From the NCBI RefSeq assembly GCF_013315695.1, contig NZ_CP054353.1: DNA of 64,000 nucleotides, one strand, 5' to 3'. This DNA comes from Escherichia coli. Lineage in GTDB: Bacteria; Pseudomonadota; Gammaproteobacteria; Enterobacterales; Enterobacteriaceae. A program made the translations under genes and the position numbers. Below are positions 1-64,000 of the stretch, in pieces. Below the pieces are notes generated by a model, which saw only the letters and a program-made list of their open reading frames with translations, did no database searches and was not told where the DNA came from. Numbering within the stretch: the stretch's first letter is position 1; the number at the start of each line of letters is the position of its first letter.

Positions 1-612
1 GAAGTGCTCACGCTGGACGGTTTCTGCAAACTGCGTCGTGAACTGGATGCGCAACCAACTGGTTTCCTCGACAGCCGCATTCGTCGCTTCCAGTCATTTG
101 CTGAAATTAGCACTGAACCCGGTCCTCACTTTGGCCTCGGTCTGGAGGCATACGCCACCTGGACTTCGCCGATCCGTAAATATGGCGACATGATCAACCA
201 CCGTCTGCTGAAAGCGGTTATCAAAGGCGAAACTGCGACGCGTCCGCAGGATGAAATCACTGTCCAAATGGCCGAGCGTCGCCGTCTCAACCGAATGGCA
301 GAACGTGATGTTGGCGACTGGTTATACGCACGCTTCCTGAAAGACAAAGCCGGGACCGACACCCGTTTCGCGGCGGAAATTGTCGATATCAGCCGTGGCG
401 GCATGCGTGTGCGTTTGGTTGATAACGGCGCTATCGCCTTTATTCCAGCACCTTTCTTACACGCTGTGCGCGATGAACTGGTTTGCAGCCAGGAAAACGG
501 CACCGTACAAATTAAAGGTGAAACGGTTTATAAAGTGACTGACGTTATTGACGTCACTATTGCCGAAGTCCGCATGGAAACCCGCAGCATTATTGCGCGC
601 CCAGTCGCGTAA
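1..612 (+). CDS. rnb: ribonuclease II, C-terminal part (gene begins upstream of window)
   Basis: ORF in frame to window edge; C-terminal sequence (...[43 protein letters not shown]...) recognised as E. coli RNase II S1-domain region. Confidence 0.85.
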
Positions 613-847
613 TCTCCTTTCACGGCCCATTTCTCATGGATGGGCCGTTTATTTCCCCGCTCCACCTTCGTCATATCCCGGCAGTTTTTTTAACTGACTT
701 TCGTTTGAAAACTGGCGTTTTTCCAAAACTGGATTACAAATAAATATATAAAAAAAACAATGCGTTTAGCCGCCGTTAATTTCATGTAAGTCATGTTGTT
801 CCTTTTATTTAACCGCGGACTCCGCTGTTAACCGGAGGATATGCATC

Positions 848-2833
848 ATGAAAACCGTTAGGGAGTCCACAACGTTGTACAACTTTCTCGGATCGCACAA
901 TCCATACTGGCGGTTAACGGAAAGCAGCGATGTTTTGCGCTTTTCTACCACCGAAACCACAGAACCTGAACGTACGTTGCAGTTATCTGCCGAACAGGCT
1001 GCTCGCATCAGGGAAATGACGGTCATCACCTCCAGCCTGATGATGAGTCTGACCGTCGATGAAAGCGATCTTTCTGTGCATCTGGTAGGACGAAAAATCA
1101 ATAAACGGGAATGGGCTGGCAACGCGTCTGCATGGCATGACACACCAGCAGTTGCTCGTGATTTATCACACGGACTTTCCTTTGCTGAGCAGGTAGTTTC
1201 TGAAGCACATTCCGCAATAGTGATTCTCGACAGCCGGGGGAATATCCAACGCTTCAATCGGTTATGTGAAGATTACACTGGGTTGAAAGAACACGACGTC
1301 ATTGGCCAAAGCGTGTTTAAACTGTTTATGAGCCGTCGTGAAGCTGCGGCATCCAGGCGCAATAACCGTGTATTTTTTCGAAGCGGCAATGCATATGAAG
1401 TCGAACTGTGGATACCAACACGTAAAGGCCAGCGGCTGTTTCTGTTTCGCAATAAATTTGTCCACAGCGGCAGTGGCAAGAACGAGATTTTTTTAATCTG
1501 TTCCGGCACCGACATTACCGAAGAGCGCCGCGCTCAGGAGCGACTGCGTATTCTGGCAAATACCGACAGTATCACCGGACTGCCGAATCGTAACGCAATG
1601 CAGGAGTTAATCGATCACGCTATTAATCAGGCAGATAACAATAAAGTTGGGGTTGTGTATCTTGATTTGGATAATTTTAAAAAGGTCAACGACGCCTATG
1701 GGCATTTATTTGGTGACCAGTTATTACGCGACGTGTCATTGGCCATTTTAAGCTGTCTCGAACATGACCAGGTGTTGGCGCGTCCAGGTGGCGATGAGTT
1801 TCTGGTACTGGCATCCAATACCTCACAAAGCGCGCTGGCAGCAATGGCATCACGAATTTTGACCCGCTTACGACTCCCCTTCCGCATTGGTTTAATTGAA
1901 GTTTATACCAGCTGTTCAGTGGGTATTTCACTCTCTCCCGAACATGGTTCGGACAGCGCGGCTATTATTCGTCACGCCGACACAGCAATGTACACAGCGA
2001 AGGAAGGCGGACGAGGACAATTTTGCGTTTTTACTCCAGAAATGAATCAGCGGGTATTTGAATATCTCTGGCTGGATACCAACTTGCGTAAAGCACTGGA
2101 AAACGATCAGTTGGTTATTCACTATCAACCGAAAATCACCTGGCGTGGCGAAGTGCGCAGTCTGGAAGCACTAGTACGTTGGCAGTCACCTGAACGTGGG
2201 TTGATTCCACCGTTGGACTTCATTTCCTACGCCGAAGAGTCAGGGCTAATTGTGCCTTTAGGCCGTTGGGTGATTCTCGATGTCGTACGCCAGGTGGCAA
2301 AGTGGCGGGATAAAGGTATTAACCTGCGAGTGGCGGTAAACATTTCTGCACGTCAGCTCGCCGATCAAACCATTTTCACCGCCCTGAAACAGGTTCTCCA
2401 GGAACTCAATTTTGAATACTGCCCTATTGATGTTGAACTGACGGAGAGCTGCCTGATTGAGAATGATGAACTTGCACTGTCTGTTATTCAACAATTTAGC
2501 CAACTAGGTGCGCAAGTGCATCTGGACGATTTTGGTACCGGCTACTCTTCACTTTCGCAACTGGCGCGCTTTCCGATCGATGCGATTAAACTTGACCAGG
2601 TTTTTGTTCGGGATATTCACAAACAACCTGTCTCGCAGTCGCTGGTCCGGGCGATCGTCGCTGTGGCCCAGGCATTGAATCTTCAGGTGATCGCTGAAGG
2701 AGTGGAGAGTAAAAAGGAAGATGCTTTTTTAACCAAGAACGGGATCAATGAGCGGCAAGGATTTTTGTTTGCCAAACCGATGCCCGCCGTCGCCTTCGAA
2801 CGTTGGTATAAACGCTATCTGAAGCGCGCATAA
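848..2833 (+). CDS. pdeR: cyclic-di-GMP phosphodiesterase PdeR (PAS-GGDEF-EAL protein)
   Basis: 661-aa ORF with degenerate GGDEF region and EAL domain; position between rnb and yciT as in K-12 (gmr/yciR). Confidence 0.85.
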   Translation: MKTVRESTTLYNFLGSHNPYWRLTESSDVLRFSTTETTEPERTLQLSAEQAARIREMTVITSSLMMSLTVDESDLSVHLVGRKINKREWAGNASAWHDTPAVARDLSHGLSFAEQVVSEAHSAIVILDSRGNIQRFNRLCEDYTGLKEHDVIGQSVFKLFMSRREAAASRRNNRVFFRSGNAYEVELWIPTRKGQRLFLFRNKFVHSGSGKNEIFLICSGTDITEERRAQERLRILANTDSITGLPNRNAMQELIDHAINQADNNKVGVVYLDLDNFKKVNDAYGHLFGDQLLRDVSLAILSCLEHDQVLARPGGDEFLVLASNTSQSALAAMASRILTRLRLPFRIGLIEVYTSCSVGISLSPEHGSDSAAIIRHADTAMYTAKEGGRGQFCVFTPEMNQRVFEYLWLDTNLRKALENDQLVIHYQPKITWRGEVRSLEALVRWQSPERGLIPPLDFISYAEESGLIVPLGRWVILDVVRQVAKWRDKGINLRVAVNISARQLADQTIFTALKQVLQELNFEYCPIDVELTESCLIENDELALSVIQQFSQLGAQVHLDDFGTGYSSLSQLARFPIDAIKLDQVFVRDIHKQPVSQSLVRAIVAVAQALNLQVIAEGVESKKEDAFLTKNGINERQGFLFAKPMPAVAFERWYKRYLKRA

Positions 2834-2980
2834 GTAGATGAATATATATACTTAGCGATATATTCCGTCATTATATATCGTATTCCCGGATGATAATTAG
2901 CCGTTGCTGTTAAACACTTCTCTTTTAGCGGCAATTTTTGCATTATTCATTTTCCCCCTTTTGCTATAAGGATGTCCTTG

Positions 2981-3154
2981 ATGTCTGAATTTGATGCCCA
3001 GCGCGTTGCCGAACGTATTGATATTGTGTTAGATATCCTTGTGGCAGGCGATTACCACTCTGCGATCCATAATCTCGAGATACTTAAAGCAGAACTCTTG
3101 CGCCAGGTTGCTGAATCTACGCCAGACATCCCGAAGGCACCGTGGGAGATTTAA
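2981..3154 (+). CDS. yciZ: small protein YciZ (UPF0509)
   Basis: 57-aa [60 protein letters not shown] matches remembered YciZ; start chosen at internal Met of 2972..3154 ORF. Confidence 0.75.
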
Positions 3155-3243
3155 CAATCGTGCCTTCAGGTTTTCCTATTTGAGGATGCCCGGCGCGTCA
3201 GTATTTTTTTATTTAGTATTATAACGTTATAAGAATTACAGCG

Positions 3244-3993
3244 ATGAATTCCCGACAACAAACTATTCTACAGATGGTCATTGACCAGGGTCAGGTTAGC
3301 GTAACCGATCTGGCAAAAGCCACTGGAGTTTCTGAAGTTACCATTCGCCAGGATCTCAACACCCTCGAAAAACTGAGTTACCTCCGCCGTGCACATGGCT
3401 TTGCAGTATCGCTTGATAGTGATGACGTCGAAACTCGTATGATGAGCAACTATACGCTGAAGCGTGAACTCGCTGAGTTTGCCGCGTCACTGGTTCAACC
3501 GGGCGAAACCATCTTTATCGAAAATGGCAGCAGCAATGCCTTGCTCGCCCGGACTCTGGGCGAGCAGAAGAAAAATGTCACGATCATCACGGTCAGCAGC
3601 TACATCGCGCATTTGCTGAAAGACGCGCCTTGTGAAGTTATTTTGCTCGGTGGCGTGTACCAGAAAAAAAGCGAAAGTATGGTTGGTCCTTTGACACGCC
3701 AGTGCATCCAACAGGTGCATTTCAGCAAAGCATTTATTGGTATTGATGGCTGGCAACCTGAAACTGGGTTTACCGGTCGCGATATGATGCGTACCGATGT
3801 GGTCAATGCCGTGCTGGAAAAAGAGTGCGAGGCGATAGTCCTGACTGACAGCTCGAAATTTAGTGCTGTACATTCATACTCCATCGGCCCCGTTGAGCGA
3901 TTCAATCGCGTGATTACCGATTCGAAAATACGCGCCAGCGATCTGATGCATCTTGAGCACAGTAAACTCACCGTTCACGTCGTTGACATTTAA
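3244..3993 (+). CDS. yciT: DeoR-family transcriptional regulator YciT
   Basis: 249-aa ORF with N-terminal HTH and DeoR C-terminal sugar-binding domain; synteny. Confidence 0.85.
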
Positions 3994-4261
3994 CCATTTC
4001 CCTTCTCTACGGATGATTTGCTGTTTTGCAAATCATCCGCTCTAAGATGATTCCTGGTTGATAATTAAGACTATTTACCTGTTATTAACACTTTCAAGAT
4101 ATAAAATTATTATCAGCGATATAACAGGAAGTCATTATCACCTGCGTGATATAACCCTGCGCGCGAGCGGATTTCACGGAATAATTTCACCAGGCTTATT
4201 CTTAGCTATTATAGTTATAGAGAGCTTACTTCCGTGAATCATAAATTCAGGAGAGAGTATT

Positions 4262-4480
4262 ATGTTTGTAACGAGCAAAAAAATGACCGCGGCTGTTCTG
4301 GCAATTACCCTGGCAATGTCTCTGAGTGCCTGTTCTAACTGGTCTAAACGAGACCGTAACACCGCAATTGGCGCGGGCGCAGGTGCATTAGGCGGTGCAG
4401 TACTGACCGATGGCAGTACGTTGGGTACATTAGGTGGTGCAGCCATCGGTGGTGTTATTGGTCACCAGGTCGGTAAATAA
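4262..4480 (+). CDS. osmB: osmotically inducible lipoprotein OsmB
   Basis: 72-aa ORF with lipobox (LSAC) and Gly-rich repeats; good RBS; synteny. Confidence 0.9.
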   Translation: MFVTSKKMTAAVLAITLAMSLSACSNWSKRDRNTAIGAGAGALGGAVLTDGSTLGTLGGAAIGGVIGHQVGK

Positions 4481-4574
4481 TCGTAAATAAATGTCGATTA
4501 TCGACTCGCAATTATAATACGCTTGATTCTGTTCAGTACGAAATAACTGAATAATACACACAGTAAAATATTCG

Positions 4575-4602
4575 AAAGCCACGGATATATCCGTGGCTTT
4601 TT
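4575..4602 (+). terminator. rho-independent terminator downstream of osmB
   Basis: GC hairpin gccacggatatatccgtggc followed by TTTTT. Confidence 0.6.
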
Positions 4603-4605
4603 ATG

Positions 4606-4932
4606 TTAGCCGCCTGCGAGTTTTACCTTCATCCCTTTCGCTTCAAGCAGTGATTTTAATAAATCACGCTTATCGCCCTGGATTTCAATAATTCCATCTT
4701 TAACTGCTCCGCCGCAGCCGCATTTTTTCTTCAGTTCCGCTGCCAGTTTCGTCAGTTCGGCATCATCGAGATCGACACCGGTAATCAGGCAAACGCCCTT
4801 ACCTTTACGTCCACTGGTCTGACGCTGAATACGCACCACACCGTCGCCTTTAGGGCGTACAGGGGCCGCTTTTGGCTCATCAATACGTCCGGTTTCCGTT
4901 GAGTAGACCAGACGGCTGTTGGAATCACTCAT
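4606..4932 (-). CDS. yciH: SUI1/eIF1-like translation factor YciH
   Basis: 108-aa product [21 protein letters not shown]...; overlaps pyrF stop as in K-12. Confidence 0.85.
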   Translation of the reverse strand: MSDSNSRLVYSTETGRIDEPKAAPVRPKGDGVVRIQRQTSGRKGKGVCLITGVDLDDAELTKLAAELKKKCGCGGAVKDGIIEIQGDKRDLLKSLLEAKGMKVKLAGG

Positions 4933-5669
4933 CATGCACTCCGCTGTAAAGAGGCGTTGATCGCTTTCAGCGTCTGCGCTGGATCTACCGATTGCGTTAC
5001 CGGGCGACCAATCACCATATAATCAACACCAGCCGCCAACGCCTGTTCTGGCGTCATAATGCGGCGCTGGTCACCTGCTTCACTCCCCTGCGGACGAATG
5101 CCCGGTGTAACCAGTTTGAACTCCTGACCGAATACCTGTTTAAAGCGCACAGCTTCCTGAGCAGAACACACCACACCATCAAGGCCACATTTTTGCGTCA
5201 GTGCCGCCAGACGTTCTGCATAATCTGCAGGTGACAGTGTCACGCCAAGATCGGCCAGGTCGCTGGCTTCCATGCTGGTCAATACTGTCACAGCAATCAA
5301 AAGCGGTGCATCTTTGCCAAACGGAACCAGTGCCTCACGCGCTGCGGTCATCATACGCGCCCCACCGGAGGCGTGAACATTCACCATCCACACGCCTAAG
5401 TCAGCTGCAGCAGCGACAGCGTGCGCTGCAGTGTTGGGAATATCGTGAAATTTCAGGTCGAGGAAGATATCAAAACCACGCTGTTGAAGTTCGCGTACAA
5501 ATTGAGGTCCAAACAGCGTAAACATCTCTTTGCCGACTTTCAGACGACAATCGCGTGGGTCGATCTTGTCGACAAAGGCCAGCGCGGCATCACGATTATG
5601 ATAATCAAGGGCAACAACCACAGGAGAATTCGTAACAGCGCGGGAAGAAGATGAAGCAGTTAACGTCAT
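4932..5669 (-). CDS. pyrF: orotidine-5'-phosphate decarboxylase
   Basis: Start chosen at [23 protein letters not shown]... within longer ORF 4932..5729; OMP decarboxylase family. Confidence 0.9.
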
Positions 5670-5860
5670 GACCAGACCTTCTTGATGATGGGCACCGGAA
5701 GTGGCGCGAAACAGGTAAACGGCGAGCATTCTACCCGTGGAAATAAAAAATTAACAGTTGCGATTTCTCCCCTGGCAGGCTTTTCCGCGCCGTCGGTGCC
5801 GGAGCACAATAGAACATCAATAATTAGTATGTTGTAACTAAAGTCGGATTTTTTTGAAAA

Positions 5861-7030
5861 TTACAGGCCATCAAGACCGCGAATCGGTTTAATGGTTGAC
5901 CAGGCCCGACAAGACGGACAATGCCAGTAGAGAGTGTATGCGGTAAAACCACATTTCTGGCAGCGATAACGAGGCTTACTACGCACCCTCTCGCCAACCA
6001 TGTCACGCAGCACCATCAGACTCTCTTTGGCACGCCCTTCTTCTGCTTCATTTAAGTGGTAATCCATTAACTTATGGAACACACGCATGGTCGGATGACG
6101 CTGAAGCTGGCGCGTAATATAGACCTGTGCGGCCTCACTACCGTCGCGCGCTTCGATGATATCCGCAAGCATCAATTCAGCATCGGCACCGGTGTTCTCT
6201 TCCACCGCGCGCTGCAGGAATTCTGCCCATTCGGCAGTTTTACCCAACTGCTGATAGCATGTTTGCAGCATTTCCAGCGTTTCGCTGACCAGTTCTCTGT
6301 CCTGGGATATCACGCGTTGCAGACTTTCGACGGCTTTGGCGTATTCTCCTTTCGCCATAAATACGCGTCCCATCATGATGGATACGCGGGCGCTGTTTTT
6401 ATCTGCCGCCGCACCTTTTTTTAACAAGGCCATGGCACGATCGAGATCGTCGCTGGCCATATGCTGCAGGGCTAACTCACAGTAGAAATGGGCAATTTCG
6501 ACGCGCTGTTTATCTTTACCCAGCTTCACCAGGCGTTCGGCAACATCAATTGCTTTCTGCCACTCGCTGGTAGCCTGGTAGATTTGTAGCAACTGTTGCA
6601 GCGCGCCAATGCGGAAGTCAGTTTCATCGGTCAGCTGATTGAACATGTCTTCCGCGCGGTCGTATAACCCGGCGGCCATGTAATCACGCCCCAATTGTTG
6701 AATCGCCAACAGACGCTGTTCATAGGTCAGCGAGGCGCTTTCCATTAGGGTCTGATGGATGCGAATAGCGCGATCAACTTCGCCACGCGAACGGAACAGG
6801 TTTCCGAGCGTAAGGTGGGCTTCAACGGTACCTGTATCCTCTTTAAGCATATCGAGAAACAGATCTACCGCTTTATCCTGTTGATTACTAAGCAGGAAGT
6901 TAACCCCCGCTACGTAATCACGCGACAAGCGGTTGGCTTCATCTTGCTTGTTTTGTTGCGCACTTCTGCGGCCCATATACCAGCCATAGGCAGCGGCTAC
7001 AGGCAAAAGCAGAAACAACAACTCCAGCAT
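5861..7030 (-). CDS. lapB: LPS assembly protein LapB (YciM), TPR plus rubredoxin-like C-terminus
   Basis: 389-aa ORF with TPR repeats and C-terminal CxxC...CxxC motif; adjacent to lapA. Confidence 0.9.
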   Translation of the reverse strand: MLELLFLLLPVAAAYGWYMGRRSAQQNKQDEANRLSRDYVAGVNFLLSNQQDKAVDLFLDMLKEDTGTVEAHLTLGNLFRSRGEVDRAIRIHQTLMESASLTYEQRLLAIQQLGRDYMAAGLYDRAEDMFNQLTDETDFRIGALQQLLQIYQATSEWQKAIDVAERLVKLGKDKQRVEIAHFYCELALQHMASDDLDRAMALLKKGAAADKNSARVSIMMGRVFMAKGEYAKAVESLQRVISQDRELVSETLEMLQTCYQQLGKTAEWAEFLQRAVEENTGADAELMLADIIEARDGSEAAQVYITRQLQRHPTMRVFHKLMDYHLNEAEEGRAKESLMVLRDMVGERVRSKPRYRCQKCGFTAYTLYWHCPSCRAWSTIKPIRGLDGL

Positions 7031-7036
7031 AGAAAG

Positions 7037-7345
7037 TTATTCCTTCGACGCAGACGAGTGCGGCGCTACAGCCACGTCAGTCGCGGGTGAAAGCTGGTTT
7101 TCCAGTCGCTTTATTTTACGTTCAGCGCGCGCCAGGGAAACACGAACTCGCAGCCAGAAAAGGCCGCAAATCAGCCAACCGATAGCAAACCCCGCAGCAA
7201 ACAATACCGCCAGCAATGTGGAAATACGGTACTCCCCTTGCGCTAACAGATAATTAAACGTCACCTGTTGATCGTTCTGCGCACCTAACGTAACCGAAAT
7301 CACGAAGATCGCTAACACCAGTAAGAAAATGAGTAAATATTTCAC
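7037..7345 (-). CDS. lapA: LPS assembly protein LapA (YciS)
   Basis: 102-aa inner-membrane protein immediately upstream of lapB. Confidence 0.85.
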   Translation of the reverse strand: MKYLLIFLLVLAIFVISVTLGAQNDQQVTFNYLLAQGEYRISTLLAVLFAAGFAIGWLICGLFWLRVRVSLARAERKIKRLENQLSPATDVAVAPHSSASKE

Positions 7346-7493
7346 ATTACTTCCCGTTATGTGGTTAGAGCGAATAAATTATGATCAACTTACCGCAATA
7401 GCCCTTTAAAGTACCATTTTCGCGCCGTCTGCGAAATGGCATCCACGCGCATTGTTGATGATTTAAGGCCTAAATTCGGAAAATCAACCAGCG

Positions 7494-8258
7494 TTAACTT
7501 TCTTGTTCTCGTTGCGCTATTTCGCGATTTTCTTCCGCAGGTGGTGTTAATGGCCCACAAATTCGTTGCGCAAGCCACGTTGCCACCGCCACCAGCGCCC
7601 ACGAAATCAACGTAGCTACTACCAGATCGCGTGGCCAATGCATCCCGAGCAGCAGGCGGCTTCCCATGACTCCAGTTGCCCAGACCAGCAAGATAGCAAT
7701 GGTTAACGTTCGCCGACGCGGCCACAGCAAACCAACGGCCAGCAGTGCCCAACTGGCAGCAAACATCGTGTGACCGGAAGGAAAGGCAAACCCCGTCTCT
7801 TTCTGCCAGTGTGAACGCAAATATTGTGGGATATTTTTCTCTTCAGCCAACTGTTCTTTCACTAGATTTCCGCGTTCTGCTCGCTTTAAAGTGTAGAACT
7901 CATCAACCGGAATATGATGTGTTTTTTCCAGCCAGATAACAAAAGGTCGTGGTTCCTGGACTTTGTCTTTGATCCAGGATTTAACGCCTTGTCCCACAAG
8001 GATTGCGGCCGCCAGAATGGCAAATAATACAAAGGCAGCCTTAATGCGAAAACGCAGACACCAGAAAAACCAGCCGAATAAAATCAAATGTGTAATGACG
8101 CCCCAGGGCTGGGTGACAGTTTCAGTAACCCAAAAAGCCGCTTTTAGTAGCCAACTTTGTTCTCCAGGTTGCCAACGCCAGCCAGAAATCCATACGGCTA
8201 CTGGCATGACAAGCAATAGTGCAGCTCCCACTGCGGTACGTCTGGCAATCGAACGCAT
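7494..8258 (-). CDS. pgpB: phosphatidylglycerophosphatase B (PAP2 family)
   Basis: 254-aa polytopic membrane ORF with PAP2 motifs (PSGH, SRxxxxxH); synteny. Confidence 0.9.
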   Translation of the reverse strand: MRSIARRTAVGAALLLVMPVAVWISGWRWQPGEQSWLLKAAFWVTETVTQPWGVITHLILFGWFFWCLRFRIKAAFVLFAILAAAILVGQGVKSWIKDKVQEPRPFVIWLEKTHHIPVDEFYTLKRAERGNLVKEQLAEEKNIPQYLRSHWQKETGFAFPSGHTMFAASWALLAVGLLWPRRRTLTIAILLVWATGVMGSRLLLGMHWPRDLVVATLISWALVAVATWLAQRICGPLTPPAEENREIAQREQES

Positions 8259-8427
8259 GGCCTCTCCTTTTTGATAAGTCCCACAATCATAACTGAAAAC
8301 GCCAGTTCCAGGAAAAATTGACAGATTTGTGCCATTCCGTGAACGATCGACGCGTCGTGATTAGGTGAACCCCTTCTCGTTATGGCAAAATAAGCCAATA
8401 CAGAACCAGCATTATCTGGAGAATTTC

Positions 8428-9018
8428 ATGCAGCTTAAACGTGTGGCAGAAGCCAAACTGCCAACCCCATGGGGCGATTTCCTGATGGTGGGATTTGAAG
8501 AACTGGCAACCGGACACGATCATGTCGCGCTAGTCTATGGCGATACTTCCGGGCATACCCCGGTACTTGCGCGCGTCCATTCCGAATGTCTGACCGGTGA
8601 CGCCCTGTTCAGCTTGCGCTGCGATTGTGGCTTCCAGCTCGAAGCGGCACTGACGCAAATTGCCGAAGAAGGCCGTGGTATTTTGCTGTATCACCGTCAG
8701 GAAGGTCGTAACATTGGTCTGCTGAATAAAATCCGCGCTTATGCACTGCAGGATCAAGGTTACGATACTGTAGAGGCTAACCACCAGTTAGGCTTCGCCG
8801 CTGATGAGCGCGACTTCACTCTTTGCGCTGATATGTTCAAACTCCTTGGCGTCAATGAAGTCCGCTTGTTAACCAACAACCCGAAAAAAGTCGAAATTCT
8901 GACCGAAGCAGGGATTAATATTGTTGAACGCGTACCGTTGATTGTAGGTCGTAACCCCAATAACGAACATTATCTCGATACCAAAGCCGAGAAAATGGGT
9001 CATTTGCTGAACAAATAA
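8428..9018 (+). CDS. ribA: GTP cyclohydrolase II
   Basis: 196-aa product [18 protein letters not shown]... with Cys-rich zinc motif [14 protein letters not shown]; start at internal Met of ORF 8365..9018. Confidence 0.9.
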
Positions 9019-9081
9019 CCCTCTTGCATTGTGTAATTCATTTGCTTGCCGGAAGCAAAATAACCGGCAAGCAAATACTCG

Positions 9082-11757
9082 TTACTTCAACATATTACGA
9101 ATGACATAATGCAAAATGCCGTCGTTCTGGTAGTAGGTCAACTCCGTCGCGGTGTCGATACGACAACGGCAGGGTACGACCTCCTGGCTACCATCCGCGC
9201 GCGTAAGCGTCACCGGAACCGTCGCACCGGGCTGTAGATTTTGCAGATCGCCAATATCAATCTTCTCTTCCCCGGTTAGCCCTAACGTTTTACGCGTTAC
9301 GCCTTGCGGAAATTCCAGCGGCAGGATGCCCATGCCAATTAAATTCGAACGGTGAATTCGTTCAAACGATTCGGCAATCACCACACGAATGCCAAGTAGA
9401 CGCGGACCTTTTGCCGCCCAGTCACGGCTGGAGCCTGATCCATACTCTTTCCCGGCAATCACCGCCAGCGGCGTTTGCTCCTGCTTATAGCGCATCGCGG
9501 CATCATAAATAGAGATGACCTCGCTGTCAGGTAAATGCCGCGTCATCCCCCCTTCAACGCCAGGCACCATTTCATTACGGATGCGAATATTGGCGAAGGT
9601 GCCGCGCATCATCACTTCATGGTTACCACGCCGCGAACCGTAGGAGTTAAAGTCTTTGCGCTCAACACCCCGACCTTGTAGATATCGCCCCGCTGGGCTG
9701 TCGGGCTTAATACTGCCCGCCGGAGAGATATGGTCAGTGGTGACTGAATCCCCCAGCATTGCGAGGATCCGCGCACCGTGAATATCTTCCACAGGTGCTG
9801 GTGTTGCCTGCATTTCATCAAAGAAAGGCGATAAGCGAATATAGGTTGAATCCTCCTGCCAACCGTAGGTATCGGATCGTGCGACGTTAATTTCCTTCCA
9901 CTCTGCTGTGCCTTCAAAAACTTCTGCGTACTCTTTACGGAACATTTCTGTGGAGACTTGTTCTACCGCACGGGCAATTTCTTGTGCCGAGGGCCAGATA
10001 TCTTTCAGATATACCGGGTCGCCTTTACGATCGTGACCAATAGGCTCAGAAGCGAGGTTAATATTCATATTTCCCGCTAGCGCATAGGCAACCACCAGCG
10101 GCGGCGAGGCCAGCCAGTTAGTTTTAACCAGCGGATGGATACGGCCTTCAAAGTTACGGTTGCCGGACAGCACCGCACCGACGGTTAAATCGCCTTTTTT
10201 GATTGCCGTTTCGATAGGATCGGGCAATGGACCAGAGTTACCAATACAGGTGGTACAACCGTATCCCACAAGGTTAAACCCCAGTTCATCGAGATACGGT
10301 GTCAGTTTCGCTTTTGCCAAATAATCAGAAACGACTTTCGAGCCTGGTGCCAGCGACGCTTTGACCCACGGTTGCCGCTTGAGGCCCAGAGTTACAGCTT
10401 TTTTCGCCAGCAAACCTGCGGCCATCAGCACACTTGGGTTAGAGGTGTTGGTGCACGACGTTATCGCAGCAATGACCACCGCGCCATCAGGTAACTGATA
10501 CTGATGTCCGTTCATAACATAATCGACCGGCTGGCGATCTTTATGCGTGGCATTTACTTCCAGTTCGTTACTGGCGGCAAATGCTTTTGGTACATCGGGC
10601 AGTGCAACGCGATCCTGTGGGCGTTTTGGCCCTGCCAGGCTCGCTTCAACGTCATTCATATCCAGTTCTAACGTACTGGTAAAAATCGGTTCATCGCCCG
10701 GGTTACGCCACATGCCCTGCGCTTTGGCATATTTTTCGACCAACTCGACCTGATCTTCGCTGCGCCCGCTTAAACGCATGTAATCGAGGGTGACAGCATC
10801 GATTGGGAAGAAGCCACAGGTGGCACCATATTCTGGCGACATATTGGCAATGGTGGCGCGATCCGCCAGCGGTAGTGAATCCAGACCATCACCATAAAAT
10901 TCGACGAATTTCCCCACCACGCCATGTTTGCGCAGCATTTGGGTAACGGTGAGAACCAGGTCTGTGGCGGTAATACCTTCACGTAATTTTCCGGTAAGTT
11001 TAAAGCCTACTACGTCCGGGATAAGCATGGAAACCGGCTGGCCTAACATTGCGGCTTCGGCTTCGATCCCACCAACGCCCCACCCCAGCACGCCAAGGCC
11101 GTTGATCATGGTGGTGTGCGAGTCAGTACCAACGAGTGTATCCGGATAAGCAATCCATTCACCGTCCTGCAATTCGCTCCACACTGCTTTGCCGAGATAT
11201 TCGAGGTTAACCTGATGGCAAATGCCTGTGCCTGGCGGCACGACACTAAAACGACTGAACGCCTGCTTTCCCCATTTCAGGAACACATAACGTTCGTGGT
11301 TGCGCTCCATTTCCAGGCGCACGTTTTCTTCAAATGCCTCATCATCACCAAAACGATCGACGGTCACCGAGTGGTCAATGACCAGGTCGACCGGTGAGAG
11401 CGGGTTAACCTTTGCAGTATCGCCGCCGAGGCGTTTAACCGCTTCGCGCATTGCCGCCAGATCAACAACGGCAGGTACGCCGGTAAAGTCCTGCATCAGC
11501 ACTCTTGCCGGGCGGTAGGCAATTTCACGGTCAGCATGGGCATTTTTCAGCCATCCCGCCAGCGCGTGGATATCCTCTTCGGTAACCGATTTACCATCCT
11601 GCCAACGCAGCAGGTTTTCGAGCAAAACTTTGAGTGACTTGGGTAGACGGGTGATATCGCCCAGTGATTTGGCAGCAAGCGGCAAGCTGTAGTAGTGGTA
11701 AGTTTTATCTTTGGCCTGCAACGTGTCCTTACTGGCTTCTCGTAGGGTTGACGACAT
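9082..11757 (-). CDS. acnA: aconitate hydratase A
   Basis: 891-aa ORF, aconitase family with Fe-S ligand Cys residues; synteny. Confidence 0.95.
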
Positions 11758-12115
11758 AGCTCCTCCTTAATGACAGGGTTGCGAAGCCCTGATTCTCTTC
11801 AGGGTGAATATTAAAGATAACACAAACATCGCGTAACGATTTGATAACAACCCAAATTGATAAAAGAGGAGAAACCTTGAGACAAAGCAAACAGCGGGGT
11901 CAGGGATCAGTGAGTAATGATCCAGAGGAGTTCGGCCCAGAAGAGCATCGACAGAGAAAATGCGCCCATCCAGGACCAATATTTCATATTTGTGTTGATC
12001 ATAGGCTACACCCTTAACGGTTATTACTTTGTGTTGAGATAACTCAACCTGTTATTGCTGCGGTGTATTAAAAGCCCTGTGATTCATTAAAAATGGGTAA
12101 TAAGAATGATGATAA

Positions 12116-12283
12116 TTATTGTTTCGGCTGATCATCTTCAGCAAACAGTTCTATAAAGGCTTGTTGCTGCGATGTTAGTTGCCAGTCGTCTGGAATAACG
12201 ACGGAACATTCCCGTTTTGCTTCTGGTTCATTGTCACTATGCTGACATAATGGTGACGACTCCAGTTGCTCCTGACCGACCAT
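12116..12283 (-). CDS. yciX: small protein YciX
   Basis: Short ORF between acnA and cysB at the K-12 yciX position; start uncertain. Confidence 0.5.
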   Translation of the reverse strand: MVGQEQLESSPLCQHSDNEPEAKRECSVVIPDDWQLTSQQQAFIELFAEDDQPKQ

Positions 12284-12285
12284 AG

Positions 12286-12414
12286 TTATCCCCACACTTT
12301 CCAAATCAGCAGTGCGACAACCACCCAGAAAAGTGCAGAACCAAGAAAAACCGCCAGCCAGGCTTTACGTTTTAATTCAGGATCGCGGCGGGGTTCCTGA
12401 TTTCCAGAAGGCAT
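12286..12414 (-). CDS. ymiA: small membrane protein YmiA
   Basis: 42-aa ORF MPSGNQEPRRDPELKRKAWLAVFLGSALFWVVVALLIWKVWG read from sequence (below ORF-track length cutoff). Confidence 0.6.
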   Translation of the reverse strand: MPSGNQEPRRDPELKRKAWLAVFLGSALFWVVVALLIWKVWG

Positions 12415-12744
12415 TGCTAACCTCATATAATCGCCATCACTTATCAGCAAGACGTTGAACGATTGGTGTAATTAATCATACGATGAGACAAATCCTAAAG
12501 AAACTTTAGTCAAAAATCCAGCGAATTTACGAATCGTCTCCAGTGAATAATTCAATCTTTTGACCTGAAATAGATATTTGAAAACTGGAGTTTGCGAGGC
12601 GGGTAATTAGACACTACTTTACAGGTAATTTACCCTATAAATATGAGGGATAAAAATATTGTGCACGGTATAGAAATAAGTAACAAAAGAGAATATATTC
12701 CGGCACCTTCGCTACATAAAAGGTGCCGAAAATAACGCAAGAAA

Positions 12745-13743
<999 letters not shown>

Positions 13744-13928
13744 TCAGAACATCGTTTTTTCGTCACGCCAGGCGGGTGACTAATACGATTTAATAATAAA
13801 AAAGGGGCTAACTATAACCACTATATCATTTATAGCCTTAGTGTATAGGTGTGAAGAAAAAATAATATGCAATAAAAAAGGGCCGCTTTCGCGACCCTTT
13901 GTTTATAAAAACCTGACAAAATTAAAGG

Positions 13929-16526
13929 TTATTTTTTCCCTTCAACCCATTTGCCATCAACATAAAATGCTGACCAGCCAGTCGCCTTTCCGTCTTTTTC
14001 CGAAGAGACATATTGCTGTTTGGTTTTACGGCTAAAGCGAACCATGGTCTTATTACCTTCCGGATCCTGCTGTGGCGCATCGGCCAGATAACGCAGTTTT
14101 TCCGGCAGACGGTCGCGGAAGCGATAAAGCTCTTCCACCAGTGGCGCACGTGTTTCACGCGATTTCGGGAAGGTATTGGCCGCCAGGAACACACCGGCAG
14201 CACCGTCACGCAGCACGAAATAAGCATCTGATTTTTCGCACGGCAGCTCAGGTAATGGCACCGGATCTTCTTTCGGTGGTGCCACTTCGCCGTTACGTAA
14301 AATCTTACGTGTGTTTTTACACTCTTCGTTGGTGCAGGCCATGTATTTACCGAAACGGCCCATTTTCAGGTGCATTTCAGAGCCACATTTTTCACACTCA
14401 ACGATCGGGCCGTCATAACCTTTAATGCGGAATTCGCCCTCTTCGATCTCGTAACCGTCGCAGGTTGGGTTATTACCACAGACATGCAACTTACGTTTCG
14501 GATCGATGAGATAGCTGTCCATCGCCGTGCCGCATTTCGGGCAACGACGTTTTGCGCGCAGCGCGTTGGTTTCAGCGTCTTCGCCTTCCAGCACGTTCAG
14601 CACTTCGTTTTCCGGCACCAGGTTAATGGTGGTTTTGCAACGCTCTTTCGGCGGCAGCGCATAACCAGAACAGCCAAGGAATACCCCGGTGCTCGCTGTG
14701 CGAATCCCCATTTTGCGACCACAAGTCGGGCAGTCAATGCTGGTCAGAACCATCTGGTTCGGGCGCATACCACCCTCTTCCGGATCTTTTTCAGCTTTAT
14801 CTAACTGCTGAGTGAAATCCGAGAAGAAGTGATCCAGTACAGCTTTCCACTCTGCTTCGTGATTGGCCACCTGGTCGAGGCTGTTTTCCATCTGCGCAGT
14901 AAAGTCGTAGTTCATTAACTCGCGGAAATTCTCTTCCAGGCGATCGGTGACGATTTCGCCCATTTTTTCCGCATAGAAACGACGATTTTCTACTCGCACA
15001 TAGCCACGATCCTGAATGGTCGAAATGATCGACGCATAGGTAGAAGGACGACCGATACCGCGTTTTTCCAGCTCTTTGACCAGCGATGCTTCACTGAAAC
15101 GGGCTGGAGGCTTGGTAAAGTGCTGGGCTGGTGTCAGTTCAACGAGCGTCAGAGCATCGCCTTTATCGACTGCCGGTAAGATACGATCTTCATCGCCTTT
15201 ACGCAGTGCAGGCATCACTTTCGTCCAGCCATCAAAGCGTAAAATACGACCGCGTGCTTTCAGGCGGAAATCGCCCGCACCAACGGTCAGCGTCGTGGAG
15301 TCATATTTCGCTGGGGTCATCTGGCAGGCTACGAACTGACGCCAGATTAACTGGTACAGTTTCTGCGCATCTGCTTCCATATCCTTCAACGATTCCGCCA
15401 TCACATTGACGTCAGAAGGACGAATCGCTTCGTGCGCTTCCTGTGAGTTTTCTTTGCTGGCGTACTGATTCGGACTTTCCGGCAGATATTTCTTACCAAA
15501 ATTATCGCTGATATAACCGCGAACCATATTTACCGCGTCCTGACTCAGGTTAGTGGAGTCGGTACGCATGTAAGTGATATAGCCTGCTTCATACAAACGC
15601 TGCGCCATCATCATGGTTTTTTTCACGCCAAATCCAAGACGGGTGCTGGCAGCTTGTTGCAGCGTAGAGGTAATAAAAGGAGCGCCAGGTTTACTGGTTG
15701 TCGGTTTGTCTTCACGTTCCAGCACGCTGTAGCGCGCTTTTTCCAGCAGACTTACCGCAGCCTGAGTTTGTTCTTTGTTGACCGGACGGAACGGTTTGTC
15801 GTTCTGATGAGTCACCTGTAACGCCAACGCTTCACCAGATGGCGTGGTCGTGCTGGCATCGACTTCCCAGAACTCTTCCGGCACGAACGCTTTAATTTCA
15901 CGCTCACGCTCGACCACCAGGCGGACCGCCACCGACTGCACACGACCGGCAGACAGACCACGAGCGATCTTTTTCCATAGCAGCGGCGAAACCATATACC
16001 CCACCACGCGGTCCATAAAGCGACGCGCCTGCTGGGCATTAACACGATCAATATTCAGCTCACCCGGTTTGTTAAATGCCTGGCGGATCGCGTTTTTAGT
16101 AATTTCGTTAAACACCACTCGGCTATAGCGCGCATCATCACCACCAATCACTTCCCGCAGGTGCCATGCAATGGCTTCCCCTTCGCGGTCAAGGTCGGTT
16201 GCGAGATAGATGTGGTCGGCTTTTTCAGCCAGTTGTTTCAGTTCAGAGACGACCTTCTCTTTACCAGGCAACACTTCATAGTGCGCCTCCCAATTGTGCC
16301 ACGGGTCAACCCCCATACGGTTGACGAGAGCGCCACGTTCATCCTTTTTAGGCTTTTTAGCCGTCTTGGTGGAGGTAGAGTCGGCACTCTTTTTGGCAGC
16401 TGAGCCACTGGTCGGCAAATCGCGGATGTGACCGACGCTGGATTTCACCACGTAGTCACTACCCAGATACTTGTTGATCGTTTTGGCTTTTGCCGGGGAC
16501 TCAACGATGACAAGAGCTTTACCCAT
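13929..16526 (-). CDS. topA: DNA topoisomerase I
   Basis: Start at [22 protein letters not shown] within ORF 13929..16568; TOPRIM domain and C-terminal zinc ribbons. Confidence 0.95.
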
Positions 16527-16905
16527 ATTCACCTTACCTAATTTGATTCTTCCAGGAATGCGTCGCACGTTGATAAACCTTCCACTGGCAACGAGTTACC
16601 GATATGGACTCGCTCTCTGCGGATATCAACCCCTTGTCGTGACTCTGTTCACGAAAATTCAGGTGACTGAGTTAACAGGTCTTGGCCTACAGGCGCTATA
16701 GCACGACGGAATTTTGGTCGAATGTCAAGCAAATCTATTGCCAGATTGACGAAAGCGTCACACTGTACCTGATAAAATCCGATACGCAACTTTATTAGCA
16801 TGCAAAATCCAAAGTTGCCAGTAAGGCGCTCTTGCCACCAGCGTGGTATATTTGTCTGCAAGCCATGCCTGGCGTAGACTAATGTCCTTGTTTAAGGAGT
16901 AAATA

Positions 16906-17157
16906 ATGAACAAAGAGACACAACCCATCGACCGCGAGACGCTGTTGAAAGAGGCCAACAAAATCATTCGTGAGCATGAGGATACGCTCGCAGGGATTGA
17001 AGCCACCGGCGTCACGCAGCGTAATGGCGTGCTGGTATTTACCGGCGACTACTTTTTAGATGAACAAGGATTGCCAACAGCCAAAAGCACCGCGGTGTTT
17101 AATATGTTCAAACACCTGGCCCATGTGCTTTCAGAAAAATATCACCTGGTTGATTAA
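16906..17157 (+). CDS. yciN: small protein YciN
   Basis: 83-aa ORF between topA and sohB. Confidence 0.8.
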
Positions 17158-17192
17158 AGCAAAACGCGAGGTCTTAGCCTCGCGTTTGTCTT

Positions 17193-18242
17193 TTACATCA
17201 ATGGCTTTTGACCCCGCTGCCACCAGCGTAACAACAATCGATCGGCGCTCTCTGCCGCGCTGCCGGTGAATCGGTCAATGAGTCGTTTACGTTGCATATA
17301 GCGTACATTGACCACTTCACGGCCTTCCATCAGGCTAAGAATAACTTCATCACTGGTGTTGATTTCATCAACCAGGCCTTTCTCTACCGCCTGTTGTCCG
17401 TACCAGTGTTCACCCGTTGCCACCTGTTCAATATCCAGAGACGGACGCATACGCTTCACAAAATCTTTAAATAACTGATGCGTTTCGTTCAGCTCTTCGC
17501 GGAATTTCTCCCGCCCTTCTTCGGTGTTTTCACCCAGCAAGGTCAGCGTGCGCTTATACTGCCCGGCGGTGTGCAGTTCGATATCAATATCTTTGCTTTT
17601 CAGGAAGCGGTTAAAGTTGGGCATTTGTGCCACCACGCCAATGGAACCCACAATAGCAAACGGTGCGGAAACAATTTTGTCCGCCACACAGGCCATCATG
17701 TAACCGCCGCTGGCAGCGACTTTGTCTACCGTAACAGTTAAAGGAATGTTTTTATCACGCAGACGCTGCAGCTGCGAAGCCGCCAACCCGTAACCATGCA
17801 CCATGCCACCAGGGCTTTCCAGACGGAGCACAACCTGATCCTGCGGTTTGAATGCTGCGAGTACCGCCGTTATCTCTTCACGTAGCGAGTTCACTTCATG
17901 GGCGTCCATGCTGCCTTTAAAATCCAGCACCCAGACGCGAGGTTTACTGTCAGTTGCCATCTCGCCCAGTTTGGCTTTCGCTTTTGCTGCTTTCGCTTCT
18001 TGCTTGTGCTTTTTCTTCTGCGCTTTGTGCCACTGTTTTTGCTGATGTGAGTCCATCAGCGCCGCGGCCAGTTCTTCTTTCATCTCCTTATACTGTTCGC
18101 TGAGATTGTTGACCCGTAACTCGCCACGCTGGCGTTTATTACGTTGAGCAACATTGACTATAATGGCGGCAATCGCCGCAATCGCTAGCACAACGGTAAC
18201 GATTTTCGCCAAAAACAAACCATATTCAGACAACAATTCCAC
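17193..18242 (-). CDS. sohB: S49-family periplasmic protease SohB
   Basis: 349-aa ORF with N-terminal TM segment and ClpP/SppA-like domain. Confidence 0.9.
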   Translation of the reverse strand: MELLSEYGLFLAKIVTVVLAIAAIAAIIVNVAQRNKRQRGELRVNNLSEQYKEMKEELAAALMDSHQQKQWHKAQKKKHKQEAKAAKAKAKLGEMATDSKPRVWVLDFKGSMDAHEVNSLREEITAVLAAFKPQDQVVLRLESPGGMVHGYGLAASQLQRLRDKNIPLTVTVDKVAASGGYMMACVADKIVSAPFAIVGSIGVVAQMPNFNRFLKSKDIDIELHTAGQYKRTLTLLGENTEEGREKFREELNETHQLFKDFVKRMRPSLDIEQVATGEHWYGQQAVEKGLVDEINTSDEVILSLMEGREVVNVRYMQRKRLIDRFTGSAAESADRLLLRWWQRGQKPLM

Positions 18243-18461
18243 GAGTCCCCACCTTGGTTAAACAACGCTTTGGCTCACAGTTTACAACAGGCATGTTAAG
18301 CCGTCTCGCAGAGATGTTATTGCAGCGAAAGTATGACAAAGTATCCATTTTGCGGTGTTATCGCCCCAGGCTGATTGAAATGCCCTTCTGTTTCAGGCAT
18401 AAAGCCCCAAAGTCTTAAAGTACACTGGCAGCGCGACAGACAACGTCGTTGAGGAGTAGCC

Positions 18462-19220
18462 ATGCATTACCAGCCAAAACAAGATTTACTCAATGATCGC
18501 ATTATCCTGGTGACGGGAGCCAGCAATGGTATTGGTCGTGAAGCCGCGATGACGTATGCACGCTATGGTGCGACAGTGATTCTGTTGGGCCGTAATGAAG
18601 AAAAATTACGTCAGGTAGCCAGCCACATAAACGAAGAAACTGGGCGTCAGCCACAGTGGTTTATTCTCGATTTGCTGACCTGCACGTCCGAAGATTGCCA
18701 ACAACTGGCACAGCGCATTGCCGTTAATTATCCGCGTCTGGATGGTGTTTTGCATAATGCCGGATTGCTCGGCGATGTTTGCCCAATGAGCGAACAAAAT
18801 CCGCAGGTCTGGCAGGACGTCATGCAGGTCAACGTTAATGCCACCTTTATGCTCACCCAGGCACTGCTTCCTTTATTACTCAAATCGGACGCCGGTTCAC
18901 TGGTCTTTACTTCATCAAGCGTTGGACGTCAGGGGCGTGCAAACTGGGGCGCTTATGCAGCGTCGAAATTTGCCACCGAAGGGATGATGCAGGTACTGGC
19001 CGATGAATATCAGCAGCGCCTGCGCGTCAACTGCATTAACCCAGGCGGTACGCGCACCGCAATGCGTGCCAGCGCCTTCCCGACCGAAGATCCACAGAAA
19101 CTTAAAACACCCGCTGATATCATGCCGCTCTACCTCTGGCTGATGGGCGATGACAGCCGCCGTAAAACCGGCATGACCTTTGACGCCCAACCGGGCCGTA
19201 AACCAGGAATTTCCCAATGA
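18462..19220 (+). CDS. yciK: short-chain dehydrogenase/reductase YciK
   Basis: 252-aa ORF with TGASNGIG Rossmann motif. Confidence 0.9.
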   Translation: MHYQPKQDLLNDRIILVTGASNGIGREAAMTYARYGATVILLGRNEEKLRQVASHINEETGRQPQWFILDLLTCTSEDCQQLAQRIAVNYPRLDGVLHNAGLLGDVCPMSEQNPQVWQDVMQVNVNATFMLTQALLPLLLKSDAGSLVFTSSSVGRQGRANWGAYAASKFATEGMMQVLADEYQQRLRVNCINPGGTRTAMRASAFPTEDPQKLKTPADIMPLYLWLMGDDSRRKTGMTFDAQPGRKPGISQ

Positions 19221-19807
19221 GTGATGAACGCTACCAACAGCGTCAGCAGCGAGTGAAAGAAAAAGTCGATGCTCGTGTGGCCCAGGCCCAGGATGAACGC
19301 GGTATTATCATCGTCTTTACCGGCAATGGAAAAGGCAAAACCACCGCGGCATTTGGTACGGCAACACGCGCAGTTGGTCACGGAAAAAAAGTGGGCGTCG
19401 TGCAGTTTATTAAAGGCACCTGGCCTAATGGCGAACGAAATCTGCTGGAGCCGCATGGCGTTGAGTTTCAGGTAATGGCAACGGGCTTTACCTGGGATAC
19501 GCAGAATCGCGAGTCGGATACCGCCGCCTGCCGTGAAGTCTGGCAACATGCCAAACGGATGTTGGCAGATCCCTCACTGGATATGGTTTTGCTCGATGAG
19601 CTGACTTATATGGTCGCGTATGACTATTTGCCACCTGAAGAAGTGATTCAGGCGTTAAATGAACGTCCACATCAGCAAACCGTCATTATTACGGGTCGAG
19701 GCTGTCATCGGGATATACTCGAACTGGCGGATACGGTAAGTGAGTTACGCCCCGTGAAACATGCGTTTGATGCTGGCGTAAAAGCACAGATAGGGATTGA
19801 TTACTAA
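19217..19807 (+). CDS. btuR: cob(I)alamin adenosyltransferase
   Basis: 196-aa ORF with P-loop GNGKGKTTAAFG; overlaps yciK stop. Confidence 0.9.
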   Translation: MSDERYQQRQQRVKEKVDARVAQAQDERGIIIVFTGNGKGKTTAAFGTATRAVGHGKKVGVVQFIKGTWPNGERNLLEPHGVEFQVMATGFTWDTQNRESDTAACREVWQHAKRMLADPSLDMVLLDELTYMVAYDYLPPEEVIQALNERPHQQTVIITGRGCHRDILELADTVSELRPVKHAFDAGVKAQIGIDY

Positions 19808-19812
19808 GTGAA

Positions 19813-19846
19813 AGCACCTCAAAAGATTGCCTCTTGAGGTGCTTTA
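19813..19846. terminator. hairpin terminator downstream of btuR, at left edge of inserted islet
   Basis: Inverted repeat gcacctcaa...ttgaggtgc followed by T-rich tract. Confidence 0.5.
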
Positions 19847-19859
19847 ATCATAATTATAT

Positions 19860-20168
19860 TCAAGCGGCAATAGCAAAATTCAGAATGCGTATAATCTCAT
19901 TGAAATGTCTCTGATATGTTTCATGATTCTCAGCGTCAACATCTTCAATAAATAATATCAGTTCAGTAATTAGCGCATTAGCATCGTCATAATTTATCCC
20001 TGCTAACTCTGGCGAAGTTTCAGTACCATAGTTAATCGTCAGGTTGTTCATAACTGTGAGGATATGGATAAAATATTTATGACAAACATTACATGTGGTT
20101 TTATTGCCCAGGGTATTATACAGCATATCAAGTAATGCCAGTATTCTACGATTTTGCACATCGTTCAT
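19860..20168 (-). CDS. hypothetical 102-aa protein, co-operonic with upstream lipoprotein gene (islet)
   Basis: ORF 11 bp downstream of lipoprotein ORF stop; AT-rich; not recognised. Confidence 0.5.
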   Translation of the reverse strand: MNDVQNRRILALLDMLYNTLGNKTTCNVCHKYFIHILTVMNNLTINYGTETSPELAGINYDDANALITELILFIEDVDAENHETYQRHFNEIIRILNFAIAA

Positions 20169-20178
20169 AAAAAGCCTC

Positions 20179-21144
20179 CTATAACATTATTCCGCTGGCA
20201 ATAAGTAATTTTGCCAGCCCCTCAGACGCCTTTAACCCACTAATGACCTGTGCGCGCAATATCTCATTTAACCTTTTTTGTTCAGCTGCCGTGCGTGTTT
20301 TATTAACATATAAATTATTCAGATAATCACCCTTATCTATAAAGGCATTTAAAGCCTCAATTGCGGGCATGGCAGGTGCCGATGCCTGTAGCCTGGTTTC
20401 ATTCACATTGATTACTGAACTTAGAAACTCCTTCCTGTTTTTCAGAGTGTTAAACTCTGTATTCTTAGCGTTTTTAGATGCCGTACTATAATAAAACATA
20501 TTATCATGCACATTCGCAAAGGTATAATTTTCAATCTTATTGCTTTTTGTATAAATATCATTACGCAAAACTGTCATGTTCCCTATAAGTCTTACCCAGT
20601 TTTCATCTACCGTTTTGCCTATTTTTCCAGAATTGACTTTTATTATATATAACTCATTGAAATAATTTACCAAATCTTTAACCGCTGCTGCAGATTGTGC
20701 TAAATCTTTGCTATGTGAAATACCAAGTAGTGTTTGTGCGTTATTTGCGTGATCCAGAGCCTGTTTAAGTAATGCCACTTGCTGACTTTCTGTCGTTGCC
20801 ATGTCCTCATTCAGAAGTTCTACATAAGCGCTCATGCTATTAATGACTTCCATTGAAGCCAGTAATTTTTCTTTCTCGAAAGTGACTAATTGTACTTTTT
20901 TTGTATTTGGCCCAGGGCGCTGGCATAATTTTCCGCCATTACCATCACCGCCTATATCTATGGTATAATCAGGTCGCAATGCACAATCCGGATTAGTCGC
21001 ATAAAAATTAACAAGGAAGTTTTCACGAGAAGCATAGTATTGTTTAAAGAAACTTGCATTCGCCGCAACCGCCTTGTTACCCGCAGTAATAACAGTTTCA
21101 GCTTGTTCATTCTTCAATGCTTCGGTTGCACAACCTGAAAGCAT
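20179..21144 (-). CDS. hypothetical lipoprotein, 5' end (signal-peptide region) split by IS1
   Basis: ORF begins MLSGCATE (lipobox Cys); remaining N-terminal codons MIRYSGIFLSLL lie across IS1 at 21921..21957 on the minus strand; low GC. Confidence 0.6.
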   Translation of the reverse strand: MLSGCATEALKNEQAETVITAGNKAVAANASFFKQYYASRENFLVNFYATNPDCALRPDYTIDIGGDGNGGKLCQRPGPNTKKVQLVTFEKEKLLASMEVINSMSAYVELLNEDMATTESQQVALLKQALDHANNAQTLLGISHSKDLAQSAAAVKDLVNYFNELYIIKVNSGKIGKTVDENWVRLIGNMTVLRNDIYTKSNKIENYTFANVHDNMFYYSTASKNAKNTEFNTLKNRKEFLSSVINVNETRLQASAPAMPAIEALNAFIDKGDYLNNLYVNKTRTAAEQKRLNEILRAQVISGLKASEGLAKLLIASGIML

Positions 21145-21207
21145 TAACAGCGGGTGATGCTGCCAACTTACTGATTTAGTGTATGATGGTGTTTTTGAGG
21201 TGCTCCA

Positions 21208-21483
21208 GTGGCTTCTGTTTCTATCAGCTGTCCCTCCTGTTCAGCTACTGACGGGGTGGTGCGTAACGGCAAAAGCACCGCCGGACATCAGCGCTATCTC
21301 TGCTCTCACTGCCGTAAAACATGGCAACTGCAGTTCACTTACACCGCTTCTCAACCCGGTACGCACCAGAAAATCATTGATATGGCCATGAATGGCGTTG
21401 GATGCCGGGCAACAGCCCGCATTATGGGCGTTGGCCTCAACACGATTTTACGTCACTTAAAAAACTCAGGCCGCAGTCGGTAA
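21208..21483 (+). CDS. insA: IS1 InsA
   Basis: 91-aa [46 protein letters not shown]... (zinc finger plus HTH). Confidence 0.95.
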
Positions 21484-21905
21484 CCTCGCGCATACAGCCG
21501 GGCAGTGACGTCATCGTCTGCGCGGAAATGGACGAACAGTGGGGCTATGTCGGGGCTAAATCGCGCCAGCGCTGGCTGTTTTACGCGTATGACAGGCTCC
21601 GGAAGACGGTTGTTGCGCACGTATTCGGTGAACGCACTATGGCGACGCTGGGGCGTCTTATGAGCCTGCTGTCACCCTTTGACGTGGTGATATGGATGAC
21701 GGATGGCTGGCCGCTGTATGAATCCCGCCTGAAGGGAAAGCTGCACGTAATCAGCAAGCGATATACGCAGCGAATTGAGCGGCATAACCTGAATCTGAGG
21801 CAGCACCTGGCACGGCTGGGACGGAAGTCGCTGTCGTTCTCAAAATCGGTGGAGCTGCATGACAAAGTCATCGGGCATTATCTGAACATAAAACACTATC
21901 AATAA
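21402..21905 (+). CDS. insB: IS1 InsB (expressed as InsAB' transposase by -1 frameshift)
   Basis: 167-aa ORF overlapping insA 3' end, typical IS1 organisation. Confidence 0.9.
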
Positions 21906-22126
21906 GTTGGAGTCATTACCTTAACAGCGATAGAAATATTCCACTATATCTAATCATAACCCACCTCTTGACGTTGAGTTTATCTCAGATAATTAAATAG
22001 TAATGTGGCTATTTCCTGGTAATATTCATAAGCAAGTATGAAATTAAATTAAAATACTGCGACTATTTATCATACTTCAAATGAAGAAAAGGCCCCGCAG
22101 GGCCTTTATTTTATACTTAACTTAAA

Positions 22127-23002
22127 TTAACCGTTATTATTACGTCCGCCAGAACGACGACCGCCGCTCACCTGACTGTGACGTTTCACCGCACGACGAA
22201 TCTGATTCGCCTTCATGCGACGACGGTCTTTTTCTACAGCGACTTTAGAGCTGGTTTCTGGCGGTAGCTCCACCAGTTCGCGCAGATAGTTAGTCTGGGC
22301 GAGGTCCAGCTCCGTCCAGCCACCGCGTGGCAGACCTTTTGGCAGTGGGATATCACCGTAACGAACACGGATCAGGCGGCTCACCTGCACACCAACCGCT
22401 TCCCAAAGACGACGAACTTCACGGTTACGGCCTTCGGTCAGAGTAACGTTGTACCACTGGTTGATCCCTTCGCCGCCGCTGAACTTGATGGTTTTAAAGG
22501 CTGCCGGACCATCTTCCAACTGCACGCCACGACTCAAATCACGCAGTTTCGCGTCGTCAACCTGACCAAATACACGCACGGCATATTCACGTTCAACTTC
22601 ACGGCTTGGGTGCATTAAACGGTTTGCCAGTTCACCATCGGTGGTGAACAGCAGCAGACCACAGGTATTAACGTCCAGGCGCCCCACGGCAATCCAGCGT
22701 GCGCCACGCAGTTTTGGCAGACGGTCAAACACCGTTGGACGTCCTTCCGGATCGTTACGGGTACACAACTCACCTTCCGGTTTGTAATAGGCCAGAACGC
22801 GACAAATTTGTTCAGCGGACTCACGTACCGAAATCAGGTGACCATCGATACGGATTTTCAATCCAGGGGTAACTTCAACGCGATCGCCGAGTTTAGCAAT
22901 TTTGCCATCAACACTCACACGACCGGCTTCAATAATAGATTCGATTTCACGGCGAGAGCCGTGGCCGGCACGCGCCAGCACTTTCTGTAGCTTTTCGCTC
23001 AT
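22127..23002 (-). CDS. rluB: 23S rRNA pseudouridine(2605) synthase
   Basis: 291-aa ORF with S4 domain and RsuA/RluB catalytic domain, Arg/Gly-rich C-terminal tail. Confidence 0.9.
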
Positions 23003-23212
23003 AGAGCTTCCTTTTGGTGTCGCCTTCCCAGGCGTCTGATATGCTTTTGTGCAACAGTGAGTCAGAATTTACATCTGACTCACTGATAGTAAAGTCTGTT
23101 TGAACTCTTCAGGCCTTAAGTAAACGACTCGACGTTTATCGGCCTGGCTTTGAGGCGCAACATACTACACTATCTTTATGGTTAAAGCTTGTTTCGATTA
23201 ACATCAGCTTAA

Positions 23213-25108
23213 TTACCAGCCACCACCGCCTCCGCCACCCGCCCCGCCGCCAGCACCACCACCGGAATAACTTCGCCCCAACAAACTGGTATTGGCCCCC
23301 AGGCTCAGGTGCATCTGTAATGAAAACAAAACGCCACTACGGGCAATTTCCGGGGCGTGAACAGCCGCTGTGAGTGATGGGGTGATACGTGCTGCCCATT
23401 CTTTTCCAAGGTTTGCCGAGACTGCCCAACCTAGCAACGCGTAATCCAGTTTCCGTGTTTCCCCTTTCCGCCGCCGCCCACTGTGTGTTGCTGCCTCTTT
23501 ACGCGCAAGATAGTTAACGATAGCTTCACCGTGGGCATAACGTTGCTGCCCAGTTTGGGTAAACTTTGGCAGAAAAATATACCCCATGCCAGTGAGATAA
23601 CCGGTCAGGAAAACAGCGCTAAAATAACCCGCTGGCATATACCAGTAAAAGAATACATCTCCGACATTGATATAGAGAGAATAAAAGGCCACGCCTGAAC
23701 AAATCAGCGGTAAAAACAAAGTGATGATTACACGATTAACGCAAGGCTTGTCATCATCGCGGACAAACAAAAGCTCAAGGGAACAAAATAAAAAAGGAAG
23801 AAGCCAGCAGATCATAATAAACATATCGCCAACCAGACTCATTCCTGCCCAACCTACGGGACTCAGGTTACCGTAGAGAATGACCGCCAATATCGCCATT
23901 CCGCCCCATTGCAAAAACGTATCTGGTCGATAAAACGAAGACTTTTTACGCGGCAGATAAAATTTCTGCATCCGTAAAAATGCCCTGCGTAAGACTCTGT
24001 TGCGTCTCCCCGTAAGAACGACCTTATCGCCTTTACGAAATAACGCTTCCAGTAATAACTGCTCTGCGGGCAGTAATACCGCATTATTTCTGGTCGCGCC
24101 TTCATTAACACAAATCAGGATTTGCTGGTTCTTGTCATACTGATCTTCCAGATGAATTTTTCCTTTAACAATCAGATTTACGATATCGGCACAAAAACCT
24201 TTATCGTCGTAAACCAGCTTCGCATCGAGACGTAACATGCCGGGTGTGTAATCTGGCGGAATGACATCGGTTTCAATCACATCTACCGGCGTAAATTGCG
24301 GCCTGCGCTTCCAGAGATATAACCATCCACACGCCAGGAAGAGACACGGAAACCAAATTAACAACGATGACGTAGAGGGTAAAAGAAGATGGCTGAAAAT
24401 ATTCGTCGTTTGTGGTGCCGGGGCATTACCAAGTAAAGCGTGAGGCCAGCGGTAGAGGACCGTGAAATCTTCACGATAAAACGGATCGCGGGATTCAATT
24501 CTTCCGTCCTCAAGGATGCGGCCATTTCGATATGTGTCGCCCTCTTCTCCAGTAAAGAGATCGATTTCGCTAAATGGATTACCCGCAATATCAGGCAACT
24601 TGAGTGAAAATAGGGTCTTATAAATTTCAAACGGCCAGTGGTTACCGGTCACGTTCCAGATTAGCAGATCAGAATCCCCTTCACGCAGGAAAGCATTTTT
24701 AACCTGATAATGAATTTGATAATGATAGTCGCCTTGAGGCAAGAAACGTTGTTTATCGCCCACGACAATACTCATTAACCCGATATGCCAGTCAAGATGC
24801 CAGGGTTCAGGAATACCATCACGGGTGACGCCAACAATATGATAGTTCAGCAGTGCAGCGTCCCCATCAGGCTGCATCCAGAGTCGTGGTAAATCACGAT
24901 AAAATCCGTGCTTAATCTGCTGATTTCGCGCCTGAAAATGAATATTTTCTTTGATGTCGAGCACCCCATCCGGTTGCAGAGTGGCTTCAACATCAAAGAG
25001 AGAGATCCCTTCTTCATAAGAAGGGATCTCCGTGTTTTTCGCATAACTCAACGAAGAGAAAAAAAGCCCAACTATCAACAGCAAAATGCAGCGAAACTTC
25101 CCTGCCAT
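23213..25108 (-). CDS. yciQ: DUF2207 membrane protein YciQ
   Basis: 631-aa ORF with signal peptide, TM segments and Gly-rich C-terminus; synteny. Confidence 0.85.
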   Translation of the reverse strand: MAGKFRCILLLIVGLFFSSLSYAKNTEIPSYEEGISLFDVEATLQPDGVLDIKENIHFQARNQQIKHGFYRDLPRLWMQPDGDAALLNYHIVGVTRDGIPEPWHLDWHIGLMSIVVGDKQRFLPQGDYHYQIHYQVKNAFLREGDSDLLIWNVTGNHWPFEIYKTLFSLKLPDIAGNPFSEIDLFTGEEGDTYRNGRILEDGRIESRDPFYREDFTVLYRWPHALLGNAPAPQTTNIFSHLLLPSTSSLLIWFPCLFLACGWLYLWKRRPQFTPVDVIETDVIPPDYTPGMLRLDAKLVYDDKGFCADIVNLIVKGKIHLEDQYDKNQQILICVNEGATRNNAVLLPAEQLLLEALFRKGDKVVLTGRRNRVLRRAFLRMQKFYLPRKKSSFYRPDTFLQWGGMAILAVILYGNLSPVGWAGMSLVGDMFIMICWLLPFLFCSLELLFVRDDDKPCVNRVIITLFLPLICSGVAFYSLYINVGDVFFYWYMPAGYFSAVFLTGYLTGMGYIFLPKFTQTGQQRYAHGEAIVNYLARKEAATHSGRRRKGETRKLDYALLGWAVSANLGKEWAARITPSLTAAVHAPEIARSGVLFSLQMHLSLGANTSLLGRSYSGGGAGGGAGGGGGGGW

Positions 25109-25135
25109 AGTCTTCCATCCGTGGAACGCAATTTG

Positions 25136-25756
25136 TTATAAGAAAGGCTTCACATCACCTACGCCTTCACGCACCACGACCGGCGTATCATCGGTAAGAT
25201 CAATAACCGTTGTCGGTTTCTGCCCGAGATAGCCACCGTGAATAATCAAATCCACCTGTTTTTCCAGACGGTCTTTAATTTCTTCCGGATCGGATTCGGT
25301 AAATTCACTGCCTGGCAGCATTAGCGAAGTGGAAAGCATCGGTTCGCCCAATGCTTCAAGCAGCGCCTGCGCAATCGGGTTAGACGGCACACGCATACCG
25401 ATGGTTTTGCGTTTTTCCTGCAACAGACGGCGTGGCACTTCCTTCGTCCCCTTCAGGATGAAGGTATAGTTGCCCGGCGTGTTGTTTTTCATTAAACGAA
25501 ACGCAACGTTATCGACAAATGAATAGGTCGAGAGTTCAGAAAGATCGCGACACATCAGGGTAAAGTTGTGACCGTCCGGCAGCTGGCGAATACGACAAAT
25601 ACGCTCCATGGCGTTTTTATCTTCAATTTTACAGCCGAGCGCATAGCCGGAATCAGTTGGATAAACAATCACCCCGCCTTTACGCACGATCTCCACCGCC
25701 TGGTTGATCAGACGTTGCTGCGGGTTATCAGGATGAATATAAAAAAACTGGCTCAT
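25136..25756 (-). CDS. yciO: YrdC/Sua5-like dsRNA-binding protein YciO
   Basis: Start at MSQFFYIHPDNPQQRLINQAVEIVRKGG... within ORF 25136..25792. Confidence 0.9.
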   Translation of the reverse strand: MSQFFYIHPDNPQQRLINQAVEIVRKGGVIVYPTDSGYALGCKIEDKNAMERICRIRQLPDGHNFTLMCRDLSELSTYSFVDNVAFRLMKNNTPGNYTFILKGTKEVPRRLLQEKRKTIGMRVPSNPIAQALLEALGEPMLSTSLMLPGSEFTESDPEEIKDRLEKQVDLIIHGGYLGQKPTTVIDLTDDTPVVVREGVGDVKPFL

Positions 25757-26634
25757 AATTCCCTCTCTGTGGTGTTCTGCGGCTGTTCCCATAGCTGCCA
25801 GACGCCTTCAACGCCTGCGGGCAGCCAGAGTTTACGACCCAGTTCGATCCACGGGCATGGCTGATGAAAATCAGATCCTTGTGATGCCCATAAATGATGC
25901 TGACGCGCAAGTGTCGCCAGCTGGGTGCGTTCATTGGGCGATTGCTGGCACTGCGCGACTTCCATCGCGTCGCCGTGGTGTTCAGCAAAATGCGCAACCA
26001 ATCTTTTCAGCCATTTAGCACTAAGATTGTACCGCCCAGGATGAGCTAGCACCGCCTTACCGCCAGAATGATGAATGACATCAATAGCTTGTTCTATTGT
26101 ACACCACTGTGGCGGAACGTATCCGGTTTTCCCGCGCGCCAGATATTTTTTAAAGACATCCGCCATTGAACTGGCTTTGCCGCACTCCACAAGGAAACGA
26201 GCAAAATGACCGCGCGTCACCGCACCGCCCTGCGCCAGTCGTTGCGCGCCTTCCAGTGCCCCAGGTATTTGCGCTTTTTCAAGTCTTTCGGCAATCAGCT
26301 GCGCCCGCTGATTGCGCCGTTCTGTCTGCTGCGCGAGGAACTCACACATTAGCGGATGAGTAATATCAATATTCAGCCCGACAATATGAATTTCATGATT
26401 TTCCCAGACCGTGGAAATTTCCACGCCGGGAATAAGATTCAGCGCCAGTCCCGAACGTGAAATTTCCTCTCTTGCTGGTGCAATTGCAGCTGTGGTGTCA
26501 TGGTCGGTGATCGCCAGGGTGCCGACGCGCATCTCGACTGCACGGCGCACCAATGCTTCTGGCGTCAGGCAGCCATCGGAAGCTGTGGTATGGCTGTGCA
26601 GGTCGTAAATCACTGCGTAATTCGTGTCGCTCAA
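25753..26634 (-). CDS. yciV: PHP-domain 5'-3' exoribonuclease (RNase AM; TrpH/YciV)
   Basis: 293-aa ORF with PHP motifs (HSHTTASDG ... DHDT). Confidence 0.9.
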   Translation of the reverse strand: MSDTNYAVIYDLHSHTTASDGCLTPEALVRRAVEMRVGTLAITDHDTTAAIAPAREEISRSGLALNLIPGVEISTVWENHEIHIVGLNIDITHPLMCEFLAQQTERRNQRAQLIAERLEKAQIPGALEGAQRLAQGGAVTRGHFARFLVECGKASSMADVFKKYLARGKTGYVPPQWCTIEQAIDVIHHSGGKAVLAHPGRYNLSAKWLKRLVAHFAEHHGDAMEVAQCQQSPNERTQLATLARQHHLWASQGSDFHQPCPWIELGRKLWLPAGVEGVWQLWEQPQNTTEREL

Positions 26635-26709
26635 GGCGCACTCCCGTTCTGGATAATGTTTTTTGCGCCGACATCATAACGGTTCTGGCAAATATTCTGA
26701 AATGAGCTG

Positions 26710-26744
26710 TTGACAATTAATCATCGAACTAGTTAACTAGTACG
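26710..26744 (+). promoter_or_regulatory. trp promoter (-35 ttgaca, -10 ttaact) with TrpR operator palindrome cgaactagttaactagtacg
   Basis: Canonical trp promoter/operator sequence read directly upstream of trpL. Confidence 0.9.
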
Positions 26745-26771
26745 CAAGTTCACGTAAAAAGGGTATCGACA

Positions 26772-26816
26772 ATGAAAGCAATTTTCGTACTGAAAGGTTG
26801 GTGGCGCACTTCCTGA
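26772..26816 (+). CDS. trpL: trp operon leader peptide
   Basis: 14-codon [17 protein letters not shown] with tandem Trp codons. Confidence 0.95.
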
Positions 26817-26857
26817 AACGGGCAGTGTATTCACCATGCGTAAAGCAATCAGATACC

Positions 26858-26887
26858 CAGCCCGCCTAATTAGCGGGCTTTTTTTTG
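26858..26887 (+). terminator. trp attenuator (3:4 terminator hairpin)
   Basis: cagcccgcctaattagcgggc followed by T8. Confidence 0.9.
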
Positions 26888-26907
26888 AACAAAATTAGAG
26901 AATAACA

Positions 26908-28470
26908 ATGCAAACACAAAAACCGACTCTCGAACTGCTAACTTGCAAAGGCGCTTATCGCGACAACCCGACTGCGCTTTTTCACCAGTTGTGTGGGGAT
27001 CGTCCGGCAACGCTGCTGCTGGAATCCGCAGATATCGACAGCAAAGATGATTTAAAAAGTCTATTGCTAGTGGACAGTGCGCTGCGCATTACAGCATTAG
27101 GTGACACTGTCACTATTCAGGCACTTTCCGGCAATGGCGAAGCCCTGTTGGCATTACTGGATAACGCCCTGCCTGCGGGTGTGGAAAATGAACAATCACC
27201 AAACTGCCGCGTGCTGCGCTTCCCTCCTGTCAGTCCATTGCTGGATGAAGACGCCCGCTTATGCTCCCTTTCGGTTTTTGACGCTTTCCGCTTATTGCAG
27301 AATCTGTTGAATGTACCGAAGGAAGAACGGGAAGCGATGTTCTTTGGTGGCCTGTTCTCTTACGACCTGGTCGCAGGATTTGAAGATTTACCGCAACTGG
27401 CAGCGGAAAATAACTGCCCTGATTTCTGTTTTTATCTCGCTGAAACGCTGATGGTGATTGACCATCAGAAAAAAAGCACCCGTATTCAGGCCAGCCTGTT
27501 TGCTCCCAATGAAAAAGAAAAACAACGTCTCACTGCTCGCCTGAACGAACTTCGCCAGCAACTGACCGAAACCGCGCCACCGCTGCCGGTGGTTTCCGTG
27601 CCGCATATGCGTTGTGAATGTAATCAGAGCGATGAAGAGTTCGGTGGCGTGGTGCGTTCGTTGCAAAAAGCGATTCGCGCCGGAGAAATTTTCCAGGTGG
27701 TGCCATCTCGCCGTTTCTCTCTACCCTGCCCGTCACCGCTGGCGGCTTATTACGTGCTGAAAAAGAGTAATCCCAGCCCGTACATGTTTTTTATGCAGGA
27801 TAATGATTTCACCCTGTTTGGCGCGTCGCCGGAAAGTTCGCTCAAGTATGACGCCACCAGCCGCCAGATTGAGATCTACCCGATTGCCGGAACACGCCCA
27901 CGCGGTCGTCGTGCCGATGGTTCACTGGACAGAGACCTCGACAGCCGCATCGAACTCGAAATGCGTACCGACCATAAAGAGCTTTCTGAACATCTGATGC
28001 TGGTGGATCTCGCCCGTAATGACCTGGCTCGCATTTGCACACCCGGCAGCCGCTACGTTGCCGATCTCACCAAAGTTGACCGTTACTCTTACGTGATGCA
28101 CCTGGTCTCCCGCGTTGTTGGTGAGCTGCGCCACGATCTCGACGCCCTGCACGCTTACCGCGCCTGTATGAATATGGGGACGTTAAGCGGTGCGCCGAAA
28201 GTACGCGCTATGCAGTTAATTGCCGAAGCAGAAGGTCGTCGACGCGGCAGCTACGGCGGCGCGGTAGGTTATTTTACCGCGCATGGCGATCTCGACACCT
28301 GCATTGTGATCCGCTCGGCGCTGGTGGAAAACGGTATCGCCACCGTGCAAGCCGGTGCTGGCGTAGTCCTTGATTCTGTTCCGCAGTCGGAAGCCGACGA
28401 AACCCGTAATAAAGCCCGCGCTGTACTGCGCGCTATTGCCACCGCGCATCATGCACAGGAGACCTTCTGA
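26908..28470 (+). CDS. trpE: anthranilate synthase component I
   Basis: 520-aa ORF, chorismate-binding family; operon context. Confidence 0.95.
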
Positions 28471-30065
28471 TGGCTGACATTCTGCTGCTCGATAATATCG
28501 ATTCTTTTACTTACAACCTGGCAGATCAGTTGCGCAGCAATGGTCATAACGTGGTGATTTACCGCAACCATATTCCGGCGCAGACCTTAATTGAACGCCT
28601 GGCGACGATGAGCAATCCGGTGCTGATGCTCTCTCCTGGCCCCGGTGTGCCGAGCGAAGCCGGTTGTATGCCGGAACTCCTCACCCGCCTGCGCGGCAAG
28701 CTGCCAATTATTGGCATTTGCCTCGGTCATCAGGCGATTGTCGAAGCTTACGGGGGCTATGTCGGTCAGGCGGGCGAAATTCTTCACGGTAAAGCGTCGA
28801 GCATTGAACATGACGGTCAGGCGATGTTTGCCGGATTAACAAACCCGCTGCCAGTGGCGCGTTATCACTCGCTGGTTGGCAGTAATATTCCGGCAGGTTT
28901 AACCATCAACGCCCATTTTAATGGCATGGTGATGGCGGTGCGCCATGATGCGGATCGCGTTTGTGGATTCCAGTTCCATCCGGAATCCATTCTTACTACC
29001 CAGGGCGCTCGCCTGCTGGAACAAACGCTGGCCTGGGCGCAGCAGAAACTAGAGCCAACCAACACGCTGCAACCGATTCTGGAAAAACTGTATCAGGCGC
29101 AGACCCTTAGTCAGCAGGAAAGCCACCAGCTATTTTCAGCGGTGGTGCGTGGCGAACTGAAACCGGAACAACTGGCGGCGGCGCTGGTGAGCATGAAAAT
29201 TCGCGGCGAGCACCCGAATGAAATCGCCGGGGCAGCAACCGCGCTACTGGAAAACGCCGCGCCGTTCCCGCGCCCGGATTATCTGTTTGCCGATATCGTC
29301 GGTACTGGCGGTGACGGCAGCAACAGTATCAATATTTCTACCGCCAGTGCGTTTGTCGCCGCGGCCTGCGGGCTGAAAGTGGCGAAACACGGCAACCGTA
29401 GCGTCTCCAGTAAATCCGGCTCGTCGGATCTGCTGGCGGCGTTCGGTATTAATCTTGATATGAACGCCGATAAATCGCGCCAGGCGCTGGATGAGTTAGG
29501 CGTCTGTTTCCTCTTTGCGCCGAAATATCACACCGGATTCCGCCATGCAATGCCGGTTCGCCAGCAACTGAAAACCCGCACCCTGTTCAATGTTCTGGGG
29601 CCATTAATTAACCCGGCGCATCCTCCGCTGGCGTTAATTGGTGTCTACAGCCCGGAGCTGGTGCTGCCGATTGCCGAAACCTTGCGCGTGCTGGGGTATC
29701 AACGCGCGGCGGTGGTGCACAGCGGCGGGATGGATGAAGTTTCATTACACGCGCCGACAATCGTTGCCGAACTGCATGACGGCGAAATTAAAAGCTATCA
29801 GCTCACCGCAGAAGACTTTGGCCTGACACCCTACCACCAGGAGCAATTGGCAGGCGGAACACCGGAAGAAAACCGTGACATTTTAACACGCTTGTTACAA
29901 GGTAAAGGCGACGCCGCCCATGAAGCAGCCGTCGCGGCGAATGTCGCCATGTTAATGCGCCTGCATGGCCATGAAGATCTGCAAGCCAATGCGCAAACCG
30001 TTCTTGAGGTACTGCGCAGTGGTTCCGCTTACGACAGAGTCACCGCACTGGCGGCACGAGGGTAA
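28470..30065 (+). CDS. trpD: anthranilate synthase component II / anthranilate phosphoribosyltransferase
   Basis: 531-aa bifunctional ORF (GATase plus PRT domain), overlapping trpE stop. Confidence 0.95.
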
Positions 30066-31427
30066 ATGATGCAAACCGTTTTAGCGAAAATCGTCGCAGA
30101 CAAGGCGATTTGGGTAGAAACCCGCAAAGAGCAGCAACCGCTGGCCAGTTTTCAGAATGAGGTTCAGCCGAGCACGCGACATTTTTATGATGCACTTCAG
30201 GGCGCACGCACGGCGTTTATTCTGGAGTGTAAAAAAGCGTCGCCGTCAAAAGGCGTGATCCGTGATGATTTCGATCCGGCACGCATTGCAACCGTCTACA
30301 GAAATTACGCTTCGGCAATTTCGGTGCTGACTGACGAGAAATATTTTCAGGGGAGCTTTGATTTCCTCCCCATTGTCAGCCAAATCGCCCCACAGCCGAT
30401 TTTATGTAAAGACTTTATTATCGACCCTTACCAGATCTATCTGGCGCGCTATTACCAGGCTGATGCCTGCTTATTAATGCTTTCAGTACTGGATGACGAA
30501 CAATATCGCCAGCTTGCCGCCGTCGCCCACAGTCTGGAGATGGGTGTGCTGACCGAAGTCAGTAATGAAGAGGAACTGGAGCGCGCCATTGCATTGGGGG
30601 CAAAGGTCGTTGGCATCAACAACCGCGATCTGCGCGATTTGTCGATTGATCTCAACCGTACCCGCGAGCTTGCACCGAAACTGGGGCACAACGTGACGGT
30701 AATCAGCGAATCCGGCATCAATACTTACGCTCAGGTGCGCGAGTTAAGCCACTTCGCTAACGGTTTTCTGATTGGTTCGGCGTTGATGGCCCATGACGAT
30801 TTGAACGCCGCCGTGCGCCGGGTGTTGCTGGGTGAGAATAAAGTGTGTGGCCTGACGCGTGGGCAAGATGCTAAAGCAGCTTATGACGCGGGCGCGATTT
30901 ACGGTGGGTTGATTTTTGTTGCGACATCACCGCGTTGCGTCAACGTTGAACAGGCGCAGGAAGTGATGGCTGCGGCACCGTTGCAGTATGTTGGCGTGTT
31001 CCGCAATCACGATATTGCCGATGTGGTGGACAAAGCTAAGGTGTTATCGCTGGCGGCAGTGCAACTGCATGGTAAAGAAGATCAGCTGTATATCGACACT
31101 CTGCGTGAGGCTCTGCCAGCACACGTCGCCATCTGGAAGGCTTTAAGTGTCGGTGAAACTCTTCCCGCGCGCGATTTTCAGCACATCGATAAATATGTAT
31201 TCGACAACGGTCAGGGCGGGAGCGGACAACGTTTCGACTGGTCACTATTAAATGGTCAATCGCTTGGCAACGTTCTGCTGGCGGGGGGCTTAGGCGCAGA
31301 TAACTGCGTGGAAGCGGCACAAACCGGCTGCGCCGGACTTGATTTTAATTCTGCTGTAGAGTCGCAACCGGGCATCAAAGACGCACGTCTTTTGGCCTCG
31401 GTTTTCCAGACGCTGCGCGCATATTAA
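30066..31427 (+). CDS. trpC: indole-3-glycerol phosphate synthase / phosphoribosylanthranilate isomerase
   Basis: 453-aa bifunctional ORF. Confidence 0.95.
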
Positions 31428-31438
31428 GGAAAGGAACA

Positions 31439-32632
31439 ATGACAACATTACTTAACCCGTATTTTGGTGAGTTTGGCGGCATGTACGTGCCACAAATCCT
31501 GATGCCTGCTCTGCGCCAGCTGGAAGAAGCTTTTGTCAGTGCGCAAAAAGATCCTGAATTTCAGGCTCAGTTCAACGACCTGCTGAAAAACTATGCCGGG
31601 CGTCCAACCGCGCTGACCAAATGCCAGAACATTACAGCCGGGACGAACACCACGCTGTATCTGAAGCGCGAAGATTTGCTGCACGGCGGCGCGCATAAAA
31701 CTAACCAGGTGCTGGGACAGGCGTTGCTGGCGAAGCGGATGGGTAAAACGGAAATCATCGCCGAAACCGGAGCCGGTCAGCATGGCGTGGCGTCGGCCCT
31801 TGCCAGCGCCCTGCTCGGCCTGAAATGCCGTATTTATATGGGTGCCAAAGACGTTGAACGCCAGTCGCCAAACGTTTTTCGTATGCGCTTAATGGGTGCG
31901 GAAGTGATCCCGGTACATAGCGGTTCCGCGACGCTGAAAGATGCCTGTAACGAGGCGCTGCGCGACTGGTCCGGCAGTTATGAAACCGCGCACTATATGC
32001 TGGGCACCGCAGCTGGCCCACATCCTTATCCGACCATTGTCCGTGAGTTTCAGCGAATGATTGGCGAAGAAACCAAAGCACAGATTCTGGAAAGAGAAGG
32101 TCGCCTGCCGGATGCGGTTATCGCCTGTGTTGGCGGCGGTTCGAATGCCATCGGCATGTTTGCAGATTTCATCAACGAAACCGACGTCGGCCTGATTGGT
32201 GTGGAGCCTGGCGGCCACGGTATCGAAACTGGCGAGCACGGCGCACCGTTAAAACATGGTCGCGTGGGCATCTATTTCGGTATGAAAGCGCCGATGATGC
32301 AAACCGAAGACGGGCAAATTGAAGAGTCTTACTCCATTTCTGCCGGGCTGGATTTCCCGTCCGTCGGCCCGCAACATGCGTATCTCAACAGCACTGGACG
32401 CGCTGATTACGTGTCTATTACCGACGATGAAGCCCTGGAAGCCTTTAAAACGCTTTGCCTGCATGAAGGGATCATCCCGGCGCTGGAATCCTCCCACGCC
32501 CTGGCCCATGCGCTGAAAATGATGCGCGAAAATCCGGAAAAAGAGCAGCTATTGGTGGTTAACCTTTCCGGTCGCGGCGATAAAGACATCTTCACCGTTC
32601 ACGATATTTTGAAAGCACGAGGGGAAATCTGA
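31439..32632 (+). CDS. trpB: tryptophan synthase beta chain
   Basis: 397-aa PLP enzyme (HGGAHKTNQ lysine motif). Confidence 0.95.
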
Positions 32633-33438
32633 TGGAACGCTACGAATCTCTGTTTGCCCGTTTGAAGGAGCGCAAAGAAGGCGCATTCGTTCCTTTCGTC
32701 ACCCTCGGTGATCCGGGCATTGAGCAGTCGCTGAAAATTATCGATGCGCTAATTGAAGCCGGTGCTGACGCGCTGGAGTTAGGCATCCCCTTCTCCGACC
32801 CACTGGCAGATGGCCCGACGATTCAAAACGCCACACTGCGTGCCTTTGCGGCAGGTGTGACCCCGGCGCAGTGCTTTGAGATGCTGGCACTCATTCGCCA
32901 GAAACACCCGACCATTCCCATTGGCCTGCTGATGTATGCCAACCTGGTGTTTAACAAAGGCATTGATGAGTTTTATGCCCAGTGCGAAAAAGTCGGCGTC
33001 GATTCGGTGCTGGTTGCCGATGTGCCCGTGGAAGAGTCCGCGCCCTTCCGCCAGGCCGCGTTGCGTCATAATGTCGCACCTATCTTTATCTGCCCGCCAA
33101 ATGCCGATGACGACCTGCTGCGCCAGATAGCCTCTTACGGTCGTGGTTACACCTATTTATTGTCGCGTGCGGGCGTGACCGGCGCAGAAAACCGCGCCGC
33201 GTTACCCCTCAATCATCTGGTCACGAAGCTGAAAGAATACAATGCTGCGCCTCCATTGCAGGGATTTGGTATTTCCGCCCCGGATCAGGTAAAAGCAGCG
33301 ATTGATGCAGGAGCTGCGGGCGCGATTTCTGGTTCGGCCATCGTTAAAATCATCGAGCAACATATTAATGAGCCAGAGAAAATGCTGGCGGCACTGAAAG
33401 CTTTTGTACAACCGATGAAAGCGGCGACGCGCAGTTAA
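32632..33438 (+). CDS. trpA: tryptophan synthase alpha chain
   Basis: 268-aa ORF overlapping trpB stop. Confidence 0.95.
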
Positions 33439-33442
33439 TCCC

Positions 33443-33470
33443 ACAGCCGCCAGTTCCGCTGGCGGCATTT
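33443..33470 (+). terminator. trp operon terminator
   Basis: cagccgccagttccgctggcggc hairpin followed by T-run. Confidence 0.8.
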
Positions 33471-33818
33471 TTACTTTCTTTAACGAAGCCGGAAAAATCC
33501 TAAATTCATTTATTATTTATCTTTTTACCGTTTCGCTTACCCCTGTCGAACGTCAACTTACGTCTTTTTTCCGCCCAACAGTAATATAATCAAACAAATT
33601 AATCCCGCAACATAACACCAGTAAAGTCAATAATTTTCTCTAAGTCACTTATTCCTCAGGCAATTGTTAATATATCCAGAATGTTCCTCAAAATATATTT
33701 TTCCTCTTTTTTCTCGTTACGCTTAATTTGACTAATTCTCATTTGCGACTAATTTTAATGAGTGTCGACACACAACACTCATATTAATCAAACAATGCAG
33801 CGCAACGGGAGAAATAAC

Positions 33819-33998
33819 ATGGCCGAACATCGTGGTGGTTCAGGAAATTTCGCCGAAGACCGTGAGAAGGCATCCGACGCAGGCCGTAAAGGCGGTCAGC
33901 ATAGCGGCGGTAATTTTAAAAATGATCCGCAACGCGCATCTGAAGCAGGTAAAAAATGCGGTCAACAAAGCGGTGGTAATAAATCAGGAAAATCCTGA
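33819..33998 (+). CDS. yciG: KGG-repeat stress protein YciG
   Basis: 59-aa ORF MAEHRGGSGNFAEDREKASDAGRKGGQHSGGNFKNDPQRASEAGKKCGQQSGGNKSGKS. Confidence 0.85.
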   Translation: MAEHRGGSGNFAEDREKASDAGRKGGQHSGGNFKNDPQRASEAGKKCGQQSGGNKSGKS

Positions 33999-34083
33999 TT
34001 CACCGTTCATTATTAATATCAGCTGATAAAGATAATTGCATCTGCGGGCCGTATGGCTCGCAGTGATTTCACTGGAGAAAAAT

Positions 34084-34584
34084 ATGAATATGAAGACCAT
34101 TGAAGATGTATTTATTCACCTGCTTTCAGACACCTACAGTGCAGAAAAACAATTAACACGTGCACTGGCAAAACTCGCTAGAGCAACATCAAACGAAAAA
34201 TTAAGTCAGGCTTTTCATGCGCACCTCGAGGAAACACATGGACAGATTGAACGTATTGATCAAGTTGTGGAATCAGAATCGAATCTGAAAATTAAGCGCA
34301 TGAAATGTGTGGCAATGGAAGGTCTTATTGAAGAAGCTAATGAGGTCATCGAAAGTACCGAGAAAAACGAAGTGCGTGATGCCGCACTGATTGCCGCAGC
34401 ACAGAAAGTCGAGCATTATGAGATTGCCAGTTACGGGACATTAGCGACGCTGGCTGAACAATTAGGTTACCGTAAAGCAGCTAAGCTTCTGAAAGAAACT
34501 CTTGAAGAAGAAAAGGCCACCGACATCAAACTAACTGATCTGGCCCTTAATAACGTAAATAAGAAAGCCGAAAATAAAGCCTGA
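34084..34584 (+). CDS. yciF: DUF892/ferritin-like protein YciF
   Basis: 166-aa ORF MNMKTIEDVFIHLLSDTYSAEKQLTRALAKLARATS... Confidence 0.9.
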   Translation: MNMKTIEDVFIHLLSDTYSAEKQLTRALAKLARATSNEKLSQAFHAHLEETHGQIERIDQVVESESNLKIKRMKCVAMEGLIEEANEVIESTEKNEVRDAALIAAAQKVEHYEIASYGTLATLAEQLGYRKAAKLLKETLEEEKATDIKLTDLALNNVNKKAENKA

Positions 34585-34629
34585 AATATGAACTTTAACT
34601 TTTAGTCATTTTATAAAGAGGACATTTTC

Positions 34630-34921
34630 ATGAATCGTATTGAACATTATCATGACTGGTTACGTGACGCCCACGCAATGGAAAAGCAAGCCGAATCTAT
34701 GCTTTAATCCATGGCCAGCCGTATAGATAATTATCCTGAACTACGCGCTCGTATTGAACAACATCTTAGTGAAACCAAAAACCGATTGTTCAACTGGAAA
34801 CTATTCTTGATCGTAATGACATTTCACGTTCAGTCATTAAAGATTCCATGAGTAAAATGGCTGCGCTTGGGCAGTCAATCGGTGGTATATTTCCTTCTGA
34901 TGAAATAGTCAAAGGCTCTAT
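34630..34921 (+). pseudogene. yciE: yciE pseudogene: in-frame TAA at codon 26, 1-bp deletion frameshift, 3' end removed by IS1
   Basis: MNRIEHYHDWLRDAHAMEKQAESML* then YciE-like sequence continues in the same frame (SMASRIDNYPELRARIEQHLSETKN), then shifts frame (…SVIKDSMSKMAALGQSIGGIFPSDEIVKGS) until the IS1 end. Confidence 0.8.
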
Positions 34922-34976
34922 GGTGATGCTGCCAACTTACTGATTTAGTGTATGATGGTGTTTTTGAGGTGCTCCA

Positions 34977-35252
34977 GTGGCTTCTGTTTCTATCAGCTGT
35001 CCCTCCTGTTCAGCTACTGACGGGGTGGTGCGTAACGGCAAAAGCACCGCCGGACATCAGCGCTATCTCTGCTCTCACTGCCGTAAAACATGGCAACTGC
35101 AGTTCACTTACACCGCTTCTCAACCCGGTACGCACCAGAAAATCATTGATATGGCCATGAATGGCGTTGGATGCCGGGCAACAGCCCGCATTATGGGCGT
35201 TGGCCTCAACACGATTTTACGTCACTTAAAAAACTCAGGCCGCAGTCGGTAA
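34977..35252 (+). CDS. insA: IS1 InsA
   Basis: Identical translation to copy 1. Confidence 0.95.
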
Positions 35253-35674
35253 CCTCGCGCATACAGCCGGGCAGTGACGTCATCGTCTGCGCGGAAATGG
35301 ACGAACAGTGGGGCTATGTCGGGGCTAAATCGCGCCAGCGCTGGCTGTTTTACGCGTATGACAGGCTCCGGAAGACGGTTGTTGCGCACGTATTCGGTGA
35401 ACGCACTATGGCGACGCTGGGGCGTCTTATGAGCCTGCTGTCACCCTTTGACGTGGTGATATGGATGACGGATGGCTGGCCGCTGTATGAATCCCGCCTG
35501 AAGGGAAAGCTGCACGTAATCAGCAAGCGATATACGCAGCGAATTGAGCGGCATAACCTGAATCTGAGGCAGCACCTGGCACGGCTGGGACGGAAGTCGC
35601 TGTCGTTCTCAAAATCGGTGGAGCTGCATGACAAAGTCATCGGGCATTATCTGAACATAAAACACTATCAATAA
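35171..35674 (+). CDS. insB: IS1 InsB
   Basis: Identical translation to copy 1. Confidence 0.9.
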
Positions 35675-35888
35675 GTTGGAGTCATTACCGTGATAAACAT
35701 CCGGTTTCTTCCACCATCGCACCGGACAGGCGACTATGAGGGGACAACGCCGCGCTCCGTTAACGCGGTAAACCCCGGTGTGTATCGTTTTTGATTATCC
35801 CCGCACACTCGCGCAGAGGAGTCTCCCTGTCGGGCTGCGGTCTCTGTTAATGAGGGAATACAGCGACGATACGGCGCATCAACAAAAC

Positions 35889-36356
35889 TTATTTCAGGCA
35901 CTGAGTACGGATATATTCCTGCGCCCCTTCCAGTTGCTTCTGCATCGTCATCAGCCGCTCTCTGAGGGTGAAATAATCCCGTGTAACGGTGTCTGCCAGT
36001 TGGGGGCCGGTTGCATTATCCACGCGGGCGGTGCCGGTGGCTTCACGCACGGGACCTGGACAGGTGGCGTTGATACGCAGGCGCTTACGACCAGCGGCAA
36101 CGTCAGCGCGAAGAGTTTCATTTTCAGCTTTCGCATCAGCTAACTCCTTCGTGTATTTTGCATCGAGCGCAGCAACATCACGCTGACGCATCTGCATGTC
36201 AGTAATTGCCGCGTTCGCCAGCTTCAGTTCTCTGACATTTTTGTCGCGCTGGGCTTTGTAGGTAATGGCGTTATCACGGTAATGATTCAGCCCCAGACTA
36301 AGCGCACCACAGGCCACCAGCAGGGCAATGATGACCACGCACAGTACGCGGTTCAT
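35889..36356 (-). CDS. i-spanin Rz
   Basis: 155-aa ORF …[70 protein letters not shown]… closely resembles lambda Rz. Confidence 0.9.
35951..36136 (-). CDS. o-spanin Rz1 lipoprotein (embedded in Rz, +1 frame)
   Basis: 61-aa [25 protein letters not shown]…[32 protein letters not shown]; lipobox and Pro-rich, lambda Rz1-like. Confidence 0.85.
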
Positions 36357-36357
36357 T

Positions 36358-36456
36358 TCACCACCAGCGTATCTGACCGATGAAATAACCGGAGGCCATA
36401 ATCACAAACACCAGCCAGATAAGAATGAACTTCCAGGTGGATAATTTTTCAGCCAT
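36358..36456 (-). CDS. possible 32-aa single-TM peptide between endolysin and Rz
   Basis: [35 protein letters not shown] read from sequence; stop two bases before the Rz start codon; below ORF-track cutoff. Confidence 0.3.
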
Positions 36457-36654
36457 CACTCGAATCTCCCGAATCAGTTTGCTAAAATCAAACACACTTT
36501 CTCCTTTGACTTTTCCGGAGTCAGGAAACACAAAACCCCGCTTGGTGCCAACAAACGGGGTTTTTACTTTTATTCACTTACGTTTCGCCAGTTCGCAGGA
36601 TTTCGTGTTATCCGCCCGCGTGGCCATGCCTTATTTTTCAGCAAAATATTCTGC

Positions 36655-37188
36655 TTATCTGTCGATTCCCCAGCACGCCAGCGCGCTCTCCTGGTCACGA
36701 CGGGATACCTGACCATAACAGTTGTTTGAGCGGATACGGCAGTCTCTGCCACCGTCCTTAATCCACCAGCGAATCGCCTCACACGCTCCCCTGCGATCAC
36801 CTGCATTAATTCGTTTATAAAACGTCGACGGGAAACACTTACCGGGACCAATGTTGTACGGACAGAATGACGCGATCCCCGCTTTCTGGGGTTCACTCAA
36901 TGGCACTCTGATGTTTTTCTCCACCCATGCCAGCGCCTCATCACGCTCAATGGCGTTAACCCGGTCGCATTTTTCCTTCGACAACTTCATGCCCGGAACG
37001 ACAGGTTTGCCATCCACCAGGATGGCACCGCGGCAGATGGTCCAGATACCCGCACCATCACGGTATGCCGTGGTGTGGTTACCTTCCTTTTCATCCAGAA
37101 ACTGGTCGAGAATGTCAGGCGCAGGCGCACCAGCGGCAATCAGCGCCAGAACGGCAGCCGACAGGCCGTATCTGATTTTTGCGTTCAT
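36655..37188 (-). CDS. phage endolysin (GH24 lysozyme with N-terminal signal-anchor-release-like segment), RrrD-like
   Basis: 177-aa ORF MNAKIRYGLSAAVLALIAAGAPAPDILDQFLDEKEGNHTTAYRDGAGIWTICRG… closely resembles cryptic-prophage lysozyme RrrD. Confidence 0.9.
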   Translation of the reverse strand: MNAKIRYGLSAAVLALIAAGAPAPDILDQFLDEKEGNHTTAYRDGAGIWTICRGAILVDGKPVVPGMKLSKEKCDRVNAIERDEALAWVEKNIRVPLSEPQKAGIASFCPYNIGPGKCFPSTFYKRINAGDRRGACEAIRWWIKDGGRDCRIRSNNCYGQVSRRDQESALACWGIDR

Positions 37189-37293
37189 GGATATTTATCA
37201 GGATTTATCGGTTTCTGAGCCCTGGATATGTTTATCAGTTCCAGCCTGTTGCCTCAGGCTGCTAACAGGTCAATACAATCATGAGGATTATTT

Positions 37294-37566
37294 ATGGACA
37301 ATAACACCATTTCTCTACAGGAGTTGCTCGACAGCATTTCCAGGCTTCGGGAAGACGTGAATACCCTTACCGTCGCCTTCTCATATCTGGCATTCTCAAT
37401 TCCAAGGGAACAGATGCAATCAACGCTGGCATCAATCCAGTTTGAATCATGCAATCCCAAATGGTCTCAGGAACAACAAGACTCTTTCAGGCGGCTTGCT
37501 GTATTACTGGATGAAAAATATGCTGGTAAAATTACCATTTCGGCGGACTCTTCAGAGAACCCGTAA
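37294..37566 (+). CDS. hypothetical 90-aa protein, antisense-oriented inside lysis cassette
   Basis: ORF with strong SD (gaggatt, 6 nt before ATG); convergent with orf114, overlapping it by 35 nt. Confidence 0.45.
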   Translation: MDNNTISLQELLDSISRLREDVNTLTVAFSYLAFSIPREQMQSTLASIQFESCNPKWSQEQQDSFRRLAVLLDEKYAGKITISADSSENP

Positions 37567-37876
37567 TTATTCCCGGTAGTTTTCCTCTGTAGGTTATCAA
37601 CACATCCTGCGCCTCTAAAATTACGGGGCGCTTTTCCGGCGACTGCTCATCCCCTTCACATAACCCGGCAGCAACATCCAGGAAGACCTGTCTGATGCTC
37701 CTTCTGGCTGCTGCCTCATAAAACTCCAGCGCGGCACCTTCAACACGGTCCAGCGAGATGTCCAGGTCAAAAATTTCACCGTCAAAGCGTTTTTTGTCCC
37801 GTAACGCTAAAGTTACCGTAACTTTATTCTCAAAATTGCGGATCCCTTTCACAATCAGTTCATAGTTTTGAGTCAT
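37532..37876 (-). CDS. hypothetical 114-aa phage protein between holin and endolysin (position of ydfR-type genes)
   Basis: ORF immediately downstream of holin stop, co-directional with lysis genes. Confidence 0.55.
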   Translation of the reverse strand: MTQNYELIVKGIRNFENKVTVTLALRDKKRFDGEIFDLDISLDRVEGAALEFYEAAARRSIRQVFLDVAAGLCEGDEQSPEKRPVILEAQDVLITYRGKLPGIITGSLKSPPKW

Positions 37877-37880
37877 TGAA

Positions 37881-38096
37881 TTACTCTCCCCGTGCAGCCT
37901 TACGACGGTCCTCTCTGATTTTGAAATACAGGTTAGTCAGATATGTCAGCAGCCCAAACAGCAGACTCCCCAGCACGCCTATTGCCGCCCACTGAGACGG
38001 GGAAACCCTGTCCAGCAACTGCAGGAACCAGTAGCCCGTTCCCACCGCTGACGTGGTGTATGACACACCTGTTGTGATTTTTTCCATCTGGTACAT
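37881..38096 (-). CDS. phage 21-type pinholin S with dual-start motif
   Basis: [71 protein letters not shown] resembles S21 (MKSMDKISTG…); start set at dual-start Met within ORF 37881..38174. Confidence 0.85.
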
Positions 38097-38246
38097 ACCC
38101 CGTCTCCCGTTATCCGGAAGCTGACAACAATAAAAAAAGCCACCAGTTAAGTACTGATGGCTCTGATAACTCATGCAGGCATCTCAGACGACCCACTGAC
38201 ACTACCGGTGAGTTTAACGATACCTTCCATTTGGCTGGCTCACTTT

Positions 38247-40100
38247 TTATGATGATGCCGGTGCATTTATCTCCAGCACCAGACTTTCTATCTCAACGCC
38301 ATACGCTGCATTTTTGGTAATATCCGTCAGCGTCAGCGCATTCAGCCCCAGTGTCAGACTGTCTTTTATGACCTGGAATGCCGGGCCAGCCACTCCATTC
38401 AGTTTCGGAGTAACCGTGGCACTGCCGGCGGTGAACACCAGCTCCAGCGTCTGCCAGTCGTTACTGTAATTCCCGAACTCGCCCAACTTTGTGTTTCCTG
38501 CTTTCTTGTGATGCATCAGATTCAGTTTGCCGTCTGTGGTCTGGGTGAAGAACGACATCAGGAACGGGTTACCAGTCCCGGTCATCGCCACGACGTCAGG
38601 TAACGCTACATCGGTATACAGATAAATTCCCAGACCGAACTGGTTGTTGGTCAGTGCGCCTGACAGTCGAAACTTACAGCTCAGTCTGCCACCCCGTGTC
38701 AGCAGGGAGACTGCGTCATCCACCGGGCGCGTCAGGGACCAGGCTTTATTGCTCTGCTTGGTGATCTTAAATACACCATCTGACAACTGAATTCCGCCAT
38801 TCTTAATGCTCCAGCCCTGCGCAGCAGCGTCTCCGGCTGTCGGCAACAGGGAGATTGTGCGTATGGATGCATCTTCAGACGGCCCCGATGGCGTGTCGCC
38901 GCCGGGCGAGGGTTTGATTTCCGGTGCCTTACCACTAATGAAGGCTAAGGTGCGACCGGCTACGTTCAGAATAGCAGTTGCCATACGATCGGGAATAATG
39001 CCACGACGCGCCCATGAGCTGAAATGCGTCGGGCGATTTGATGATACCCAGTTTTTGTTCGTTCGGGATGCCGAACCGTAATAACCAGACCCGGCAATAT
39101 CAGGATCTTCTGACGGGTTGTTTGTCGGTGTATTAACTCCGCTACCATCGGTCATAAAGGGAACAAAATAAATCTGCTGGGATTCTTTACCTTTATATGC
39201 ACCATATACCACTTCATATTGCGTACCGTGTTCTTGTTTCCACGCGTATGTCGTGTCGCCACAAATCCAGGGGACTGATGCCGGACTTCCACCGTGACAC
39301 TGCGCCGCCAGCCCGGCAAGGTCAGCACGGAACTGCTGTACCATTGCAAGAAATGCTGCTGGCTGCTGGGCGTAACTGGCATTCGTCATATCGAATTCCC
39401 CCTGCATCCAGCATATCGCCAGCAAAACGTTTTTCGGGTTTTTCTGCAATGCTGCCTTCGTGCGGAAAAGCAGATCCTGATATAACGGCTTACCCACTCC
39501 CCAGCGAGCCGAATCCTGACTGGCTCCCGTGGACTCGCTGAATGTCCCCTCCGTGCCCTGGGTGAATGCCGAACCACCACGACAGCATGGTACCAGCAGG
39601 ATCCCCGCATTATTAGGGATATACGGAAGCAGTTTTTTGGCAATATGTAAGCCCTGTCCGACACAGCCGTACTGCCCTTTGCTCAGGTCAGCCCGGGGAT
39701 GGTTAATCGTACTCATATCCTGAACATCATGCAGACAATGGTCAGCAGGAATGATGTCGTTAAATACGCATACTTCACCACCGGGAGTCACTGTGTTACG
39801 ACGGGCCAGTTGCTTAATGCGCGGATGGGGCGCATCGTATGAATCCGGAAGCGGAAGCCCTTCACCGTAAGCCATGGCATTGGATTGCCCGGCCAGTACG
39901 ATGACGTAGTACCACTCCGGCTCAGTTGCACCACTGACGACCACATCACCTTCTGCTGCAATCGCCTGCATCAGGGTATAAGGGGTTATGGCCACCGGAC
40001 TACCAAACGGCTGCCAGCCCTCCTTCAGTTTTTGTGTCAGTCGTTTCGCAAGGTCTGACGGCGATGCCGCCCTGACCACGTCATAGTGTTTAAATGCCAT
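38247..40100 (-). CDS. prophage sialate O-acetylesterase NanS-p (N-terminal DUF1737-like, SASA/SGNH esterase domain)
   Basis: 617-aa ORF; N-terminus MAFKHYDVVRAASPSDLAKRL…; VIVLAGQSNAMAYGEG esterase motif; located between tRNAs and holin as in Stx-type phages. Confidence 0.8.
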   Translation of the reverse strand: MAFKHYDVVRAASPSDLAKRLTQKLKEGWQPFGSPVAITPYTLMQAIAAEGDVVVSGATEPEWYYVIVLAGQSNAMAYGEGLPLPDSYDAPHPRIKQLARRNTVTPGGEVCVFNDIIPADHCLHDVQDMSTINHPRADLSKGQYGCVGQGLHIAKKLLPYIPNNAGILLVPCCRGGSAFTQGTEGTFSESTGASQDSARWGVGKPLYQDLLFRTKAALQKNPKNVLLAICWMQGEFDMTNASYAQQPAAFLAMVQQFRADLAGLAAQCHGGSPASVPWICGDTTYAWKQEHGTQYEVVYGAYKGKESQQIYFVPFMTDGSGVNTPTNNPSEDPDIAGSGYYGSASRTNKNWVSSNRPTHFSSWARRGIIPDRMATAILNVAGRTLAFISGKAPEIKPSPGGDTPSGPSEDASIRTISLLPTAGDAAAQGWSIKNGGIQLSDGVFKITKQSNKAWSLTRPVDDAVSLLTRGGRLSCKFRLSGALTNNQFGLGIYLYTDVALPDVVAMTGTGNPFLMSFFTQTTDGKLNLMHHKKAGNTKLGEFGNYSNDWQTLELVFTAGSATVTPKLNGVAGPAFQVIKDSLTLGLNALTLTDITKNAAYGVEIESLVLEINAPASS

Positions 40101-40330
40101 GAATCCTCCCGGGCGGGATAATGTTGTGAGTCAGATAAGGAGCAGGCTGAAGTCCGGAAGTTACAGGACAATGGCAGAAGGGAGACTACAGCCCGCAATT
40201 CGAAAAAGACCGCGCAGTTGCGCAGAGTGATTACTATGGGGTATTATTCGCCAGCTGAAATATTACTTCACGTTTTATTGTTTATTCCTTGCCGCCCGCG
40301 TCTCCCAGCGCGGGCTTTTTTTGTCCATAA

Positions 40331-40568
40331 GAAAGCCCCTCCGGAGAGGGGCTAAAGCCGCGTATCTGTATCATCATGCACATGGTGCCGGGTGCCTCCC
40401 GGTGAGTTCAGCCCGGTGCCACTAAACCCGCGTCATTCTCGTTTTGATAATCAGAGATTATACCGTCACCAGTCGCCCCTCCGCTCAGGGGGATTCACCA
40501 TGCGAAATTTTTTTAACAAATGCCCAGTCTGACAGGCAACTGTCAACTTACTGAATTGTGAGCAACAT
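40331..40568. repeat. hairpin-rich noncoding repeat unit, copy A
   Basis: Shares blocks aaagcccctccggagaggggct, catggtgccgggtgcctcccggtga, cccctccgc.cagggggattcaccatgc, ttttaacaaa, ctgaattgtgag with copy B. Confidence 0.7.
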
Positions 40569-40815
40569 AGCATTTAACGGGGAACCTGTTTTCTGCAGTA
40601 AAAAGGCCCACCGGAGCGGATGGGCCTGGAAGGATAGCGGTCATGTGATGCCGGTTTCCCGGTAACTCAGCACCGGTATCTGAGTCAACGTTTTCTCTAC
40701 TGGGTCATTTCCGATACGCCCTGCCTGCTGACAGGCTTTCATCACATCTGAAAATATAGCACCCTGACTGATACTGTAGTACCTAAGGTTCCAGAAACTG
40801 TGATGTATCCGGCAC

Positions 40816-41036
40816 AGAAAAGCCCCTCCGGAGAGGGGCTGGAGAGTGGCGCTATGTGCCATTGCATGGTGCCGGGTGCCTCCCGGTGAATTCAGTACCA
40901 GCACCTGAATCCGCGATTATCCCATATACCTACTCGCTGATTGCCCCTCCGCACAGGGGGATTCACCATGCCAGTTTCTTTTAACAAACTCCCCGCAAAC
41001 CAGACAACAGTCAACCGCCTGAATTGTGAGACATTT
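40816..41036. repeat. hairpin-rich noncoding repeat unit, copy B
   Basis: Degenerate direct repeat of copy A (~485 bp period); a third partial copy of the ccgg-hairpin block lies at ~40690..40740. Confidence 0.7.
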
Positions 41037-41074
41037 AAAAAAAGCCCGCAAAAGCGAGCCAGGGAAAATAAGTG

Positions 41075-41151
41075 TGGCGCGTTGTACTGGATTCGAACCA
41101 GTGACCGATTGCTTAGAAGGCAATTGCTCTGTCCGGCTGAGCTAACAACGC
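41075..41151 (-). tRNA. tRNA-Arg (anticodon UCU)
   Basis: Manual fold: acceptor GCGTTGT/ACAACGC, D-arm GCTC..GAGC, anticodon stem ATTGC/GCAAT with loop CTTCTAA, T-arm ACTGG TTCGAAT CCAGT, CCA end. Confidence 0.9.
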
Positions 41152-41164
41152 AGGATACAGATAA

Positions 41165-41241
41165 TGGACCGCCTTCGGGGACCCGAACTCCGCGCAACCA
41201 GCTTCGAAAGCTGGCGCTCTTTCCTGATGAGCTAATGGCGG
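41165..41241 (-). tRNA. tRNA-Arg-like (anticodon UCG), possibly degenerate
   Basis: Perfect anticodon stem CCAGC/GCTGG with loop TTTCGAA, but one mismatch each in acceptor and T stems and T-loop TTCGGGT lacks the conserved A58. Confidence 0.5.
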
Positions 41242-41248
41242 TATGTGA

Positions 41249-41324
41249 TGGTGGCCCTTGCTGGATTTGAACCAGCGACCTGGCGATTATGAGTCGCTCG
41301 CTCTCACCACTGAGCTAAAGGGCC
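41249..41324 (-). tRNA. tRNA-Ile2/Met type (anticodon CAU), ileX/ileZ-like
   Basis: GGCCCTTTAGCTCAGTGGTGAGAGCGAGCGACTCATAATCGCCAGGTCGCTGGTTCAAATCCAGCAAGGGCCACCA; near-identical to remembered E. coli tRNA-Ile2 (k2CAU). Confidence 0.85.
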
Positions 41325-41373
41325 GGGAGCAGAATAATAATGGTGCGTAATTAATTCTGCAATCTCATCCGTT

Positions 41374-42423
41374 TCAAACGATTAAATCCTGAACTTCCCT
41401 GACTGTCTGCTCAAAACGTCCGGTCTCCAGTTCAACGCCAATCGCACGACGCCCAAGCGCCAGTGCCGCTTTTACCGTTGAACCTGAGCCCATAAAAAAA
41501 TCTGCAACCAGGTCACCCGGACGACTGCTTGCGCTGATTATCTGCTGCAGCATTTCTGCCGGTTTTTCGCACGGATGTTTCCCGGGATAGAACTGCACCG
41601 GTTTATGTGTCCACACATCCGTGTACGGCACCTGCGCCGTCACACCAAAATACCGCCGCAGATGCTTATATTCACTCTGCAGCTCCACATACTGCCGGTT
41701 CAGTGACGTATACGTATCCACCAGCTGGTGGTGGGGCTTTTCCAGTTCACCGCGCTGATGTTTCTCTTCTGCCACCCGGGCAAACAGCGACTGTAATTTC
41801 AGATAATCGCTTTCGTTCGGTAGCTGCCACTGACTGGCACTGAACCAGTGCGACACCATGTTTTTCTTTCCTGTGGCATCTGCAATCTGTTTTGCCGTTA
41901 TCCCCAGGGCAGCGCGCGCATCACGAAAGTAAGAAATCAGCGGGGCCATCACATGCTGTTTCAGTGCACTGCCCTTCGCCGCATACCCGGCATCTTTCGG
42001 ACGATACGGCCCCTGATAATGTTCCGCGAACAGAATGCGCTCTGTGGCGGGGAAATACGCCCGCAGGCTTTCCTTGTTGCATCCGTTCCAGCGTCCGGAC
42101 GGCTTCGCCCAGATAATATGGTTCAGCACACTGAAGCGTTCACGCATCATGATTTCGATATCAGATGCCAGGCGATGACCACAGAACAGGTAAAGACTTC
42201 CGACAGGTTTCAGCACCCGCCAGAACTGCGCCAGACACTGGTCCAGCCACTTCAGGTAATCATCGTCGCCCTTCCACTGGTTATCCCAGCCCTCAGGCTT
42301 CACTTTAAAGTACGGCGGGTCCGTGACTATCAGGTCAACAGAATTTTCGGGTAACGACCGGATAAATTCCAGGCAGTCGGCGTTGATTAACTCACAACTG
42401 GATATTTTTACAGTATTAAGCAT
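41374..42423 (-). CDS. orphan DNA methyltransferase (N6-adenine/N4-cytosine class, DPPY motif)
   Basis: 349-aa ORF with DPPY catalytic motif (LIVTDPPYF) and C-terminal AdoMet-binding FxGSGST motif; no adjacent restriction endonuclease gene. Confidence 0.8.
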   Translation of the reverse strand: MLNTVKISSCELINADCLEFIRSLPENSVDLIVTDPPYFKVKPEGWDNQWKGDDDYLKWLDQCLAQFWRVLKPVGSLYLFCGHRLASDIEIMMRERFSVLNHIIWAKPSGRWNGCNKESLRAYFPATERILFAEHYQGPYRPKDAGYAAKGSALKQHVMAPLISYFRDARAALGITAKQIADATGKKNMVSHWFSASQWQLPNESDYLKLQSLFARVAEEKHQRGELEKPHHQLVDTYTSLNRQYVELQSEYKHLRRYFGVTAQVPYTDVWTHKPVQFYPGKHPCEKPAEMLQQIISASSRPGDLVADFFMGSGSTVKAALALGRRAIGVELETGRFEQTVREVQDLIV

Positions 42424-42573
42424 GGATCATTAAGCCTGTCTCTGATAGGCTCATTCTGCTTTTGCGCAAAGCAGTGGGCCTGAGGTTTGCTTGTGAACCC
42501 AACGCATGAGCAGATGGCTGGTGGGTGCCCCTAACACCCACCAGCCGCCCATTTACCACAAATAAAAAAGCCT

Positions 42574-42858
42574 TCAGGACTGAAGGCGTCTGTAACAACC
42601 GAACTGATAGTCTGCCAGACCCGCCATAACCAGCTGGGTCAGTATTAACTGGCAGCGTTCGCGTGAAAGGTAAGTATTCTGCGCTATCTCCCCGACTGTC
42701 GCCGGTTCGGTAACGCTTAATTCATTAAACACCACTCTGGCGGTTTCTGTCATATCCTGCTGTTTTAGCATGTCTTTTTCCTTTTTCCGGTTAACGTGAC
42801 ATACCAATAACTCTTGTCGAAAAAGCCAGCAAGCTGAAAGACCCGTATTCGCAACCAC
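42574..42858 (-). CDS. hypothetical small phage protein (possible HTH)
   Basis: ORF between the Q-like gene/terminator and the methyltransferase; start may be an internal Met (MLKQQDMTETAR…). Confidence 0.4.
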   Translation of the reverse strand: MVANTGLSACWLFRQELLVCHVNRKKEKDMLKQQDMTETARVVFNELSVTEPATVGEIAQNTYLSRERCQLILTQLVMAGLADYQFGCYRRLQS

Positions 42859-42896
42859 CAGCGTGTTTACTGTACTGACGCGATTTTGGGCATAAA

Positions 42897-42930
42897 AAAA
42901 AACCGCCTGACGGCAGTTTTTTTTCTTACT
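42897..42930 (-). terminator. candidate tR'-like terminator downstream of Q-like gene
   Basis: A-run, short GC hairpin (ccgcctgacggcag), T-run; reads as terminator on both strands. Confidence 0.45.
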
Positions 42931-42985
42931 TTGCCATCGCGTACAAAATCGGCAAAATATCAGATTTATATGAAACGTACGCTAT

Positions 42986-43675
42986 TTAATTGACTTTTGC
43001 AATATCTCGTCGTGAAAAAGTCGCTTTTTGTTGCGCTCTTATTTTCACGGTGCAAATCACAGATTCTCTATCGAGACTCTTAAAAATATCGCACATCTCA
43101 CGCCAGTAGTTCGCATAATTATGGCTCCAGTTATCAGGCTTAACTCCACACAGTCTGGCAAGCTCCTGTCTCTGGTAGACCTCACACCCGGTAATCCATC
43201 CTCTGACATCCTGTGCCGCCAGCCAGATCAACTTCTTCACGCGCTCCTGCGTTTTCCCTGCAATTTTTCTGGTGCCGTACCGGGTTTTAAATTCATTCCA
43301 CACCCACTGCGTTATCGCGATCTGATATTCCCAACAAATACTCCCGCTGTAACACCACAACAACCAGGCTTTATGATGTTCTTCAAGAGACAGAACAGCC
43401 CGCCGCCACGATGATGTCGAAAACTCAACCGGACTGACGAGAGGAATTGACACCCCCTTCGCCAGCGATTGCTTTCCCGGGATTGGTGGATTATCCCGCG
43501 TTATCATTTTTCCAGTCACTTCATCGCGGTACCGGATTTTTTTACGCCTGTAACGCCCTGTATCAAACATGGCATTCTCCTGCCAGGCCTCAAGCTGCCC
43601 TTTTGTTGATCCACTCAAATCGGCGGTGGCAATCATGAGTTGCTCACGAACAAACTGTAAATACTGGTTATTCAT
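42986..43675 (-). CDS. putative late-gene antiterminator (Q-like), assigned by position
   Basis: 229-aa ORF immediately downstream of rusA and upstream of terminator and late genes; sequence itself not confidently recognised. Confidence 0.4.
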   Translation of the reverse strand: MNNQYLQFVREQLMIATADLSGSTKGQLEAWQENAMFDTGRYRRKKIRYRDEVTGKMITRDNPPIPGKQSLAKGVSIPLVSPVEFSTSSWRRAVLSLEEHHKAWLLWCYSGSICWEYQIAITQWVWNEFKTRYGTRKIAGKTQERVKKLIWLAAQDVRGWITGCEVYQRQELARLCGVKPDNWSHNYANYWREMCDIFKSLDRESVICTVKIRAQQKATFSRRDIAKVN

Positions 43676-44037
43676 GCGTACTCCAGTTCTGTGATTTTTA
43701 TCCCCAACCGCCCACCAGGAACAAGCTGACCGCGCACAATATTAATTTCATCAAACTGCTCGTCGTCTATGAGCAGCCCCGCATGCGTCAGTACATCCAG
43801 TGGTGCCTTCAGGATATTGTCCAGGTCACGACGGCGCTTATCCGGTGGCTCTGCAATAATTTCTATTGCCGGCCTTCCGGACAGGTTTAATTTCAGTTGC
43901 TGCTGGCGAACAATAAGCGCCACATCACGGCGATAACGCTCACCGACTTTTGATACAAAATATGTGCTGCCACGACGTCGCCAGTAAGTGTTCACCGTTG
44001 GCGGGTAAGGCAAAACAAATTCTATGCGTTCAGTCAT
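43672..44037 (-). CDS. rusA: Holliday-junction resolvase RusA
   Basis: 121-aa ORF with RusA motifs (LPYPPTVNTYW…, PDKRRRDLDNILKAPLDVLTHAGLLIDD). Confidence 0.85.
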   Translation of the reverse strand: MTERIEFVLPYPPTVNTYWRRRGSTYFVSKVGERYRRDVALIVRQQQLKLNLSGRPAIEIIAEPPDKRRRDLDNILKAPLDVLTHAGLLIDDEQFDEINIVRGQLVPGGRLGIKITELEYA

Positions 44038-45093
44038 TTATGCTTTCCACTTCAGAACACCCGAATTTCTCGCGTGCATTAAAAAACGAATCAGCAACAA
44101 CAGCTGGCTGCCGTGTTTTTCTTCAAAATCTTTTACCCCGGCGTGTAGTTCGCTATGGCATTTACGGCACAGCGGAATAACAAACAAATCATCAGCCTTT
44201 GTTCCCATCCCTCCCAGTCCATGACCAATGATGTGATGCGGATCATCTGCCTGATTGCCACACGTCATGCATTTCTGCGTTTTTACCCAACGCGTGTATA
44301 CAGGCATCTCTTCCCGTTGTGATTTCTGGCGCTGGAGATACTGAGCCGGTGACTCCGGATCAACGGCAATGCTGACCACCGTCTTTTCCTGTGGCGGGTT
44401 TTGCTGGTGGGCGTGAGGCAGCGGCGCAAGATTTTTTGTGCGCTGCTTCAGTATGCTGGTGGCGGTCTGCTCTCCCGGTACGATGTCGCTTTCACGGTAC
44501 ATTGAGCGGATTTTTTCCGCACGCAACCCCAGCGAACGACGTAATACCGCTTCCGGTAGCGCGTCCGCCACCTGATTGCGGACCGCCCACCAGGATAATT
44601 CAGCCAGCGATAATTCCCGTTCCTGCGAGCCATTCATTGCATGGCGTATGACGTCAATCATCCATGCAGACAGGTTTTGGTGAGCAAGTTGCCCGAGTGA
44701 TTCGGAGGTCTGGTCGCGCAGCTGGTTGTCGCAGTGCCAGCACAACACCATTGCGCCGGTACCATAACGGTGAATGACGGTTTCACTGTGGTGATAATCG
44801 CCGTGTGGCCACTGGCAGGATTTAACATGGCGCAGTAACCAGTCAGACAATGCGCCAGCGCCACCAGCAGCACGAATCACTCGTTCGTCGCTGAAAAATG
44901 GCAGTAATGATTTATCCTCCGCCAGCGGCTGGCGAACGGCAGGAACGACCCCGGACGGCAGATTACGCATGCTTTTCGGTTCCGGCTCCACCAGTACCCG
45001 GGTATTGTGGAATACCGGCATGGATTCACGGCCCGGCTTAACGATCACCAGCCCGAGTTCCGGTACCAGAACAGGTCGAAGTAATACCCGCAC
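44038..45093 (-). CDS. nin-region protein, DUF968-like with Cys/His-rich C-terminal region
   Basis: 351-aa ORF; C-terminus …CMTCGNQADDPHHIIGHGLGG…CRKCHSELH…; translationally coupled to upstream orf90. Confidence 0.45.
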   Translation of the reverse strand: MRVLLRPVLVPELGLVIVKPGRESMPVFHNTRVLVEPEPKSMRNLPSGVVPAVRQPLAEDKSLLPFFSDERVIRAAGGAGALSDWLLRHVKSCQWPHGDYHHSETVIHRYGTGAMVLCWHCDNQLRDQTSESLGQLAHQNLSAWMIDVIRHAMNGSQERELSLAELSWWAVRNQVADALPEAVLRRSLGLRAEKIRSMYRESDIVPGEQTATSILKQRTKNLAPLPHAHQQNPPQEKTVVSIAVDPESPAQYLQRQKSQREEMPVYTRWVKTQKCMTCGNQADDPHHIIGHGLGGMGTKADDLFVIPLCRKCHSELHAGVKDFEEKHGSQLLLLIRFLMHARNSGVLKWKA

Positions 45094-45094
45094 G

Positions 45095-45367
45095 TTACCT
45101 CCAGATGCGTTGCTGGAATGTGCGGGACGGACGCGGTGGGCGTTCAGAGTAAGGAAGCCTGACGGAGATTATCCAGTGACGATAATCGAGGCTGAGGGCT
45201 TTCTTAATCTCGTATCCGCGTCTGCGGTAGTTATGAATTAGCCATTCGGCCTGTTCTTCAGTACATGGTGGGTGTTGGTACCAGTCGGTTTTAAATGCGT
45301 GTGAACGCCGCCCATGCCGGATGGCAAGGTCGGTATCAGAATTGTGAAATTTGGTTTTGTGCGCCAT
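45095..45367 (-). CDS. hypothetical nin-region protein
   Basis: 90-aa ORF whose stop abuts the next start. Confidence 0.45.
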   Translation of the reverse strand: MAHKTKFHNSDTDLAIRHGRRSHAFKTDWYQHPPCTEEQAEWLIHNYRRRGYEIKKALSLDYRHWIISVRLPYSERPPRPSRTFQQRIWR

Positions 45368-45534
45368 CTGTTTTCTCTGCTGGCGCAGCAGGTGTCAGGT
45401 GTTCAGGCTGACGTGCGAATTGTAAACCAGAATGCCAGAAAAAAACAAAACCCGCCGAAGCGGGTTAAGTGCGGGTGCGTTGAGGATGCCTGACACATCA
45501 GAGGTGGCGAGGGATTTCTCCCCCGCCAGGTCTC

Positions 45535-45690
45535 TTACTCCTCAGGTTCGTAAGCTGTGAAGACAGCGACCTCCGTCTGGCCGGTTCGGAGTCGTACCTC
45601 GCAGAGGTCTTTCCTCGTTACCAGTGCCGTCACTATGACGGTTAAACAGATGACGATCAGGGCGATTAACATCGCCTTTTGCTGCTTCAT
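45535..45690 (-). CDS. hok: Hok/Gef-family type I toxin (HokD/RelF-like)
   Basis: MKQQKAMLIALIVICLTVIVTALVTRKDLCEVRLRTGQTEVAVFTAYEPEE, essentially the remembered HokD sequence; extended upstream frame (to 45747) corresponds to mok-like leader. Confidence 0.9.
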   Translation of the reverse strand: MKQQKAMLIALIVICLTVIVTALVTRKDLCEVRLRTGQTEVAVFTAYEPEE

Positions 45691-45927
45691 AGCCTGCTTC
45701 CCCTTGCCTTTCGGCACGTAAGAGGCTAACCTACATTTGTGAGACATAGATTGGGCCTCAGATTAATGTTAAGCGTCTTGCAGGACGCGAAATGTTAACT
45801 GGGGCTTTTCTCTATCTGCCTTTCAGTGTTCATGCCTGAGACAGATAGCCTCAAGCACCCGCAGCCATTCTACTTAACTCACGTCACCTCGCCAATATGA
45901 AATCAATCAGAAAGGTGATCCATAAAA

Positions 45928-46614
45928 TCACTCCTTCTCTTCTTTTCCGTAGTGGAGTTGGCCAATTTTGATAAGAGGGCGTCCCTGAGATTTGCGGTGT
46001 AGATTGGTATCGCGCAGAGAATACACACAGCCACAATATTCCTGCTGATAGAATTTTTCGCGCTTGCTGATTTCAATCATACGGGACGAGCCGCCCTGCT
46101 TGCGCCAGTTATAATCCCAGTACACCATACCCGGATAATGCGCAACAGCTCGCCGCCCACACTCGTTAACCTGCTGCATATTTTTCCAGCGTGAAATGCC
46201 CAGTGAACTGCTGATCACACTGAAACCATTTTCAGCAGCGTACAACGCTGTCCGCTCAAAACGCATGTCAAAACACATGGTACAACGGATCCCCCTCTCA
46301 GGCTCCCATTCCATTCCTTTGGCACGTTCAAACCAGTTGTCGGTGTCGTAATCAGCATCGATAAACGGCACGCCGTGTTGTTCAGCAAAGCGAATATTTT
46401 CATCCTTACGAATTAAATACTCTTTCTGAGGATGAATGTTCGGGTTGTAGAAAAAGATGGTGTAGTCGATTCCCGAGGCCTGAAGCGCCTCCATCACTTC
46501 ACCGGAACATGGAGCACAGCAAGAGTGCAGTAGTAGTTTGTTTGCCCCGTTTGGGAGCTCCAATTTAGGCCGTTTGAAATCAGCAATAGTCATAAATATT
46601 TTTATTGGGGTCAT
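45928..46614 (-). CDS. QueH-like (DUF208) putative epoxyqueuosine reductase
   Basis: 228-aa ORF with [11 protein letters not shown] motif plus additional Cys clusters (CTMCFD, YCGC) recalled as QueH/DUF208 signature; not verified by search. Confidence 0.5.
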
Positions 46615-46767
46615 GAAAATAGCACAGAGTGTAGCATCAGAGCAGGTCTATCGGGAATATATGTCTAAATCTGGTAATATCTGGTTTTGACGCAAAGCGG
46701 ACAACCACGCTGGCTCTACCCTGCGCCATGAAAATGTCAATTCACATCTGAACTAATGCTCTTTAAT

Positions 46768-47208
46768 CTAGTAACGTCTAAAATACCTAACATTTCCTTG
46801 ATAAAATGCCAGTACACGCTGCATAGCTTCGCTCTTCCGGCACTCGCGACAGATTATATTCAGGCGCCTGTCGTAGCGGCGTATTTCGCCGTCTGGTAAC
46901 GACCAGATAAGGTCCGGATCAACCACTGCAGGTTTCTTCACCTTTGCCCTTGAGAGTTTTTTGCGAGCATTTTGCCAGTCCTTACGCGCCTGTTCAGACG
47001 GGAATAACCCGTAACCAGAGTTGTATACATCGCCACTGGCAACCAGCTCTCTGGCGAGAACACTCATCAGATATCTTGTCGCACCTGTCCTGGCTTCCAG
47101 TTGCCGCAACGTCTCGCGACCGCTCAGACGTACAAGTTCAACAACCTGCCCTTTAATTTTTTCCCGCTCTTCTTGTGTAAATACTTTTGCCATAAGCGCC
47201 TCCGGCAA
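46768..47208 (-). CDS. hypothetical phage protein
   Basis: 146-aa ORF in replication/nin region. Confidence 0.5.
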   Translation of the reverse strand: MPEALMAKVFTQEEREKIKGQVVELVRLSGRETLRQLEARTGATRYLMSVLARELVASGDVYNSGYGLFPSEQARKDWQNARKKLSRAKVKKPAVVDPDLIWSLPDGEIRRYDRRLNIICRECRKSEAMQRVLAFYQGNVRYFRRY

Positions 47209-47979
47209 TCACTTTTCCGATACAACACGGCGGGAAGAATCAGTAATCTGTCGAACAATATCCCGGTGCTTGTTCAGCTCCCGCAGCGCGGCGCAGACTC
47301 GCTCCCACTTCTGAACATCACTTTTCGCCCTGCGCAGCGCCAGGTTTGCCCTGCGAAGGGACGGAAAAATCAGCTCATCTGCTTGCGTTTCGGTAAACGA
47401 TGGCAACGGCTGCACAATGTCCGCCACAGTTTCTGTTTTAATTTCTTCCTGTGTTGCGGCTTCCCGGACTGGTAACGCAGCACCTGCTGGCTGAGGAAAG
47501 GCCTTACCATCACTTTCCGTTACCAGCGCGGCTTTCGGCTCTGCTGGTAAATTATCGCCCGGCATGCAGTAACGAAATTTACCGTTCTGATTAACGCGTG
47601 CCAGCCGCCCCGTTGCGGTTACCACCGCCAGCGTGGAAGCAACCTTGCGAGTACTGACACCGAACTTACCCGCCAGTTCCTCACACGTTTTAGCCCCATC
47701 CTGACCGATAAACTCAATCATCATGTCTGCGGTAACTTTTTGTTCGACCTCCCCGGTCAGCATATCCTGTGCTTCAGATTTTACTGGCCGCTCTTCGGTT
47801 ACCCGGGATTCACCTTCGCCAGCCAGAAACCAGGTGTGACCAGTTTTATCAACGACGCCTTTTCTTTTGAGTTCCCACAGCTCGTTGACAGCCTCTTCAC
47901 GACTGATTCCAAGGCGAGCTGCCACCACATGTGAAGAGGCTTTTTTCAGTGCTTTCAGTGCGTCAGATACGGTTTCCAT
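47209..47979 (-). CDS. hypothetical phage protein with putative winged-helix segment
   Basis: 256-aa ORF immediately downstream of DnaC-like gene. Confidence 0.5.
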   Translation of the reverse strand: METVSDALKALKKASSHVVAARLGISREEAVNELWELKRKGVVDKTGHTWFLAGEGESRVTEERPVKSEAQDMLTGEVEQKVTADMMIEFIGQDGAKTCEELAGKFGVSTRKVASTLAVVTATGRLARVNQNGKFRYCMPGDNLPAEPKAALVTESDGKAFPQPAGAALPVREAATQEEIKTETVADIVQPLPSFTETQADELIFPSLRRANLALRRAKSDVQKWERVCAALRELNKHRDIVRQITDSSRRVVSEK

Positions 47980-48000
47980 TAAAATTTCCTCCGGACAAAA

Positions 48001-48747
48001 TTACTTCACAACCCTCATATTGCTGACATTTGGACGCCAGCTATCCCAGTTAAACGTCACCCATCGACCACCGTTCATGGTCATGCGGTCCATAATCCTC
48101 TCACCAAGAAGCGTACTCATTGCGGCATGATTCAGGTTTGTTAACATCCCGACACTGCACAGTGATGCTGTCCGGCGATCAATTATCTGGTGCAATACCA
48201 CCTGCTCGTTTTTCGTCTCCCGCTGAACGCCTATTTCATCCAGGACCAGCAAATCAACCCCGCAAAGCTCCTGTAAAAATTTTTCCCCGGATTTGCCGTT
48301 GTCGTAGCTGTCATGCAACACGCTCATGACGTCAGACACGGTGACGATAATCACGCTGCGCCCCTTCACCATCAGCCGGTTGCCCATCGCCGCTGCAAGG
48401 TGATTTTTCCCGGTGCCGGTTTTACCGCTGAACACAAAATTCGTGCACCCGGTCATCAGTTCGTCAGCTATGGATTTGGCCTGGCTCAGCGCGTATTTTT
48501 GCCCGTCGTTCTGCACCTGATAATTTGCAAACGAGCATTTGCTGTGCAGAGGCTGGATGCCCGAACGATTCAGGATTTTTTCCACCCGCAACTGGCGATT
48601 CTGGCGGTTAATCTCCTCGCTGCGTTTTCGTCCTTCAGCAAGTTGCCATTCCCGCCACTCCTCCACCGTCCGGTACGGTGGAACCGACCCCTGTGGTGCA
48701 AGTCTGCGAATACGTTCAAGACCCCCAACTGCCGCAATGTTTTTCAT
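48001..48747 (-). CDS. DnaC/IstB-like replication ATPase (helicase loader)
   Basis: 248-aa ORF with Walker A GKTGTGKNHLAAA and Walker B LLVLDEIG. Confidence 0.85.
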   Translation of the reverse strand: MKNIAAVGGLERIRRLAPQGSVPPYRTVEEWREWQLAEGRKRSEEINRQNRQLRVEKILNRSGIQPLHSKCSFANYQVQNDGQKYALSQAKSIADELMTGCTNFVFSGKTGTGKNHLAAAMGNRLMVKGRSVIIVTVSDVMSVLHDSYDNGKSGEKFLQELCGVDLLVLDEIGVQRETKNEQVVLHQIIDRRTASLCSVGMLTNLNHAAMSTLLGERIMDRMTMNGGRWVTFNWDSWRPNVSNMRVVK

Positions 48748-48753
48748 GACACG

Positions 48754-49731
48754 TCACCCCCTGAATCCCGGCGGTATTTCAGTGTCCGGTTCAGAAATGT
48801 GATTCACGCAACGCTGCGCAGGCGAACGCCCCAGGCGGATAACCAGTTCATCCCATTTTTCCCGGAGTTTTGCCGGACTCATGATGTTTTTTACCCAGAA
48901 CGAATCCCGCTGGAGACGCCCAAACATTTCACAAATTTGTCTGTGAGTTCTGCCATCCAGCATCCGCATTGTGCGAACGTCATTGGCCCATGCTGTCCAG
49001 TTGGGTTCTTTCGGTCTAGTGATCTCGCCATCATAGCTGGCCGCCTGCTCGTAAAGACTCACGATTCGTCCCCAGATCCACTGTGCGCACACCAAATCTT
49101 CCTGACTTCCCCACTGGCGTTTTTTCGCACTGAACACAACCGCGTCAGGGTGTCGGGTTAAAAAATCCTGTTCAGCCGTCTGCGGGTCCGGTTGCGAAGC
49201 GTCCGGACAAGAAGATCTTTTATCTGACGGATCAGGTTTTAATACTGACGGATCGGGGTCAATCATCGCCCCCCTAATCGGCAGTTTTTTATCAACAGTT
49301 GATCCATCAAAATTTGACGGGTCAACCGTTGAGGGGTCAATATTTGACGGGTCAACTGTTAACGGGTCATTTTTTGCCGGGCTAATTTTTCTTTTCGGTT
49401 TATATGACTCACGCGCCGCCGCCGCAGCTGCTTCGAGTTTTTCCACATTAAGCCGATAGATATTGCTTACATTACGCCCACCGACCTTACGCTCTTCCTT
49501 CGTCAGCCAGCCCTCTTTCGCCAGTTCTGCAATAGCCGATTTCACTGTGGATTCACTTCTTGCACCGATCTGACGCCGGATAGTTTCAATGGCAGGCCAT
49601 GACACGCCCTCGTCATTGCTGTAGTCTGCAAGACGGGCCATAACCGCCACCCTGGATAAGATCATGCCGGTGAAGGCGCACCCTTCCCAGACAAGACCAT
49701 GAAGCTTGCTGCTCATAAAACCCCCGAACAC
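48754..49731 (-). CDS. replication initiator (lambda O / YdaU-like) with internal origin iterons
   Basis: 325-aa ORF; N-terminal HTH region; repeated DPSNIDPSTVDPSNFDGSTVD peptide encoded by DNA iterons. Confidence 0.75.
   Translation of the reverse strand: MFGGFMSSKLHGLVWEGCAFTGMILSRVAVMARLADYSNDEGVSWPAIETIRRQIGARSESTVKSAIAELAKEGWLTKEERKVGGRNVSNIYRLNVEKLEAAAAAARESYKPKRKISPAKNDPLTVDPSNIDPSTVDPSNFDGSTVDKKLPIRGAMIDPDPSVLKPDPSDKRSSCPDASQPDPQTAEQDFLTRHPDAVVFSAKKRQWGSQEDLVCAQWIWGRIVSLYEQAASYDGEITRPKEPNWTAWANDVRTMRMLDGRTHRQICEMFGRLQRDSFWVKNIMSPAKLREKWDELVIRLGRSPAQRCVNHISEPDTEIPPGFRG
49299..49373. repeat. origin-like iterons (five ~15-bp direct repeats, ttgacgggtcaac-type) inside the O-like gene
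   Basis: ttgatccatcaaaat / ttgacgggtcaaccg / ttgaggggtcaatat / ttgacgggtcaactg / ttaacgggtcatttt. Confidence 0.7.
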
Positions 49732-49738
49732 CGTGCTT

Positions 49739-50164
49739 TTAGTGCATCACCACAGCATTCCCTGCCGGGCCGCCGCGATTCATCTGGTCATACAAAACAA
49801 CCGCTGACGCAACAAAATCATCGACATCCTTCACCAGCCGATCCCTCCGTTCGACGATCTCACGGTAATATTCAGAACTGTGGCTGCGCATACGGGCCAC
49901 CAGCAAAGGCGGCATCGCCTTTTCGATCGCCGGTAACAGAGCCTGCATTTTTTCAACAGCATCAGGGGGGGCTTTCTCTACCCAGCGGAAAATTTTCTGG
50001 GTATTGCGAGCCAGGGCTTCCGGATGGCTGTCGTCATACAGTTCCGGGAACGTCATACCCAACTCAAAATAAGCCTGGGTTATTCCAGCTGCTGGAACTT
50101 TTTCGCCATCAGGACGCGCCCAGGCATTCATCGCCATGCGGATGTGTTCATGCTTGATTTTCAT
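49739..50164 (-). CDS. YdaT-like protein (cII-position gene)
   Basis: 141-aa ORF beginning MKIKHEHI…, as remembered for Rac YdaT. Confidence 0.65.
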   Translation of the reverse strand: MKIKHEHIRMAMNAWARPDGEKVPAAGITQAYFELGMTFPELYDDSHPEALARNTQKIFRWVEKAPPDAVEKMQALLPAIEKAMPPLLVARMRSHSSEYYREIVERRDRLVKDVDDFVASAVVLYDQMNRGGPAGNAVVMH

Positions 50165-50429
50165 GAATCAAGCTCCTAGAAAGTGGTTGTGTTAACGTTT
50201 TGGTATCTTCCAGCTCGGGCCAAATATTCATCCAATCAAAAGGCCTTAGTTGCTGACGTGTAACTTCACCATTACTGGCTCGCTCAATAAGGACACATAA
50301 CGATGCCCCTAACACTTGACCTTTACTCAATGCCTTTCTTAGATAACCGATGCTGGTACCACACTCGCATGCAAACATACGCTGTTCATCTGACGAAAGA
50401 GAATTGAGAAATATTCTTAATTCTTCCAT
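50148..50429 (-). CDS. Cro-like/YdaS-family HTH regulator
   Basis: 93-aa ORF with HTH (ECGTSIGYLRKALSKGQ) and YdaS-like C-terminus (QQLRPFDWMNIWPEL); divergent from repressor gene. Confidence 0.7.
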   Translation of the reverse strand: MEELRIFLNSLSSDEQRMFACECGTSIGYLRKALSKGQVLGASLCVLIERASNGEVTRQQLRPFDWMNIWPELEDTKTLTQPLSRSLIHENQA

Positions 50430-50456
50430 AGCTACTCCTTAGTAAACACAGCAAAG

Positions 50457-50493
50457 AATACCCACAGGTAAACAAAAGCCAATACCCACAGGT
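50457..50493. promoter_or_regulatory. right operator region (two aatacccacaggt sites within gtaaacaa/ttgtttac inverted repeat)
   Basis: Repeated 13-mers at 50457..50469 and 50481..50493 in the 100-bp divergent intergenic region. Confidence 0.6.
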
Positions 50494-50529
50494 TGTTTAC
50501 CTTGCGGTAATCGCATCTATTATTTACCT

Positions 50530-50949
50530 ATGGACAAATATGAATTTAGACGACAGCAACTCATCAAAATTCGTGATGAGAAATGCGATGGTAAAGCGGT
50601 TAACGTGGCCAGAAAGATCGGGCGCGAGCCTTCTTATGTATCAAGAATGTTGTACCCAGAGGGGAAAAAGGGAAAAAAACGGATCGCTGATGATATGGTG
50701 GAGATTATCGAAGAGTCCTTTGGGTTACCCCGGGGATGGATGGATGGTATCGTTTCATCATCAACGAACACAGCCTCCAGTTATGAAACAAGGGTTCTAA
50801 CGCCACGACAACGTATTTTTTTAGATCTCTTAGACGAACTGCCAGAAAGTGAAGCGGATAAATTATTAAAAACTCTTGAAGAGAAAAAACAGTATTACAA
50901 TATGATCTACGAAGAAATCCGTAAAAAGAAAGCACAAAACGCATCATAG
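50530..50949 (+). CDS. prophage repressor, RacR-like (HTH, no S24 peptidase domain)
   Basis: 139-aa ORF with HTH (AVNVARKIGREPSYVSRMLY); divergent from cro-like gene. Confidence 0.7.
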   Translation: MDKYEFRRQQLIKIRDEKCDGKAVNVARKIGREPSYVSRMLYPEGKKGKKRIADDMVEIIEESFGLPRGWMDGIVSSSTNTASSYETRVLTPRQRIFLDLLDELPESEADKLLKTLEEKKQYYNMIYEEIRKKKAQNAS

Positions 50950-50989
50950 CTCACCAAACAACTAGTCACCAGTTAAGACACCGCAAAAT

Positions 50990-51028
50990 TTACCCATGGG
51001 TATTTACTTTTTAAATACCTATGGGTAT
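50990..51028. promoter_or_regulatory. left operator-like palindromes (tacccatgggta, atacctatgggtat)
   Basis: Palindromes sharing the accca.(g)ggt core with the right operator, just upstream of the leftward early operon. Confidence 0.5.
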
Positions 51029-51213
51029 CCTTCTTTTCATACCAACCCACCCCGCCCCACAGAATGCAGGGCAATACTTCGAGTTACCAGGCAGTGGTCA
51101 GGGGTTAAGTAGCCAGCCCGAGGCGTAAGAACATGACGGCAGGGTTCAACTTTAATAACTATGCAGCAGGTTTTTGTTCCGCTACCCCGGCGTTAAGGGG
51201 AAATGAGGTCAGC

Positions 51214-51366
51214 ATGGATACTATCGATCTTGGCAACAGCGAATCTCTGGTATGTGGCGTGTTCCCCAACCAGGACGGTACGTTCACCGCGATGACGTAT
51301 ACCAGAAGCAAAACGTTTAAAACTGAAGCTGGCGCGCGTCGCTGGTTAACCAGAAACACTGACTGA
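51214..51366 (+). CDS. hypothetical small early protein (YdaF-like by position)
   Basis: 50-aa ORF MDTIDLGNSESLVCGVFPNQDGTFTAMTYTRSKTFKTEAGARRWLTRNTD with RBS; alternative start at 51133. Confidence 0.45.
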   Translation: MDTIDLGNSESLVCGVFPNQDGTFTAMTYTRSKTFKTEAGARRWLTRNTD

Positions 51367-51779
51367 TGAGGTTGACGATGGAATTTAAAGATTTACCAGT
51401 ACCATTCCAGGAAATGGCATCGAATGTGGTTCGCTCTCAACTGGCGACTCTTGACCTGAGTACCGTAGAAAAGGAAACCATCGATACTATATCCGGTAAC
51501 GTGCGTCGTGCCTTTATAGGTCTGTATGAAGAGAAGCGCCTATTCGGCGGACAGAATTCGCCTGAAAACAAGAATCAAGCAAATGATGAGAAGCTGAAAC
51601 ACATTATCGCCTTACTTTTGGAAGACGCAAAACGTCTACAGCAACTGGAACCAAATGCAGGCACAGAGGCCCGCATTTGGATTGCCATGAAATCACTCAA
51701 ATGTGAAAGCAGTGATTATTTCAAAACAACAATTAAAACTACTCAACTTTCGGGAGAGCTACTGAAGAAATTGCCATAA
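51366..51779 (+). CDS. hypothetical early protein
   Basis: 137-aa ORF whose start overlaps the previous stop. Confidence 0.5.
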   Translation: MRLTMEFKDLPVPFQEMASNVVRSQLATLDLSTVEKETIDTISGNVRRAFIGLYEEKRLFGGQNSPENKNQANDEKLKHIIALLLEDAKRLQQLEPNAGTEARIWIAMKSLKCESSDYFKTTIKTTQLSGELLKKLP

Positions 51780-52056
51780 GAGCATGGTCTTTCTCTTGTT
51801 CTGCAAGATGAGCATTAATACCTGGTATGGTTTTTTCAAATTTATCTATCTGTTGAATAACAACTTCGCGGTATACGTTTGTTTTTGTACCACCAAGCGC
51901 AGCCGTTAATGCAGAAAGCATATTTAGTATCATATCAGTGCGATATGAAAGAATCCTGATAGCTTCATCTTGTTCTTCAATAATAGATTGCAGGGCCTCA
52001 ATTTGCTTTTTATCCATTTCACCCTCCTGAGGGTTGGTAATTAAGGAGTTCTCCAC
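51739..52056 (-). CDS. hypothetical protein, opposite orientation within early-left operon
   Basis: 105-aa ORF convergent with orf137; predicted coiled-coil-like composition. Confidence 0.4.
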   Translation of the reverse strand: MENSLITNPQEGEMDKKQIEALQSIIEEQDEAIRILSYRTDMILNMLSALTAALGGTKTNVYREVVIQQIDKFEKTIPGINAHLAEQEKDHALMAISSVALPKVE

Positions 52057-52588
52057 GGGTCAGGTGGAGTGCGTGCGCCGGACACGGGTGAGCATCCGGC
52101 ACTGACAGCTTACTGAAAGGATATGTCCCTGAAAAGTCAGGGCATAACGCGAAAGCGCACGGCGAAATTGGTCTCTCTGTACGGTGTCGTTAAATTTAGT
52201 TCGACCGTGCGCTTCCGGTTGTGGCACTCCGCGAAATGGCGCGGCGGTAAGTATGGCTGGGGTTTCCTCCATTGCTCCAGAAAATGCACCGGGTTGTCAG
52301 GTTGACCATACGCTTAAGTGACAACCCCGCTACAACGCCCTCTGTTATCAATTTTCTGGTGACATTTGGCGGTATCAGTTTTACTCCGTGACTGCTCTGC
52401 CGCCCTTTTTAAAGTGAATTTTGTGATGCGGTGAATGCGGCTATGCGCACGCGGAACAGTTAAAGCAGTAAGGCGGTATTTTACGGGCGTAACGAGCATC
52501 AACTAACCCGGCGTTAATTGTTAACTGGTTAACGTCACCTGGAGGCACCAGGCACTGCATCACAAAATTCATTGTTGAGGACGCGATA

Positions 52589-52777
52589 ATGGAAACGTTA
52601 TTACCAAACGTTAATACGTCTGAAGGTTGTTTTGATATTGGTGTTCTGCTCAGTAACCGGGAGTTTACTGAAGATGCCATTAATATGAGGAAATATGAGC
52701 CTTATCTGCTCAATGATAATTCCATACTTTCCCGAATTGCTCTTCTTGAACTTGGTATTTTCGGAGAACGTCAATGA
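52589..52777 (+). CDS. hypothetical small protein
   Basis: 62-aa ORF with RBS; stop overlaps next start (ATGA). Confidence 0.45.
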   Translation: METLLPNVNTSEGCFDIGVLLSNREFTEDAINMRKYEPYLLNDNSILSRIALLELGIFGERQ

Positions 52778-52962
52778 CTTCAGCATTTGCACTGATGATG
52801 ACGGTTTTTCTTATAACGGGTGAATCACAGAATGTGATTACCGGAATTTATGCAAGTAAAGAATCCTGCCTCCAGGCAAGAGACGAGCAAAAAATTTCTG
52901 GTGAATGCCTCCCGCTAAAAAAAGTATCGCTGTACCTGAATAACGAAACACCGGCTGGATAA
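52774..52962 (+). CDS. hypothetical small protein with N-terminal hydrophobic segment
   Basis: 62-aa ORF MTSAFALMMTVFLITGESQ…, translationally coupled to previous ORF. Confidence 0.45.
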   Translation: MTSAFALMMTVFLITGESQNVITGIYASKESCLQARDEQKISGECLPLKKVSLYLNNETPAG

Positions 52963-53057
52963 CCCTCCAGCCATATTAACACCATACCAACGGATTAAAA
53001 ATGCCAGCAATGGCAGGGATTCGTTCACCCTGAAATCTGTAATGAGGTTAAAACAAA

Positions 53058-55529
53058 ATGAGTAAGGTCTTTATTTGCGCTGCTATTCCTGATGAACAGG
53101 CCATAAAAGAAGATAGCGCTGTTGCGGTGGCCACTGCCATTGAAGCTGGTGATGAGCGTCGCGCACGCGCAAAATTTCATTGGCAATTTCTGGAGCAATT
53201 CCCTGCAGCTCAGGACTGCGCTTATAAATTTATTGTCTGTGAGGATAAACCCGGCATACCCCGCCCTGCCCTCGATTCCTGGGATGCTGAATATATGCAG
53301 GAAAACCGCTGGGATGAGGAGTCTGCTTCCTTTGTCCCGGTTGAGACTGAATCCGATCCGATGAACGTCACTTTTGACAAGCTGGCCCCTGAAGTACAGA
53401 ACGCTGTCATGGTTAAGTTCGACACATGTGAAAACATCACCGTTGATATGGTTATTAGCGCACAGGAATTGTTGCAGGAAGACATGGCAACATTCGACGG
53501 ACATATCGTTGAAGCGTTGATGAAAATGCCAGAAGTTAACGCCATGTATCCGGAGCTTAAGCTGCATGCCATCGGGTGGGTTAAGCATAAATGTAAGCCT
53601 GGTGCCAAATGGCCCGAAATTCAGGCAGAGATGCGCATCTGGAAAAAACGTCGCGAAGGTGAACGTAAGGAAACCGGAAAATACACGTCTGTTATTGATC
53701 TCGCCCGCGCCAGAACCAATCAACAGCACAGTGAAAATTCAACAGGAAAAATCAGCCCGGTCATTGCTGCCATTCATCGCGAATACAAGCAGACATGGAA
53801 AACACTGGATGACGAACTGGCCTACGCTCTCTGGCCTGGTGATGTGGATGCCGGAAACATTGACGGCAGCATCCATCGCTGGGCAAAAAATGAAGTTATC
53901 GACAACGACCGCGAAGACTGGAAGCGTATCTCGGCATCAATGCGCAAACAGCCTGATGCCCTTCGCTACGACCGCCAAACTATTTTTGGCCTTGTCCGTG
54001 AGCGTCCGATCGACATTCACAAAGATCCCGTAGCACTGAACAAATATATCTGCGAATACCTGACGACAAAGGGCGTGTTTGAGAATGAAGAAACAGACCT
54101 GGGCACTGTTGATGTTCTCCAGTCATCAGAAACACAAACTGATGCAGTGGAAACTGAGGTATCTGATATCCCAAAAAATGAAACCGCGCCGGAAGCTGAA
54201 CCATCTGTAGAGCGTGAGGGGCCGTTCTATTTCCTCTTCGCAGATAAGGACGGAGAAAAATGCGGTCGCGCAAACAAACTTTCTGGTCTGGATAAGGCAC
54301 TGGCTGCTGGCGCCACTGAAATCACAAAAGAAGAATATTTTGCCCGAAAAAATGGCACATACACGGGCTTACCGCAAAATGTAGATACCGCTGAAGATTC
54401 AGAACAACCAGAGCCGATAAAAGTTACCGCTGACGAAGTAAACAAAATTATGCAGGCAGCCAATATCAGCCAGCCTGACGCCGATAAGTTGCTTGCTGCA
54501 TCACGTGGTGAATTTGTTGAAGGGATTAGTGACCCGAATGATCCGAAATGGGTTAAGGGGATCCAGACCCGCGATTCTGTGAACCAGAACCAGCATGAAT
54601 CGGAACGGAACTACCAAAAAGCGGAACAAAACAGCCCAAATGCGTTACAAAACGAGCCAGAAACGAAACAGCCTGAACCAGTGGCGCAACAGGAAGTGGA
54701 AAAAGTCTGCACCGCCTGCGGTCAGACCGGCGGCGGCAACTGCCCTGATTGTGGCGCGGTGATGGGCGACGCAACATACCAGGAAACATTCGATGAAGAG
54801 TATCAGGTTGAAGTTCAGGAAGATGATCCGGAGGAAATGGAAGGCGCTGAACATCCACACAAGGAGAACACTGGCGGCAATCAGCATCACGATAGCGATA
54901 ATGAAACTGGCGAGACGGCAGATCGCTCAATTAAGGTGAACGGTCATCACGAAATCACATCCACCAGCAGGACGTGTGACCATCTAATGATCGACCTTGA
55001 AACCATGGGAAAAAATCCTGATGCCCCGATCATCTCAATAGGTGCAATATTTTTCGATCCGCAAACCGGAGATATGGGACCGGAATTTAGTAAGACTATC
55101 GATCTGGAAACTGCTGGCGGAGTCATTGATCGGGACACCATTAAATGGTGGCTTAAGCAATCACGCGAAGCGCAATCTGCCATTATGACCGATGAAATCC
55201 CGTTAGATGATGCACTGTTACAATTGCGGGAATTTATCGACGAAAACTCCGGTGAATTTTTTGTTCAGGTTTGGGGAAATGGAGCCAACTTCGACAACAC
55301 GATTTTGCGCCGTTCATACGAACGGCAGGGGATCCCCTGCCCGTGGCGTTACTACAACGATCGCGATGTACGCACAATCGTTGAGCTGGGGAAAGCCATA
55401 GACTTCGATGCCAGAACGGCTATTCCATTCGAAGGTGAGCGCCATAATGCACTTGATGACGCCCGTTACCAGGCAAAATACGTTTCAGTTATCTGGCAAA
55501 AACTGATCCCGAGTCAGGCTGATTTTTAA
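53058..55529 (+). CDS. exodeoxyribonuclease VIII-like protein with C-terminal DnaQ-type (DEDDh) 3'-5' exonuclease domain
   Basis: 823-aa ORF; acidic linker; C-terminal HLMIDLETMG…WGNGANFDNTIL…HNALDDARYQA exonuclease motifs. Confidence 0.7.
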   Translation: MSKVFICAAIPDEQAIKEDSAVAVATAIEAGDERRARAKFHWQFLEQFPAAQDCAYKFIVCEDKPGIPRPALDSWDAEYMQENRWDEESASFVPVETESDPMNVTFDKLAPEVQNAVMVKFDTCENITVDMVISAQELLQEDMATFDGHIVEALMKMPEVNAMYPELKLHAIGWVKHKCKPGAKWPEIQAEMRIWKKRREGERKETGKYTSVIDLARARTNQQHSENSTGKISPVIAAIHREYKQTWKTLDDELAYALWPGDVDAGNIDGSIHRWAKNEVIDNDREDWKRISASMRKQPDALRYDRQTIFGLVRERPIDIHKDPVALNKYICEYLTTKGVFENEETDLGTVDVLQSSETQTDAVETEVSDIPKNETAPEAEPSVEREGPFYFLFADKDGEKCGRANKLSGLDKALAAGATEITKEEYFARKNGTYTGLPQNVDTAEDSEQPEPIKVTADEVNKIMQAANISQPDADKLLAASRGEFVEGISDPNDPKWVKGIQTRDSVNQNQHESERNYQKAEQNSPNALQNEPETKQPEPVAQQEVEKVCTACGQTGGGNCPDCGAVMGDATYQETFDEEYQVEVQEDDPEEMEGAEHPHKENTGGNQHHDSDNETGETADRSIKVNGHHEITSTSRTCDHLMIDLETMGKNPDAPIISIGAIFFDPQTGDMGPEFSKTIDLETAGGVIDRDTIKWWLKQSREAQSAIMTDEIPLDDALLQLREFIDENSGEFFVQVWGNGANFDNTILRRSYERQGIPCPWRYYNDRDVRTIVELGKAIDFDARTAIPFEGERHNALDDARYQAKYVSVIWQKLIPSQADF

Positions 55530-55593
55530 TGTTCAACCCCGGTCGTTGCCCACCAGCTATAGTGGCGGCGACCATGATTAGCGAACGACGCCC

Positions 55594-55842
55594 ATGGCAA
55601 GACTTATTCTGCTCACTGAGTGGGCAAAAGAGGAATTCAGTGAACCGGTCCCTACTCCGAGTACGTTAAGTAAATACGCTAAAGCCGGAATGATATTTCC
55701 TCTCCCCAAAAAAGTTGGAAGACGCTGGCGAGTGGATCCGCAAGCTCGCTTTGTCGGAATGGTAAACAAGCCGGAGGTGATCGCCACAGATCACCCTGCT
55801 TTGAAGAGGATACTGGAAGATGGCGCGCCCGCGAAAATATAA
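55594..55842 (+). CDS. xis: excisionase-like protein
   Basis: 82-aa ORF immediately upstream of and overlapping the integrase gene. Confidence 0.6.
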   Translation: MARLILLTEWAKEEFSEPVPTPSTLSKYAKAGMIFPLPKKVGRRWRVDPQARFVGMVNKPEVIATDHPALKRILEDGAPAKI

Positions 55843-56950
55843 AACCGATGTTCCGGGATTATCTCCGTATTTTGACAAAAGAAATAACAAAGTTTACTGG
55901 CGTTACAGGCATCCCATAACAGGCAAAAATCACGGTCTCGGCAGTATTGACCAGAAACTGGCAGAAACTATTGCAGCAGAAGCGAACAGCCGTCTTGCCC
56001 GGCAGCAAATGGAACAAATGCTCAGTCTGCAGGAGAAAATTATTAGTGATACCGGCGGTTCATCAACCGTTACCATTTTTCTGAATAATTACAGAAAAAT
56101 TCAACAGGAAAGATATGAAAACGGCGAGATCAAACTCAACACGCTGAAACAGAAAGCAGCTCCTCTCAGGGTATTTGATGAACGTTTTGGCACCAGACCG
56201 TTAGATGCCATAACCGTAAAAGATGTGGTATCAGTACTGGAAGAGTACAAGGCCAGAGGACATAACAGAATGGGACAAATTTTCAGGAAAGTACTGATCG
56301 ATGTTTTCCGGGAAGCTCAGCAAACGGGCGATGTCCCGCCAGGCTTTAACCCTGCAGAATCGGCAAAAAAACCGCAGGTGCGGATATCAAGACAGCGACT
56401 GACTTTTGATGAGTGGATGATGATTTATAACGCAGCGGAAAAGGATGGTTACTTTTTACAGCGCGGTATGCTGCTGGCACTGATGACAGGCCAGCGCCTT
56501 TCAGATATTTGCAAAATGCAATTTTCGGATATCCGGGATGGTTATCTTCATGTCGAACAGCAAAAAACAGGAACCCGGATTGCCATCCCTCTGGCTCTGC
56601 GTTGCGATAAATTAAATCTCACCCTGGATGATGTGGTGTCATCCTGCCGCGATTGCGTTCTTAGTCCGTGGCTATTGCACCACCATCACGCGAAAGGGAC
56701 AGCTAAGCGCGGCGGGATGGTTAAGCCAGCAACATTAACCGTTGCATTTAAAAAAGCCCGGGATTCTGTGGATTACAACTGGCGTGCTAATGGCACCCCT
56801 CCCTCTTTCCATGAGCAGAGATCTTTATCAGAGCGATTGTTCAGAGAGCAGGGGGTTGATACCAAAATTTTGCTAGGCCATTCGAATCAAAAAATGACCG
56901 ATATTTACAACGACGCACGCGGTAAGGAATGGAAAAAACTGGTCATTTGA
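55820..56950 (+). CDS. int: tyrosine recombinase (lambda-type integrase)
   Basis: 376-aa ORF with catalytic-region motifs (…LMTGQRLSDICKMQFSDI…, …HHHAKGTAKRGG…, …LLGHSNQKMTDIY…); 3' end 35 bp from ompW stop. Confidence 0.85.
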   Translation: MARPRKYKTDVPGLSPYFDKRNNKVYWRYRHPITGKNHGLGSIDQKLAETIAAEANSRLARQQMEQMLSLQEKIISDTGGSSTVTIFLNNYRKIQQERYENGEIKLNTLKQKAAPLRVFDERFGTRPLDAITVKDVVSVLEEYKARGHNRMGQIFRKVLIDVFREAQQTGDVPPGFNPAESAKKPQVRISRQRLTFDEWMMIYNAAEKDGYFLQRGMLLALMTGQRLSDICKMQFSDIRDGYLHVEQQKTGTRIAIPLALRCDKLNLTLDDVVSSCRDCVLSPWLLHHHHAKGTAKRGGMVKPATLTVAFKKARDSVDYNWRANGTPPSFHEQRSLSERLFREQGVDTKILLGHSNQKMTDIYNDARGKEWKKLVI

Positions 56951-56984
56951 TGACCAGTTTTGCAGAGGGGTTTTGCAGAGAAAA

Positions 56985-57623
56985 TTAAAAACGATATCCT
57001 GCGGAGAACATAAACACCCACGGATCCAGTCGTACCGAGTCTTTTACGGTAGTAACACCAGATTTGTACTTAGCCGTGGTATCGATATCCATGTACCACA
57101 CTGACATGTTAACCAACCAGTCACGGTTAATCAGATAATCAACCCCCACCTGCCCGGCAGCTCCCCAGGAATCTTTCAGACTGAGATCGGAAAGCCCCGC
57201 CTCTTTGCCATGATCGTTAAATCCATTATCAAAGAAGGTGGTGTAGTTAATACCTGCCCCAACGTAAGGACGGAATTTGCTGCTGGCATCACCAAAATAC
57301 CACTGCGCCATCAGTGTTGGCGGCAGATGATGAACGGTTGCAATATCGCCGGTCGCCCGGGTGCCGATTTTATGGCGGAACGGCGTCGCAGCCAGTAATT
57401 CCACACCAATGTTGTCGGTCGCCATATAAGTAAACGTCAGGCCCAGTTGCGTGTTATTGGTCACGCTGAATCCACCCAGACTTCCTAACGTACCACCAGC
57501 ACCTTCTGTTGGACGTACGGTTGCAGACCCTGCACGCATAAAAAATTCGCCTGCTTCATGCGCATAGGCACTGCCAGAGAGAAGAGTTGTTACTGCCAAA
57601 GCCGCCACTGTTAACTTTTTCAT
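56985..57623 (-). CDS. ompW: outer membrane protein W
   Basis: Start at MKKLTVAALAVTTLLSGSAYA… within ORF 56985..57701; C-terminus …SAGYRF. Confidence 0.9.
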   Translation of the reverse strand: MKKLTVAALAVTTLLSGSAYAHEAGEFFMRAGSATVRPTEGAGGTLGSLGGFSVTNNTQLGLTFTYMATDNIGVELLAATPFRHKIGTRATGDIATVHHLPPTLMAQWYFGDASSKFRPYVGAGINYTTFFDNGFNDHGKEAGLSDLSLKDSWGAAGQVGVDYLINRDWLVNMSVWYMDIDTTAKYKSGVTTVKDSVRLDPWVFMFSAGYRF

Positions 57624-57977
57624 ATCCGCTCCGTCGTTATGGTTATAAAAACGTGACGAATATACCCACATTGGAGTAACAAATGATCCTACACAGATCA
57701 CATTATATATGATAATTCACCCTTTATTGATCTGGATTAATTTAGAAGTTGCACTGTGAATCCTGGTTAATGTGATTTAAATCAATTCCTATATATTTCA
57801 CTACGCAAACATTAACTCGCTCGCCACTTGCTGCGGTTTGCCCATAGCTTAGACCCGCAATTACCTCCGCTTTACAAAGATATGCTTTTCCATACAAGAC
57901 CTGATGCTGCCACCCGAGGCTTAACCAGGGTACAATTGCCCGCTAATTAACACCTGCATAAAACTCAAGGAGAGTGC

Positions 57978-58721
57978 ATGTCTATCACGGCGCAGTCCGT
58001 ATACCGTGACACCGGAAATTTCTTCCGTAATCAATTTATGACCATTCTGTTGGTATCGTTGCTATGTGCGTTTATCACAGTGGTGTTAGGGCATGTTTTC
58101 TCACCCAGTGATGCACAGCTTGCTCAGCTCAATGACGGCGTGCCCGTTAGCGGCAGTAGTGGGTTGTTCGACCTGGTTCAGAATATGTCACCTGAACAGC
58201 AACAAATTTTGCTGCAGGCTTCAGCGGCGTCCACTTTTTCAGGATTAATCGGTAACGCCATTCTCGCCGGAGGCGTAATATTAATTATCCAGCTGGTGTC
58301 TGCGGGTCAGAGAGTCAGTGCGCTTCGAGCTATTGGTGCCAGTGCGCCGATATTGCCAAAGTTATTTATTCTGATTTTTCTGACTACCCTTTTAGTACAG
58401 ATTGGCATCATGCTGGTGGTCGTTCCGGGAATTATCATGGCCATTTTACTGGCTCTGGCACCGGTGATGTTGGTACAGGACAAAATGGGCATTTTTGCCT
58501 CGATGCGTAGCAGTATGCGGCTGACATGGGCGAATATGCGTCTGGTGGCACCCGCAGTACTGAGCTGGTTGCTGGCAAAAACACTGTTGCTGCTTTTTGC
58601 CTCTTCTTTTGCCGCATTAACCCCGGAAATTGGTGCCGTACTGGCGAACACCTTGAGCAACCTGATTTCAGCCGTATTGCTCATCTATCTGTTCCGCCTG
58701 TATATGTTGATTCGCCAATAA
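57978..58721 (+). CDS. yciC: UPF0259 inner membrane protein YciC
   Basis: 247-aa polytopic membrane ORF; synteny. Confidence 0.85.
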
Positions 58722-58750
58722 CCTTAAGCATTTGATTACGGAATCGTAAA

Positions 58751-59290
58751 ATGAAGCAGTTTCTTGATTTTTTACCGCTGGTTGTCTTTTTCGCGTTCTA
58801 CAAGATTTATGACATCTATGCGGCTACTGCGGCGCTCATCGTCGCCACGGCGATTGTGCTTATCTATAGCTGGGTTCGCTTTCGTAAGGTTGAGAAGATG
58901 GCCCTGATCACTTTTGTTCTGGTGGTCGTCTTCGGTGGCTTAACGCTGTTCTTCCACAATGATGAGTTTATTAAATGGAAGGTTACTGTCATTTATGCCC
59001 TGTTTGCGGGTGCCCTGTTAGTCAGTCAATGGGTGATGAAAAAGCCGCTAATTCAGCGGATGCTGGGTAAAGAACTCACCCTGCCGCAATCGGTATGGTC
59101 GAAGCTGAATCTGGCCTGGGCTGTTTTCTTTATCCTTTGCGGCCTGGCAAACATCTACATCGCATTCTGGCTGCCGCAAAATATTTGGGTCAACTTTAAA
59201 GTCTTTGGCCTGACCGCCCTTACCTTAATCTTCACATTGTTAAGCGGTATCTATATCTACCGCCACATGCCGCAGGAAGATAAATCCTAA
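58751..59290 (+). CDS. yciB: inner membrane protein YciB
   Basis: 179-aa membrane [26 protein letters not shown]…. Confidence 0.9.
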
Positions 59291-59394
59291 CCAGACTGCC
59301 AGTCCTTCGGGGCTGGCGCTGTATCTCCTCTGTTCTCCTCAGGAAAATCATAGTAGCATCGCGCCTGTGATTTTCCTTTTAAGTCGGTTTTACC

Positions 59395-59793
59395 ATGTCT
59401 ACAACACATAACGTCCCTCAGGGCGATCTTGTTTTACGTACTTTAGCCATGCCCGCCGATACCAATGCCAATGGTGACATCTTTGGTGGTTGGTTAATGT
59501 CACAAATGGATATTGGCGGCGCTATTCTGGCGAAAGAAATTGCCCACGGTCGTGTAGTGACCGTGCGGGTTGAAGGAATGACTTTCTTACGACCGGTTGC
59601 GGTCGGCGATGTGGTGTGCTGCTATGCACGCTGTGTCCAGAAAGGGACGACATCGGTCAGCATTAATATTGAAGTGTGGGTGAAAAAAGTCGCGTCTGAA
59701 CCCATCGGGCAACGCTATAAAGCGACAGAAGCATTATTTAAGTATGTCGCGGTTGATCCTGAAGGAAAACCTCGCGCCTTACCTGTTGAGTAA
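59395..59793 (+). CDS. yciA: acyl-CoA thioesterase YciA (hotdog fold)
   Basis: 132-aa ORF MSTTHNVPQGDLVLRTLAMPADTNANGDIFGG…. Confidence 0.9.
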   Translation: MSTTHNVPQGDLVLRTLAMPADTNANGDIFGGWLMSQMDIGGAILAKEIAHGRVVTVRVEGMTFLRPVAVGDVVCCYARCVQKGTTSVSINIEVWVKKVASEPIGQRYKATEALFKYVAVDPEGKPRALPVE

Positions 59794-59832
59794 TAGTCAA
59801 AAGCCTCCGGTCGGAGGCTTTTGACTTTATGC

Positions 59833-60549
59833 TTACTGAATTTCGGTAGTGCCGTTAATTTTAAACAGGATATTCACCACAATCCCACTGCCTGGCTTAC
59901 CCGGCTCATAACGCCATCTGCGCATCGCATTTTTCACTTCACGCTCAAACATGTTCGCAGGCTTGGCTGAGAGGATTTGTACGTTATCCACGCGACCATC
60001 TGGCGTGACATCAAATTTAACTTTAACCTGCCCTTCAATGCGCAATGCCTGTGCTCGTGCCGGATACTGCGGCTGATTACGGCTTAATGCGCGTGGTCCT
60101 GAAGCCACACTGGTAACCGGCTTGCTGGTTGCAGCCGTTGCCGTACTTGATGTCGGGCGCGCGGGTGCCGTATTTTCAAACGGTGATGCCGGACGCGACT
60201 CTACGGGTTTGACATCGCGTTTTGGCTGCTCCACCTTTTTCACCGGCTTCGGTTTTGGCTTAGGTTTCGGCTTCGGCTTTTCAATGACCACCGGAGCTTC
60301 TTTTGGCGGTTCAGGGATCGGCTCAGGTTCCGGTTCTGGCTCTACCACCGGCTCCGGTGGTGGTTGAACGGCTTGTGGCGGTTCGAGATCCGCTGGCGCA
60401 ACCATCGTGACAGAAATCGGCTGCGCGGGCGCAGGTAGTTCAATAACCTGATGTACCGAGGTATAGAGCAAACCCGCCACAACAGCACCATGAATGCAGA
60501 CCGAAAGTAACGTCGGCCAGGGGAAGCGGCGAGGTAAATCAAGGGTCAT
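59833..60549 (-). CDS. tonB: energy transducer TonB
   Basis: Start at [26 protein letters not shown]… within ORF 59833..60600; Pro-rich EP/KP repeats. Confidence 0.9.
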
Positions 60550-60772
60550 TGAAGTCATAATCATTTCAGTAGAAAAACCAGGCCCCGATTTTAAATGCAA
60601 ATAGCAATCATATTCAATAAGGCAAGACGATCAGGATCAGTGAAAATGTCATTTTTGGCGTAATTGACCTTACTTTATGCATGGTCTTAACAAAGACATC
60701 ATCTTTCCGTTGCAGATCTTCGCCCTTTCAAATAACGTACTTTACAACTTTCCCGAACAAGGAGTTGTGCCT

Positions 60773-61069
60773 GTGTTGTATGTTATTTACGCTCAAGACA
60801 AAGCTGATAGCCTCGAAAAACGCCTTTCCGTTCGTCCGGCACATTTAGCACGTTTACAGTTACTGCATGATGAAGGTCGTTTGTTGACCGCCGGTCCAAT
60901 GCCAGCAGTAGACAGTAACGATCCAGGGGCTGCGGGATTTACTGGCTCAACCGTTATTGCTGAATTTGAGTCGCTGGAAGCAGCTCAGGCCTGGGCCGAT
61001 GCTGACCCGTACGTAGCGGCAGGAGTCTATGAACACGTTTCAGTGAAACCATTTAAGAAAGTGTTTTGA
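60773..61069 (+). CDS. yciI: YciI-like protein (GTG start)
   Basis: GTG start preceded by aaggag; product [38 protein letters not shown]…. Confidence 0.8.
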
Positions 61070-61221
61070 ATAAATTAAATATTATTTAAATTCAAAGCAA
61101 TAACGAAAGACAGTCAACATAATCAATAATAAAGGGCGCATTTAAGTACACATTAATCTAAGCGCCCCTTTTTTTTCGCTACGACTTATACTTTCAGTCT
61201 GACATCTGGCTGGAGGTTTCT

Positions 61222-61479
61222 ATGTGCGGACGCTTTTCACAGTCAATGACGCGTGAAGACTATCTCGCCCTTCTCGCAGATGAAGTCGAGCAAGACATTC
61301 CATATGACCCTGAACCGATCGGACGTTTCAACGTTGCGCCAGGCACCAAAGTTCTGCTTCTGAGCGAACGTGACGAGAAACTCCATCTTGATCCAGTTTT
61401 CTGGGGATACGCCCCGGATGGTGGGATAAACCTGGATTTTTACACATACCAAAGACAGATTAGATACTCTACTAATTAG
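61222..61479 (+). pseudogene. 5' fragment of an SOS-response-associated peptidase (SRAP/YedK-family) gene, truncated after ~70 codons
   Basis: MCGRFSQSMTREDYLALLADEVEQDIPYDPEPIGRFNVAPGTKVLLLSERDEKLHLDPVFWGYAP then unrelated residues and stop at the AT-rich junction. Confidence 0.7.
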
Positions 61480-61587
61480 ATTTTAAACTCATGATTAGTA
61501 AGAGAGACTACCATGATTTATTTAACCAAAATGTCATTTTGTGATATTCTGCATAAAAGTTCATTATTCTAGAGATAGAGCATTAAT

Positions 61588-63381
61588 ATGAGTATCGGTT
61601 TGAGCAAAGTCGTTACAAGATATAAAAACTTAAAGTTGAAATCATATGTTTTCGACATTGTCAACGTTATGTTTTTATTGTACTTATTTTGTTTTCTAAA
61701 TCAGTCAATAGTTATCATAGGAAATATTGAACCGCCTAAAGAGTTAATTGGTGCAATATTGAATTTCATCTGGCGTTCATCCCCCATTTTGTTTATTTAT
61801 TTGTTATTTAGAATAATAAACATTCCAATTTTTCTATGTTCTTATTTATCAGGCATCGCAATTATAACATTGATGTTTGTGAACAGTACTAAAATGGCGT
61901 TAACCGGTGAGCCTTTATCATTTAATGACATTGTTTCTGGATTCAATTTGAGTGTCGCAGGAAAATACCTCAACTTATCATCCATTACTTACTCTGTCGC
62001 TATTCTAATTGGCGCAATAATCTCAATCCTACTTAGCAAAAAAACGGTCACAACAAGAAAAAATTATATATCGTTATTTCTTTTAATTATCATTACGATC
62101 CCCTTTTCATTCTACCCCTATATTGGAACCATTTTTAGCCCTAACAATAGGATTTCTGAAATCATAAACTCCAGCGCGAACAACTTAAATATAAAATATA
62201 TTTACTGGAATTGGTCTCAAAATATTGGCGTTAATGGCTTGCCAATGCATATAATACAAACAAGTGTCAGAAAATCTGTACCACATGCAACTGATGCAGA
62301 ACAATTAAGATATTTAGATGAAAAAAGATCTTTAGTATCCACTCATATAAAAAATAAAACCATTATTTATGTTTTATGTGAATCATGTTGGTATGATAAA
62401 AAAAACTTCCGAGAAAATTTCAAACCTGTTATTGATGAAGGTTACAGTGAATTACGGGCCATCTCACCAGTTTACGGTGGAGGTACCGCAAATGCCGAAT
62501 TTGAAATGCTGACAGGACTACCAAGTAATTCAGATAAAATATCAGGAATCATCTATCAAGAATATTCAGATGCATTCAAACCAAAAGTTGACGCATTACC
62601 TAATGCCCTGAAAAACAAAGGCTATATTACTTTCGCAGCACATAATTACCAAGCAGACTTTTGGTATAGGAATAAAATTTACCCTAAATTTGGATTTGAT
62701 AGATTTGATAGCATTATTAATATGGGAGATTTACCACCAGAGTATAGCAGTATTAAAAAACCATGGCAGTGGCAACCTGATGACTACCTGCTTTACAATG
62801 CAGCATTAAAAGCCATCCAAAATGCAGGAAACAAAGATATTTTTGTACATTTGATCACTATGTCAACTCATGGTCCTTATCAACACATTAATGATTATGG
62901 TGAAGGTGTTTATACCTATGAGATTAATGAGGCAGTCAAAAGATTCGTTCAATTTTCACAGCAAGTAGAAAAAATAGATCCAAATGCTGTAATCGTCTTT
63001 TACGGTGACCATAAACCACCACTAAATAAATATTTCGTCGAAAATGGGGTGCTACCAAGTAATATTTTCAACAAAATCGGAGAAGAAAAAGATGAAGATT
63101 TCGTCTTTAAAATGAGCACAACCCCACTCGATTTTGGTGATGTTCCTGTGCTTATTAAATCAAATGATAAAGACGCCATTAAAAAATTCATAACCGACGC
63201 CAATGGAAAACCTTTTTTCTGTGTATCTTCATTAGTTGATAAACATTTCATTCAATCTGGATTGGTATCATTTAATCACAACGCAAAGCATGTCTGTGAA
63301 AACAGTGATAACTTTAATTATGATAAGTTAATTAACATGACCCCGTCGTGGATTTATTCAATGTCATTATTTCACGATTAG
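61588..63381 (+). CDS. LtaS-like sulfatase-family membrane enzyme (5 N-terminal TM helices plus alkaline-phosphatase-superfamily domain), very AT-rich
   Basis: 597-aa ORF; N-terminal TM segments; GGGTANAEFEMLTG nucleophile-type motif and YGDHKP metal-binding motif typical of LtaS/phosphoglycerol-transferase-like enzymes. Confidence 0.6.
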   Translation: MSIGLSKVVTRYKNLKLKSYVFDIVNVMFLLYLFCFLNQSIVIIGNIEPPKELIGAILNFIWRSSPILFIYLLFRIINIPIFLCSYLSGIAIITLMFVNSTKMALTGEPLSFNDIVSGFNLSVAGKYLNLSSITYSVAILIGAIISILLSKKTVTTRKNYISLFLLIIITIPFSFYPYIGTIFSPNNRISEIINSSANNLNIKYIYWNWSQNIGVNGLPMHIIQTSVRKSVPHATDAEQLRYLDEKRSLVSTHIKNKTIIYVLCESCWYDKKNFRENFKPVIDEGYSELRAISPVYGGGTANAEFEMLTGLPSNSDKISGIIYQEYSDAFKPKVDALPNALKNKGYITFAAHNYQADFWYRNKIYPKFGFDRFDSIINMGDLPPEYSSIKKPWQWQPDDYLLYNAALKAIQNAGNKDIFVHLITMSTHGPYQHINDYGEGVYTYEINEAVKRFVQFSQQVEKIDPNAVIVFYGDHKPPLNKYFVENGVLPSNIFNKIGEEKDEDFVFKMSTTPLDFGDVPVLIKSNDKDAIKKFITDANGKPFFCVSSLVDKHFIQSGLVSFNHNAKHVCENSDNFNYDKLINMTPSWIYSMSLFHD

Positions 63382-63731
63382 TATCTAGAAAATAATTGTA
63401 ATAAATCATCATTAATTATGTAGACGCCTAAAATTAGGCATCTACATTTTATTAGAAAAGAGGTTGTCCTGACTAGGTTGTGGAAATGTGCATCGCATAA
63501 ATCAAGGCTATAGAGCATGAAAGTGCGTTCTTCCCCCTCTACCATTGATAAATATTTAAAAGTGCTCACGCTGGATTCGATCCAGGCATTAGCATCTTTG
63601 AGTGAGAATTCCCAGTTAACTTTGCTCAACCCCTGAACAAATCGCTGTGTAGTGACGGTCTTCCGGCCATTCGGCTCTTGCTGTATCGAAGAATACCAGG
63701 CTATTTCAATATCGCTGCGTCGTGGCATCAT
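63378..63731 (-). pseudogene. 5' fragment of an unidentified (likely mobile-element-associated) gene running into the AT-rich cassette
   Basis: First ~85 codons (MMPRRSDIEIAWYSSIQQEPNGRKTVTTQRFVQGLSKVNWEF…) look like a real protein; remainder reads into low-complexity AT-rich DNA. Confidence 0.35.
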
Positions 63732-63806
63732 TACGCCCTCTCTTGAATACCGGATAAAAACACAGTATAAATACTGTATATACACCCAGTAAAGAGGCAA
63801 TGAGCA

Positions 63807-64000
63807 ATGTTCGTGGAACTCGTTTATGGCAAAAGGAATTTTGATGGACTGCCCGGTGCAAAAGATATCATTCTGGGCGAGTTGACCAAGAGGGTTCACC
63901 GGATTTTCCCCGGCGCTGATGTCCGGGTTAAACCGATGATGACATTGCCGGCGATCAACACTGACGCCAACAAGCATGAGAATGAACAGATAAGCCGTAC
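63807..64000 (+). CDS. DinI-like protein (partial; runs off window end)
   Basis: RBS aaagagg then MFVELVYGKRNFDGLPGAKDIILGELTKRVHRIFPGADVRVKPMMTLPAINTDANKHENEQISR, recalled as prophage DinI-family protein. Confidence 0.6.
   Translation, partial: MFVELVYGKRNFDGLPGAKDIILGELTKRVHRIFPGADVRVKPMMTLPAINTDANKHENEQISR

Follow-up and report, generated by a model that had tools for sequence, protein, structure and literature searches.

Does a short tandem array inside a gene of a defective prophage mark the place at which that prophage would start its replication? The question was raised by a 64-kb stretch of Escherichia coli chromosome (hereafter the window), in which 15-bp repeats lie within a gene for which RefSeq gives only the label 'helix-turn-helix domain-containing protein' and annotates no origin. 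Judging from their sequence, the repeats are very probably iterons that would be bound by a lambda-O-like initiator inside whose own gene they lie. The array was interpreted as the core of a lambda-type, initiator-embedded origin with family-specific iterons, and a probability of about 0.8 was given to this reading on the grounds of sequence and of analogy with known origins.

The repeat array and the initiator gene

The array was obtained by both Tandem Repeats Finder and a motif scan. The former reported 5.2 copies of period 15 at 49292–49390, with an alternative period-30 reading (score 101). The latter, with at most two mismatches, placed TTGACGGGTCAA at 49299, 49314, 49329, 49344, and 49359, in exact 15-bp steps. 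Both agreed with the preliminary description, which had given five 15-bp direct repeats at 49299–49373; the units were arranged head to tail and assigned to the minus strand. With the same threshold, TTGACGGGTCAA was found only once more in the 64-kb window, at 18109. By chance, 5.8 strand-matches would be expected in the 64 kb and about 0.007 in 72 bp; with a Poisson estimate of about 1e-13, five adjoining sites cannot be a coincidence. Furthermore, a degenerate sixth unit was seen at 49374–49388 (minus strand; TTGCCGGGCTAA on the plus strand) in the sequence and in the Tandem Repeats Finder result, and it ran into a moderately A+T-rich stretch at 49370–49409 (68% A+T). Each unit contained an imperfect palindrome with the arms TTGAC and GTCAA and a 2-bp centre (TTGAC-NN-GTCAA), a point that was absent from the preliminary description. 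On the coding (minus) strand, the units read xxT GAC CCG TCA xxx, with the full pattern GTT GAC CCG TCA Axx. The translation of this strand gave the peptide NDPLT VDPSN IDPST VDPSN FDGST VD, in accordance with the repetitive DPSxxD peptide claimed earlier, and the array occupied codons 114–139 of the 320-aa initiator gene. No second tandem repeat with a score of 50 or more was found by Tandem Repeats Finder between 35000 and 57500.

The gene order was taken from the annotation of the near-identical strain MSB1_4I, whose locus coordinates plus 27499 gave the window coordinates. The order was the trp operon, yciG, yciF, a yciE fragment, IS1, a lambdoid prophage, and then ompW. Within the prophage, lysis genes were followed by Q, RusA, DUF977, DUF1627, an ATP-binding protein, an 'HTH protein', the YdaT-like and Cro-like genes, the repressor, dicB, an exonuclease, xis, and int. 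The prophage remnant extended from about 35675 to 56990 (21 kb) and was cut by IS1 at 34977–35674. No terminase, portal, head, tail, or packaging gene was present in the remnant, and a related prophage at the same site in CE10 kept its terminase and portal. The earlier statement that this prophage cannot form virions was supported by the absent morphogenesis genes, the IS1 truncation, and the comparison with CE10. Normal excision would also be unlikely because IS1 had removed one prophage end.

The initiator gene was located at 48754–49716 on the minus strand and encoded 320 aa from the annotated ATG, identical to RefSeq WP_000095673.1; its open frame reached back to a GTG at 49731. A DnaC/IstB-like helicase-loader gene at 48001–48747 (minus strand; Pfam, PHROG, and alignment), 80% identical to YdaV of the K-12 Rac prophage, began 6 bp past the initiator stop codon and was of the DnaC type rather than the lambda P type. 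YdaT-like and YdaS/Cro-like genes, recognized from the open reading frames and the annotation, lay upstream in the same rightward-type operon at 49739–50429 (minus strand), so that transcription from this side would cross the putative origin. A putative prophage repressor gene, identified in the same manner, was divergent at 50530–50949 (plus strand), and operator-like repeats were found beside it at 50456–50512.

The initiator was composed of distinct domains. Its N-terminal winged-helix DNA-binding domain (residues 1–105; 49402–49716, minus strand) was recognized by Pfam, AlphaFold, and Foldseek, and HTH_36 at residues 30–76 was the only domain found by Pfam in the protein. This N-domain was therefore HTH_36 and not the Phage_rep_O of lambda O. 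The C-terminal domain (residues about 178–299; 48820–49185, minus strand) was a homologue of the lambda O C-domain according to tblastn, PHROG, and AlphaFold. In tblastn, residues 158–305 aligned with numerous genes named 'replication protein O' and with lambda O itself, in its C-terminal half, at 35% identity (E = 1e-18). Over its full length the protein matched PHROG 391 ('replication initiation O-like'; E = 2e-115), and PHROG 277 ('O-like') matched as well. The description of the gene as an O-like initiator was confirmed by the lambda O C-domain homology together with PHROG 391.

In the AlphaFold model, which was built on 106 sequences, the winged helix (residues 1–105) was followed by a disordered stretch (109–173, pLDDT below 50), a helical domain (178–300), and a disordered tail. 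The N-domain fold resembled those of dimeric MarR/PadR/AbfR2 winged-helix proteins in Foldseek searches against the PDB, with weak E-values and a consistent fold; the matches were generic winged helices (E of 3e-3 or worse), and no specific structural homologue of the N-domain was found there. As far as the model goes, this likeness to dimeric proteins would fit dyad-symmetric sites.

The last 21 residues, AQRCVNHISEPDTEIPPGFRG (48757–48819, minus strand), formed a DnaT-like extreme C-terminus. In a PDB sequence search with a 49-residue query, they matched the extreme C-terminus of E. coli DnaT (2ru8, 6aep, and 9zbt; E = 4e-4). The IPxGFRG tail was also present in K-12 YdaU, and in family members whose C-domains were different and which had no DnaC gene beside them. 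By the account of PMC13377028, the recruitment of DnaB/DnaC by DnaT is still unexplained. One may speculate from the sequence match that the tail common to the initiator and DnaT serves a common contact.

Conservation of the array in related initiators

Relatives were collected from the phage records of SKA5, SfII, VIT_AJPSC, LLS, Eeyore, YeP1, phiP27 L17, EKP1, and Klebsiella Kp4866-6 and Kp4872-1, and further ones from two viral-contig scans. The homologue set comprised 165 genes with 46 unique N-domains, which formed nine clusters at 85% identity and belonged to phages and prophages of E. coli, Shigella, Klebsiella, and Yersinia. A period-15 array of 2.3–7.5 copies directly followed the N-domain in all nine clusters. 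The unit consensus was TCTGA(C/A)nn(G/T)TCA(A/G)A(A/T) in most clades, and TTGAnnnnTCAA in the clades of the window and Kp4866-6. Moreover, two or three GATC-headed A+T-rich direct repeats were found 30–60 bp beyond the array in all nine; one example was GATCCACAAGTAAATTCAAAACAT, with a period of 24 and 2.4 copies, and other lineages had periods of 21, 18, or 12.

The initiators of SfII, SKA5, LLS, Eeyore, YeP1, phiP27 L17, Kp4866-6, and Kp4872-1 (PHROG 391/11896) were like that of the window in their N-domains (52–72% identity), in having a 15-bp-period array at the equal position, and in their GATC boxes. They differed from it in that most carried CTGA...TCAR instead of TTGAC...GTCAA, in copy number (2.3–7.5), in having at least four kinds of C-domain, and, for several of them, in lacking an adjacent DnaC gene. 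No origin was annotated in any of these eight records. Since the N-domain, the array, and the GATC boxes were joined to at least four kinds of C-domain (lambda-O-like, Phg_2220_C, and two others), the three together behave as one exchangeable module. The N-domain also covaried with the iteron, with TTGA...TCAA in the lineages of the window and Kp4866-6 versus CTGA...TCAR in the others; this covariation counts as a single evolutionary event because only one clade-level change was involved. In a more distant O-like gene, that of Edwardsiella phage GF-2, the corresponding place was taken by perfect repeats of 24 bp whose dyad was lambda-like.

Codon use was compared between the arrays of nine cluster representatives and the remainder of the same genes with the Fisher test. 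Serine was encoded by TCA (42) or TCT (32) in 74 of 83 cases within the arrays and in 46 of 166 elsewhere (p = 3e-8 for TCA only), and the ratio of GAC to GAT for aspartate was 34:12 in the arrays versus 44:68 elsewhere (p = 1e-4); these p-values are optimistic and the unit counts inflated, because concerted evolution makes the units of an array non-independent. For the GATC boxes, a proxy was taken from the protein sequence alone, namely the final two DP(S/Q) tripeptides in each lineage. GAT was used 17 times and GAC once in these motifs, and the earlier ones had GAC and GAT in a ratio of 11:4. Among the positions of the unit, the third-codon positions T3 and A12 carried 1.2 and 0.9 bits, and all three positions of the central codon about 0.3 bits; these values are approximate, since the phasing by serine periodicity was wrong for two lineages (L114 and L123). 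In the N-domain, which served as a control, conserved residues had identical codons in only 40% of the pairs of lineages (serine, 31%), and the synonymous sites were therefore close to saturation between lineages. Lineage by lineage, different peptides (DPSNI, SDPSK, SEPSE, and FEGSK) were encoded over one DNA core, TGA-N4-TCA. The codon skew and the different peptides over the same core indicate selection on the DNA dyad and not on the peptide, and the codon tests, the per-position information, and the saturation control together showed that the repeats were kept as DNA beyond the needs of the peptide in the nine lineages.

These results bear on the possibility that the array is a low-complexity stretch of protein linker, (DPSxx)n, which is prone to slippage and does nothing as DNA, with the origin elsewhere or nonexistent. 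In keeping with such a linker, the region encodes a disordered stretch (residues 109–173, pLDDT below 50). Near-identical E. coli alleles had five, four, or three units, always in frame, as slippage would give (the window carried five, the commonest form), and several amino-acid substitutions were tolerated within the units. However, the codon use of the array was position-specific although synonymous sites were otherwise near saturation, the peptide changed between lineages while the dyad TGA-N4-TCA stayed, and the array was the sole tandem array of the prophage. A mere linker was accordingly judged very improbable. The interpretation as initiator-binding iterons accommodates the disorder as well: the iterons (codons 114–139) and the GATC boxes (codons 155–168) both lay inside the part that encodes the disordered stretch, leaving the peptide sequence free to adapt to the DNA.

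The GATC-headed repeats and the comparison with known origins

The preliminary description had expected an A+T-rich unwinding region adjacent to the array. A repeat search and the comparison of homologues revealed two 21-bp GATC-headed A+T-rich direct repeats, GATCCGTCAGTATTAAAACCT and GATCCGTCAGATAAAAGATCT, at 49213–49254 (minus strand), which corresponded to codons 155–168 of the initiator gene. They held three GATC sites in about 40 bp, and three such sites within 45 nt occurred at only two places in the whole 64 kb, this being one. Directly before the first GATC box, sequence comparison located a lone iteron half-site at 49255–49266 (minus strand; coding strand ATTGACCCC), which may be the counterpart of the lone TTT(G/C)ACCC(G/T)(T/C)CAGAATCTGG copy of other lineages. 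In one E. coli allele, a deletion of 21 bp had removed one of the GATC boxes. From its sequence, 49213–49254 is a candidate DNA-unwinding element, separated from the last full iteron by about 45 bp. The oriC 13-mers start with GATC, and by analogy the GATC-headed repeats are reminiscent of them. In the nearest-neighbour stability profile, 49210–49249 (65% A+T) was in the top 7.5% of 40-bp windows and 49370–49409 (68% A+T) in the top 10%, and both were of moderate instability; these profiles revealed no strongly A+T-rich unwinding element abutting the array on either flank. The expectation was borne out only weakly: the conserved GATC-headed direct repeat was present with 65% A+T, but it lay about 45 bp off and was weaker than the tract of lambda.

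Scans for promoters and terminators over 47900–51000 gave nothing inside the putative origin. A single DnaA box, TTTTCCACA, was noticed at 49439–49447, 65 bp from the array. None of the eight other lineages had it, and the simplest explanation is that it is a by-product of the NVEK codons; it was treated as a chance match and rejected.

The units might also be initiator sites that serve regulation (autorepression, roadblock, titration, or handcuffing), with initiation at another site. Plasmid iterons also mediate copy-number control, and the modest A+T content of the flanking DNA and a 15-bp spacing unlike that of lambda would both be in keeping with such a role. In contrast, the GATC-headed A+T-rich repeats were always on the 3' side of the array, as an unwinding element would be, the geometry agreed with that of oriLambda, and the replication module contained no other repeat cluster or strongly A+T-rich intergenic region. 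A purely regulatory role was considered improbable on this evidence, and the array remained best described as the probable core of an origin.

Lambdoid initiators carry family-specific iterons inside their own coding region. The locus resembled oriLambda in its direct repeats with an internal dyad, which fell midway along the initiator gene and had an A+T-rich element, a modest one in the window, on their 3' side. The iterons occupied codons 114–139 in the window and about 116–145 in lambda O, where the A+T-rich tract covers codons about 145–160. In both, the repeats lay between a DNA-binding N-domain and a homologous C-domain (35% identity), the loader gene was immediately downstream, and the module stood in a rightward operon after cro/cII-like genes. 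Order, orientation, and position were equal, and the claim that the locus mirrors the lambda ori-in-O arrangement stood. On the other hand, the iteron sequences were unrelated (TTGAC-NN-GTCAA versus ATCCCTCAAAACGAGGGAT in lambda), and the window had a 15-bp period with five or six units, whereas lambda has about 22–24 bp and four units. The N-domain was HTH_36 instead of Phage_rep_O, and the loader was DnaC/IstB-like instead of lambda P. Furthermore, the A+T-rich element of lambda abuts the iterons, whereas the GATC-headed repeat of the window was about 45 bp away and less A+T-rich, and the DnaT-like tail is lacking in lambda O. The higher-order complex may differ from that of lambda because the 15-bp spacing puts neighbouring dimers on nearly opposite faces.

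The Rac prophage of K-12 (oriJ) had been proposed along with lambda for comparison. It shared the order racR, ydaS, ydaT, initiator, DnaC-like loader, and DUF1627 with the window; its loader YdaV was 80% identical over 248 aa, and the initiators of both ended in IPPGFRG. However, the N-domain of YdaU was DUF1376 and not HTH_36, significant similarity was confined to the last 19 residues, and the prophage in the window was located at ompW and not at the Rac site. No period-15 array was found in K-12 ydaU. YdaU had internal repeats of its own, of the CAGATGTTCAA type (four direct and one inverted, spaced 33, 33, and 12 bp), followed by an A+T-rich, GATC-containing stretch. The comparison held for lambda, in geometry and C-domain, and failed for Rac, whose N-domain and repeats differed; Rac was ruled out as the reference origin, since YdaU shared only the C-terminal tail. 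As judged from their sequence, the YdaU repeats would fit the general rule of one N-domain family with one iteron family.

Distinct iterons inside the initiator gene have been described for lambda, P22, and L (PMC8022706; PMC7466680). In P22 and L, whose gene 18 encodes a distantly related O-like initiator, they were predicted from the sequence only (Zaworski et al. 2020, PMC8022706), and those of phage L are six imprecise 11-bp repeats (PMC8022706). The predicted origins of P22 and L follow the same logic as the present one at the same level of evidence. They differ in their repeats and N-domains and in their partner, which is a DnaB-type helicase (gp12) and not a DnaC-type loader. In the literature, TGACCCGTCA and its variants gave only unrelated primer and eukaryotic matches, none in a phage context, and no description of this iteron family or origin type was found in the literature on oriJ, SfV, and iterons.

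Possible activity and significance of the proposed origin

By analogy with oriLambda, initiation would begin with derepression and transcription of the rightward operon. The O-like protein would then dimerize, and its winged helix would bind the five or six dyad iterons in its own coding sequence. The nucleoprotein complex, together with transcription through the site, may destabilize the GATC-headed repeats at 49213–49254. Finally, the lambda-O-like C-domain and the DnaT-like tail would bring the host DnaB, together with the DnaC-like loader of the prophage. Firing would amplify the locus in situ and would not make phage, because the morphogenesis genes and one prophage end were lost.

The locus may instead be an origin by descent that is silent here, either because it is never derepressed or because a partner is missing. 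The IS1 truncation, the absence of morphogenesis genes, and the loss of one attachment site are in line with a relic. Moreover, K-12 Rac was not seen replicating after lambda infection in one study (PMC3945230), and Sp4 of O157 Sakai, which has a DnaC-type loader, was amplified only passively (PMC2669165). However, the initiator allele was 100% identical in over a thousand complete genomes, including that of CE10, whose prophage keeps terminase and portal. The frames of the initiator, loader, Cro-like, YdaT-like, and repressor genes were all open, and the five-unit array was the commonest form. Silence in this strain was therefore regarded as a possibility on the doubtful side.

Embedding an origin in its initiator gene is a classical arrangement, and in conceptual terms the locus does not go beyond the lambda paradigm. 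Anything new could be learned only from the DnaT-like tail and the GATC-headed repeats. A tentative and rather speculative extension, drawn by analogy, is that the HTH_36 O-like family possesses a bipartite origin, in which unwinding would occur at the GATC repeats under Dam/SeqA gating and DnaB–DnaC would be recruited via a copied DnaT tail. If this were true, the family would have borrowed the host replication-restart interface instead of a lambda-P-type loader, and the tail would point to the function of its counterpart in DnaT.

Initiator-like sequence was present in about 3,260 of 5,426 complete E. coli genomes, of which 1,513 held at least 80% of the gene, and the module is on this account among the commonest replication modules of E. 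coli prophages. With a known origin, it could be predicted which defective prophages still amplify themselves and their neighbours (here trp and ompW–tonB) after SOS induction. In addition, local copy-number peaks in sequencing data could be read, and incompatibility or ori-titration tools could be designed.

The GATC-headed repeats and the iteron array

Two GATC-headed, A+T-rich direct repeats of 21 bp each were located at window 49213-49254, on the 3' side of the iteron array, and a span of about 40 bp here contained three Dam sites. Only two such GATC clusters occurred in the whole 64 kb. The second cluster (at least three sites within 45 nt) was at window ~57650, near the ompW/yciC boundary and outside the prophage. 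Equivalent GATC-headed repeats were present in all nine clusters of initiator N-domain homologs, with a period of 24, 21, 18 or 12, and the Asp codon within them was always GAT.

The array itself varied in length. Among near-identical E. coli initiator alleles from viral contigs (L008-L087), the 15-bp unit was present in 5, 4 or 3 copies, and the array copy number in other lineages ranged from 2.3 to 7.5. In addition, a 21-bp in-frame deletion had removed one GATC box from the allele L067.

Other repeats and candidate sites

The initiator gene of the K-12 MG1655 Rac prophage, ydaU, carried internal repeats of the type (A/T)ARCAGRTGTTCAA at 4472-4635 of its locus (L007). Four direct copies, spaced by 33, 33 and 12 bp, and one inverted copy were followed by A+T-rich DNA that contained two GATC sites. 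This repeat set is a candidate oriJ core, and its sequence was unrelated to that of the window iterons. Furthermore, in a more distant O-like gene of the Edwardsiella phage GF-2 (L006 2741-2807), the 24-bp unit AATGATCCCAAAATTGGGATTTTG, which has a lambda-like dyad, was perfectly repeated in 2.8 copies; these repeats occupied the gene position equivalent to that of the window array.

A DnaA-box-like site, TTTTCCACA, was found at window 49439-49447, 65 bp from the array. It was not found in any of the eight other lineages, and was probably a chance product of the NVEK codons. In the interval that separates the Cro-like gene from the divergent repressor gene (window 50456-50512), the 13-bp AATACCCACAGGT occurred twice as exact direct repeats, at 50457 and 50481, with an inverted partner at 50493-50512. 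These repeats are likely operators.

The prophage remnant of about 21 kb (window 35675-56990) had no morphogenesis or packaging genes, and one of its ends was also missing. An IS1 element (window 34977-35674) abutted the lysis genes of the prophage and a truncated yciE. By contrast, the CE10 prophage at the same ompW site retained terminase and portal genes.

Module exchange and the DnaT-like tail

The N-domain, array and GATC boxes were fused as a module to C-terminal domains of at least four unrelated kinds (L005, L088, L090, L091, L092 and L093), namely lambda-O-like, Phg_2220_C and two others. The recombination joint was directly after the GATC boxes, and in several of the phages concerned the initiator had no adjoining DnaC-like gene. 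Moreover, the final 21 residues of the window initiator, AQRCVNHISEPDTEIPPGFRG (window 48757-48819, minus strand), closely matched the residues with which E. coli DnaT ends. The IPxGFRG tail also terminated K-12 YdaU and the initiators of SfII, LLS, Eeyore and Kp4866-6, whose C-domains are of other kinds. It may be a shared peptide that recruits DnaB/DnaC.

Follow-up and report, generated by a model that had tools for sequence, protein, structure and literature searches.

In the DicA/DicC immunity module of the Qin prophage of Escherichia coli K-12 the Cro-like gene and the repressor gene diverge, DUF1391 (ydfA), DicF and dicB follow, and the operators are repeats of a TTAGT/ACTAA type. Derepression of this module has been described both as a Rem-dependent process and as a bistable process independent of Rem and RecA (bioRxiv 10.1101/2023.04.14.536235). 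In prophage CP-933P of O157:H7 a YdaS-type Cro and a YdaT-type CII equivalent are encoded divergently from the peptidase-less repressor PaaR2, whose gene has a leaderless-type promoter, and repeats are found at OR and PL (PMC8630535, PMC9986795). The Rac prophage of K-12, with RacR, YdaS and YdaT, has the same layout and a short repressor without S24, and the Gifsy modules of Salmonella have short non-cleavable repressors in a class proposed to include DicA and RacR (PMC3121763). The CI repressor of coliphage mEp043 and related Enterobacterales prophage repressors of the S24 (LexA-family) type, on the other hand, carry a PF00717 peptidase and an Ala-Gly hinge.

Here we describe a locus of E. 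coli that shares traits with all of these systems. The window analysed is a stretch of 64 kb, and the features discussed below are collected in Table 1. With a probability of roughly 0.8 the locus serves as immunity module for a Rac/Qin-type lambdoid prophage inserted beside ompW and works as a lambda-like bistable switch. An earlier sequence-only reading, which had called it an immunity region, is borne out in this respect. The established picture of lambdoid switches is unchanged by the locus.

Table 1. Features of the immunity region, with positions in the window.
Feature	Position	Strand	Description
YdaT-type (CII-equivalent) regulator gene	49739..50164	-	141 aa; Pfam YdaT_toxin 31 bits, cut-off 21
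Cro-like (YdaS-type) gene	50148..50429	-	93 aa; phrog_35, E 1e-22
Predicted YdaT site	50154..50171		TTGATTttcatgAATCAA; junction of Cro-like and ydaT-like genes, PRE-like position
PR (inferred, Cro-like operon)	50455..50482	-	-35 TTGGCT 50482-50477, 16-bp spacer, -10 TATTCT 50460-50455
OR1	50459..50470		TACCCACAGGTA; exact palindrome; starts 71 bp before repressor ATG
OR2	50483..50494		TACCCACAGGTT; one mismatch, imperfect right half; centre about 41.5 bp upstream of repressor ATG
PRM-like promoter	50496..50523	+	TTTACC-16-TATTAT; -10 ends 6 nt before repressor ATG; sole promoter reported by scan
OR3	50498..50509		TACCTTGCGGTA; exact palindrome inside PRM spacer; starts 32 bp before repressor ATG
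Repressor gene	50530..50949	+	139 aa, WP_000362153.1; annotated 'hypothetical protein'
DNA-binding head	50530..50748	+	residues 1-73; HTH at helices 23-30 and 34-40
DicA-type C-terminal tail	50791..50946	+	residues ~88-139; short helix + long helix
OL site a	50991..51002		TACCCATGGGTA; exact palindrome; abuts PL -35
RNA hairpin of both OL sites	50991..51036	+	16-bp stem, 5-nt loop, then UCCUUCUUUU; terminator scan match
PL (inferred)	51003..51031	+	-35 TTTACT 51003-51008, 17-bp spacer, -10 TATCCT 51026-51031
OL site b	51016..51027		TACCTATGGGTA; exact palindrome; in PL spacer, overlaps -10
Leftward-operon leader	51039..51130	+	near-identical in Rac and phage Tritos, whose immunity genes differ
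DUF1391 gene (YdfA/YdaF-like)	51214..51366	+	first of leftward operon; Pfam DUF1391, E 6.6e-27; start per RefSeq annotation

The gene order is identical to that of Qin. The Cro-like and repressor genes are separated by a divergent gap of 100 bp (50430-50529), and the leftward operon comprises DUF1391, DicF, dicB, exonuclease, xis and int. As in Qin, the repressor (about 135-139 aa in the two systems) lacks S24 and ends in a homologous C-terminal tail, and the operators are shared out between the divergent region and the leftward promoter directly beyond the repressor gene. The locus differs from Qin in that the Cro is of the YdaS type, with a YdaT gene after it, that rem is absent, and that the operator motif is the 12-bp palindrome TACC-N4-GGTA. 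Furthermore, the N-terminal head of DicA belongs to Pfam HTH_3 (E 1.3e-16) and is unrelated to the head found here, which matches no Pfam HTH family.

The Cro-like protein scored 25.8 bits against Pfam YdaS_toxin, below the cut-off of 30, and aligned with YdaS in BLASTP with E 1e-6. Its neighbour is 30% identical to K-12 YdaT (E 2e-14) and matches phrog_163, a 'CII-like activator'. At the junction of the two genes an exact TTGATT-N6-AATCAA was found, the sole match in the window, and the OM site footprinted with YdaT of CP-933P has the same sequence and the same location at the ydaS/ydaT junction (PMC9986795). By this analogy, YdaT is predicted to bind at 50154-50171. CP-933P, compared here by its published description, is unlike the present locus in its operators, which are 18-bp repeats with the half-site consensus GTTTAGTAA, and in the paaA2-parE2 toxin-antitoxin pair, which does not follow the repressor gene here.

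Likeness to Rac extends to the leader of the leftward operon, and the conserved leader marks the mosaic boundary of the immunity module. It does not extend to the repressor. The sequence-only reading had described the repressor as RacR-like, but BLASTP against K-12 RacR (b1356) returned E = 2.3 and no meaningful alignment, and the suggested motif comparison separated the TTAGGC/GCCTAA-type operators of Rac from TACC-N4-GGTA. A put/nut-like RNA was considered for the leader (51034-51135) and rejected, since its folding was no better than that of shuffled sequences (z -0.24) and there was no covariation. Rfam gave only DicF and a sub-threshold STnc100 match, none of them in the immunity region.

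The repressor itself matched phrog_5736, a 'transcriptional regulator', from end to end (E 6e-70). Pfam returned no family and no S24 domain at E<=1, no Ala-Gly dipeptide occurs anywhere in the 139 residues, and the AF2 model is all-helical (pLDDT 83.7), with a helical tail after a disordered linker. The earlier proposal of a repressor without an S24 domain thus held up in the domain search. Because the S24 peptidase is absent, RecA-stimulated self-cleavage, likewise dismissed by that reading, is excluded on sequence grounds.

What the protein is made of emerged from separate comparisons of its two parts. In its head the protein shares 65-80% identity with the N-terminal domains of S24-bearing CI repressors of 221-242 aa, among them the cI of phage mEp043 (65%). 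Among the best 120 relatives, 79 are at least 200 aa long and 76 of these 79 have an Ala-Gly within residues 70-130. The alignment shows the PF00717 region of the relatives to be replaced here by a 50-aa helical tail. This tail is related to that of K-12 DicA (hhalign probability 97.5%, E 8e-12; BLASTP 33% identity over 46 aa, E 2e-7, with only the tails aligning) and is 63% identical to the tail of phage Tritos CI. It has the features of the DicA type, that is, a segment of about 50 aa of the LxP..ELLELF..LPE.E...FEELL type after the HTH. Judged by these alignments, the repressor is a natural chimera of a head from an mEp043-type S24-cleavable CI and the tail of DicA, in which the tail presumably replaces the peptidase domain as dimerisation module.

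Since a word-indexed search with the tail alone gave near-identical fragments only, an exhaustive profile search was needed. It collected 252 clusters, none of them with S24, in which the tail is nearly always at the C-terminus of HTH proteins of 110-170 aa and is carried by many HTH types. A profile search of the PDB by sequence gave nothing below E 0.098. In an improvised linked-dimer construct two tails were modelled to pack together (pTM 0.60), and since this model had no PDB counterpart, no fold family can be named for the tail.

The short protein could also be read as what decay has left of an S24 repressor in a prophage that is dead, the switch being non-functional. In line with such decay, an IS1-associated deletion has left the prophage copy in the window without any phage head and tail genes, and other E. 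coli have frameshifted versions of the gene. However, in place of a truncated peptidase the C-terminus holds a conserved module homologous to the DicA and Tritos CI tails, and Tritos, which shares this tail, is a phage that forms plaques (PMC9928086). Intact prophages carry the same immunity module, operators and promoters are intact, and of 5,426 complete E. coli genomes 821 (15%) contain a 611-bp core, at 99% identity or more in 642 of them and as one copy in nearly all of the 821 carriers. We therefore regard decay as most improbable and prefer the reading of a chimeric repressor that functions.

All four sequences put forward in the sequence-only reading are present in the window. The motif TACC-N4-GGTA has four exact matches in the 64 kb, all within 50459-51027, and in a shuffle control the mean was 0.25 and none of 100 shuffles reached four. 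A fifth site, OR2, has one mismatch to the motif. Sites with one mismatch are not enriched over the whole window (15 found, 12.3 expected), and for this reason OR2, with its conserved position, was the one inexact site counted beside the exact ones. Two sites had been claimed for the divergent region, and both copies of AATACCCACAGGT are indeed there, at 50457-50469 and 50481-50493; the third site, OR3, had been missed. Likewise, the second copy of 'aatacccacaggt' exists, although its being part of the imperfect palindrome of OR2 had gone unnoticed. Past the repressor gene, ATACCTATGGGTAT covers OL site b. A literature search with six operator sequences returned unrelated primer matches only.

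The sites were compared in 10 related loci from six genera and coliphage mEp043 (Salmonella, Edwardsiella, Pantoea, a Klebsiella-type locus, Serratia and Yersinia, with metagenomic contigs and the phage). Operators lie at essentially equal offsets from the repressor ATG, about -72, -47 and -32, and a PL pair follows with its sites 25-26 bp apart, the latter conserved in 9 compared loci. Seven of the 10 loci have an exact counterpart of OR1 that starts 72-73 bp before the ATG; in two loci with differing called starts (L007 and L012) it starts at 61 bp. A counterpart of OR3, starting at 32-33 bp, was likewise present in 7 of the 10 and is exact in 6 of these. OR2, centred 24 bp from OR1, has a conserved left half CAATACC and a degenerate right half in the relatives. 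From position and conservation, the five operator sites, OR1-3 between the divergent genes and two OL sites around the -35 of the leftward promoter, are to be taken as real. The claim of operator motifs on both sides of the repressor gene is accordingly confirmed in its essentials, in that the motifs are palindromic, overlap promoters and keep the same offsets in the 10 related loci, as operators would.

These offsets are the same whether the repressor bears S24 or the tail, and the mEp043-type relatives agree with the present locus in operator consensus, number, spacing and offsets. Tritos and Qin, with the same tail on a different head, are devoid of TACC-N4-GGTA sites. Across the compared loci, operator specificity thus is seen to follow the head and not the tail. 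The Cro-like genes are homologous in all related loci, and the Cro-like protein here is 52-69% identical to the neighbour of every related repressor. Because the repressor head and the Cro-like gene always co-occur, the conservation fits binding of the sites by either protein or by both.

With regard to promoters, PRM alone reached the threshold of the scan (9 of 12 consensus positions); PR and PL, with 8 of 12 positions each, went unreported for that reason and were read from the sequence. OR1 falls in the spacer and -10 of PR, and OR2 adjoins its -35. The repressor gene lacks a Shine-Dalgarno sequence; among 10 compared loci, 7 likewise combine a TAnnnT hexamer ending 5-6 nt ahead of the repressor ATG with the lack of a separate Shine-Dalgarno. 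Transcription of the repressor gene probably begins at the start codon or directly beside it. Such a leaderless-type layout is that of lambda cI and paaR2 (PMC8630535). The relatives have TTGACA, TTGACC or TAGACA at the -35 of PL and TATATT-like hexamers at its -10.

The two palindromes beyond the repressor gene invite another explanation, namely that they form a Rho-independent terminator and are not operators at all. Their transcript would fold into a hairpin with a minimum free energy of -23.4 kcal/mol (z -5.2), and stem and loop are followed by TCCTTCTTTT, as in a terminator. Yet each arm is the same TACC-N4-GGTA palindrome that is present three times in the divergent region, and two adjacent copies of one palindrome form a hairpin automatically. 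The pair is moreover conserved beside a -35/-10 pair in 8 relatives, 0.8-2.3 kb past the repressor start, with no T-run, and in mEp043 a classical terminator is found apart from the OL pair, upstream of it. A role as terminator only is therefore very unlikely. For the operator pair preferred here, an additional function as terminator of the repressor transcript is possible in this one locus, at low confidence because the T-run is not conserved in the relatives.

From this arrangement a switch can be proposed in which the repressor, as a dimer, and the divergent Cro-like protein would both recognise TACC-N4-GGTA. Repressor at OR1 and OR2 would block PR, which drives the genes for the Cro-like protein, the YdaT-like protein and replication, and from OR2 it could touch RNA polymerase at PRM. 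As OR3 lies inside PRM, its occupation would result in autorepression or in repression by Cro. The two OL sites, which bracket the -35 and spacer of PL, would silence the leftward operon, and YdaT at TTGATT-N6-AATCAA probably drives establishment transcription. Induction could consist of a flip driven by Cro once repressor activity is lost, or could depend on an antirepressor from elsewhere in the genome.

Concerning induction, the sequence-only reading had presumed that an antirepressor or another route is needed. The first suggestion is plausible; nothing in the window supports it. In its explicit form it states that a dedicated antirepressor, a small protein of the Rem, Gifsy GfoA or Ant type, binds the repressor and frees it from its operators, possibly by docking on the DicA-type tail, and that it is supplied by another prophage or by an unrecognised local gene. 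DicA, with the same tail, is derepressed 165-fold by Rem (bioRxiv 10.1101/2023.04.14.536235), the Gifsy short repressors, in the class in which DicA and RacR are placed, are inactivated by LexA-controlled antirepressors acting in trans (PMC3121763), and the leftward operon of a Yersinia relative that shares the tail encodes a Bro-N protein. In addition, the best structural match of the repressor head is Rep of the SPC32H Rep-Ant complex (5D50), but that likeness concerns the head and not the tail, and the Foldseek E-value is only 1.6e-3. Against an antirepressor, the LexA box CTGT-N8-ACAG is absent from the 64 kb, tblastn with Rem had no match at E<1 in either the window or the intact prophage, and the annotation of the latter lists no antirepressor and no dinI. 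Where Qin and mEp460_ev081 have rem, and Tritos has an ImmA/IrrE gene, the present locus has about 170 bp of non-coding DNA, and the LexA-controlled dinI-antirepressor locus that lies downstream of the replication genes in Gifsy is missing from the window. We therefore consider a dedicated antirepressor possible but doubtful. A syntenic 90-aa open reading frame (45095-45367) was also considered as a Rem analogue and rejected; it adjoins rem in mEp460_ev081 and has no similarity to Rem. Lacking a LexA box, a Rem homologue and an annotated antirepressor, the switch is probably flipped by a Cro-driven bistable transition, by instability of the repressor or by an antirepressor acting in trans. The predicted induction signal differs from that of the S24 relatives, because the peptidase half has been replaced by the tail.

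Tentatively, and with less than even odds, the DicA-type tail and the S24 domain may be seen as interchangeable cassettes on one immunity specificity with the same head, operators and Cro, the tail providing a dimer surface and a dock for Rem-like antirepressors. If so, homoimmune phages would differ only in their inducing signal, the SOS-cleavable form being that of mEp043 and of the Salmonella, Pantoea and Edwardsiella prophages, and the SOS-blind form, dependent on bistability or an antirepressor, that of the E. coli prophage described here. A swap of tails would then rewire the induction signal and leave immunity unchanged. The same head and operators combined with either S24 or the tail offer a direct test of what the C-terminal module does to the induction signal and to the stability of lysogeny. 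The tail is an uncatalogued module, without a Pfam family in spite of at least 252 protein clusters, and the repressor is annotated merely as a 'hypothetical protein' although its module occurs in 15% of complete E. coli genomes. Since the phage head and tail genes have been lost from the copy in the window, the switch may there control just host-affecting genes (dicB, DicF). With the repressor, the five operators and the promoters named, the control of the linked DicF, dicB and hokD becomes predictable in carrier strains.

The palindromes of the immunity module share the 12-bp motif TACC-N4-GGTA, exact copies of which occur only four times in the 64 kb (at 50459, 50498, 50991 and 51016), compared with a mean of 0.25 in shuffled sequence, where none of 100 shuffles reached four. 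The sequence-only reading had reported two sites in the region between the divergent Cro-like (YdaS-type) and repressor genes, and related palindromes past the repressor gene. The two AATACCCACAGGT copies and the two palindromes downstream were confirmed at the stated positions, the second copy in the divergent region carrying one mismatch, while a third site there (OR3) had been missed. Since motifs with one mismatch are not enriched across the window as a whole, the case for OR2 rests on its conserved position. The -10 element of PRM, the repressor promoter, stops 6 nt 5' of the repressor ATG and no Shine-Dalgarno sequence is present; this appears to be a leaderless layout of the kind known from lambda cI and paaR2 (PMC8630535). 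The operator sequence was not found in the searchable literature.

Predicted operators, promoters and neighboring features of the immunity region (window coordinates)
Feature	Position	Sequence or score	Remark
OR1	50459-50470		24 bp from OR2; within weaker leftward PR
OR2	50483-50494	TACCCACAGGTT, one mismatch	centre ~41.5 bp upstream of repressor ATG
OR3	50498-50509		within PRM spacer
PRM-like promoter	50496-50523	TTTACC-16-TATTAT	sole promoter reported by promoter scan
PR of Cro-like operon (inferred)	50455-50482 (-)	TTGGCT-16-TATTCT	8/12 consensus matches
OL sites a, b	50991-51002, 51016-51027		25 bp apart
PL of leftward operon (inferred)		TTTACT (-35), TATCCT (-10)	-35 bracketed, -10 overlapped by OL sites
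YdaT recognition repeat	50154-50171	TTGATTttcatgAATCAA	exact; on ydaS/ydaT junction
OL hairpin	50991-51036	-23.4 kcal/mol, z -5.2	16-bp stem, then U-rich run UCCUUCUUUU
Non-coding leader	51039-51130	z -0.24	no significant RNA fold, no covariation
DicF RNA	52354-52405	77 bits, E 5e-16 (Rfam)	upstream of dicB
STnc100 match	52403-52621	31 bits (Rfam)	below gathering threshold of 47; adjoins DicF
105-aa ORF (phrog_18692)	51739-52056 (-)		annotated hypothetical; opposite strand within leftward operon; overlaps end of 137-aa ORF
137-aa ORF	51366-51779

The repressor had been described as RacR-like and devoid of an S24 peptidase domain. No similarity to RacR was detected. The second part of the description held, as the 139-aa protein had no Pfam match at a cut-off as loose as E<=1 and lacks an Ala-Gly hinge; judged from its sequence, self-cleavage is excluded. 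Its DNA-binding head (residues 1-73) shares 65-80% identity with that of PF00717-bearing proteins of 221-242 aa, among them the 228-aa cI of phage mEp043, and 79 of the 120 best head matches are at least 200 aa long, 76 of these 79 having the Ala-Gly hinge. The tail (residues ~88-139) can be aligned to the DicA C-terminus (BLASTP E 2e-7; hhalign 97.5%, E 8e-12) and is 63% identical to the C-terminus of the CI of phage Tritos. Searched against 1.84 billion representatives, a tail profile hit 252 clusters (E<=1e-3), and nearly all matches lie C-terminally in proteins of 110-170 aa; the 100 tail-bearing proteins scanned contained HTH_3 (62), YdaS-type (10), Phage_CI_repr (9) and P22_Cro (5) domains, and S24 in none. 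By its sequence, the repressor documents an exchange of S24 for a DicA-type tail on a constant head.

The AlphaFold model (pLDDT 83.7) shows residues 3-63 as a helical HTH domain, 77-87 as a disordered linker and 92-138 as a short helix followed by a long one. The top PDB match, Rep of the SPC32H Rep-Ant complex, was weak (E 1.6e-3) and involved the head only. In an improvised linked-dimer model, for which no PDB counterpart was found, the two tails pack together (pTM 0.60). The tail presumably provides dimerisation, as the S24 domain does in the long relatives. Frameshifted forms of the repressor make up several E. coli protein clusters (P0007-P0019); they begin in a +1 frame ORF at 50540 and re-enter the main reading frame at the A/G-rich run GGGGAAAAAGGGAAAAAAA (50661-50679; region 50540-50682), which suggests that the DNA-binding head may be recurrently inactivated by slippage in some genomes.

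For comparison, nine fetched loci plus phage mEp043 were chosen among the many relatives of the repressor head, originating from Salmonella, Edwardsiella, Pantoea, a Klebsiella-type locus, Serratia, Yersinia and metagenomic contigs. TACC-N4-GGTA sites precede the repressor ATG in every compared locus. Seven of the ten have them starting near -72 and -32; L007 and L012 show offsets moved by ~11 bp because their called starts differ, and L008 is atypical. Most loci also have a weaker site at about -47 with a conserved CAATACC left half, and most have a site pair 25-26 bp apart beside a -35/-10 pair, 0.8-2.3 kb past the repressor start. The adjacent Cro-like proteins are all homologous (52-69% identity). 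Together this is strong, indirect evidence that the sites are operators, at which binding is predicted.

The two OL copies also form an RNA hairpin followed by a U-rich run, and it is possible that this ends the repressor transcript shortly ahead of the PL start, insulating the leftward operon. Such a hairpin arises whenever one palindrome is present in two adjacent copies, and the T-run is not kept in relatives; termination would be at most an added role in this one locus. From ~51039 downstream the sequence turns nearly identical to Rac and Tritos, which places the end of the immunity module close to the PL start. The leader beyond it is ~95% conserved with Rac and Tritos (L002 4524-4626 (-); L013 4459-4558), although the neighboring immunity genes are unrelated.

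The YdaT-like gene is a bona fide member of its family. The exact repeat TTGATT-N6-AATCAA recognised by YdaT, the CII equivalent, has the same position as the footprinted OM site of YdaT in CP-933P (PMC9986795), and a PRE-like establishment route is therefore likely. As to derepression, neither a LexA box nor a Rem homologue was found, and the intact version of the prophage has no annotated antirepressor. Between hokD and the DUF968 gene lies a slot whose content differs among phages (window 45095-45534; L016 2180-2773; L018 1335-3476): rem occupies it in Qin and, with a 90-aa ORF, in mEp460_ev081; Tritos has a 204-aa ORF, an ImmA/IrrE-HTH gene and a 90-aa ORF; and in the window the 90-aa ORF (phrog_1212) stands alone with ~170 bp of non-coding DNA. 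The slot is possibly a hot spot for modules with induction or accessory roles. DicA is derepressed either by Rem or by a Rem- and RecA-independent, DicC-dependent flip in ~1% of cells, which is enhanced by heat and urea (bioRxiv 10.1101/2023.04.14.536235), and Gifsy repressors respond to trans-acting antirepressors (PMC3121763). Given these precedents, the switch in the window would most likely be released by a bistable flip driven by Cro or by instability, perhaps helped by antirepressors supplied in trans.

The module belongs to a lambdoid prophage at 35.7-57.4 kb, inserted beside ompW and 99.9% identical to a prophage of E. coli AF3 (NZ_OZ547117), where the genes are annotated in the order Q, RusA, DUF968 gene, hokD, QueH; DnaC-like and O-like replication genes; YdaT-like, YdaS-like and the divergent 'hypothetical protein'; and DUF1391, dicB, 3'-5' exonuclease, xis and int. 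The left operon contains DicF RNA and is therefore of the Qin/Rac type. Head and tail genes are gone, an IS1 element directly abuts the lysis region, and the prophage is a remnant. IS1 copies lie at 21153-21920 and ending at 35689 (window regions 20379-35689 and 35690-44828); the tail, head and terminase genes (~25 kb) that NZ_OZ547117 has between the latter IS1 and the lysis region are missing. The immunity module is present in 821 of 5,426 complete E. coli genomes, nearly always in single copy. A run of four A at 50985-50989, upstream of OL site a, has five A in many other genomes, e.g. strain 9000, where it is the sole difference over the 611-bp core.

The original observation is real and is extended here. 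Of the repressor, Tritos and Qin share only the tail, and they have different repeats and no TACC-N4-GGTA sites, whereas the head relatives have the same sites; operator specificity therefore follows the head and the Cro-like gene rather than the C-terminal half. The module belongs, as a heteroimmune member, to the well-known Rac/Qin/CP-933P class of lambdoid immunity regions.

Follow-up and report, generated by a model that had tools for sequence, protein, structure and literature searches.

The interval at 52057-52588 of the window (the 64-kb stretch of Escherichia coli DNA analysed here) is almost certainly the untranslated middle, ~560 nt long, of a dicBF operon of the Qin type carried by a lambdoid prophage. 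This system of DicF and its operon is already known from work since 1989-90, and the window holds a new copy of it; the pseudoknotted RNA domain that lies ahead of DicF, which we call element B, is undescribed as a module of its own. We identify the operon as dicBF because DicF is present at full length, DicB and a DUF1482 protein are encoded downstream, the gene order is that of K-12, and the DNA from ~52030 to the dicB start aligns with the ydfC-dicB intergenic DNA of the K-12 Qin prophage at 88% identity. An Rfam scan places DicF (RF00039) on the plus strand at 52354-52405, covering positions 1-52 of 52 with 77 bits against a gathering threshold of 48 (E 1.8e-16), and the match was repeated in a scan of the whole window. 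The original prediction, made from the letters alone, had called a non-coding RNA plausible in this interval; that was right, and the RNA is a known one. Its single-stranded 5' seed (UUUCUGGUGACAUUU), GC-rich terminator stem (52368-52404) and U-run (UUUUU, 52406-52410) are all present, and together with the score and the location within a dicBF operon they make it a member of the DicF family. The 53-nt form of K-12 DicF corresponds to 52353-52405 here and differs at a single base, A for G at 52364; the same A occurs in 10 of 99 distinct homologous loci, which were collected from IMG/VR by the exact DicF word and aligned as 600-bp homologs. The segment should be labelled as DicF with its processing leader, not as a candidate small-protein region. 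Such a label would address an annotation gap, as the records examined carry nothing between the reverse gene described below and dicB, and it matters for the biology of these prophages, which DicF and DicB render toxic to, or protective of, their hosts.

The genes around the interval follow the Qin locus, annotated in K-12 as dicC, dicA, ydfA, ydfB, ydfC, dicF, dicB, ydfD, ydfE and intQ. Upstream lie a DUF1391 (ydfA-like) gene, assigned by Pfam, and a 137-aa gene. Downstream, 183 nt from DicF and on the same strand, starts a gene of 62 aa (52589-52777, or 52576-52777 with its GAGGA ribosome-binding site) that matches PF05358 over its full length with 125.5 bits and is named dicB by RefSeq in identical genomes. 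Its stop codon is overlapped by a plus-strand DUF1482 gene (52774-52962; PF07358, 54 bits; phrog_1092), which is YdfD-like and occupies the position of ydfD in K-12. These two genes are the small pair that had been noticed before the exonuclease, an 823-aa Rv2179c-like protein by Pfam, beyond which identical E. coli genomes annotate an excisionase and then the start of an integrase gene. The window and K-12 Qin share the order repressor pair, DUF1391/ydfA, leader, DicF, spacer, dicB, ydfD-like gene, exonuclease and integrase. They differ in the immunity and promoter region, in the P3 hairpin of element B, in the apex of the dicF-dicB spacer, and in the replacement of ydfB and ydfC by the 137-aa forward gene and a 92-aa reverse gene. 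In addition, ydfE, insD7 and intQ are pseudogenes in K-12, whereas the exonuclease frame of the window is uninterrupted.

In composition, the segment is as GC-rich and ORF-poor as had been described. The GC fraction is 0.549 at 52057-52353 and 0.519 over the full 532-bp interval, compared with 0.405 for the upstream genes (51366-52017) and 0.398 for dicB and the DUF1482 gene (52589-52962). ORFs of 25-70 aa are found on both strands, the longest complete one inside the interval having 70 aa; in 2000 shuffles the longest ORF averages 70.4 aa (sd 20.9) and reaches 70 aa in 45% of cases, so the ORFs of the interval are at chance level. The several hairpins that had been pointed out are borne out by folding, with an MFE z of -2.9 for 52040-52415 and -4.1 for 52400-52600 and no shuffle folding as well in either case. 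Alignment of the homologs gives near-invariant blocks at 52145-52160, 52205-52250, 52295-52460 and 52505-52625, separated by hypervariable, indel-rich patches at 52160-52190, 52265-52295 and 52460-52505, and the variable patches fall on the loops of predicted long hairpins. [quoted passage not shown]

In K-12, all DicF derives from the operon promoter, and two transcripts have been reported, one of 1146 nt that stops at dicF and one of 1608 nt that extends through ydfD (PMC10448788, PMC9438474). A stable 190-nt species accumulates whose 5' end is made by RNase III, at a cut given as '813/814' (PMC10448788). For the 53-nt DicF, RNase E makes the 5' end and the RNA's own Rho-independent terminator sets the 3' end (PMC10448788, PMC9438474), the 3' end of a 72-nt form comes from RNase III acting on read-through RNA (PMC9438474), and DicF represses ftsZ with Hfq (PMC10448788, PMC9438474, PMC5069750). 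The window holds candidate structures for each of these cuts, all on the plus strand. The 5' leader of the DicF precursor (52030-52217) is homologous to K-12 DNA just after ydfC and is predicted to fold into three short GC hairpins (52051-52069, 52077-52100 and 52127-52142) and an imperfect duplex, supported by fold and alignment, of 52153-52165 with 52201-52214, which can be extended to 52148/52223. The most conserved blocks are the arms of the duplex, which enclose a hypervariable loop (52160-52190); among 63 distinct rows the duplex pairs persist in 94-97%, and compensatory changes are few. A 190-nt RNA sharing the 3' end of DicF would start at the 3' edge of this duplex, within a few nt of the start of helix P1 of element B. 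Because of this length, we infer that the duplex is likely the RNase III substrate that sets the 5' end of the 190-nt species. Further downstream, the fold and the alignment with K-12 dicF give an 8-bp hairpin at 52343-52364 (arms UGUUAUCA and UGGUGACA) with an AU-rich loop, in which the DicF 5' end (52353/52354) sits. In the precursor fold the first 11-12 nt of DicF are paired within this hairpin, so that the 5' seed would be sequestered in the precursor, and its loop would be the RNase E processing site, the exact position of the cut in the window being our placement.

The dicF-dicB spacer (52411-52575, plus strand; fold z -4.1) is organised by a long-range stem of ~21 bp between 52411-52433 and 52553-52575, which starts right after the terminator U-run and stops 13 nt before the dicB start codon. 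The inner hairpins are conserved and the apex (52460-52505) is hypervariable. The long-range stem retains its pairs in 98-100% of the 52 distinct rows compared, and the end of 72-nt DicF would fall within its 5' arm; the stem is likely the RNase III site that generates this 3' end and frees the dicB mRNA. For both RNase III duplexes, that of the leader and that of the spacer, the assignment draws on conservation and the literature because variation is too low for real covariation. The spacer also recalls the Rfam family STnc100 (RF02076), itself a stand-alone sRNA beside tRNA genes, of which two true copies (136 and 165 bits) lie elsewhere in the window. It has the GGUGAAU and hairpin together with UCACCnGGAGGCACCnGGCAC, and shows compensatory differences relative to the two true copies; the hairpin sequences and the apex differ, and the spacer is the 5' UTR of dicB. 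With 31.1 bits against a gathering threshold of 47, it is a relative of STnc100 in architecture that stays below the curated threshold and is not a member of the family.

Taking the nucleases, RNA sizes and targets from the K-12 literature, and the cleavage positions as placed above, the operon probably works as follows. An early-left promoter downstream of the repressor-like gene at 50530-50949 would start a transcript that crosses the DUF1391 (ydfA-like) gene and the 137-aa gene and then enters the segment; a simple scan did not locate this promoter, whose region differs from the K-12 dicBp. RNase III, acting at the duplex at ~52153-52214, would free an RNA of ~190 nt made up of the folded domain at 52218-52336 and DicF, and RNase E would cut the hairpin loop at 52353 to give the 53-nt DicF that ends at its own intrinsic terminator. 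Polymerases that read through would transcribe the long-range stem (52411-52433 / 52553-52575), in which RNase III would produce the 72-nt DicF and release the dicB-DUF1482 mRNA. With Hfq as its partner, DicF would then target ftsZ and metabolic mRNAs in trans; DicB would block division via MinC.

Element B occupies the 5' part of the 190-nt precursor and is an autonomous conserved RNA module, well supported by its covariation. It spans ~120 nt (52218-52336, plus strand) and consists of four helices and a pseudoknot: P1 (52218-52224 / 52330-52336), P2 (52229-52233 / 52240-52244), the variable hairpin P3 (52257-52262 / 52275-52280), P4 with an invariant 19-nt loop (52291-52299 / 52319-52327), and the pairing of GUAUGG at 52251-52256 with CCAUAC at 52306-52311. 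A covariance model that we built scores 155 bits at 52201-52351. Across 28 diverse sequences, 93.6% of the cells are paired, compared with 30-53% when the partners are slid, and 11 pairs show changes on both sides, a number reached by none of 500 shuffles. In a second alignment, of 84 distinct sequences, the paired fraction is 95.2% and double-sided changes occur at 12 of 26 pairs; this alignment was fitted to the model and leans towards the structure. Over the two alignments, slid partners pair in 30-58% of the cells. The variable pair of the pseudoknot is U-A in 58 sequences, C-G in 15, U.G in 7 and C.A in none, and the helices contain frequent G.U pairs, which can form only in RNA from the plus strand. 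The original prediction had looked to conservation of a frame or a structure across homologous prophages, and it is the RNA helices that are conserved and covary; the frames are unconserved in the 99 loci. Rfam 15 scans at E<=1 of 50000-54000 and of four related loci yield, within the interval, DicF and the sub-threshold STnc100 only, and no family matches element B in the window or in the four other contexts; in the literature searched, whose coverage is incomplete, it is not described as a separate module. Within the 64-kb window there is one copy only, with no second, putR-like one, and no trans target complementary to the invariant 19-nt loop is found elsewhere.

The distribution of element B extends well beyond DicF. 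In BLAST searches against phage genomes, 52218-52344 also matches the DicF-less cdtI, Stx2c phages, Salmonella F1055 and P1. Pattern scans of IMG/VR and of a genome set with one genome per species add Citrobacter, Serratia symbiotica, Trabulsiella, Izhakiella and E. albertii; the genome scan gave 20 loci, 7 of them hits by chance within unrelated genes. An intrinsic terminator follows element B, ~40-136 nt from the P4 loop, in 101 of 101 distinct contexts, and in every one of these there are same-strand genes beyond the terminator. In Qin-type loci the terminator is DicF's own, and in the other lineages it is a different hairpin without the DicF seed. An SD/anti-SD pair and an AUG lie within the terminator in the versions from Serratia, Trabulsiella, Izhakiella and Salmonella F1055. 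In P1, element B starts ~12 nt after the annotated -10 element of Pban. This leader of the ban operon, which the record calls a 'dicF-like region' (NC_005856 68791-68892), holds the same domain (100 bits with our model), in which helices P1 and P4 and the pseudoknot show compensatory changes; an intrinsic terminator comes after it, and an STnc100-like spacer lies further down the operon. P1 differs in having neither DicF seed nor hairpin, and in a cargo of tRNAs, tciABC and the ban helicase in place of dicB. The order in cdtI, which has no N-like gene, is cI, a terminator, a promoter with 11/12 consensus positions, 280 nt, element B, a terminator, a long-range stem and the first early-left gene. 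The contexts of element B have no protein gene in common, so any partner must be a host factor. Read from sequence, this pattern suggests a cis-acting leader element that acts with host factors and is functionally tied to the terminator, and DicF looks like a seed inserted between element B and the terminator in one lineage.

What element B does is a matter of weighing several roles. We give each of the active-control readings a small share of the probability and a passive scaffold a minority share, and leave the remainder to functions that we do not name. The passive reading, possible though doubtful, holds that the GC-rich upstream part is a structured spacer that shields the RNA from Rho and nucleases and supplies RNase III and RNase E sites. 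Untranslated RNA of such length inside an operon needs shielding from Rho, the K-12 190-nt species is stable and accumulates (PMC10448788), and the RNase III cut maps beside the start of element B. A mere spacer, however, would not be expected to have 19 loop nucleotides that are invariant across genera, nor does it explain why the invariant loops and the covarying pseudoknot are kept where the DicF seed is absent, as in P1, cdtI, Stx2c, Salmonella F1055, Serratia and Izhakiella.

Tentatively, and with somewhat more doubt, element B could be a distinct and undescribed class of phage leader RNA that sets whether RNA polymerase stops at or passes the next terminator, as a protein-independent antiterminator or attenuator, onto which DicF was grafted later. 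It is carried by prophages of the Qin type, by plasmid phages of the P1/P7 type, and by several lambdoid phages from Escherichia, Salmonella, Citrobacter, Serratia, Trabulsiella and Izhakiella. As such it may represent a second RNA-only element of transcription control in N-less phages, and it offers a testable handle on how the output of the operon is divided between the sRNA and dicB.

The first specific form of this control, a cis-acting, processive antiterminator like HK022 put, a nascent RNA that would modify host RNA polymerase and let it read through the DicF terminator and Rho sites into dicB and the recombination and integration genes, seems unlikely to us. Its location is what such an element would have: a terminator and same-strand genes follow in all 101 contexts, the P1 copy lies as close behind Pban as putL does behind PL, and in cdtI, which has no N-like gene, the copy follows a strong PL-like promoter and is separated by a terminator from the first early-left gene downstream. 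With no protein gene shared by all contexts, any partner would be a host factor, and the invariant loops and the pseudoknot point to specific recognition. The resemblance to put is one of position and logic only, namely a structured nascent RNA in the leader of an N-less early operon ahead of terminators. put suppresses termination in cis via the beta' zinc-binding domain of RNA polymerase. It has ~70 nt with two stem-loops and a triplex, whereas element B has ~120 nt with four helices and a pseudoknot. We located putL and putR in the HK022 sequence for this comparison and rejected element B as a member of the put family: blastn-short returned only chance words (GCGCGGCGG and ACCATGCG, in different order) and the covariance model gave no hit at E<=1 in the HK022 immunity region. 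Against an antiterminator there is thus no relation to putL or putR in sequence or structure, and there is one copy per phage where HK022 has both putL and putR. In K-12, moreover, the transcript that ends at the dicF terminator is prominent, which does not suggest efficient read-through (PMC10448788).

A further point of reference is the phage lambda early-left operon. The leader of the lambda N gene carries nutL and then an RNase III hairpin just before the ribosome-binding site of N. The order of a cis-acting RNA element and then an RNase III stem before the ribosome-binding site of the first gene is the same here and in cdtI. Unlike lambda, there is no boxA or boxB and no N gene here, and a terminator stands between the element and the RNase III stem.

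The second specific form, which we consider quite unlikely, makes element B the sensor of an attenuator, acting either like a riboswitch or through a bound protein or RNA. It would set the share of polymerases that stop at the terminator and so split the output between a short RNA (DicF in Qin-type phages) and the downstream genes. A pseudoknotted domain followed by a variable linker and an intrinsic terminator is the architecture of a transcriptional riboswitch or attenuator, and the SD/anti-SD pair and AUG enclosed by the terminator in Serratia, Trabulsiella, Izhakiella and Salmonella F1055 hint at a coupling to translation. However, inspection of the linkers and terminators by eye gave no antiterminator pairing common to all lineages, the arms of the P1 terminator have no partner in element B, and we can name neither a ligand nor a partner, no known riboswitch family giving a match.

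That the interval codes for real small proteins of the kil, cIII or ral type is very improbable and largely refuted, since start, frame and stop are unconserved in the 99 distinct homologs, even though early-left operons often carry small proteins and the best candidate, a basic 60-aa ORF on the plus strand at 52123-52305, exists as had been described, with a plausible ribosome-binding site (AAGGA) three bases before its ATG. Projection of the seven ORFs of the window onto the aligned homologs shows that this ORF is a chance one and not a gene. Its start is ATG in 9 of 99 loci and ATT in 59 of 99 (ATT also in K-12), its length is a multiple of 3 in 43 and altered by frameshifting differences in 56, and it is intact in 5, all of them near-identical to the window. 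It also crosses helices of the conserved RNA structure, which covary across it. The six further ORFs fare no better: the 70-aa minus-strand ORF is intact in 3 of 99 loci and the other five in 4 or 5, so that, on either strand, not one of the seven retains its start, frame and stop together in over 5 of the 99 loci. No candidate ORF has a Pfam match, and the ORF lengths are at the chance expectation given above. The suggestion that genes below 60 aa might be hidden here therefore does not hold in these loci. The kil, cIII, racC and ralR genes that had been named as models are absent, but the underlying idea of host-killing functions and regulatory RNAs in an early-left operon survives in spirit in DicF and DicB. 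Antisense RNAs, also proposed, receive no support: over 50000-54000 there is no Rfam match to one at E<=1, including the C4, IsrK, sok and OOP-type families, and the interval has no minus-strand promoter or terminator.

The gene on the other strand just upstream was initially taken to extend over 51739-52056, with 105 aa from a GTG at 52056. It most likely starts at the ATG at 52017 and has 92 aa (51739-52017, minus strand), because RefSeq annotates this length in an identical genome (WP_000358768.1) and phrog_18692 matches end to end (92/92, E 8e-63). The gene, which could be moron-like as had been suggested, is AT-rich and stands in place of K-12 ydfB/ydfC, and the homology shared with K-12 starts at ~52030, exactly at its ribosome-binding site. 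It has no match in Pfam or among the defence systems of PADLOC, and a promoter scan detected no promoter for it. Lying inside the operon, it could interfere with the transcription that reaches DicF. The arrangement at 51700-53000 that includes the reverse gene is rare, with 64 carriers among 5426 complete E. coli genomes. Homologs of 52057-52353 are present in 4418 of these 5426, at a median of two places per carrier genome, and among the records listed no annotated feature lies beneath them. In some phage records, spurious ORFs are annotated across the structured RNA.

The two non-coding modules of the dicBF centre also occur outside dicBF-type operons of the kind found in the window. In phage P1, a spacer that closely resembles the dicF-dicB spacer (GCGGUGAAUGCGGCUAAGCGCACGCGG ... 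CACCGGGAAGCACCCGGCAC; L003, 3842-3961) lies upstream of tciA, a gene annotated as a possible inhibitor of cell division, and thus both modules are present in the P1 ban operon. The dicF-dicB spacer additionally shows motif kinship to two STnc100 RNAs, both full-length (165 and 136 bits), which the Rfam scan of the window placed within 40323-41324 on the minus strand. These two copies are adjoined by three tRNA genes, and the group as a whole is typical of a lambdoid late-region tRNA cluster.

Two related loci are natural variants with deletions (L033, 4473-4621; L110, 6104-6251) that remove an arm of the RNase III duplex together with the 5' strand of helix P1 of the leader domain, and DicF is kept in both. 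These deletions are the product of recombination between two CGCGAAA repeats. At four other loci, namely L224, L225 (E. albertii), L132 and L238, the upstream domain and the spacer are the same but the DicF-like RNAs differ in the seed or in the terminator hairpins (for example, UUUCUGGUGAUUCGGCGGAAACGGAUAUCCGCC), and it is possible that they are DicF variants with other targets. Downstream of the domain in Salmonella F1055 (L127), Serratia (L234), Trabulsiella (L236) and Izhakiella (L239), the terminator is a long hairpin built around CUUCC...GGAGG and an AUG, which looks like a tiny ORF within the terminator with its ribosome-binding site sequestered.

Both orf40 of the cdtI phage (L125, 2545-3000) and F1055_0036 (L127, 2284-2856) are minus-strand hypothetical proteins annotated over the conserved RNA domain and the terminator, which are encoded on the plus strand, and both are probably spurious gene calls. 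In K-12, dicF is entered as an ncRNA, whereas the RefSeq feature table as displayed for one identical genome, that of E. coli CE10 (L001), has no dicF ncRNA at 3818-4390; since the CE10 locus tags skip from RS07520 to RS07510, a feature absent from the displayed table may exist.

Directly 3' of the repressor-like gene at 50530-50949 lies a hairpin with a seemingly perfect 16-bp stem and a trailing T-run (50991-51027, plus strand), which is probably the terminator of that gene, upstream of the early-left promoter. The cdtI phage has an identical layout of repressor gene, terminator and early-left promoter. A consensus scan gave no promoter for the dicBF-type operon of the window, the promoter region of which differs from K-12 dicBp.

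Elsewhere in the window, the Rfam scan identified a sok antitoxin RNA (RF01794, 120 bits) at 45685-45860 on the minus strand, which marks a hok/sok-type toxin-antitoxin locus within the prophage. The same scan found a Trp operon leader (89 bits; 26793-26886, plus strand) and STnc180 (183 bits; 11863-12075, minus strand), which identify the left side of the window as host chromosome near trp.

Follow-up and report, generated by a model that had tools for sequence, protein, structure and literature searches.

The gene at positions 53058 to 55529 of the analysed stretch of E. coli DNA (64,000 nucleotides, hereafter the window) encodes a protein of 823 aa that is a three-part mosaic: a YdfE-type head (aa 1-260) and a non-catalytic RecE middle (aa 262-625) carry a DEDDh exonuclease domain (aa 642-813) as their cargo. 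The open reading frame starts with ATG on the plus strand, shows 100% DNA identity to the RefSeq coding sequence of WP_016236065.1, named '3'-5' exonuclease', and its product aligns end to end with phrog_2082. Residues 1-256 are 95% identical to YdfE of K-12, where ydfE is a pseudogene cut by IS2E, and we therefore read the gene, from its sequence, as an intact ydfE within a dicF-dicB operon of the Qin type. It is neither rare nor unrecognised, and its RefSeq label is correct; lambdoid phages have already been reported to carry genes for DnaQ-type nucleases close to int (Zheng et al. 2025, PMC12315714). Our literature searches for ydfE returned no functional study, and no experiment on the 823-aa protein was found.

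Architecture of the protein

The gene and its parts, all on the plus strand, are as follows.

53058..55529, +, scaffold-DEDDh exonuclease gene, 823 aa, intact form of the K-12 pseudogene ydfE (open reading frame; WP_016236065.1; phrog_2082)
53058..53837, +, YdfE_N-type head, aa 1-260: small alpha/beta domain (aa 1-100), then helical domain (aa 105-206)
53841..54932, +, region homologous to the non-catalytic middle of RecE, aa 262-625, RecE 278-591 (BLASTP; partial match to NF007259; AF2 model)
54708..54782, +, Cys4 zinc-ribbon-like motif CTACGQTGGGNCPDCGAVMGDATYQ, aa 551-575, read from the sequence and kept in K-12 RecE 517-541
54981..55496, +, predicted DEDDh 3'-5' exonuclease domain (PF16473), aa 642-813, catalytic D646, E648, D746, H796 and D801

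The initial annotation had assigned the C-terminus to the DEDDh class and not to a RecE-type fold, and this is borne out: the motifs IDLET (645-649), FDNTIL (745-750) and HNALDDA (796-802) lie within a match to Pfam PF16473, the Rv2179c-like 3'-5' exoribonuclease domain. The match spans aa 642-813 and model positions 2-177 of 177, with E=2.4e-67 and 226.5 bits against a gathering cut-off of 27, far beyond chance. Across 8 homologues, some fused and some standalone, the five catalytic residues do not vary, and they are kept in homologues down to 37% identity. By its sequence, the domain is complete and a member of the Rv2179c/T4 DexA family. A phmmer search of the PDB gave T4 DexA (exonuclease A, 8kel) as the nearest solved relative and did not have Rv2179c among its matches; in sequence the domain appears nearer to the DNase DexA than to the RNase Rv2179c. 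The first three catalytic residues align with DexA (DexA 4-162), and the H-x4-D pair is placed by the Pfam match. The relationship to DexA is nevertheless distant (E=1.5e-6), and DexA, unlike the protein studied here, is a standalone enzyme of 227 aa from a lytic phage with modified DNA.

The RecE nuclease, defined as RecE 564-866 and Pfam PF12684 (PD-(D/E)XK fold), is absent. The 823-aa protein has no PF12684 match, its BLASTP alignment to K-12 RecE does not continue past RecE residue 591, and the window has no tblastn match to RecE 601-866. The NCBIfam RecE equivalog NF007259 is matched by aa 246-625 only (model 271-602 of 877), at 285.6 bits and so below its cut-off of 1269. Thus neither Pfam, NCBIfam, PDB phmmer nor BLASTP assigns the C-terminus to the RecE fold, and the earlier description of the protein as exonuclease VIII-like applies to its non-catalytic stretch but not to its nuclease domain.

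The long N-terminal region had been described as acidic and unassigned. Acidic it is, with 123 D+E against 71 K+R in the first 640 aa, but the identity to YdfE given above assigns its first 256 residues; Pfam PF27430 (YdfE_N) and PF27432 (YdfE_C) are recorded for a 93%-identical homologue and were not scored directly on the 823-aa protein. The YdfE_N head takes the place of the RecE head PF06630, while the RecE middle is kept, with 40% identity to K-12 RecE over aa 262-625 (BLASTP, E=5e-62) and by far the best conservation in its final ~150 aa. In the AF2 model, this part of the protein comprises a helical domain (246-338), disordered acidic linkers, a small beta-hairpin/helix domain (388-431) and a conserved LAASRGEFVEGISDPNDPKWV motif. 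No informative structural match to the scaffold was found. The RecE N-terminal domain has, to our knowledge, been without a known function for decades, yet it improves linear-linear recombination. An unrelated Dam-like methyltransferase of L020 likewise has a Cys4 zinc-ribbon-like motif at its C-terminus.

Operon context and search for a recombination partner

The gene lies in the early-left operon of a prophage whose end adjoins ompW, among the following neighbours.

50530..50949, +, gene in the cI/DicA repressor position at the head of the early-left operon (open reading frame; placed as dicA in K-12 Qin and as the 'CI repressor' in phage Tritos)
51133..51366, +, ydfA-like DUF1391 gene, PGAP start 51214 (Pfam PF07151, E=7e-27)
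52354..52405, +, DicF small RNA (Rfam RF00039, 77 bits against a gathering score of 48)
52589..52777, +, dicB cell-division inhibitor gene (Pfam PF05358, E=6e-37)
52774..52962, +, ydfD-like DUF1482 gene directly upstream of the exonuclease gene (Pfam PF07358; gene order as in K-12 Qin)
55594..55842, +, excisionase gene xis (Pfam PF07825)
55820..56950, +, lambda-type tyrosine integrase gene int (Pfam PF09003, PF00589)

A Pfam search with the gene in the repressor position gave no match. A simple consensus scan, which is weak evidence, detected no promoter-like site before the exonuclease gene, and no terminator-like site was found on either side of it.

The initial annotation placed the gene in the recE position, and a Rac-type operon agrees with this. 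There, in the order kilR-ydaE-gene-xis-int and without recT, the gene encodes a protein whose aa 1-277 are 100% identical to K-12 RecE and which ends in the same DEDDh tail. Hence the 823-aa protein shares with RecE (exonuclease VIII of Rac, which works with RecT) the early-left slot before xis-int and the middle region with its Cys4 motif, and its sister proteins have the exact RecE N-terminus. It differs from RecE in having no PD-(D/E)XK domain, no PF06630 head and no recT, and its predicted polarity is the opposite.

That xis-int follows directly, with no annealase gene, also proved right: xis starts after a spacer of 64 bp, and tblastn of the 64-kb window with RecT, lambda Bet, Exo and Gam, epsilon34 gp36, SSB and Abc2, and the Rad52-like domain gave, up to an E of 1, no match other than the DEDDh domain itself. 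A recT-like gene was looked for between 52.0 and 53.0 kb, and this interval holds DicF, dicB and the DUF1482/ydfD gene instead. In an identical prophage, the annotation by PGAP shows neither an annealase gene nor one for SSB or an anti-RecBCD protein. A hidden annealase elsewhere in the window is ruled out by this annotation together with the tblastn searches, which covered six kinds of recombination protein. We likewise rejected a two-component recombinase made of a 5'-3' exonuclease and an adjacent annealase, as the nuclease is of the wrong type and the annealase gene is absent. Beyond the window, RecT, Bet, Exo, Gam, SSB, Abc2 and the Rad52-like domain were found in 0 of 80 IMG/VR loci whose DEDDh domain is at least 99% identical.

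Chi sites

The prophage carries 20 Chi sites in 45.4 kb, 14 of them on the minus strand, and Chi is its commonest octamer; length alone would predict about 1.4 (2 strands x 45.4 kb / 65,536). Two of the sites flank the DEDDh cassette.

54961..54968, -, Chi site GCTGGTGG at the upstream border of the DEDDh cassette, near the recE-homology breakpoint at 54924
55550..55557, -, Chi site 21 nt past the stop codon, just beyond the cassette end at 55539

Phage Tritos, which has the same gene, carries 11 Chi in 46 kb and a prophage with the annealase cargo 2 in 46 kb, a comparison of two phages with one. The 80 IMG/VR loci contain 247 Chi, of which up to ~160 are perhaps these same two sites (an estimate, not counted per locus); because they may have been counted again and again, we relied on whole-phage counts. 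With its Rec genes absent and Chi far above chance, the prophage shows both features of the lambdoid phages described as 'no Rec module, high Chi' (Zheng et al. 2025; Bobay et al. 2013); LLS, for comparison, has 23 Chi.

Distribution and interchangeable cargoes

The gene is present in 4068 of 5426 complete E. coli genomes (75%), compared with 1735 (32%) for true recE. Full-length copies are intact in those 4068 genomes, mostly at >=95% identity; one genome may hold up to 7 copies of the cassette, 32% of E. coli genomes also carry recE-recT, and isolated phages have the gene as well. A homologue search with the whole protein yielded only near-identical E. coli copies, and it was an exhaustive search with aa 1-640 that revealed the diversity.

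In all 80 IMG/VR loci the DEDDh domain is fused to a RecE-like middle, with a YdfE_N head in 43 and a RecE_N head in 34. The DNA of the Rac-type DEDDh operon is 96% homologous to K-12 recE up to about recE codon 590; this breakpoint corresponds to window position 54924, and the shared cassette ends downstream at 55539. Elsewhere the same scaffold bears the RecE nuclease or a Rad52-like annealase. The cargoes on the RecE/YdfE scaffold, namely RecE nuclease, DEDDh domain and Rad52-like annealase, are thus interchangeable. The annealase-bearing form is 'RecE-2' of Zheng et al. (2025), equivalent to phrog_2489, which resembles the 823-aa protein in its YdfE_N or RecE_N head, its middle region and its position before xis-int; it differs in its cargo, where a Rad52-like annealase with a coiled-coil tail takes the place of a nuclease, and in the Gp157-family gene that follows.

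Proposed role and alternatives

Alongside what is directly observed here (the identity of the domain, its intact catalytic residues, the gene context, the absence of partners, the richness in Chi and the interchange of cargoes), we propose that, as a phage reliant on host RecBCD and RecA grows lytically, the protein trims the 3' ends of DNA without the help of a dedicated annealase, a reading to which we assign a probability of roughly 45%. The gene would be cotranscribed with dicF-dicB-ydfD-xis-int from the early-left operon and, since this operon is repressed, the protein would be absent from the lysogen and appear once the prophage is induced or the phage infects. It most likely takes nucleotides off 3' ends, with a polarity opposite to that of RecE and probably on DNA rather than RNA. 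A Chi-rich phage without a Rec module probably relies, for these very reasons, on host RecBCD and RecA. ExoI and ExoX of E. coli share DnaQ-superfamily chemistry with the DEDDh domain. These host enzymes, which have no RecE-type scaffold, resemble the 823-aa protein in the proposed job of trimming 3' tails for RecBCD loading, as the blunt ends required for RecBCD reloading are made by 3'-5' single-strand exonucleases (PMC5592934). A phage-encoded activity of this kind could trim 3' tails to blunt ends on which RecBCD loads; it could also hold down recombination of the RecF type or driven by annealases. By way of the shared scaffold, the cargo would reach the same target as in RecE, although such a tethering role is guesswork.

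A link to DNA recombination comes from phage epsilon34, where the closest standalone orthologue (gp34, DnaQ-like, 56% identical over 180 aa) lies between SSB and Abc2 in the Rec module of a lambdoid early-left operon, and was judged a genuine member of that module (Zheng et al. 2025, PMC12315714). That protein has 182 aa and is flanked by a recombination protein, SSB and Abc2, whereas the 823-aa protein is a fusion to a 640-aa scaffold without those partners. The same study also holds points against our reading: 3'-5' exonucleases usually inhibit recombination, and DnaQ genes near int were not counted among Rec-module genes.

In a role of defence or competition, the nuclease might instead act like EcD and break down the modified (5hmC) DNA that superinfecting T-even phages bring in, or else DNA from other competitors. 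EcD/HREX, a DexA-family nuclease of E. coli genomes and the only E. coli member with reported activity, cuts 5hmC DNA and protects E. coli from T4 when borne on a plasmid (Kang et al. 2025, PMC12153337); it belongs to the same Pfam family as the DEDDh domain. EcD is, however, a different, standalone paralogue. We rejected its identity with the 823-aa protein, as the primers of that paper give a gene starting MIDTET and matching a 189-aa family only 37% identical to the DEDDh domain; the EcD-like protein recovered in this way has A78 as described, at the place of D718 here, and lies on another element beside a Dam-like methylase. The features of 5hmC recognition point the same way. The recognition Trp (DexA W152) corresponds to Y765 and is Y, C or W among fused homologues, and D718 preserves the tetramer Asp (DexA D90), the loss of which marks the EcD state; the equivalent of D169, the recognition Asp, could not be aligned. 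A point for a defensive role is that dicB, a neighbour of the exonuclease gene, is said to confer protection from some phages; the exonuclease gene, though, sits within a repressed operon with no promoter-like site of its own, unlike typical exclusion genes expressed in lysogens. We consider a defence function unlikely.

We give little credence to the protein being one half of a two-part recombinase whose annealase comes in trans from another prophage or a co-infecting phage. The multiple cassette copies and the 32% of genomes with recE-recT would offer partners, and the protein retains the RecE middle region of a scaffold that bears a Rad52-like annealase in other phages. RecT, on the other hand, binds RecE specifically (PMC11611040); the RecE nuclease domain alone, which the 823-aa protein does not have, genetically replaces full-length RecE; and the 3' tails on which annealases act in the classical pathway are degraded by a 3'-5' enzyme. 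With linked annealases in 0 of 80 loci, any trans partnership would therefore not be under linkage selection.

Nucleotide salvage, in which the enzyme would finish off DNA fragments in lytic growth, draws on T4 DexA, the closest solved relative, for which the scavenging of host DNA is one of two described roles. It strikes us as rather improbable: lambdoid phages are not known for wholesale degradation of host DNA, a salvage enzyme would have no need of a 640-aa RecE-type scaffold, and the standalone orthologues lie within Rec modules. A 3' exonuclease of RNA, comparable to Rv2179c and directed at RNAs of phage or host once the prophage is induced, would fit the naming of PF16473 after the M. 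tuberculosis exoribonuclease and the many RefSeq entries that read '3'-5' exoribonuclease', names which also speak against trimming of DNA; moreover, the operon yields the processed small RNA DicF. Yet the known processing of DicF relies on host RNases, the PDB search matched the DNase DexA and not Rv2179c, and the alternative cargoes on the scaffold are DNA enzymes, which makes an RNA substrate a poor prospect. That the gene is a functionless relic of a domain swap, passively carried, is suggested by the K-12 copy cut by IS2E and by the many defective prophages, but is extremely improbable for an open reading frame that stays intact at full length in thousands of genomes, keeps its catalytic residues down to 37% identity and occurs in isolated phages.

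Alongside 3'-end trimming as the preferred role, we put forward, as a speculation that we think doubtful, that the RecE/YdfE N-terminal region may be a general delivery scaffold bringing interchangeable DNA-end enzymes (5'-3' nuclease, 3'-5' nuclease or Rad52-like annealase) to one common target, for example a DNA end, RecBCD, SSB or the replisome. If this were true, the version with the DEDDh cargo, which is the most common one in E. coli, would define a one-gene recombination strategy in which ends are made ready for the Chi-RecBCD pathway of the host, without replacing that pathway. With three cargoes exchanged on it in nature, the scaffold lends itself directly to experiments on its role.

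Among complete E. coli genomes, those with the DEDDh form, whose role is only predicted, outnumber those with true recE by more than two to one. Many prophages of pathogenic E. coli are among the phages concerned, and there virulence genes are moved when prophages recombine with one another. GenBank phage records (Tritos, 813R8) still name the gene 'exonuclease VIII', and RefSeq names the annealase-bearing sister proteins 'exonuclease family protein'; such names would mislead the choice of recombineering enzymes or the scoring of prophages as Rec+ or Rec-.

Domain structure of the scaffold-DEDDh protein

The ORF at 53058..55529 (+), with an ATG start, encodes an 823-aa protein that joins a YdfE-type head and a non-catalytic RecE middle, together the scaffold, to a C-terminal cargo domain. 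The initial annotation placed DEDDh motifs, not a RecE fold, in the C-terminus, and this reading holds: IDLET (aa 645-649), FDNTIL (745-750) and HNALDDA (796-802) are in place, aa 642-813 form a complete Rv2179c-like DEDDh domain (PF16473, E=2.4e-67, model 2-177/177) with a weak secondary Pfam match to the general RNase_T family, and BLASTP against K-12 RecE yields no alignment to the RecE nuclease domain. Among solved structures, sequence search recovered a single relative, T4 exonuclease A (DexA; 8kel, E=1.5e-6). Aligning five fused homologues with the standalone protein of phage epsilon34 and an EcD-like protein shows no substitution at D646, E648, D746, H796 or D801. The complete domain, the DexA match and these catalytic residues argue that the DEDDh tail is real, with a match far above chance, and that it is a predicted nuclease domain of the DexA lineage in intact form.

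The RecE NCBIfam equivalog covers aa 246-625 only (model 271-602 of 877; 285.6 bits versus a cut-off of 1269). By BLASTP, aa 262-625 align with K-12 RecE 278-591 at 40% identity overall, rising to much higher identity in the final ~150 aligned residues, a stretch that contains a Cys4 motif. Over aa 1-256 the protein shares 95% identity with ydfE, a pseudogene of K-12 Qin that IS2E interrupts right where the match ends, and this identifies the protein, as judged from sequence, as YdfE in intact form. A 93%-identical homologue has the newer Pfam families YdfE_N and YdfE_C on record. Modelled with AlphaFold2, aa 1-470 (mean pLDDT 84) fold into domains separated by acidic disordered linkers:

aa 1-100, small alpha/beta domain
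aa 105-206, helical domain
aa 246-338, second helical domain
aa 388-431, small beta-hairpin/helix domain

The Cys4 motif (CxxCG..GGxCPDCGxVxGDATY, window 54708-54782), present in this protein and in RecE, also terminates an unrelated Dam-like methyltransferase of a different mobile element (locus L020, 5187-6167, minus strand), whose gene adjoins an EcD-like DEDDh gene. The motif looks like a portable ~25-aa module common to early-operon DNA enzymes.

Operon context and the missing partner

The gene is third from the end of a Qin-type early-left operon:

50530..50949, repressor-position gene
between this gene and DicF, a DUF1391 ydfA-like gene and one further small ORF
52354..52405, DicF RNA (Rfam, 77 bits)
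52589..52777, dicB
52774..52962, DUF1482 ydfD-like gene, directly before the exonuclease gene
55594..55842, xis
55820..56950, int, with ompW next

Thus xis-int directly follows the gene, as initially described, and the 52.0-53.0 kb interval, where a recT-like gene might have been found, holds DicF, dicB and the ydfD-like gene. The order matches that of K-12 Qin (dicA-ydfABC-dicF-dicB-ydfD-ydfE-intQ) and recurs in two phages that have been isolated, Tritos and vB_EcoS-813R8. In a simple scan, neither a promoter-like site just 5' of the gene nor a terminator-like site from ydfD through the gene to xis was seen, suggesting that it is probably expressed only on operon derepression. Overall, a complete lambda-like prophage spans ~11.5 kb to 56.95 kb. 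The intact dicF-dicB-ydfD block (52354-52962) lies inside an apparently complete prophage, in the order of cryptic K-12 Qin.

The absence of a recT/bet partner was confirmed by tblastn (E<=1) of the 64-kb window with RecT, lambda Bet, Exo and Gam, epsilon34 gp36, SSB and Abc2, the Rad52-like domain and the RecE nuclease; the sole match was the DEDDh domain itself. None of these partners occurs in 80 IMG/VR loci with a DEDDh domain at least 99% identical to that of the window. The domain is fused to the RecE-like middle in all 80, behind a YdfE_N head in 43 and a RecE_N head in 34, and dicB and ydfD lie upstream in 73.

In a Rac-type operon (kilR-ydaE-gene-xis-int), the product matches K-12 RecE at 100% identity over its first 277 aa but ends in a DEDDh tail, and there is no recT. 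At the DNA level this locus follows K-12 Rac at 96% identity until about recE codon 590 and diverges beyond. A 1.04-kb cassette (window 54504..55539), ending 10 bp past the stop codon, is 94% identical between the two loci. With a DEDDh fold, a partner-free operon, and neither a C-terminal RecE nuclease fold nor a recT-like gene upstream, the initial interpretation is supported, being right on every checkable point.

One scaffold with three cargoes

The scaffold family appears narrow, since an exhaustive search with aa 1-640 returned only 250 relatives among 1.84 billion representative proteins. Domain mapping distinguishes two heads, YdfE_N or RecE_N (PF06630), and three tails: PD-(D/E)XK (PF12684, RecE type), DEDDh and a third domain of ~275 aa with the signature KKSLTDAxKKALSxLGFxADV. 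The third tail has no Pfam match at E<=0.001; it matches Rad52_Rad22 weakly but repeatedly (8/10 members), and Foldseek missed this likeness in a model of pLDDT 81. Its proteins, which at least 448 E. coli genomes encode under the names 'exonuclease family protein' or 'hypothetical protein', occupy the same slot before xis-int, with a Gp157-family gene next. They very likely represent the 'RecE-2' class, described as lacking a nuclease domain and having no known role (Zheng et al., PMC12315714), and their cargo is very likely a Rad52-like annealase, not a nuclease.

Chi sites

No other octamer is as frequent in the window prophage (11500-56950) as Chi (GCTGGTGG/CCACCAGC), which has 20 copies in 45.4 kb against ~1.4 expected from length alone; Chi is likewise reported as the commonest octamer of phages LLS and P1. 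Fourteen of the 20 are minus-strand sites; judging from gene order, this is probably the Chi orientation active in lambda.

Chi sites by cargo
Phage Tritos, 46 kb; DEDDh; 11
CFSAN061769 prophage, 46 kb; Rad52-like annealase; 2
Sampled early regions of Rac, lambda and epsilon34; various; 0

In this small sample the counts agree with the 'no Rec module, high Chi' class of phages, which has been linked to dependence on host RecBCD (Zheng et al., PMC12315714; Bobay et al.). The 80 IMG/VR loci hold 247 Chi sites, of which we estimate that up to ~160 may be the same two conserved sites. These two sites, both on the minus strand, flank the DEDDh cassette: 54961-54968, within ~40 nt of the end of recE homology (54924), and 55550-55557, within 11 nt of the shared-cassette end (55539). 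Locus L007 has exactly two minus-strand sites in total, counted irrespective of position, and Tritos keeps only the upstream one of the flanking pair. The flanking sites may have helped the cassette move.

Proposed function and alternatives

RecBCD reloading needs blunt ends made by host 3'-5' single-strand exonucleases (PMC5592934), and for this reason we propose that a Chi/RecBCD-reliant phage could carry its own. The scaffold-DEDDh protein would act on DNA 3' ends in lytic growth, the scaffold taking the cargo to the site where RecE and the Rad52-like cargo would also act; such an exonuclease would, in addition, suppress RecF-type and annealase-driven recombination. We hold this scaffold-delivered service to the RecBCD/Chi pathway tentatively (probability roughly 0.45), based on the intact domain, the scaffold fusion, the position directly 5' of xis-int in an early-left operon that probably depends on induction, the consistent lack of a partner and the Chi richness.

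A defence nuclease like EcD/HREX, reported to act against T4 via its 5hmC DNA, is an unlikely reading, even though the sole experimental data on an E. coli family member (EcD) point that way: the Trp said to recognise 5hmC is unconserved here, the tetramer Asp is kept, and the gene sits in a repressed operon. Slightly less probable still, and on a par with one another, are an annealase provided in trans, DexA-like nucleotide salvage and RNA exonuclease activity, while a functionless relic is very improbable.

Prevalence and annotation

The DEDDh cassette occurs in 4068/5426 complete E. coli genomes, at 8095 places in total, with as many as seven in one genome and most of them at least 95% identical. 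The K-12 recE nuclease segment occurs in 1735/5426, with recT lying under each of the matches listed. RefSeq names the product 'exonuclease', '3'-5' exonuclease' or '3'-5' exoribonuclease', and 'exonuclease VIII' persists in several GenBank phage records. The standalone orthologue gp34 of Salmonella phage epsilon34 (L010, 3778-5858), annotated 'putative exodeoxyribonuclease VIII', is flanked by an SSB gene and abc2, with a 235-aa 'putative recombination protein' encoded upstream.

Zheng, Casjens, Davidson, Amundsen and Smith (Genome Res 2025, PMC12315714) noted sporadic DnaQ-type genes near int outside recognisable Rec modules. Given this report and the RefSeq naming, the core finding, that lambdoid phages can carry a DnaQ-type nuclease near int, is not new; the gene is a common, correctly annotated prophage gene known from sequence alone, and our literature search found no functional study of YdfE or the fusion. 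Added here are the intact-YdfE identity with the precise mosaic structure, the single scaffold with three alternative cargoes, one of them a Rad52-like annealase, and the association of the gene with a Chi-rich phage that lacks a Rec module.

Other features of the prophage

Three late-region tRNA genes (41075-41324, minus) adjoin a DNA methyltransferase gene: Arg-tct, Arg-tcg and a third with anticodon CAT, assigned to Met by ARAGORN and to Ile by RefSeq (presumably lysidine-modified). According to the annotation of the identical prophage L001, a nin-type region (~43672-46593, minus) encodes RusA resolvase, a DUF968 protein, hokD and the epoxyqueuosine reductase QueH; RusA is the only recombination-related gene besides the scaffold-DEDDh gene. 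By the L002/L001 annotation, the tail-fibre end has a full YkgJ-family gene (~11141-11473), and the int end has, next to ompW, a short piece of a gene of this family (~57872-57961, possibly ~11 nt off through a small indel with respect to L001), which suggests an attachment site within or beside the YkgJ-family gene. IS1 and a vapA/vapB-like gene lie just outside the prophage.
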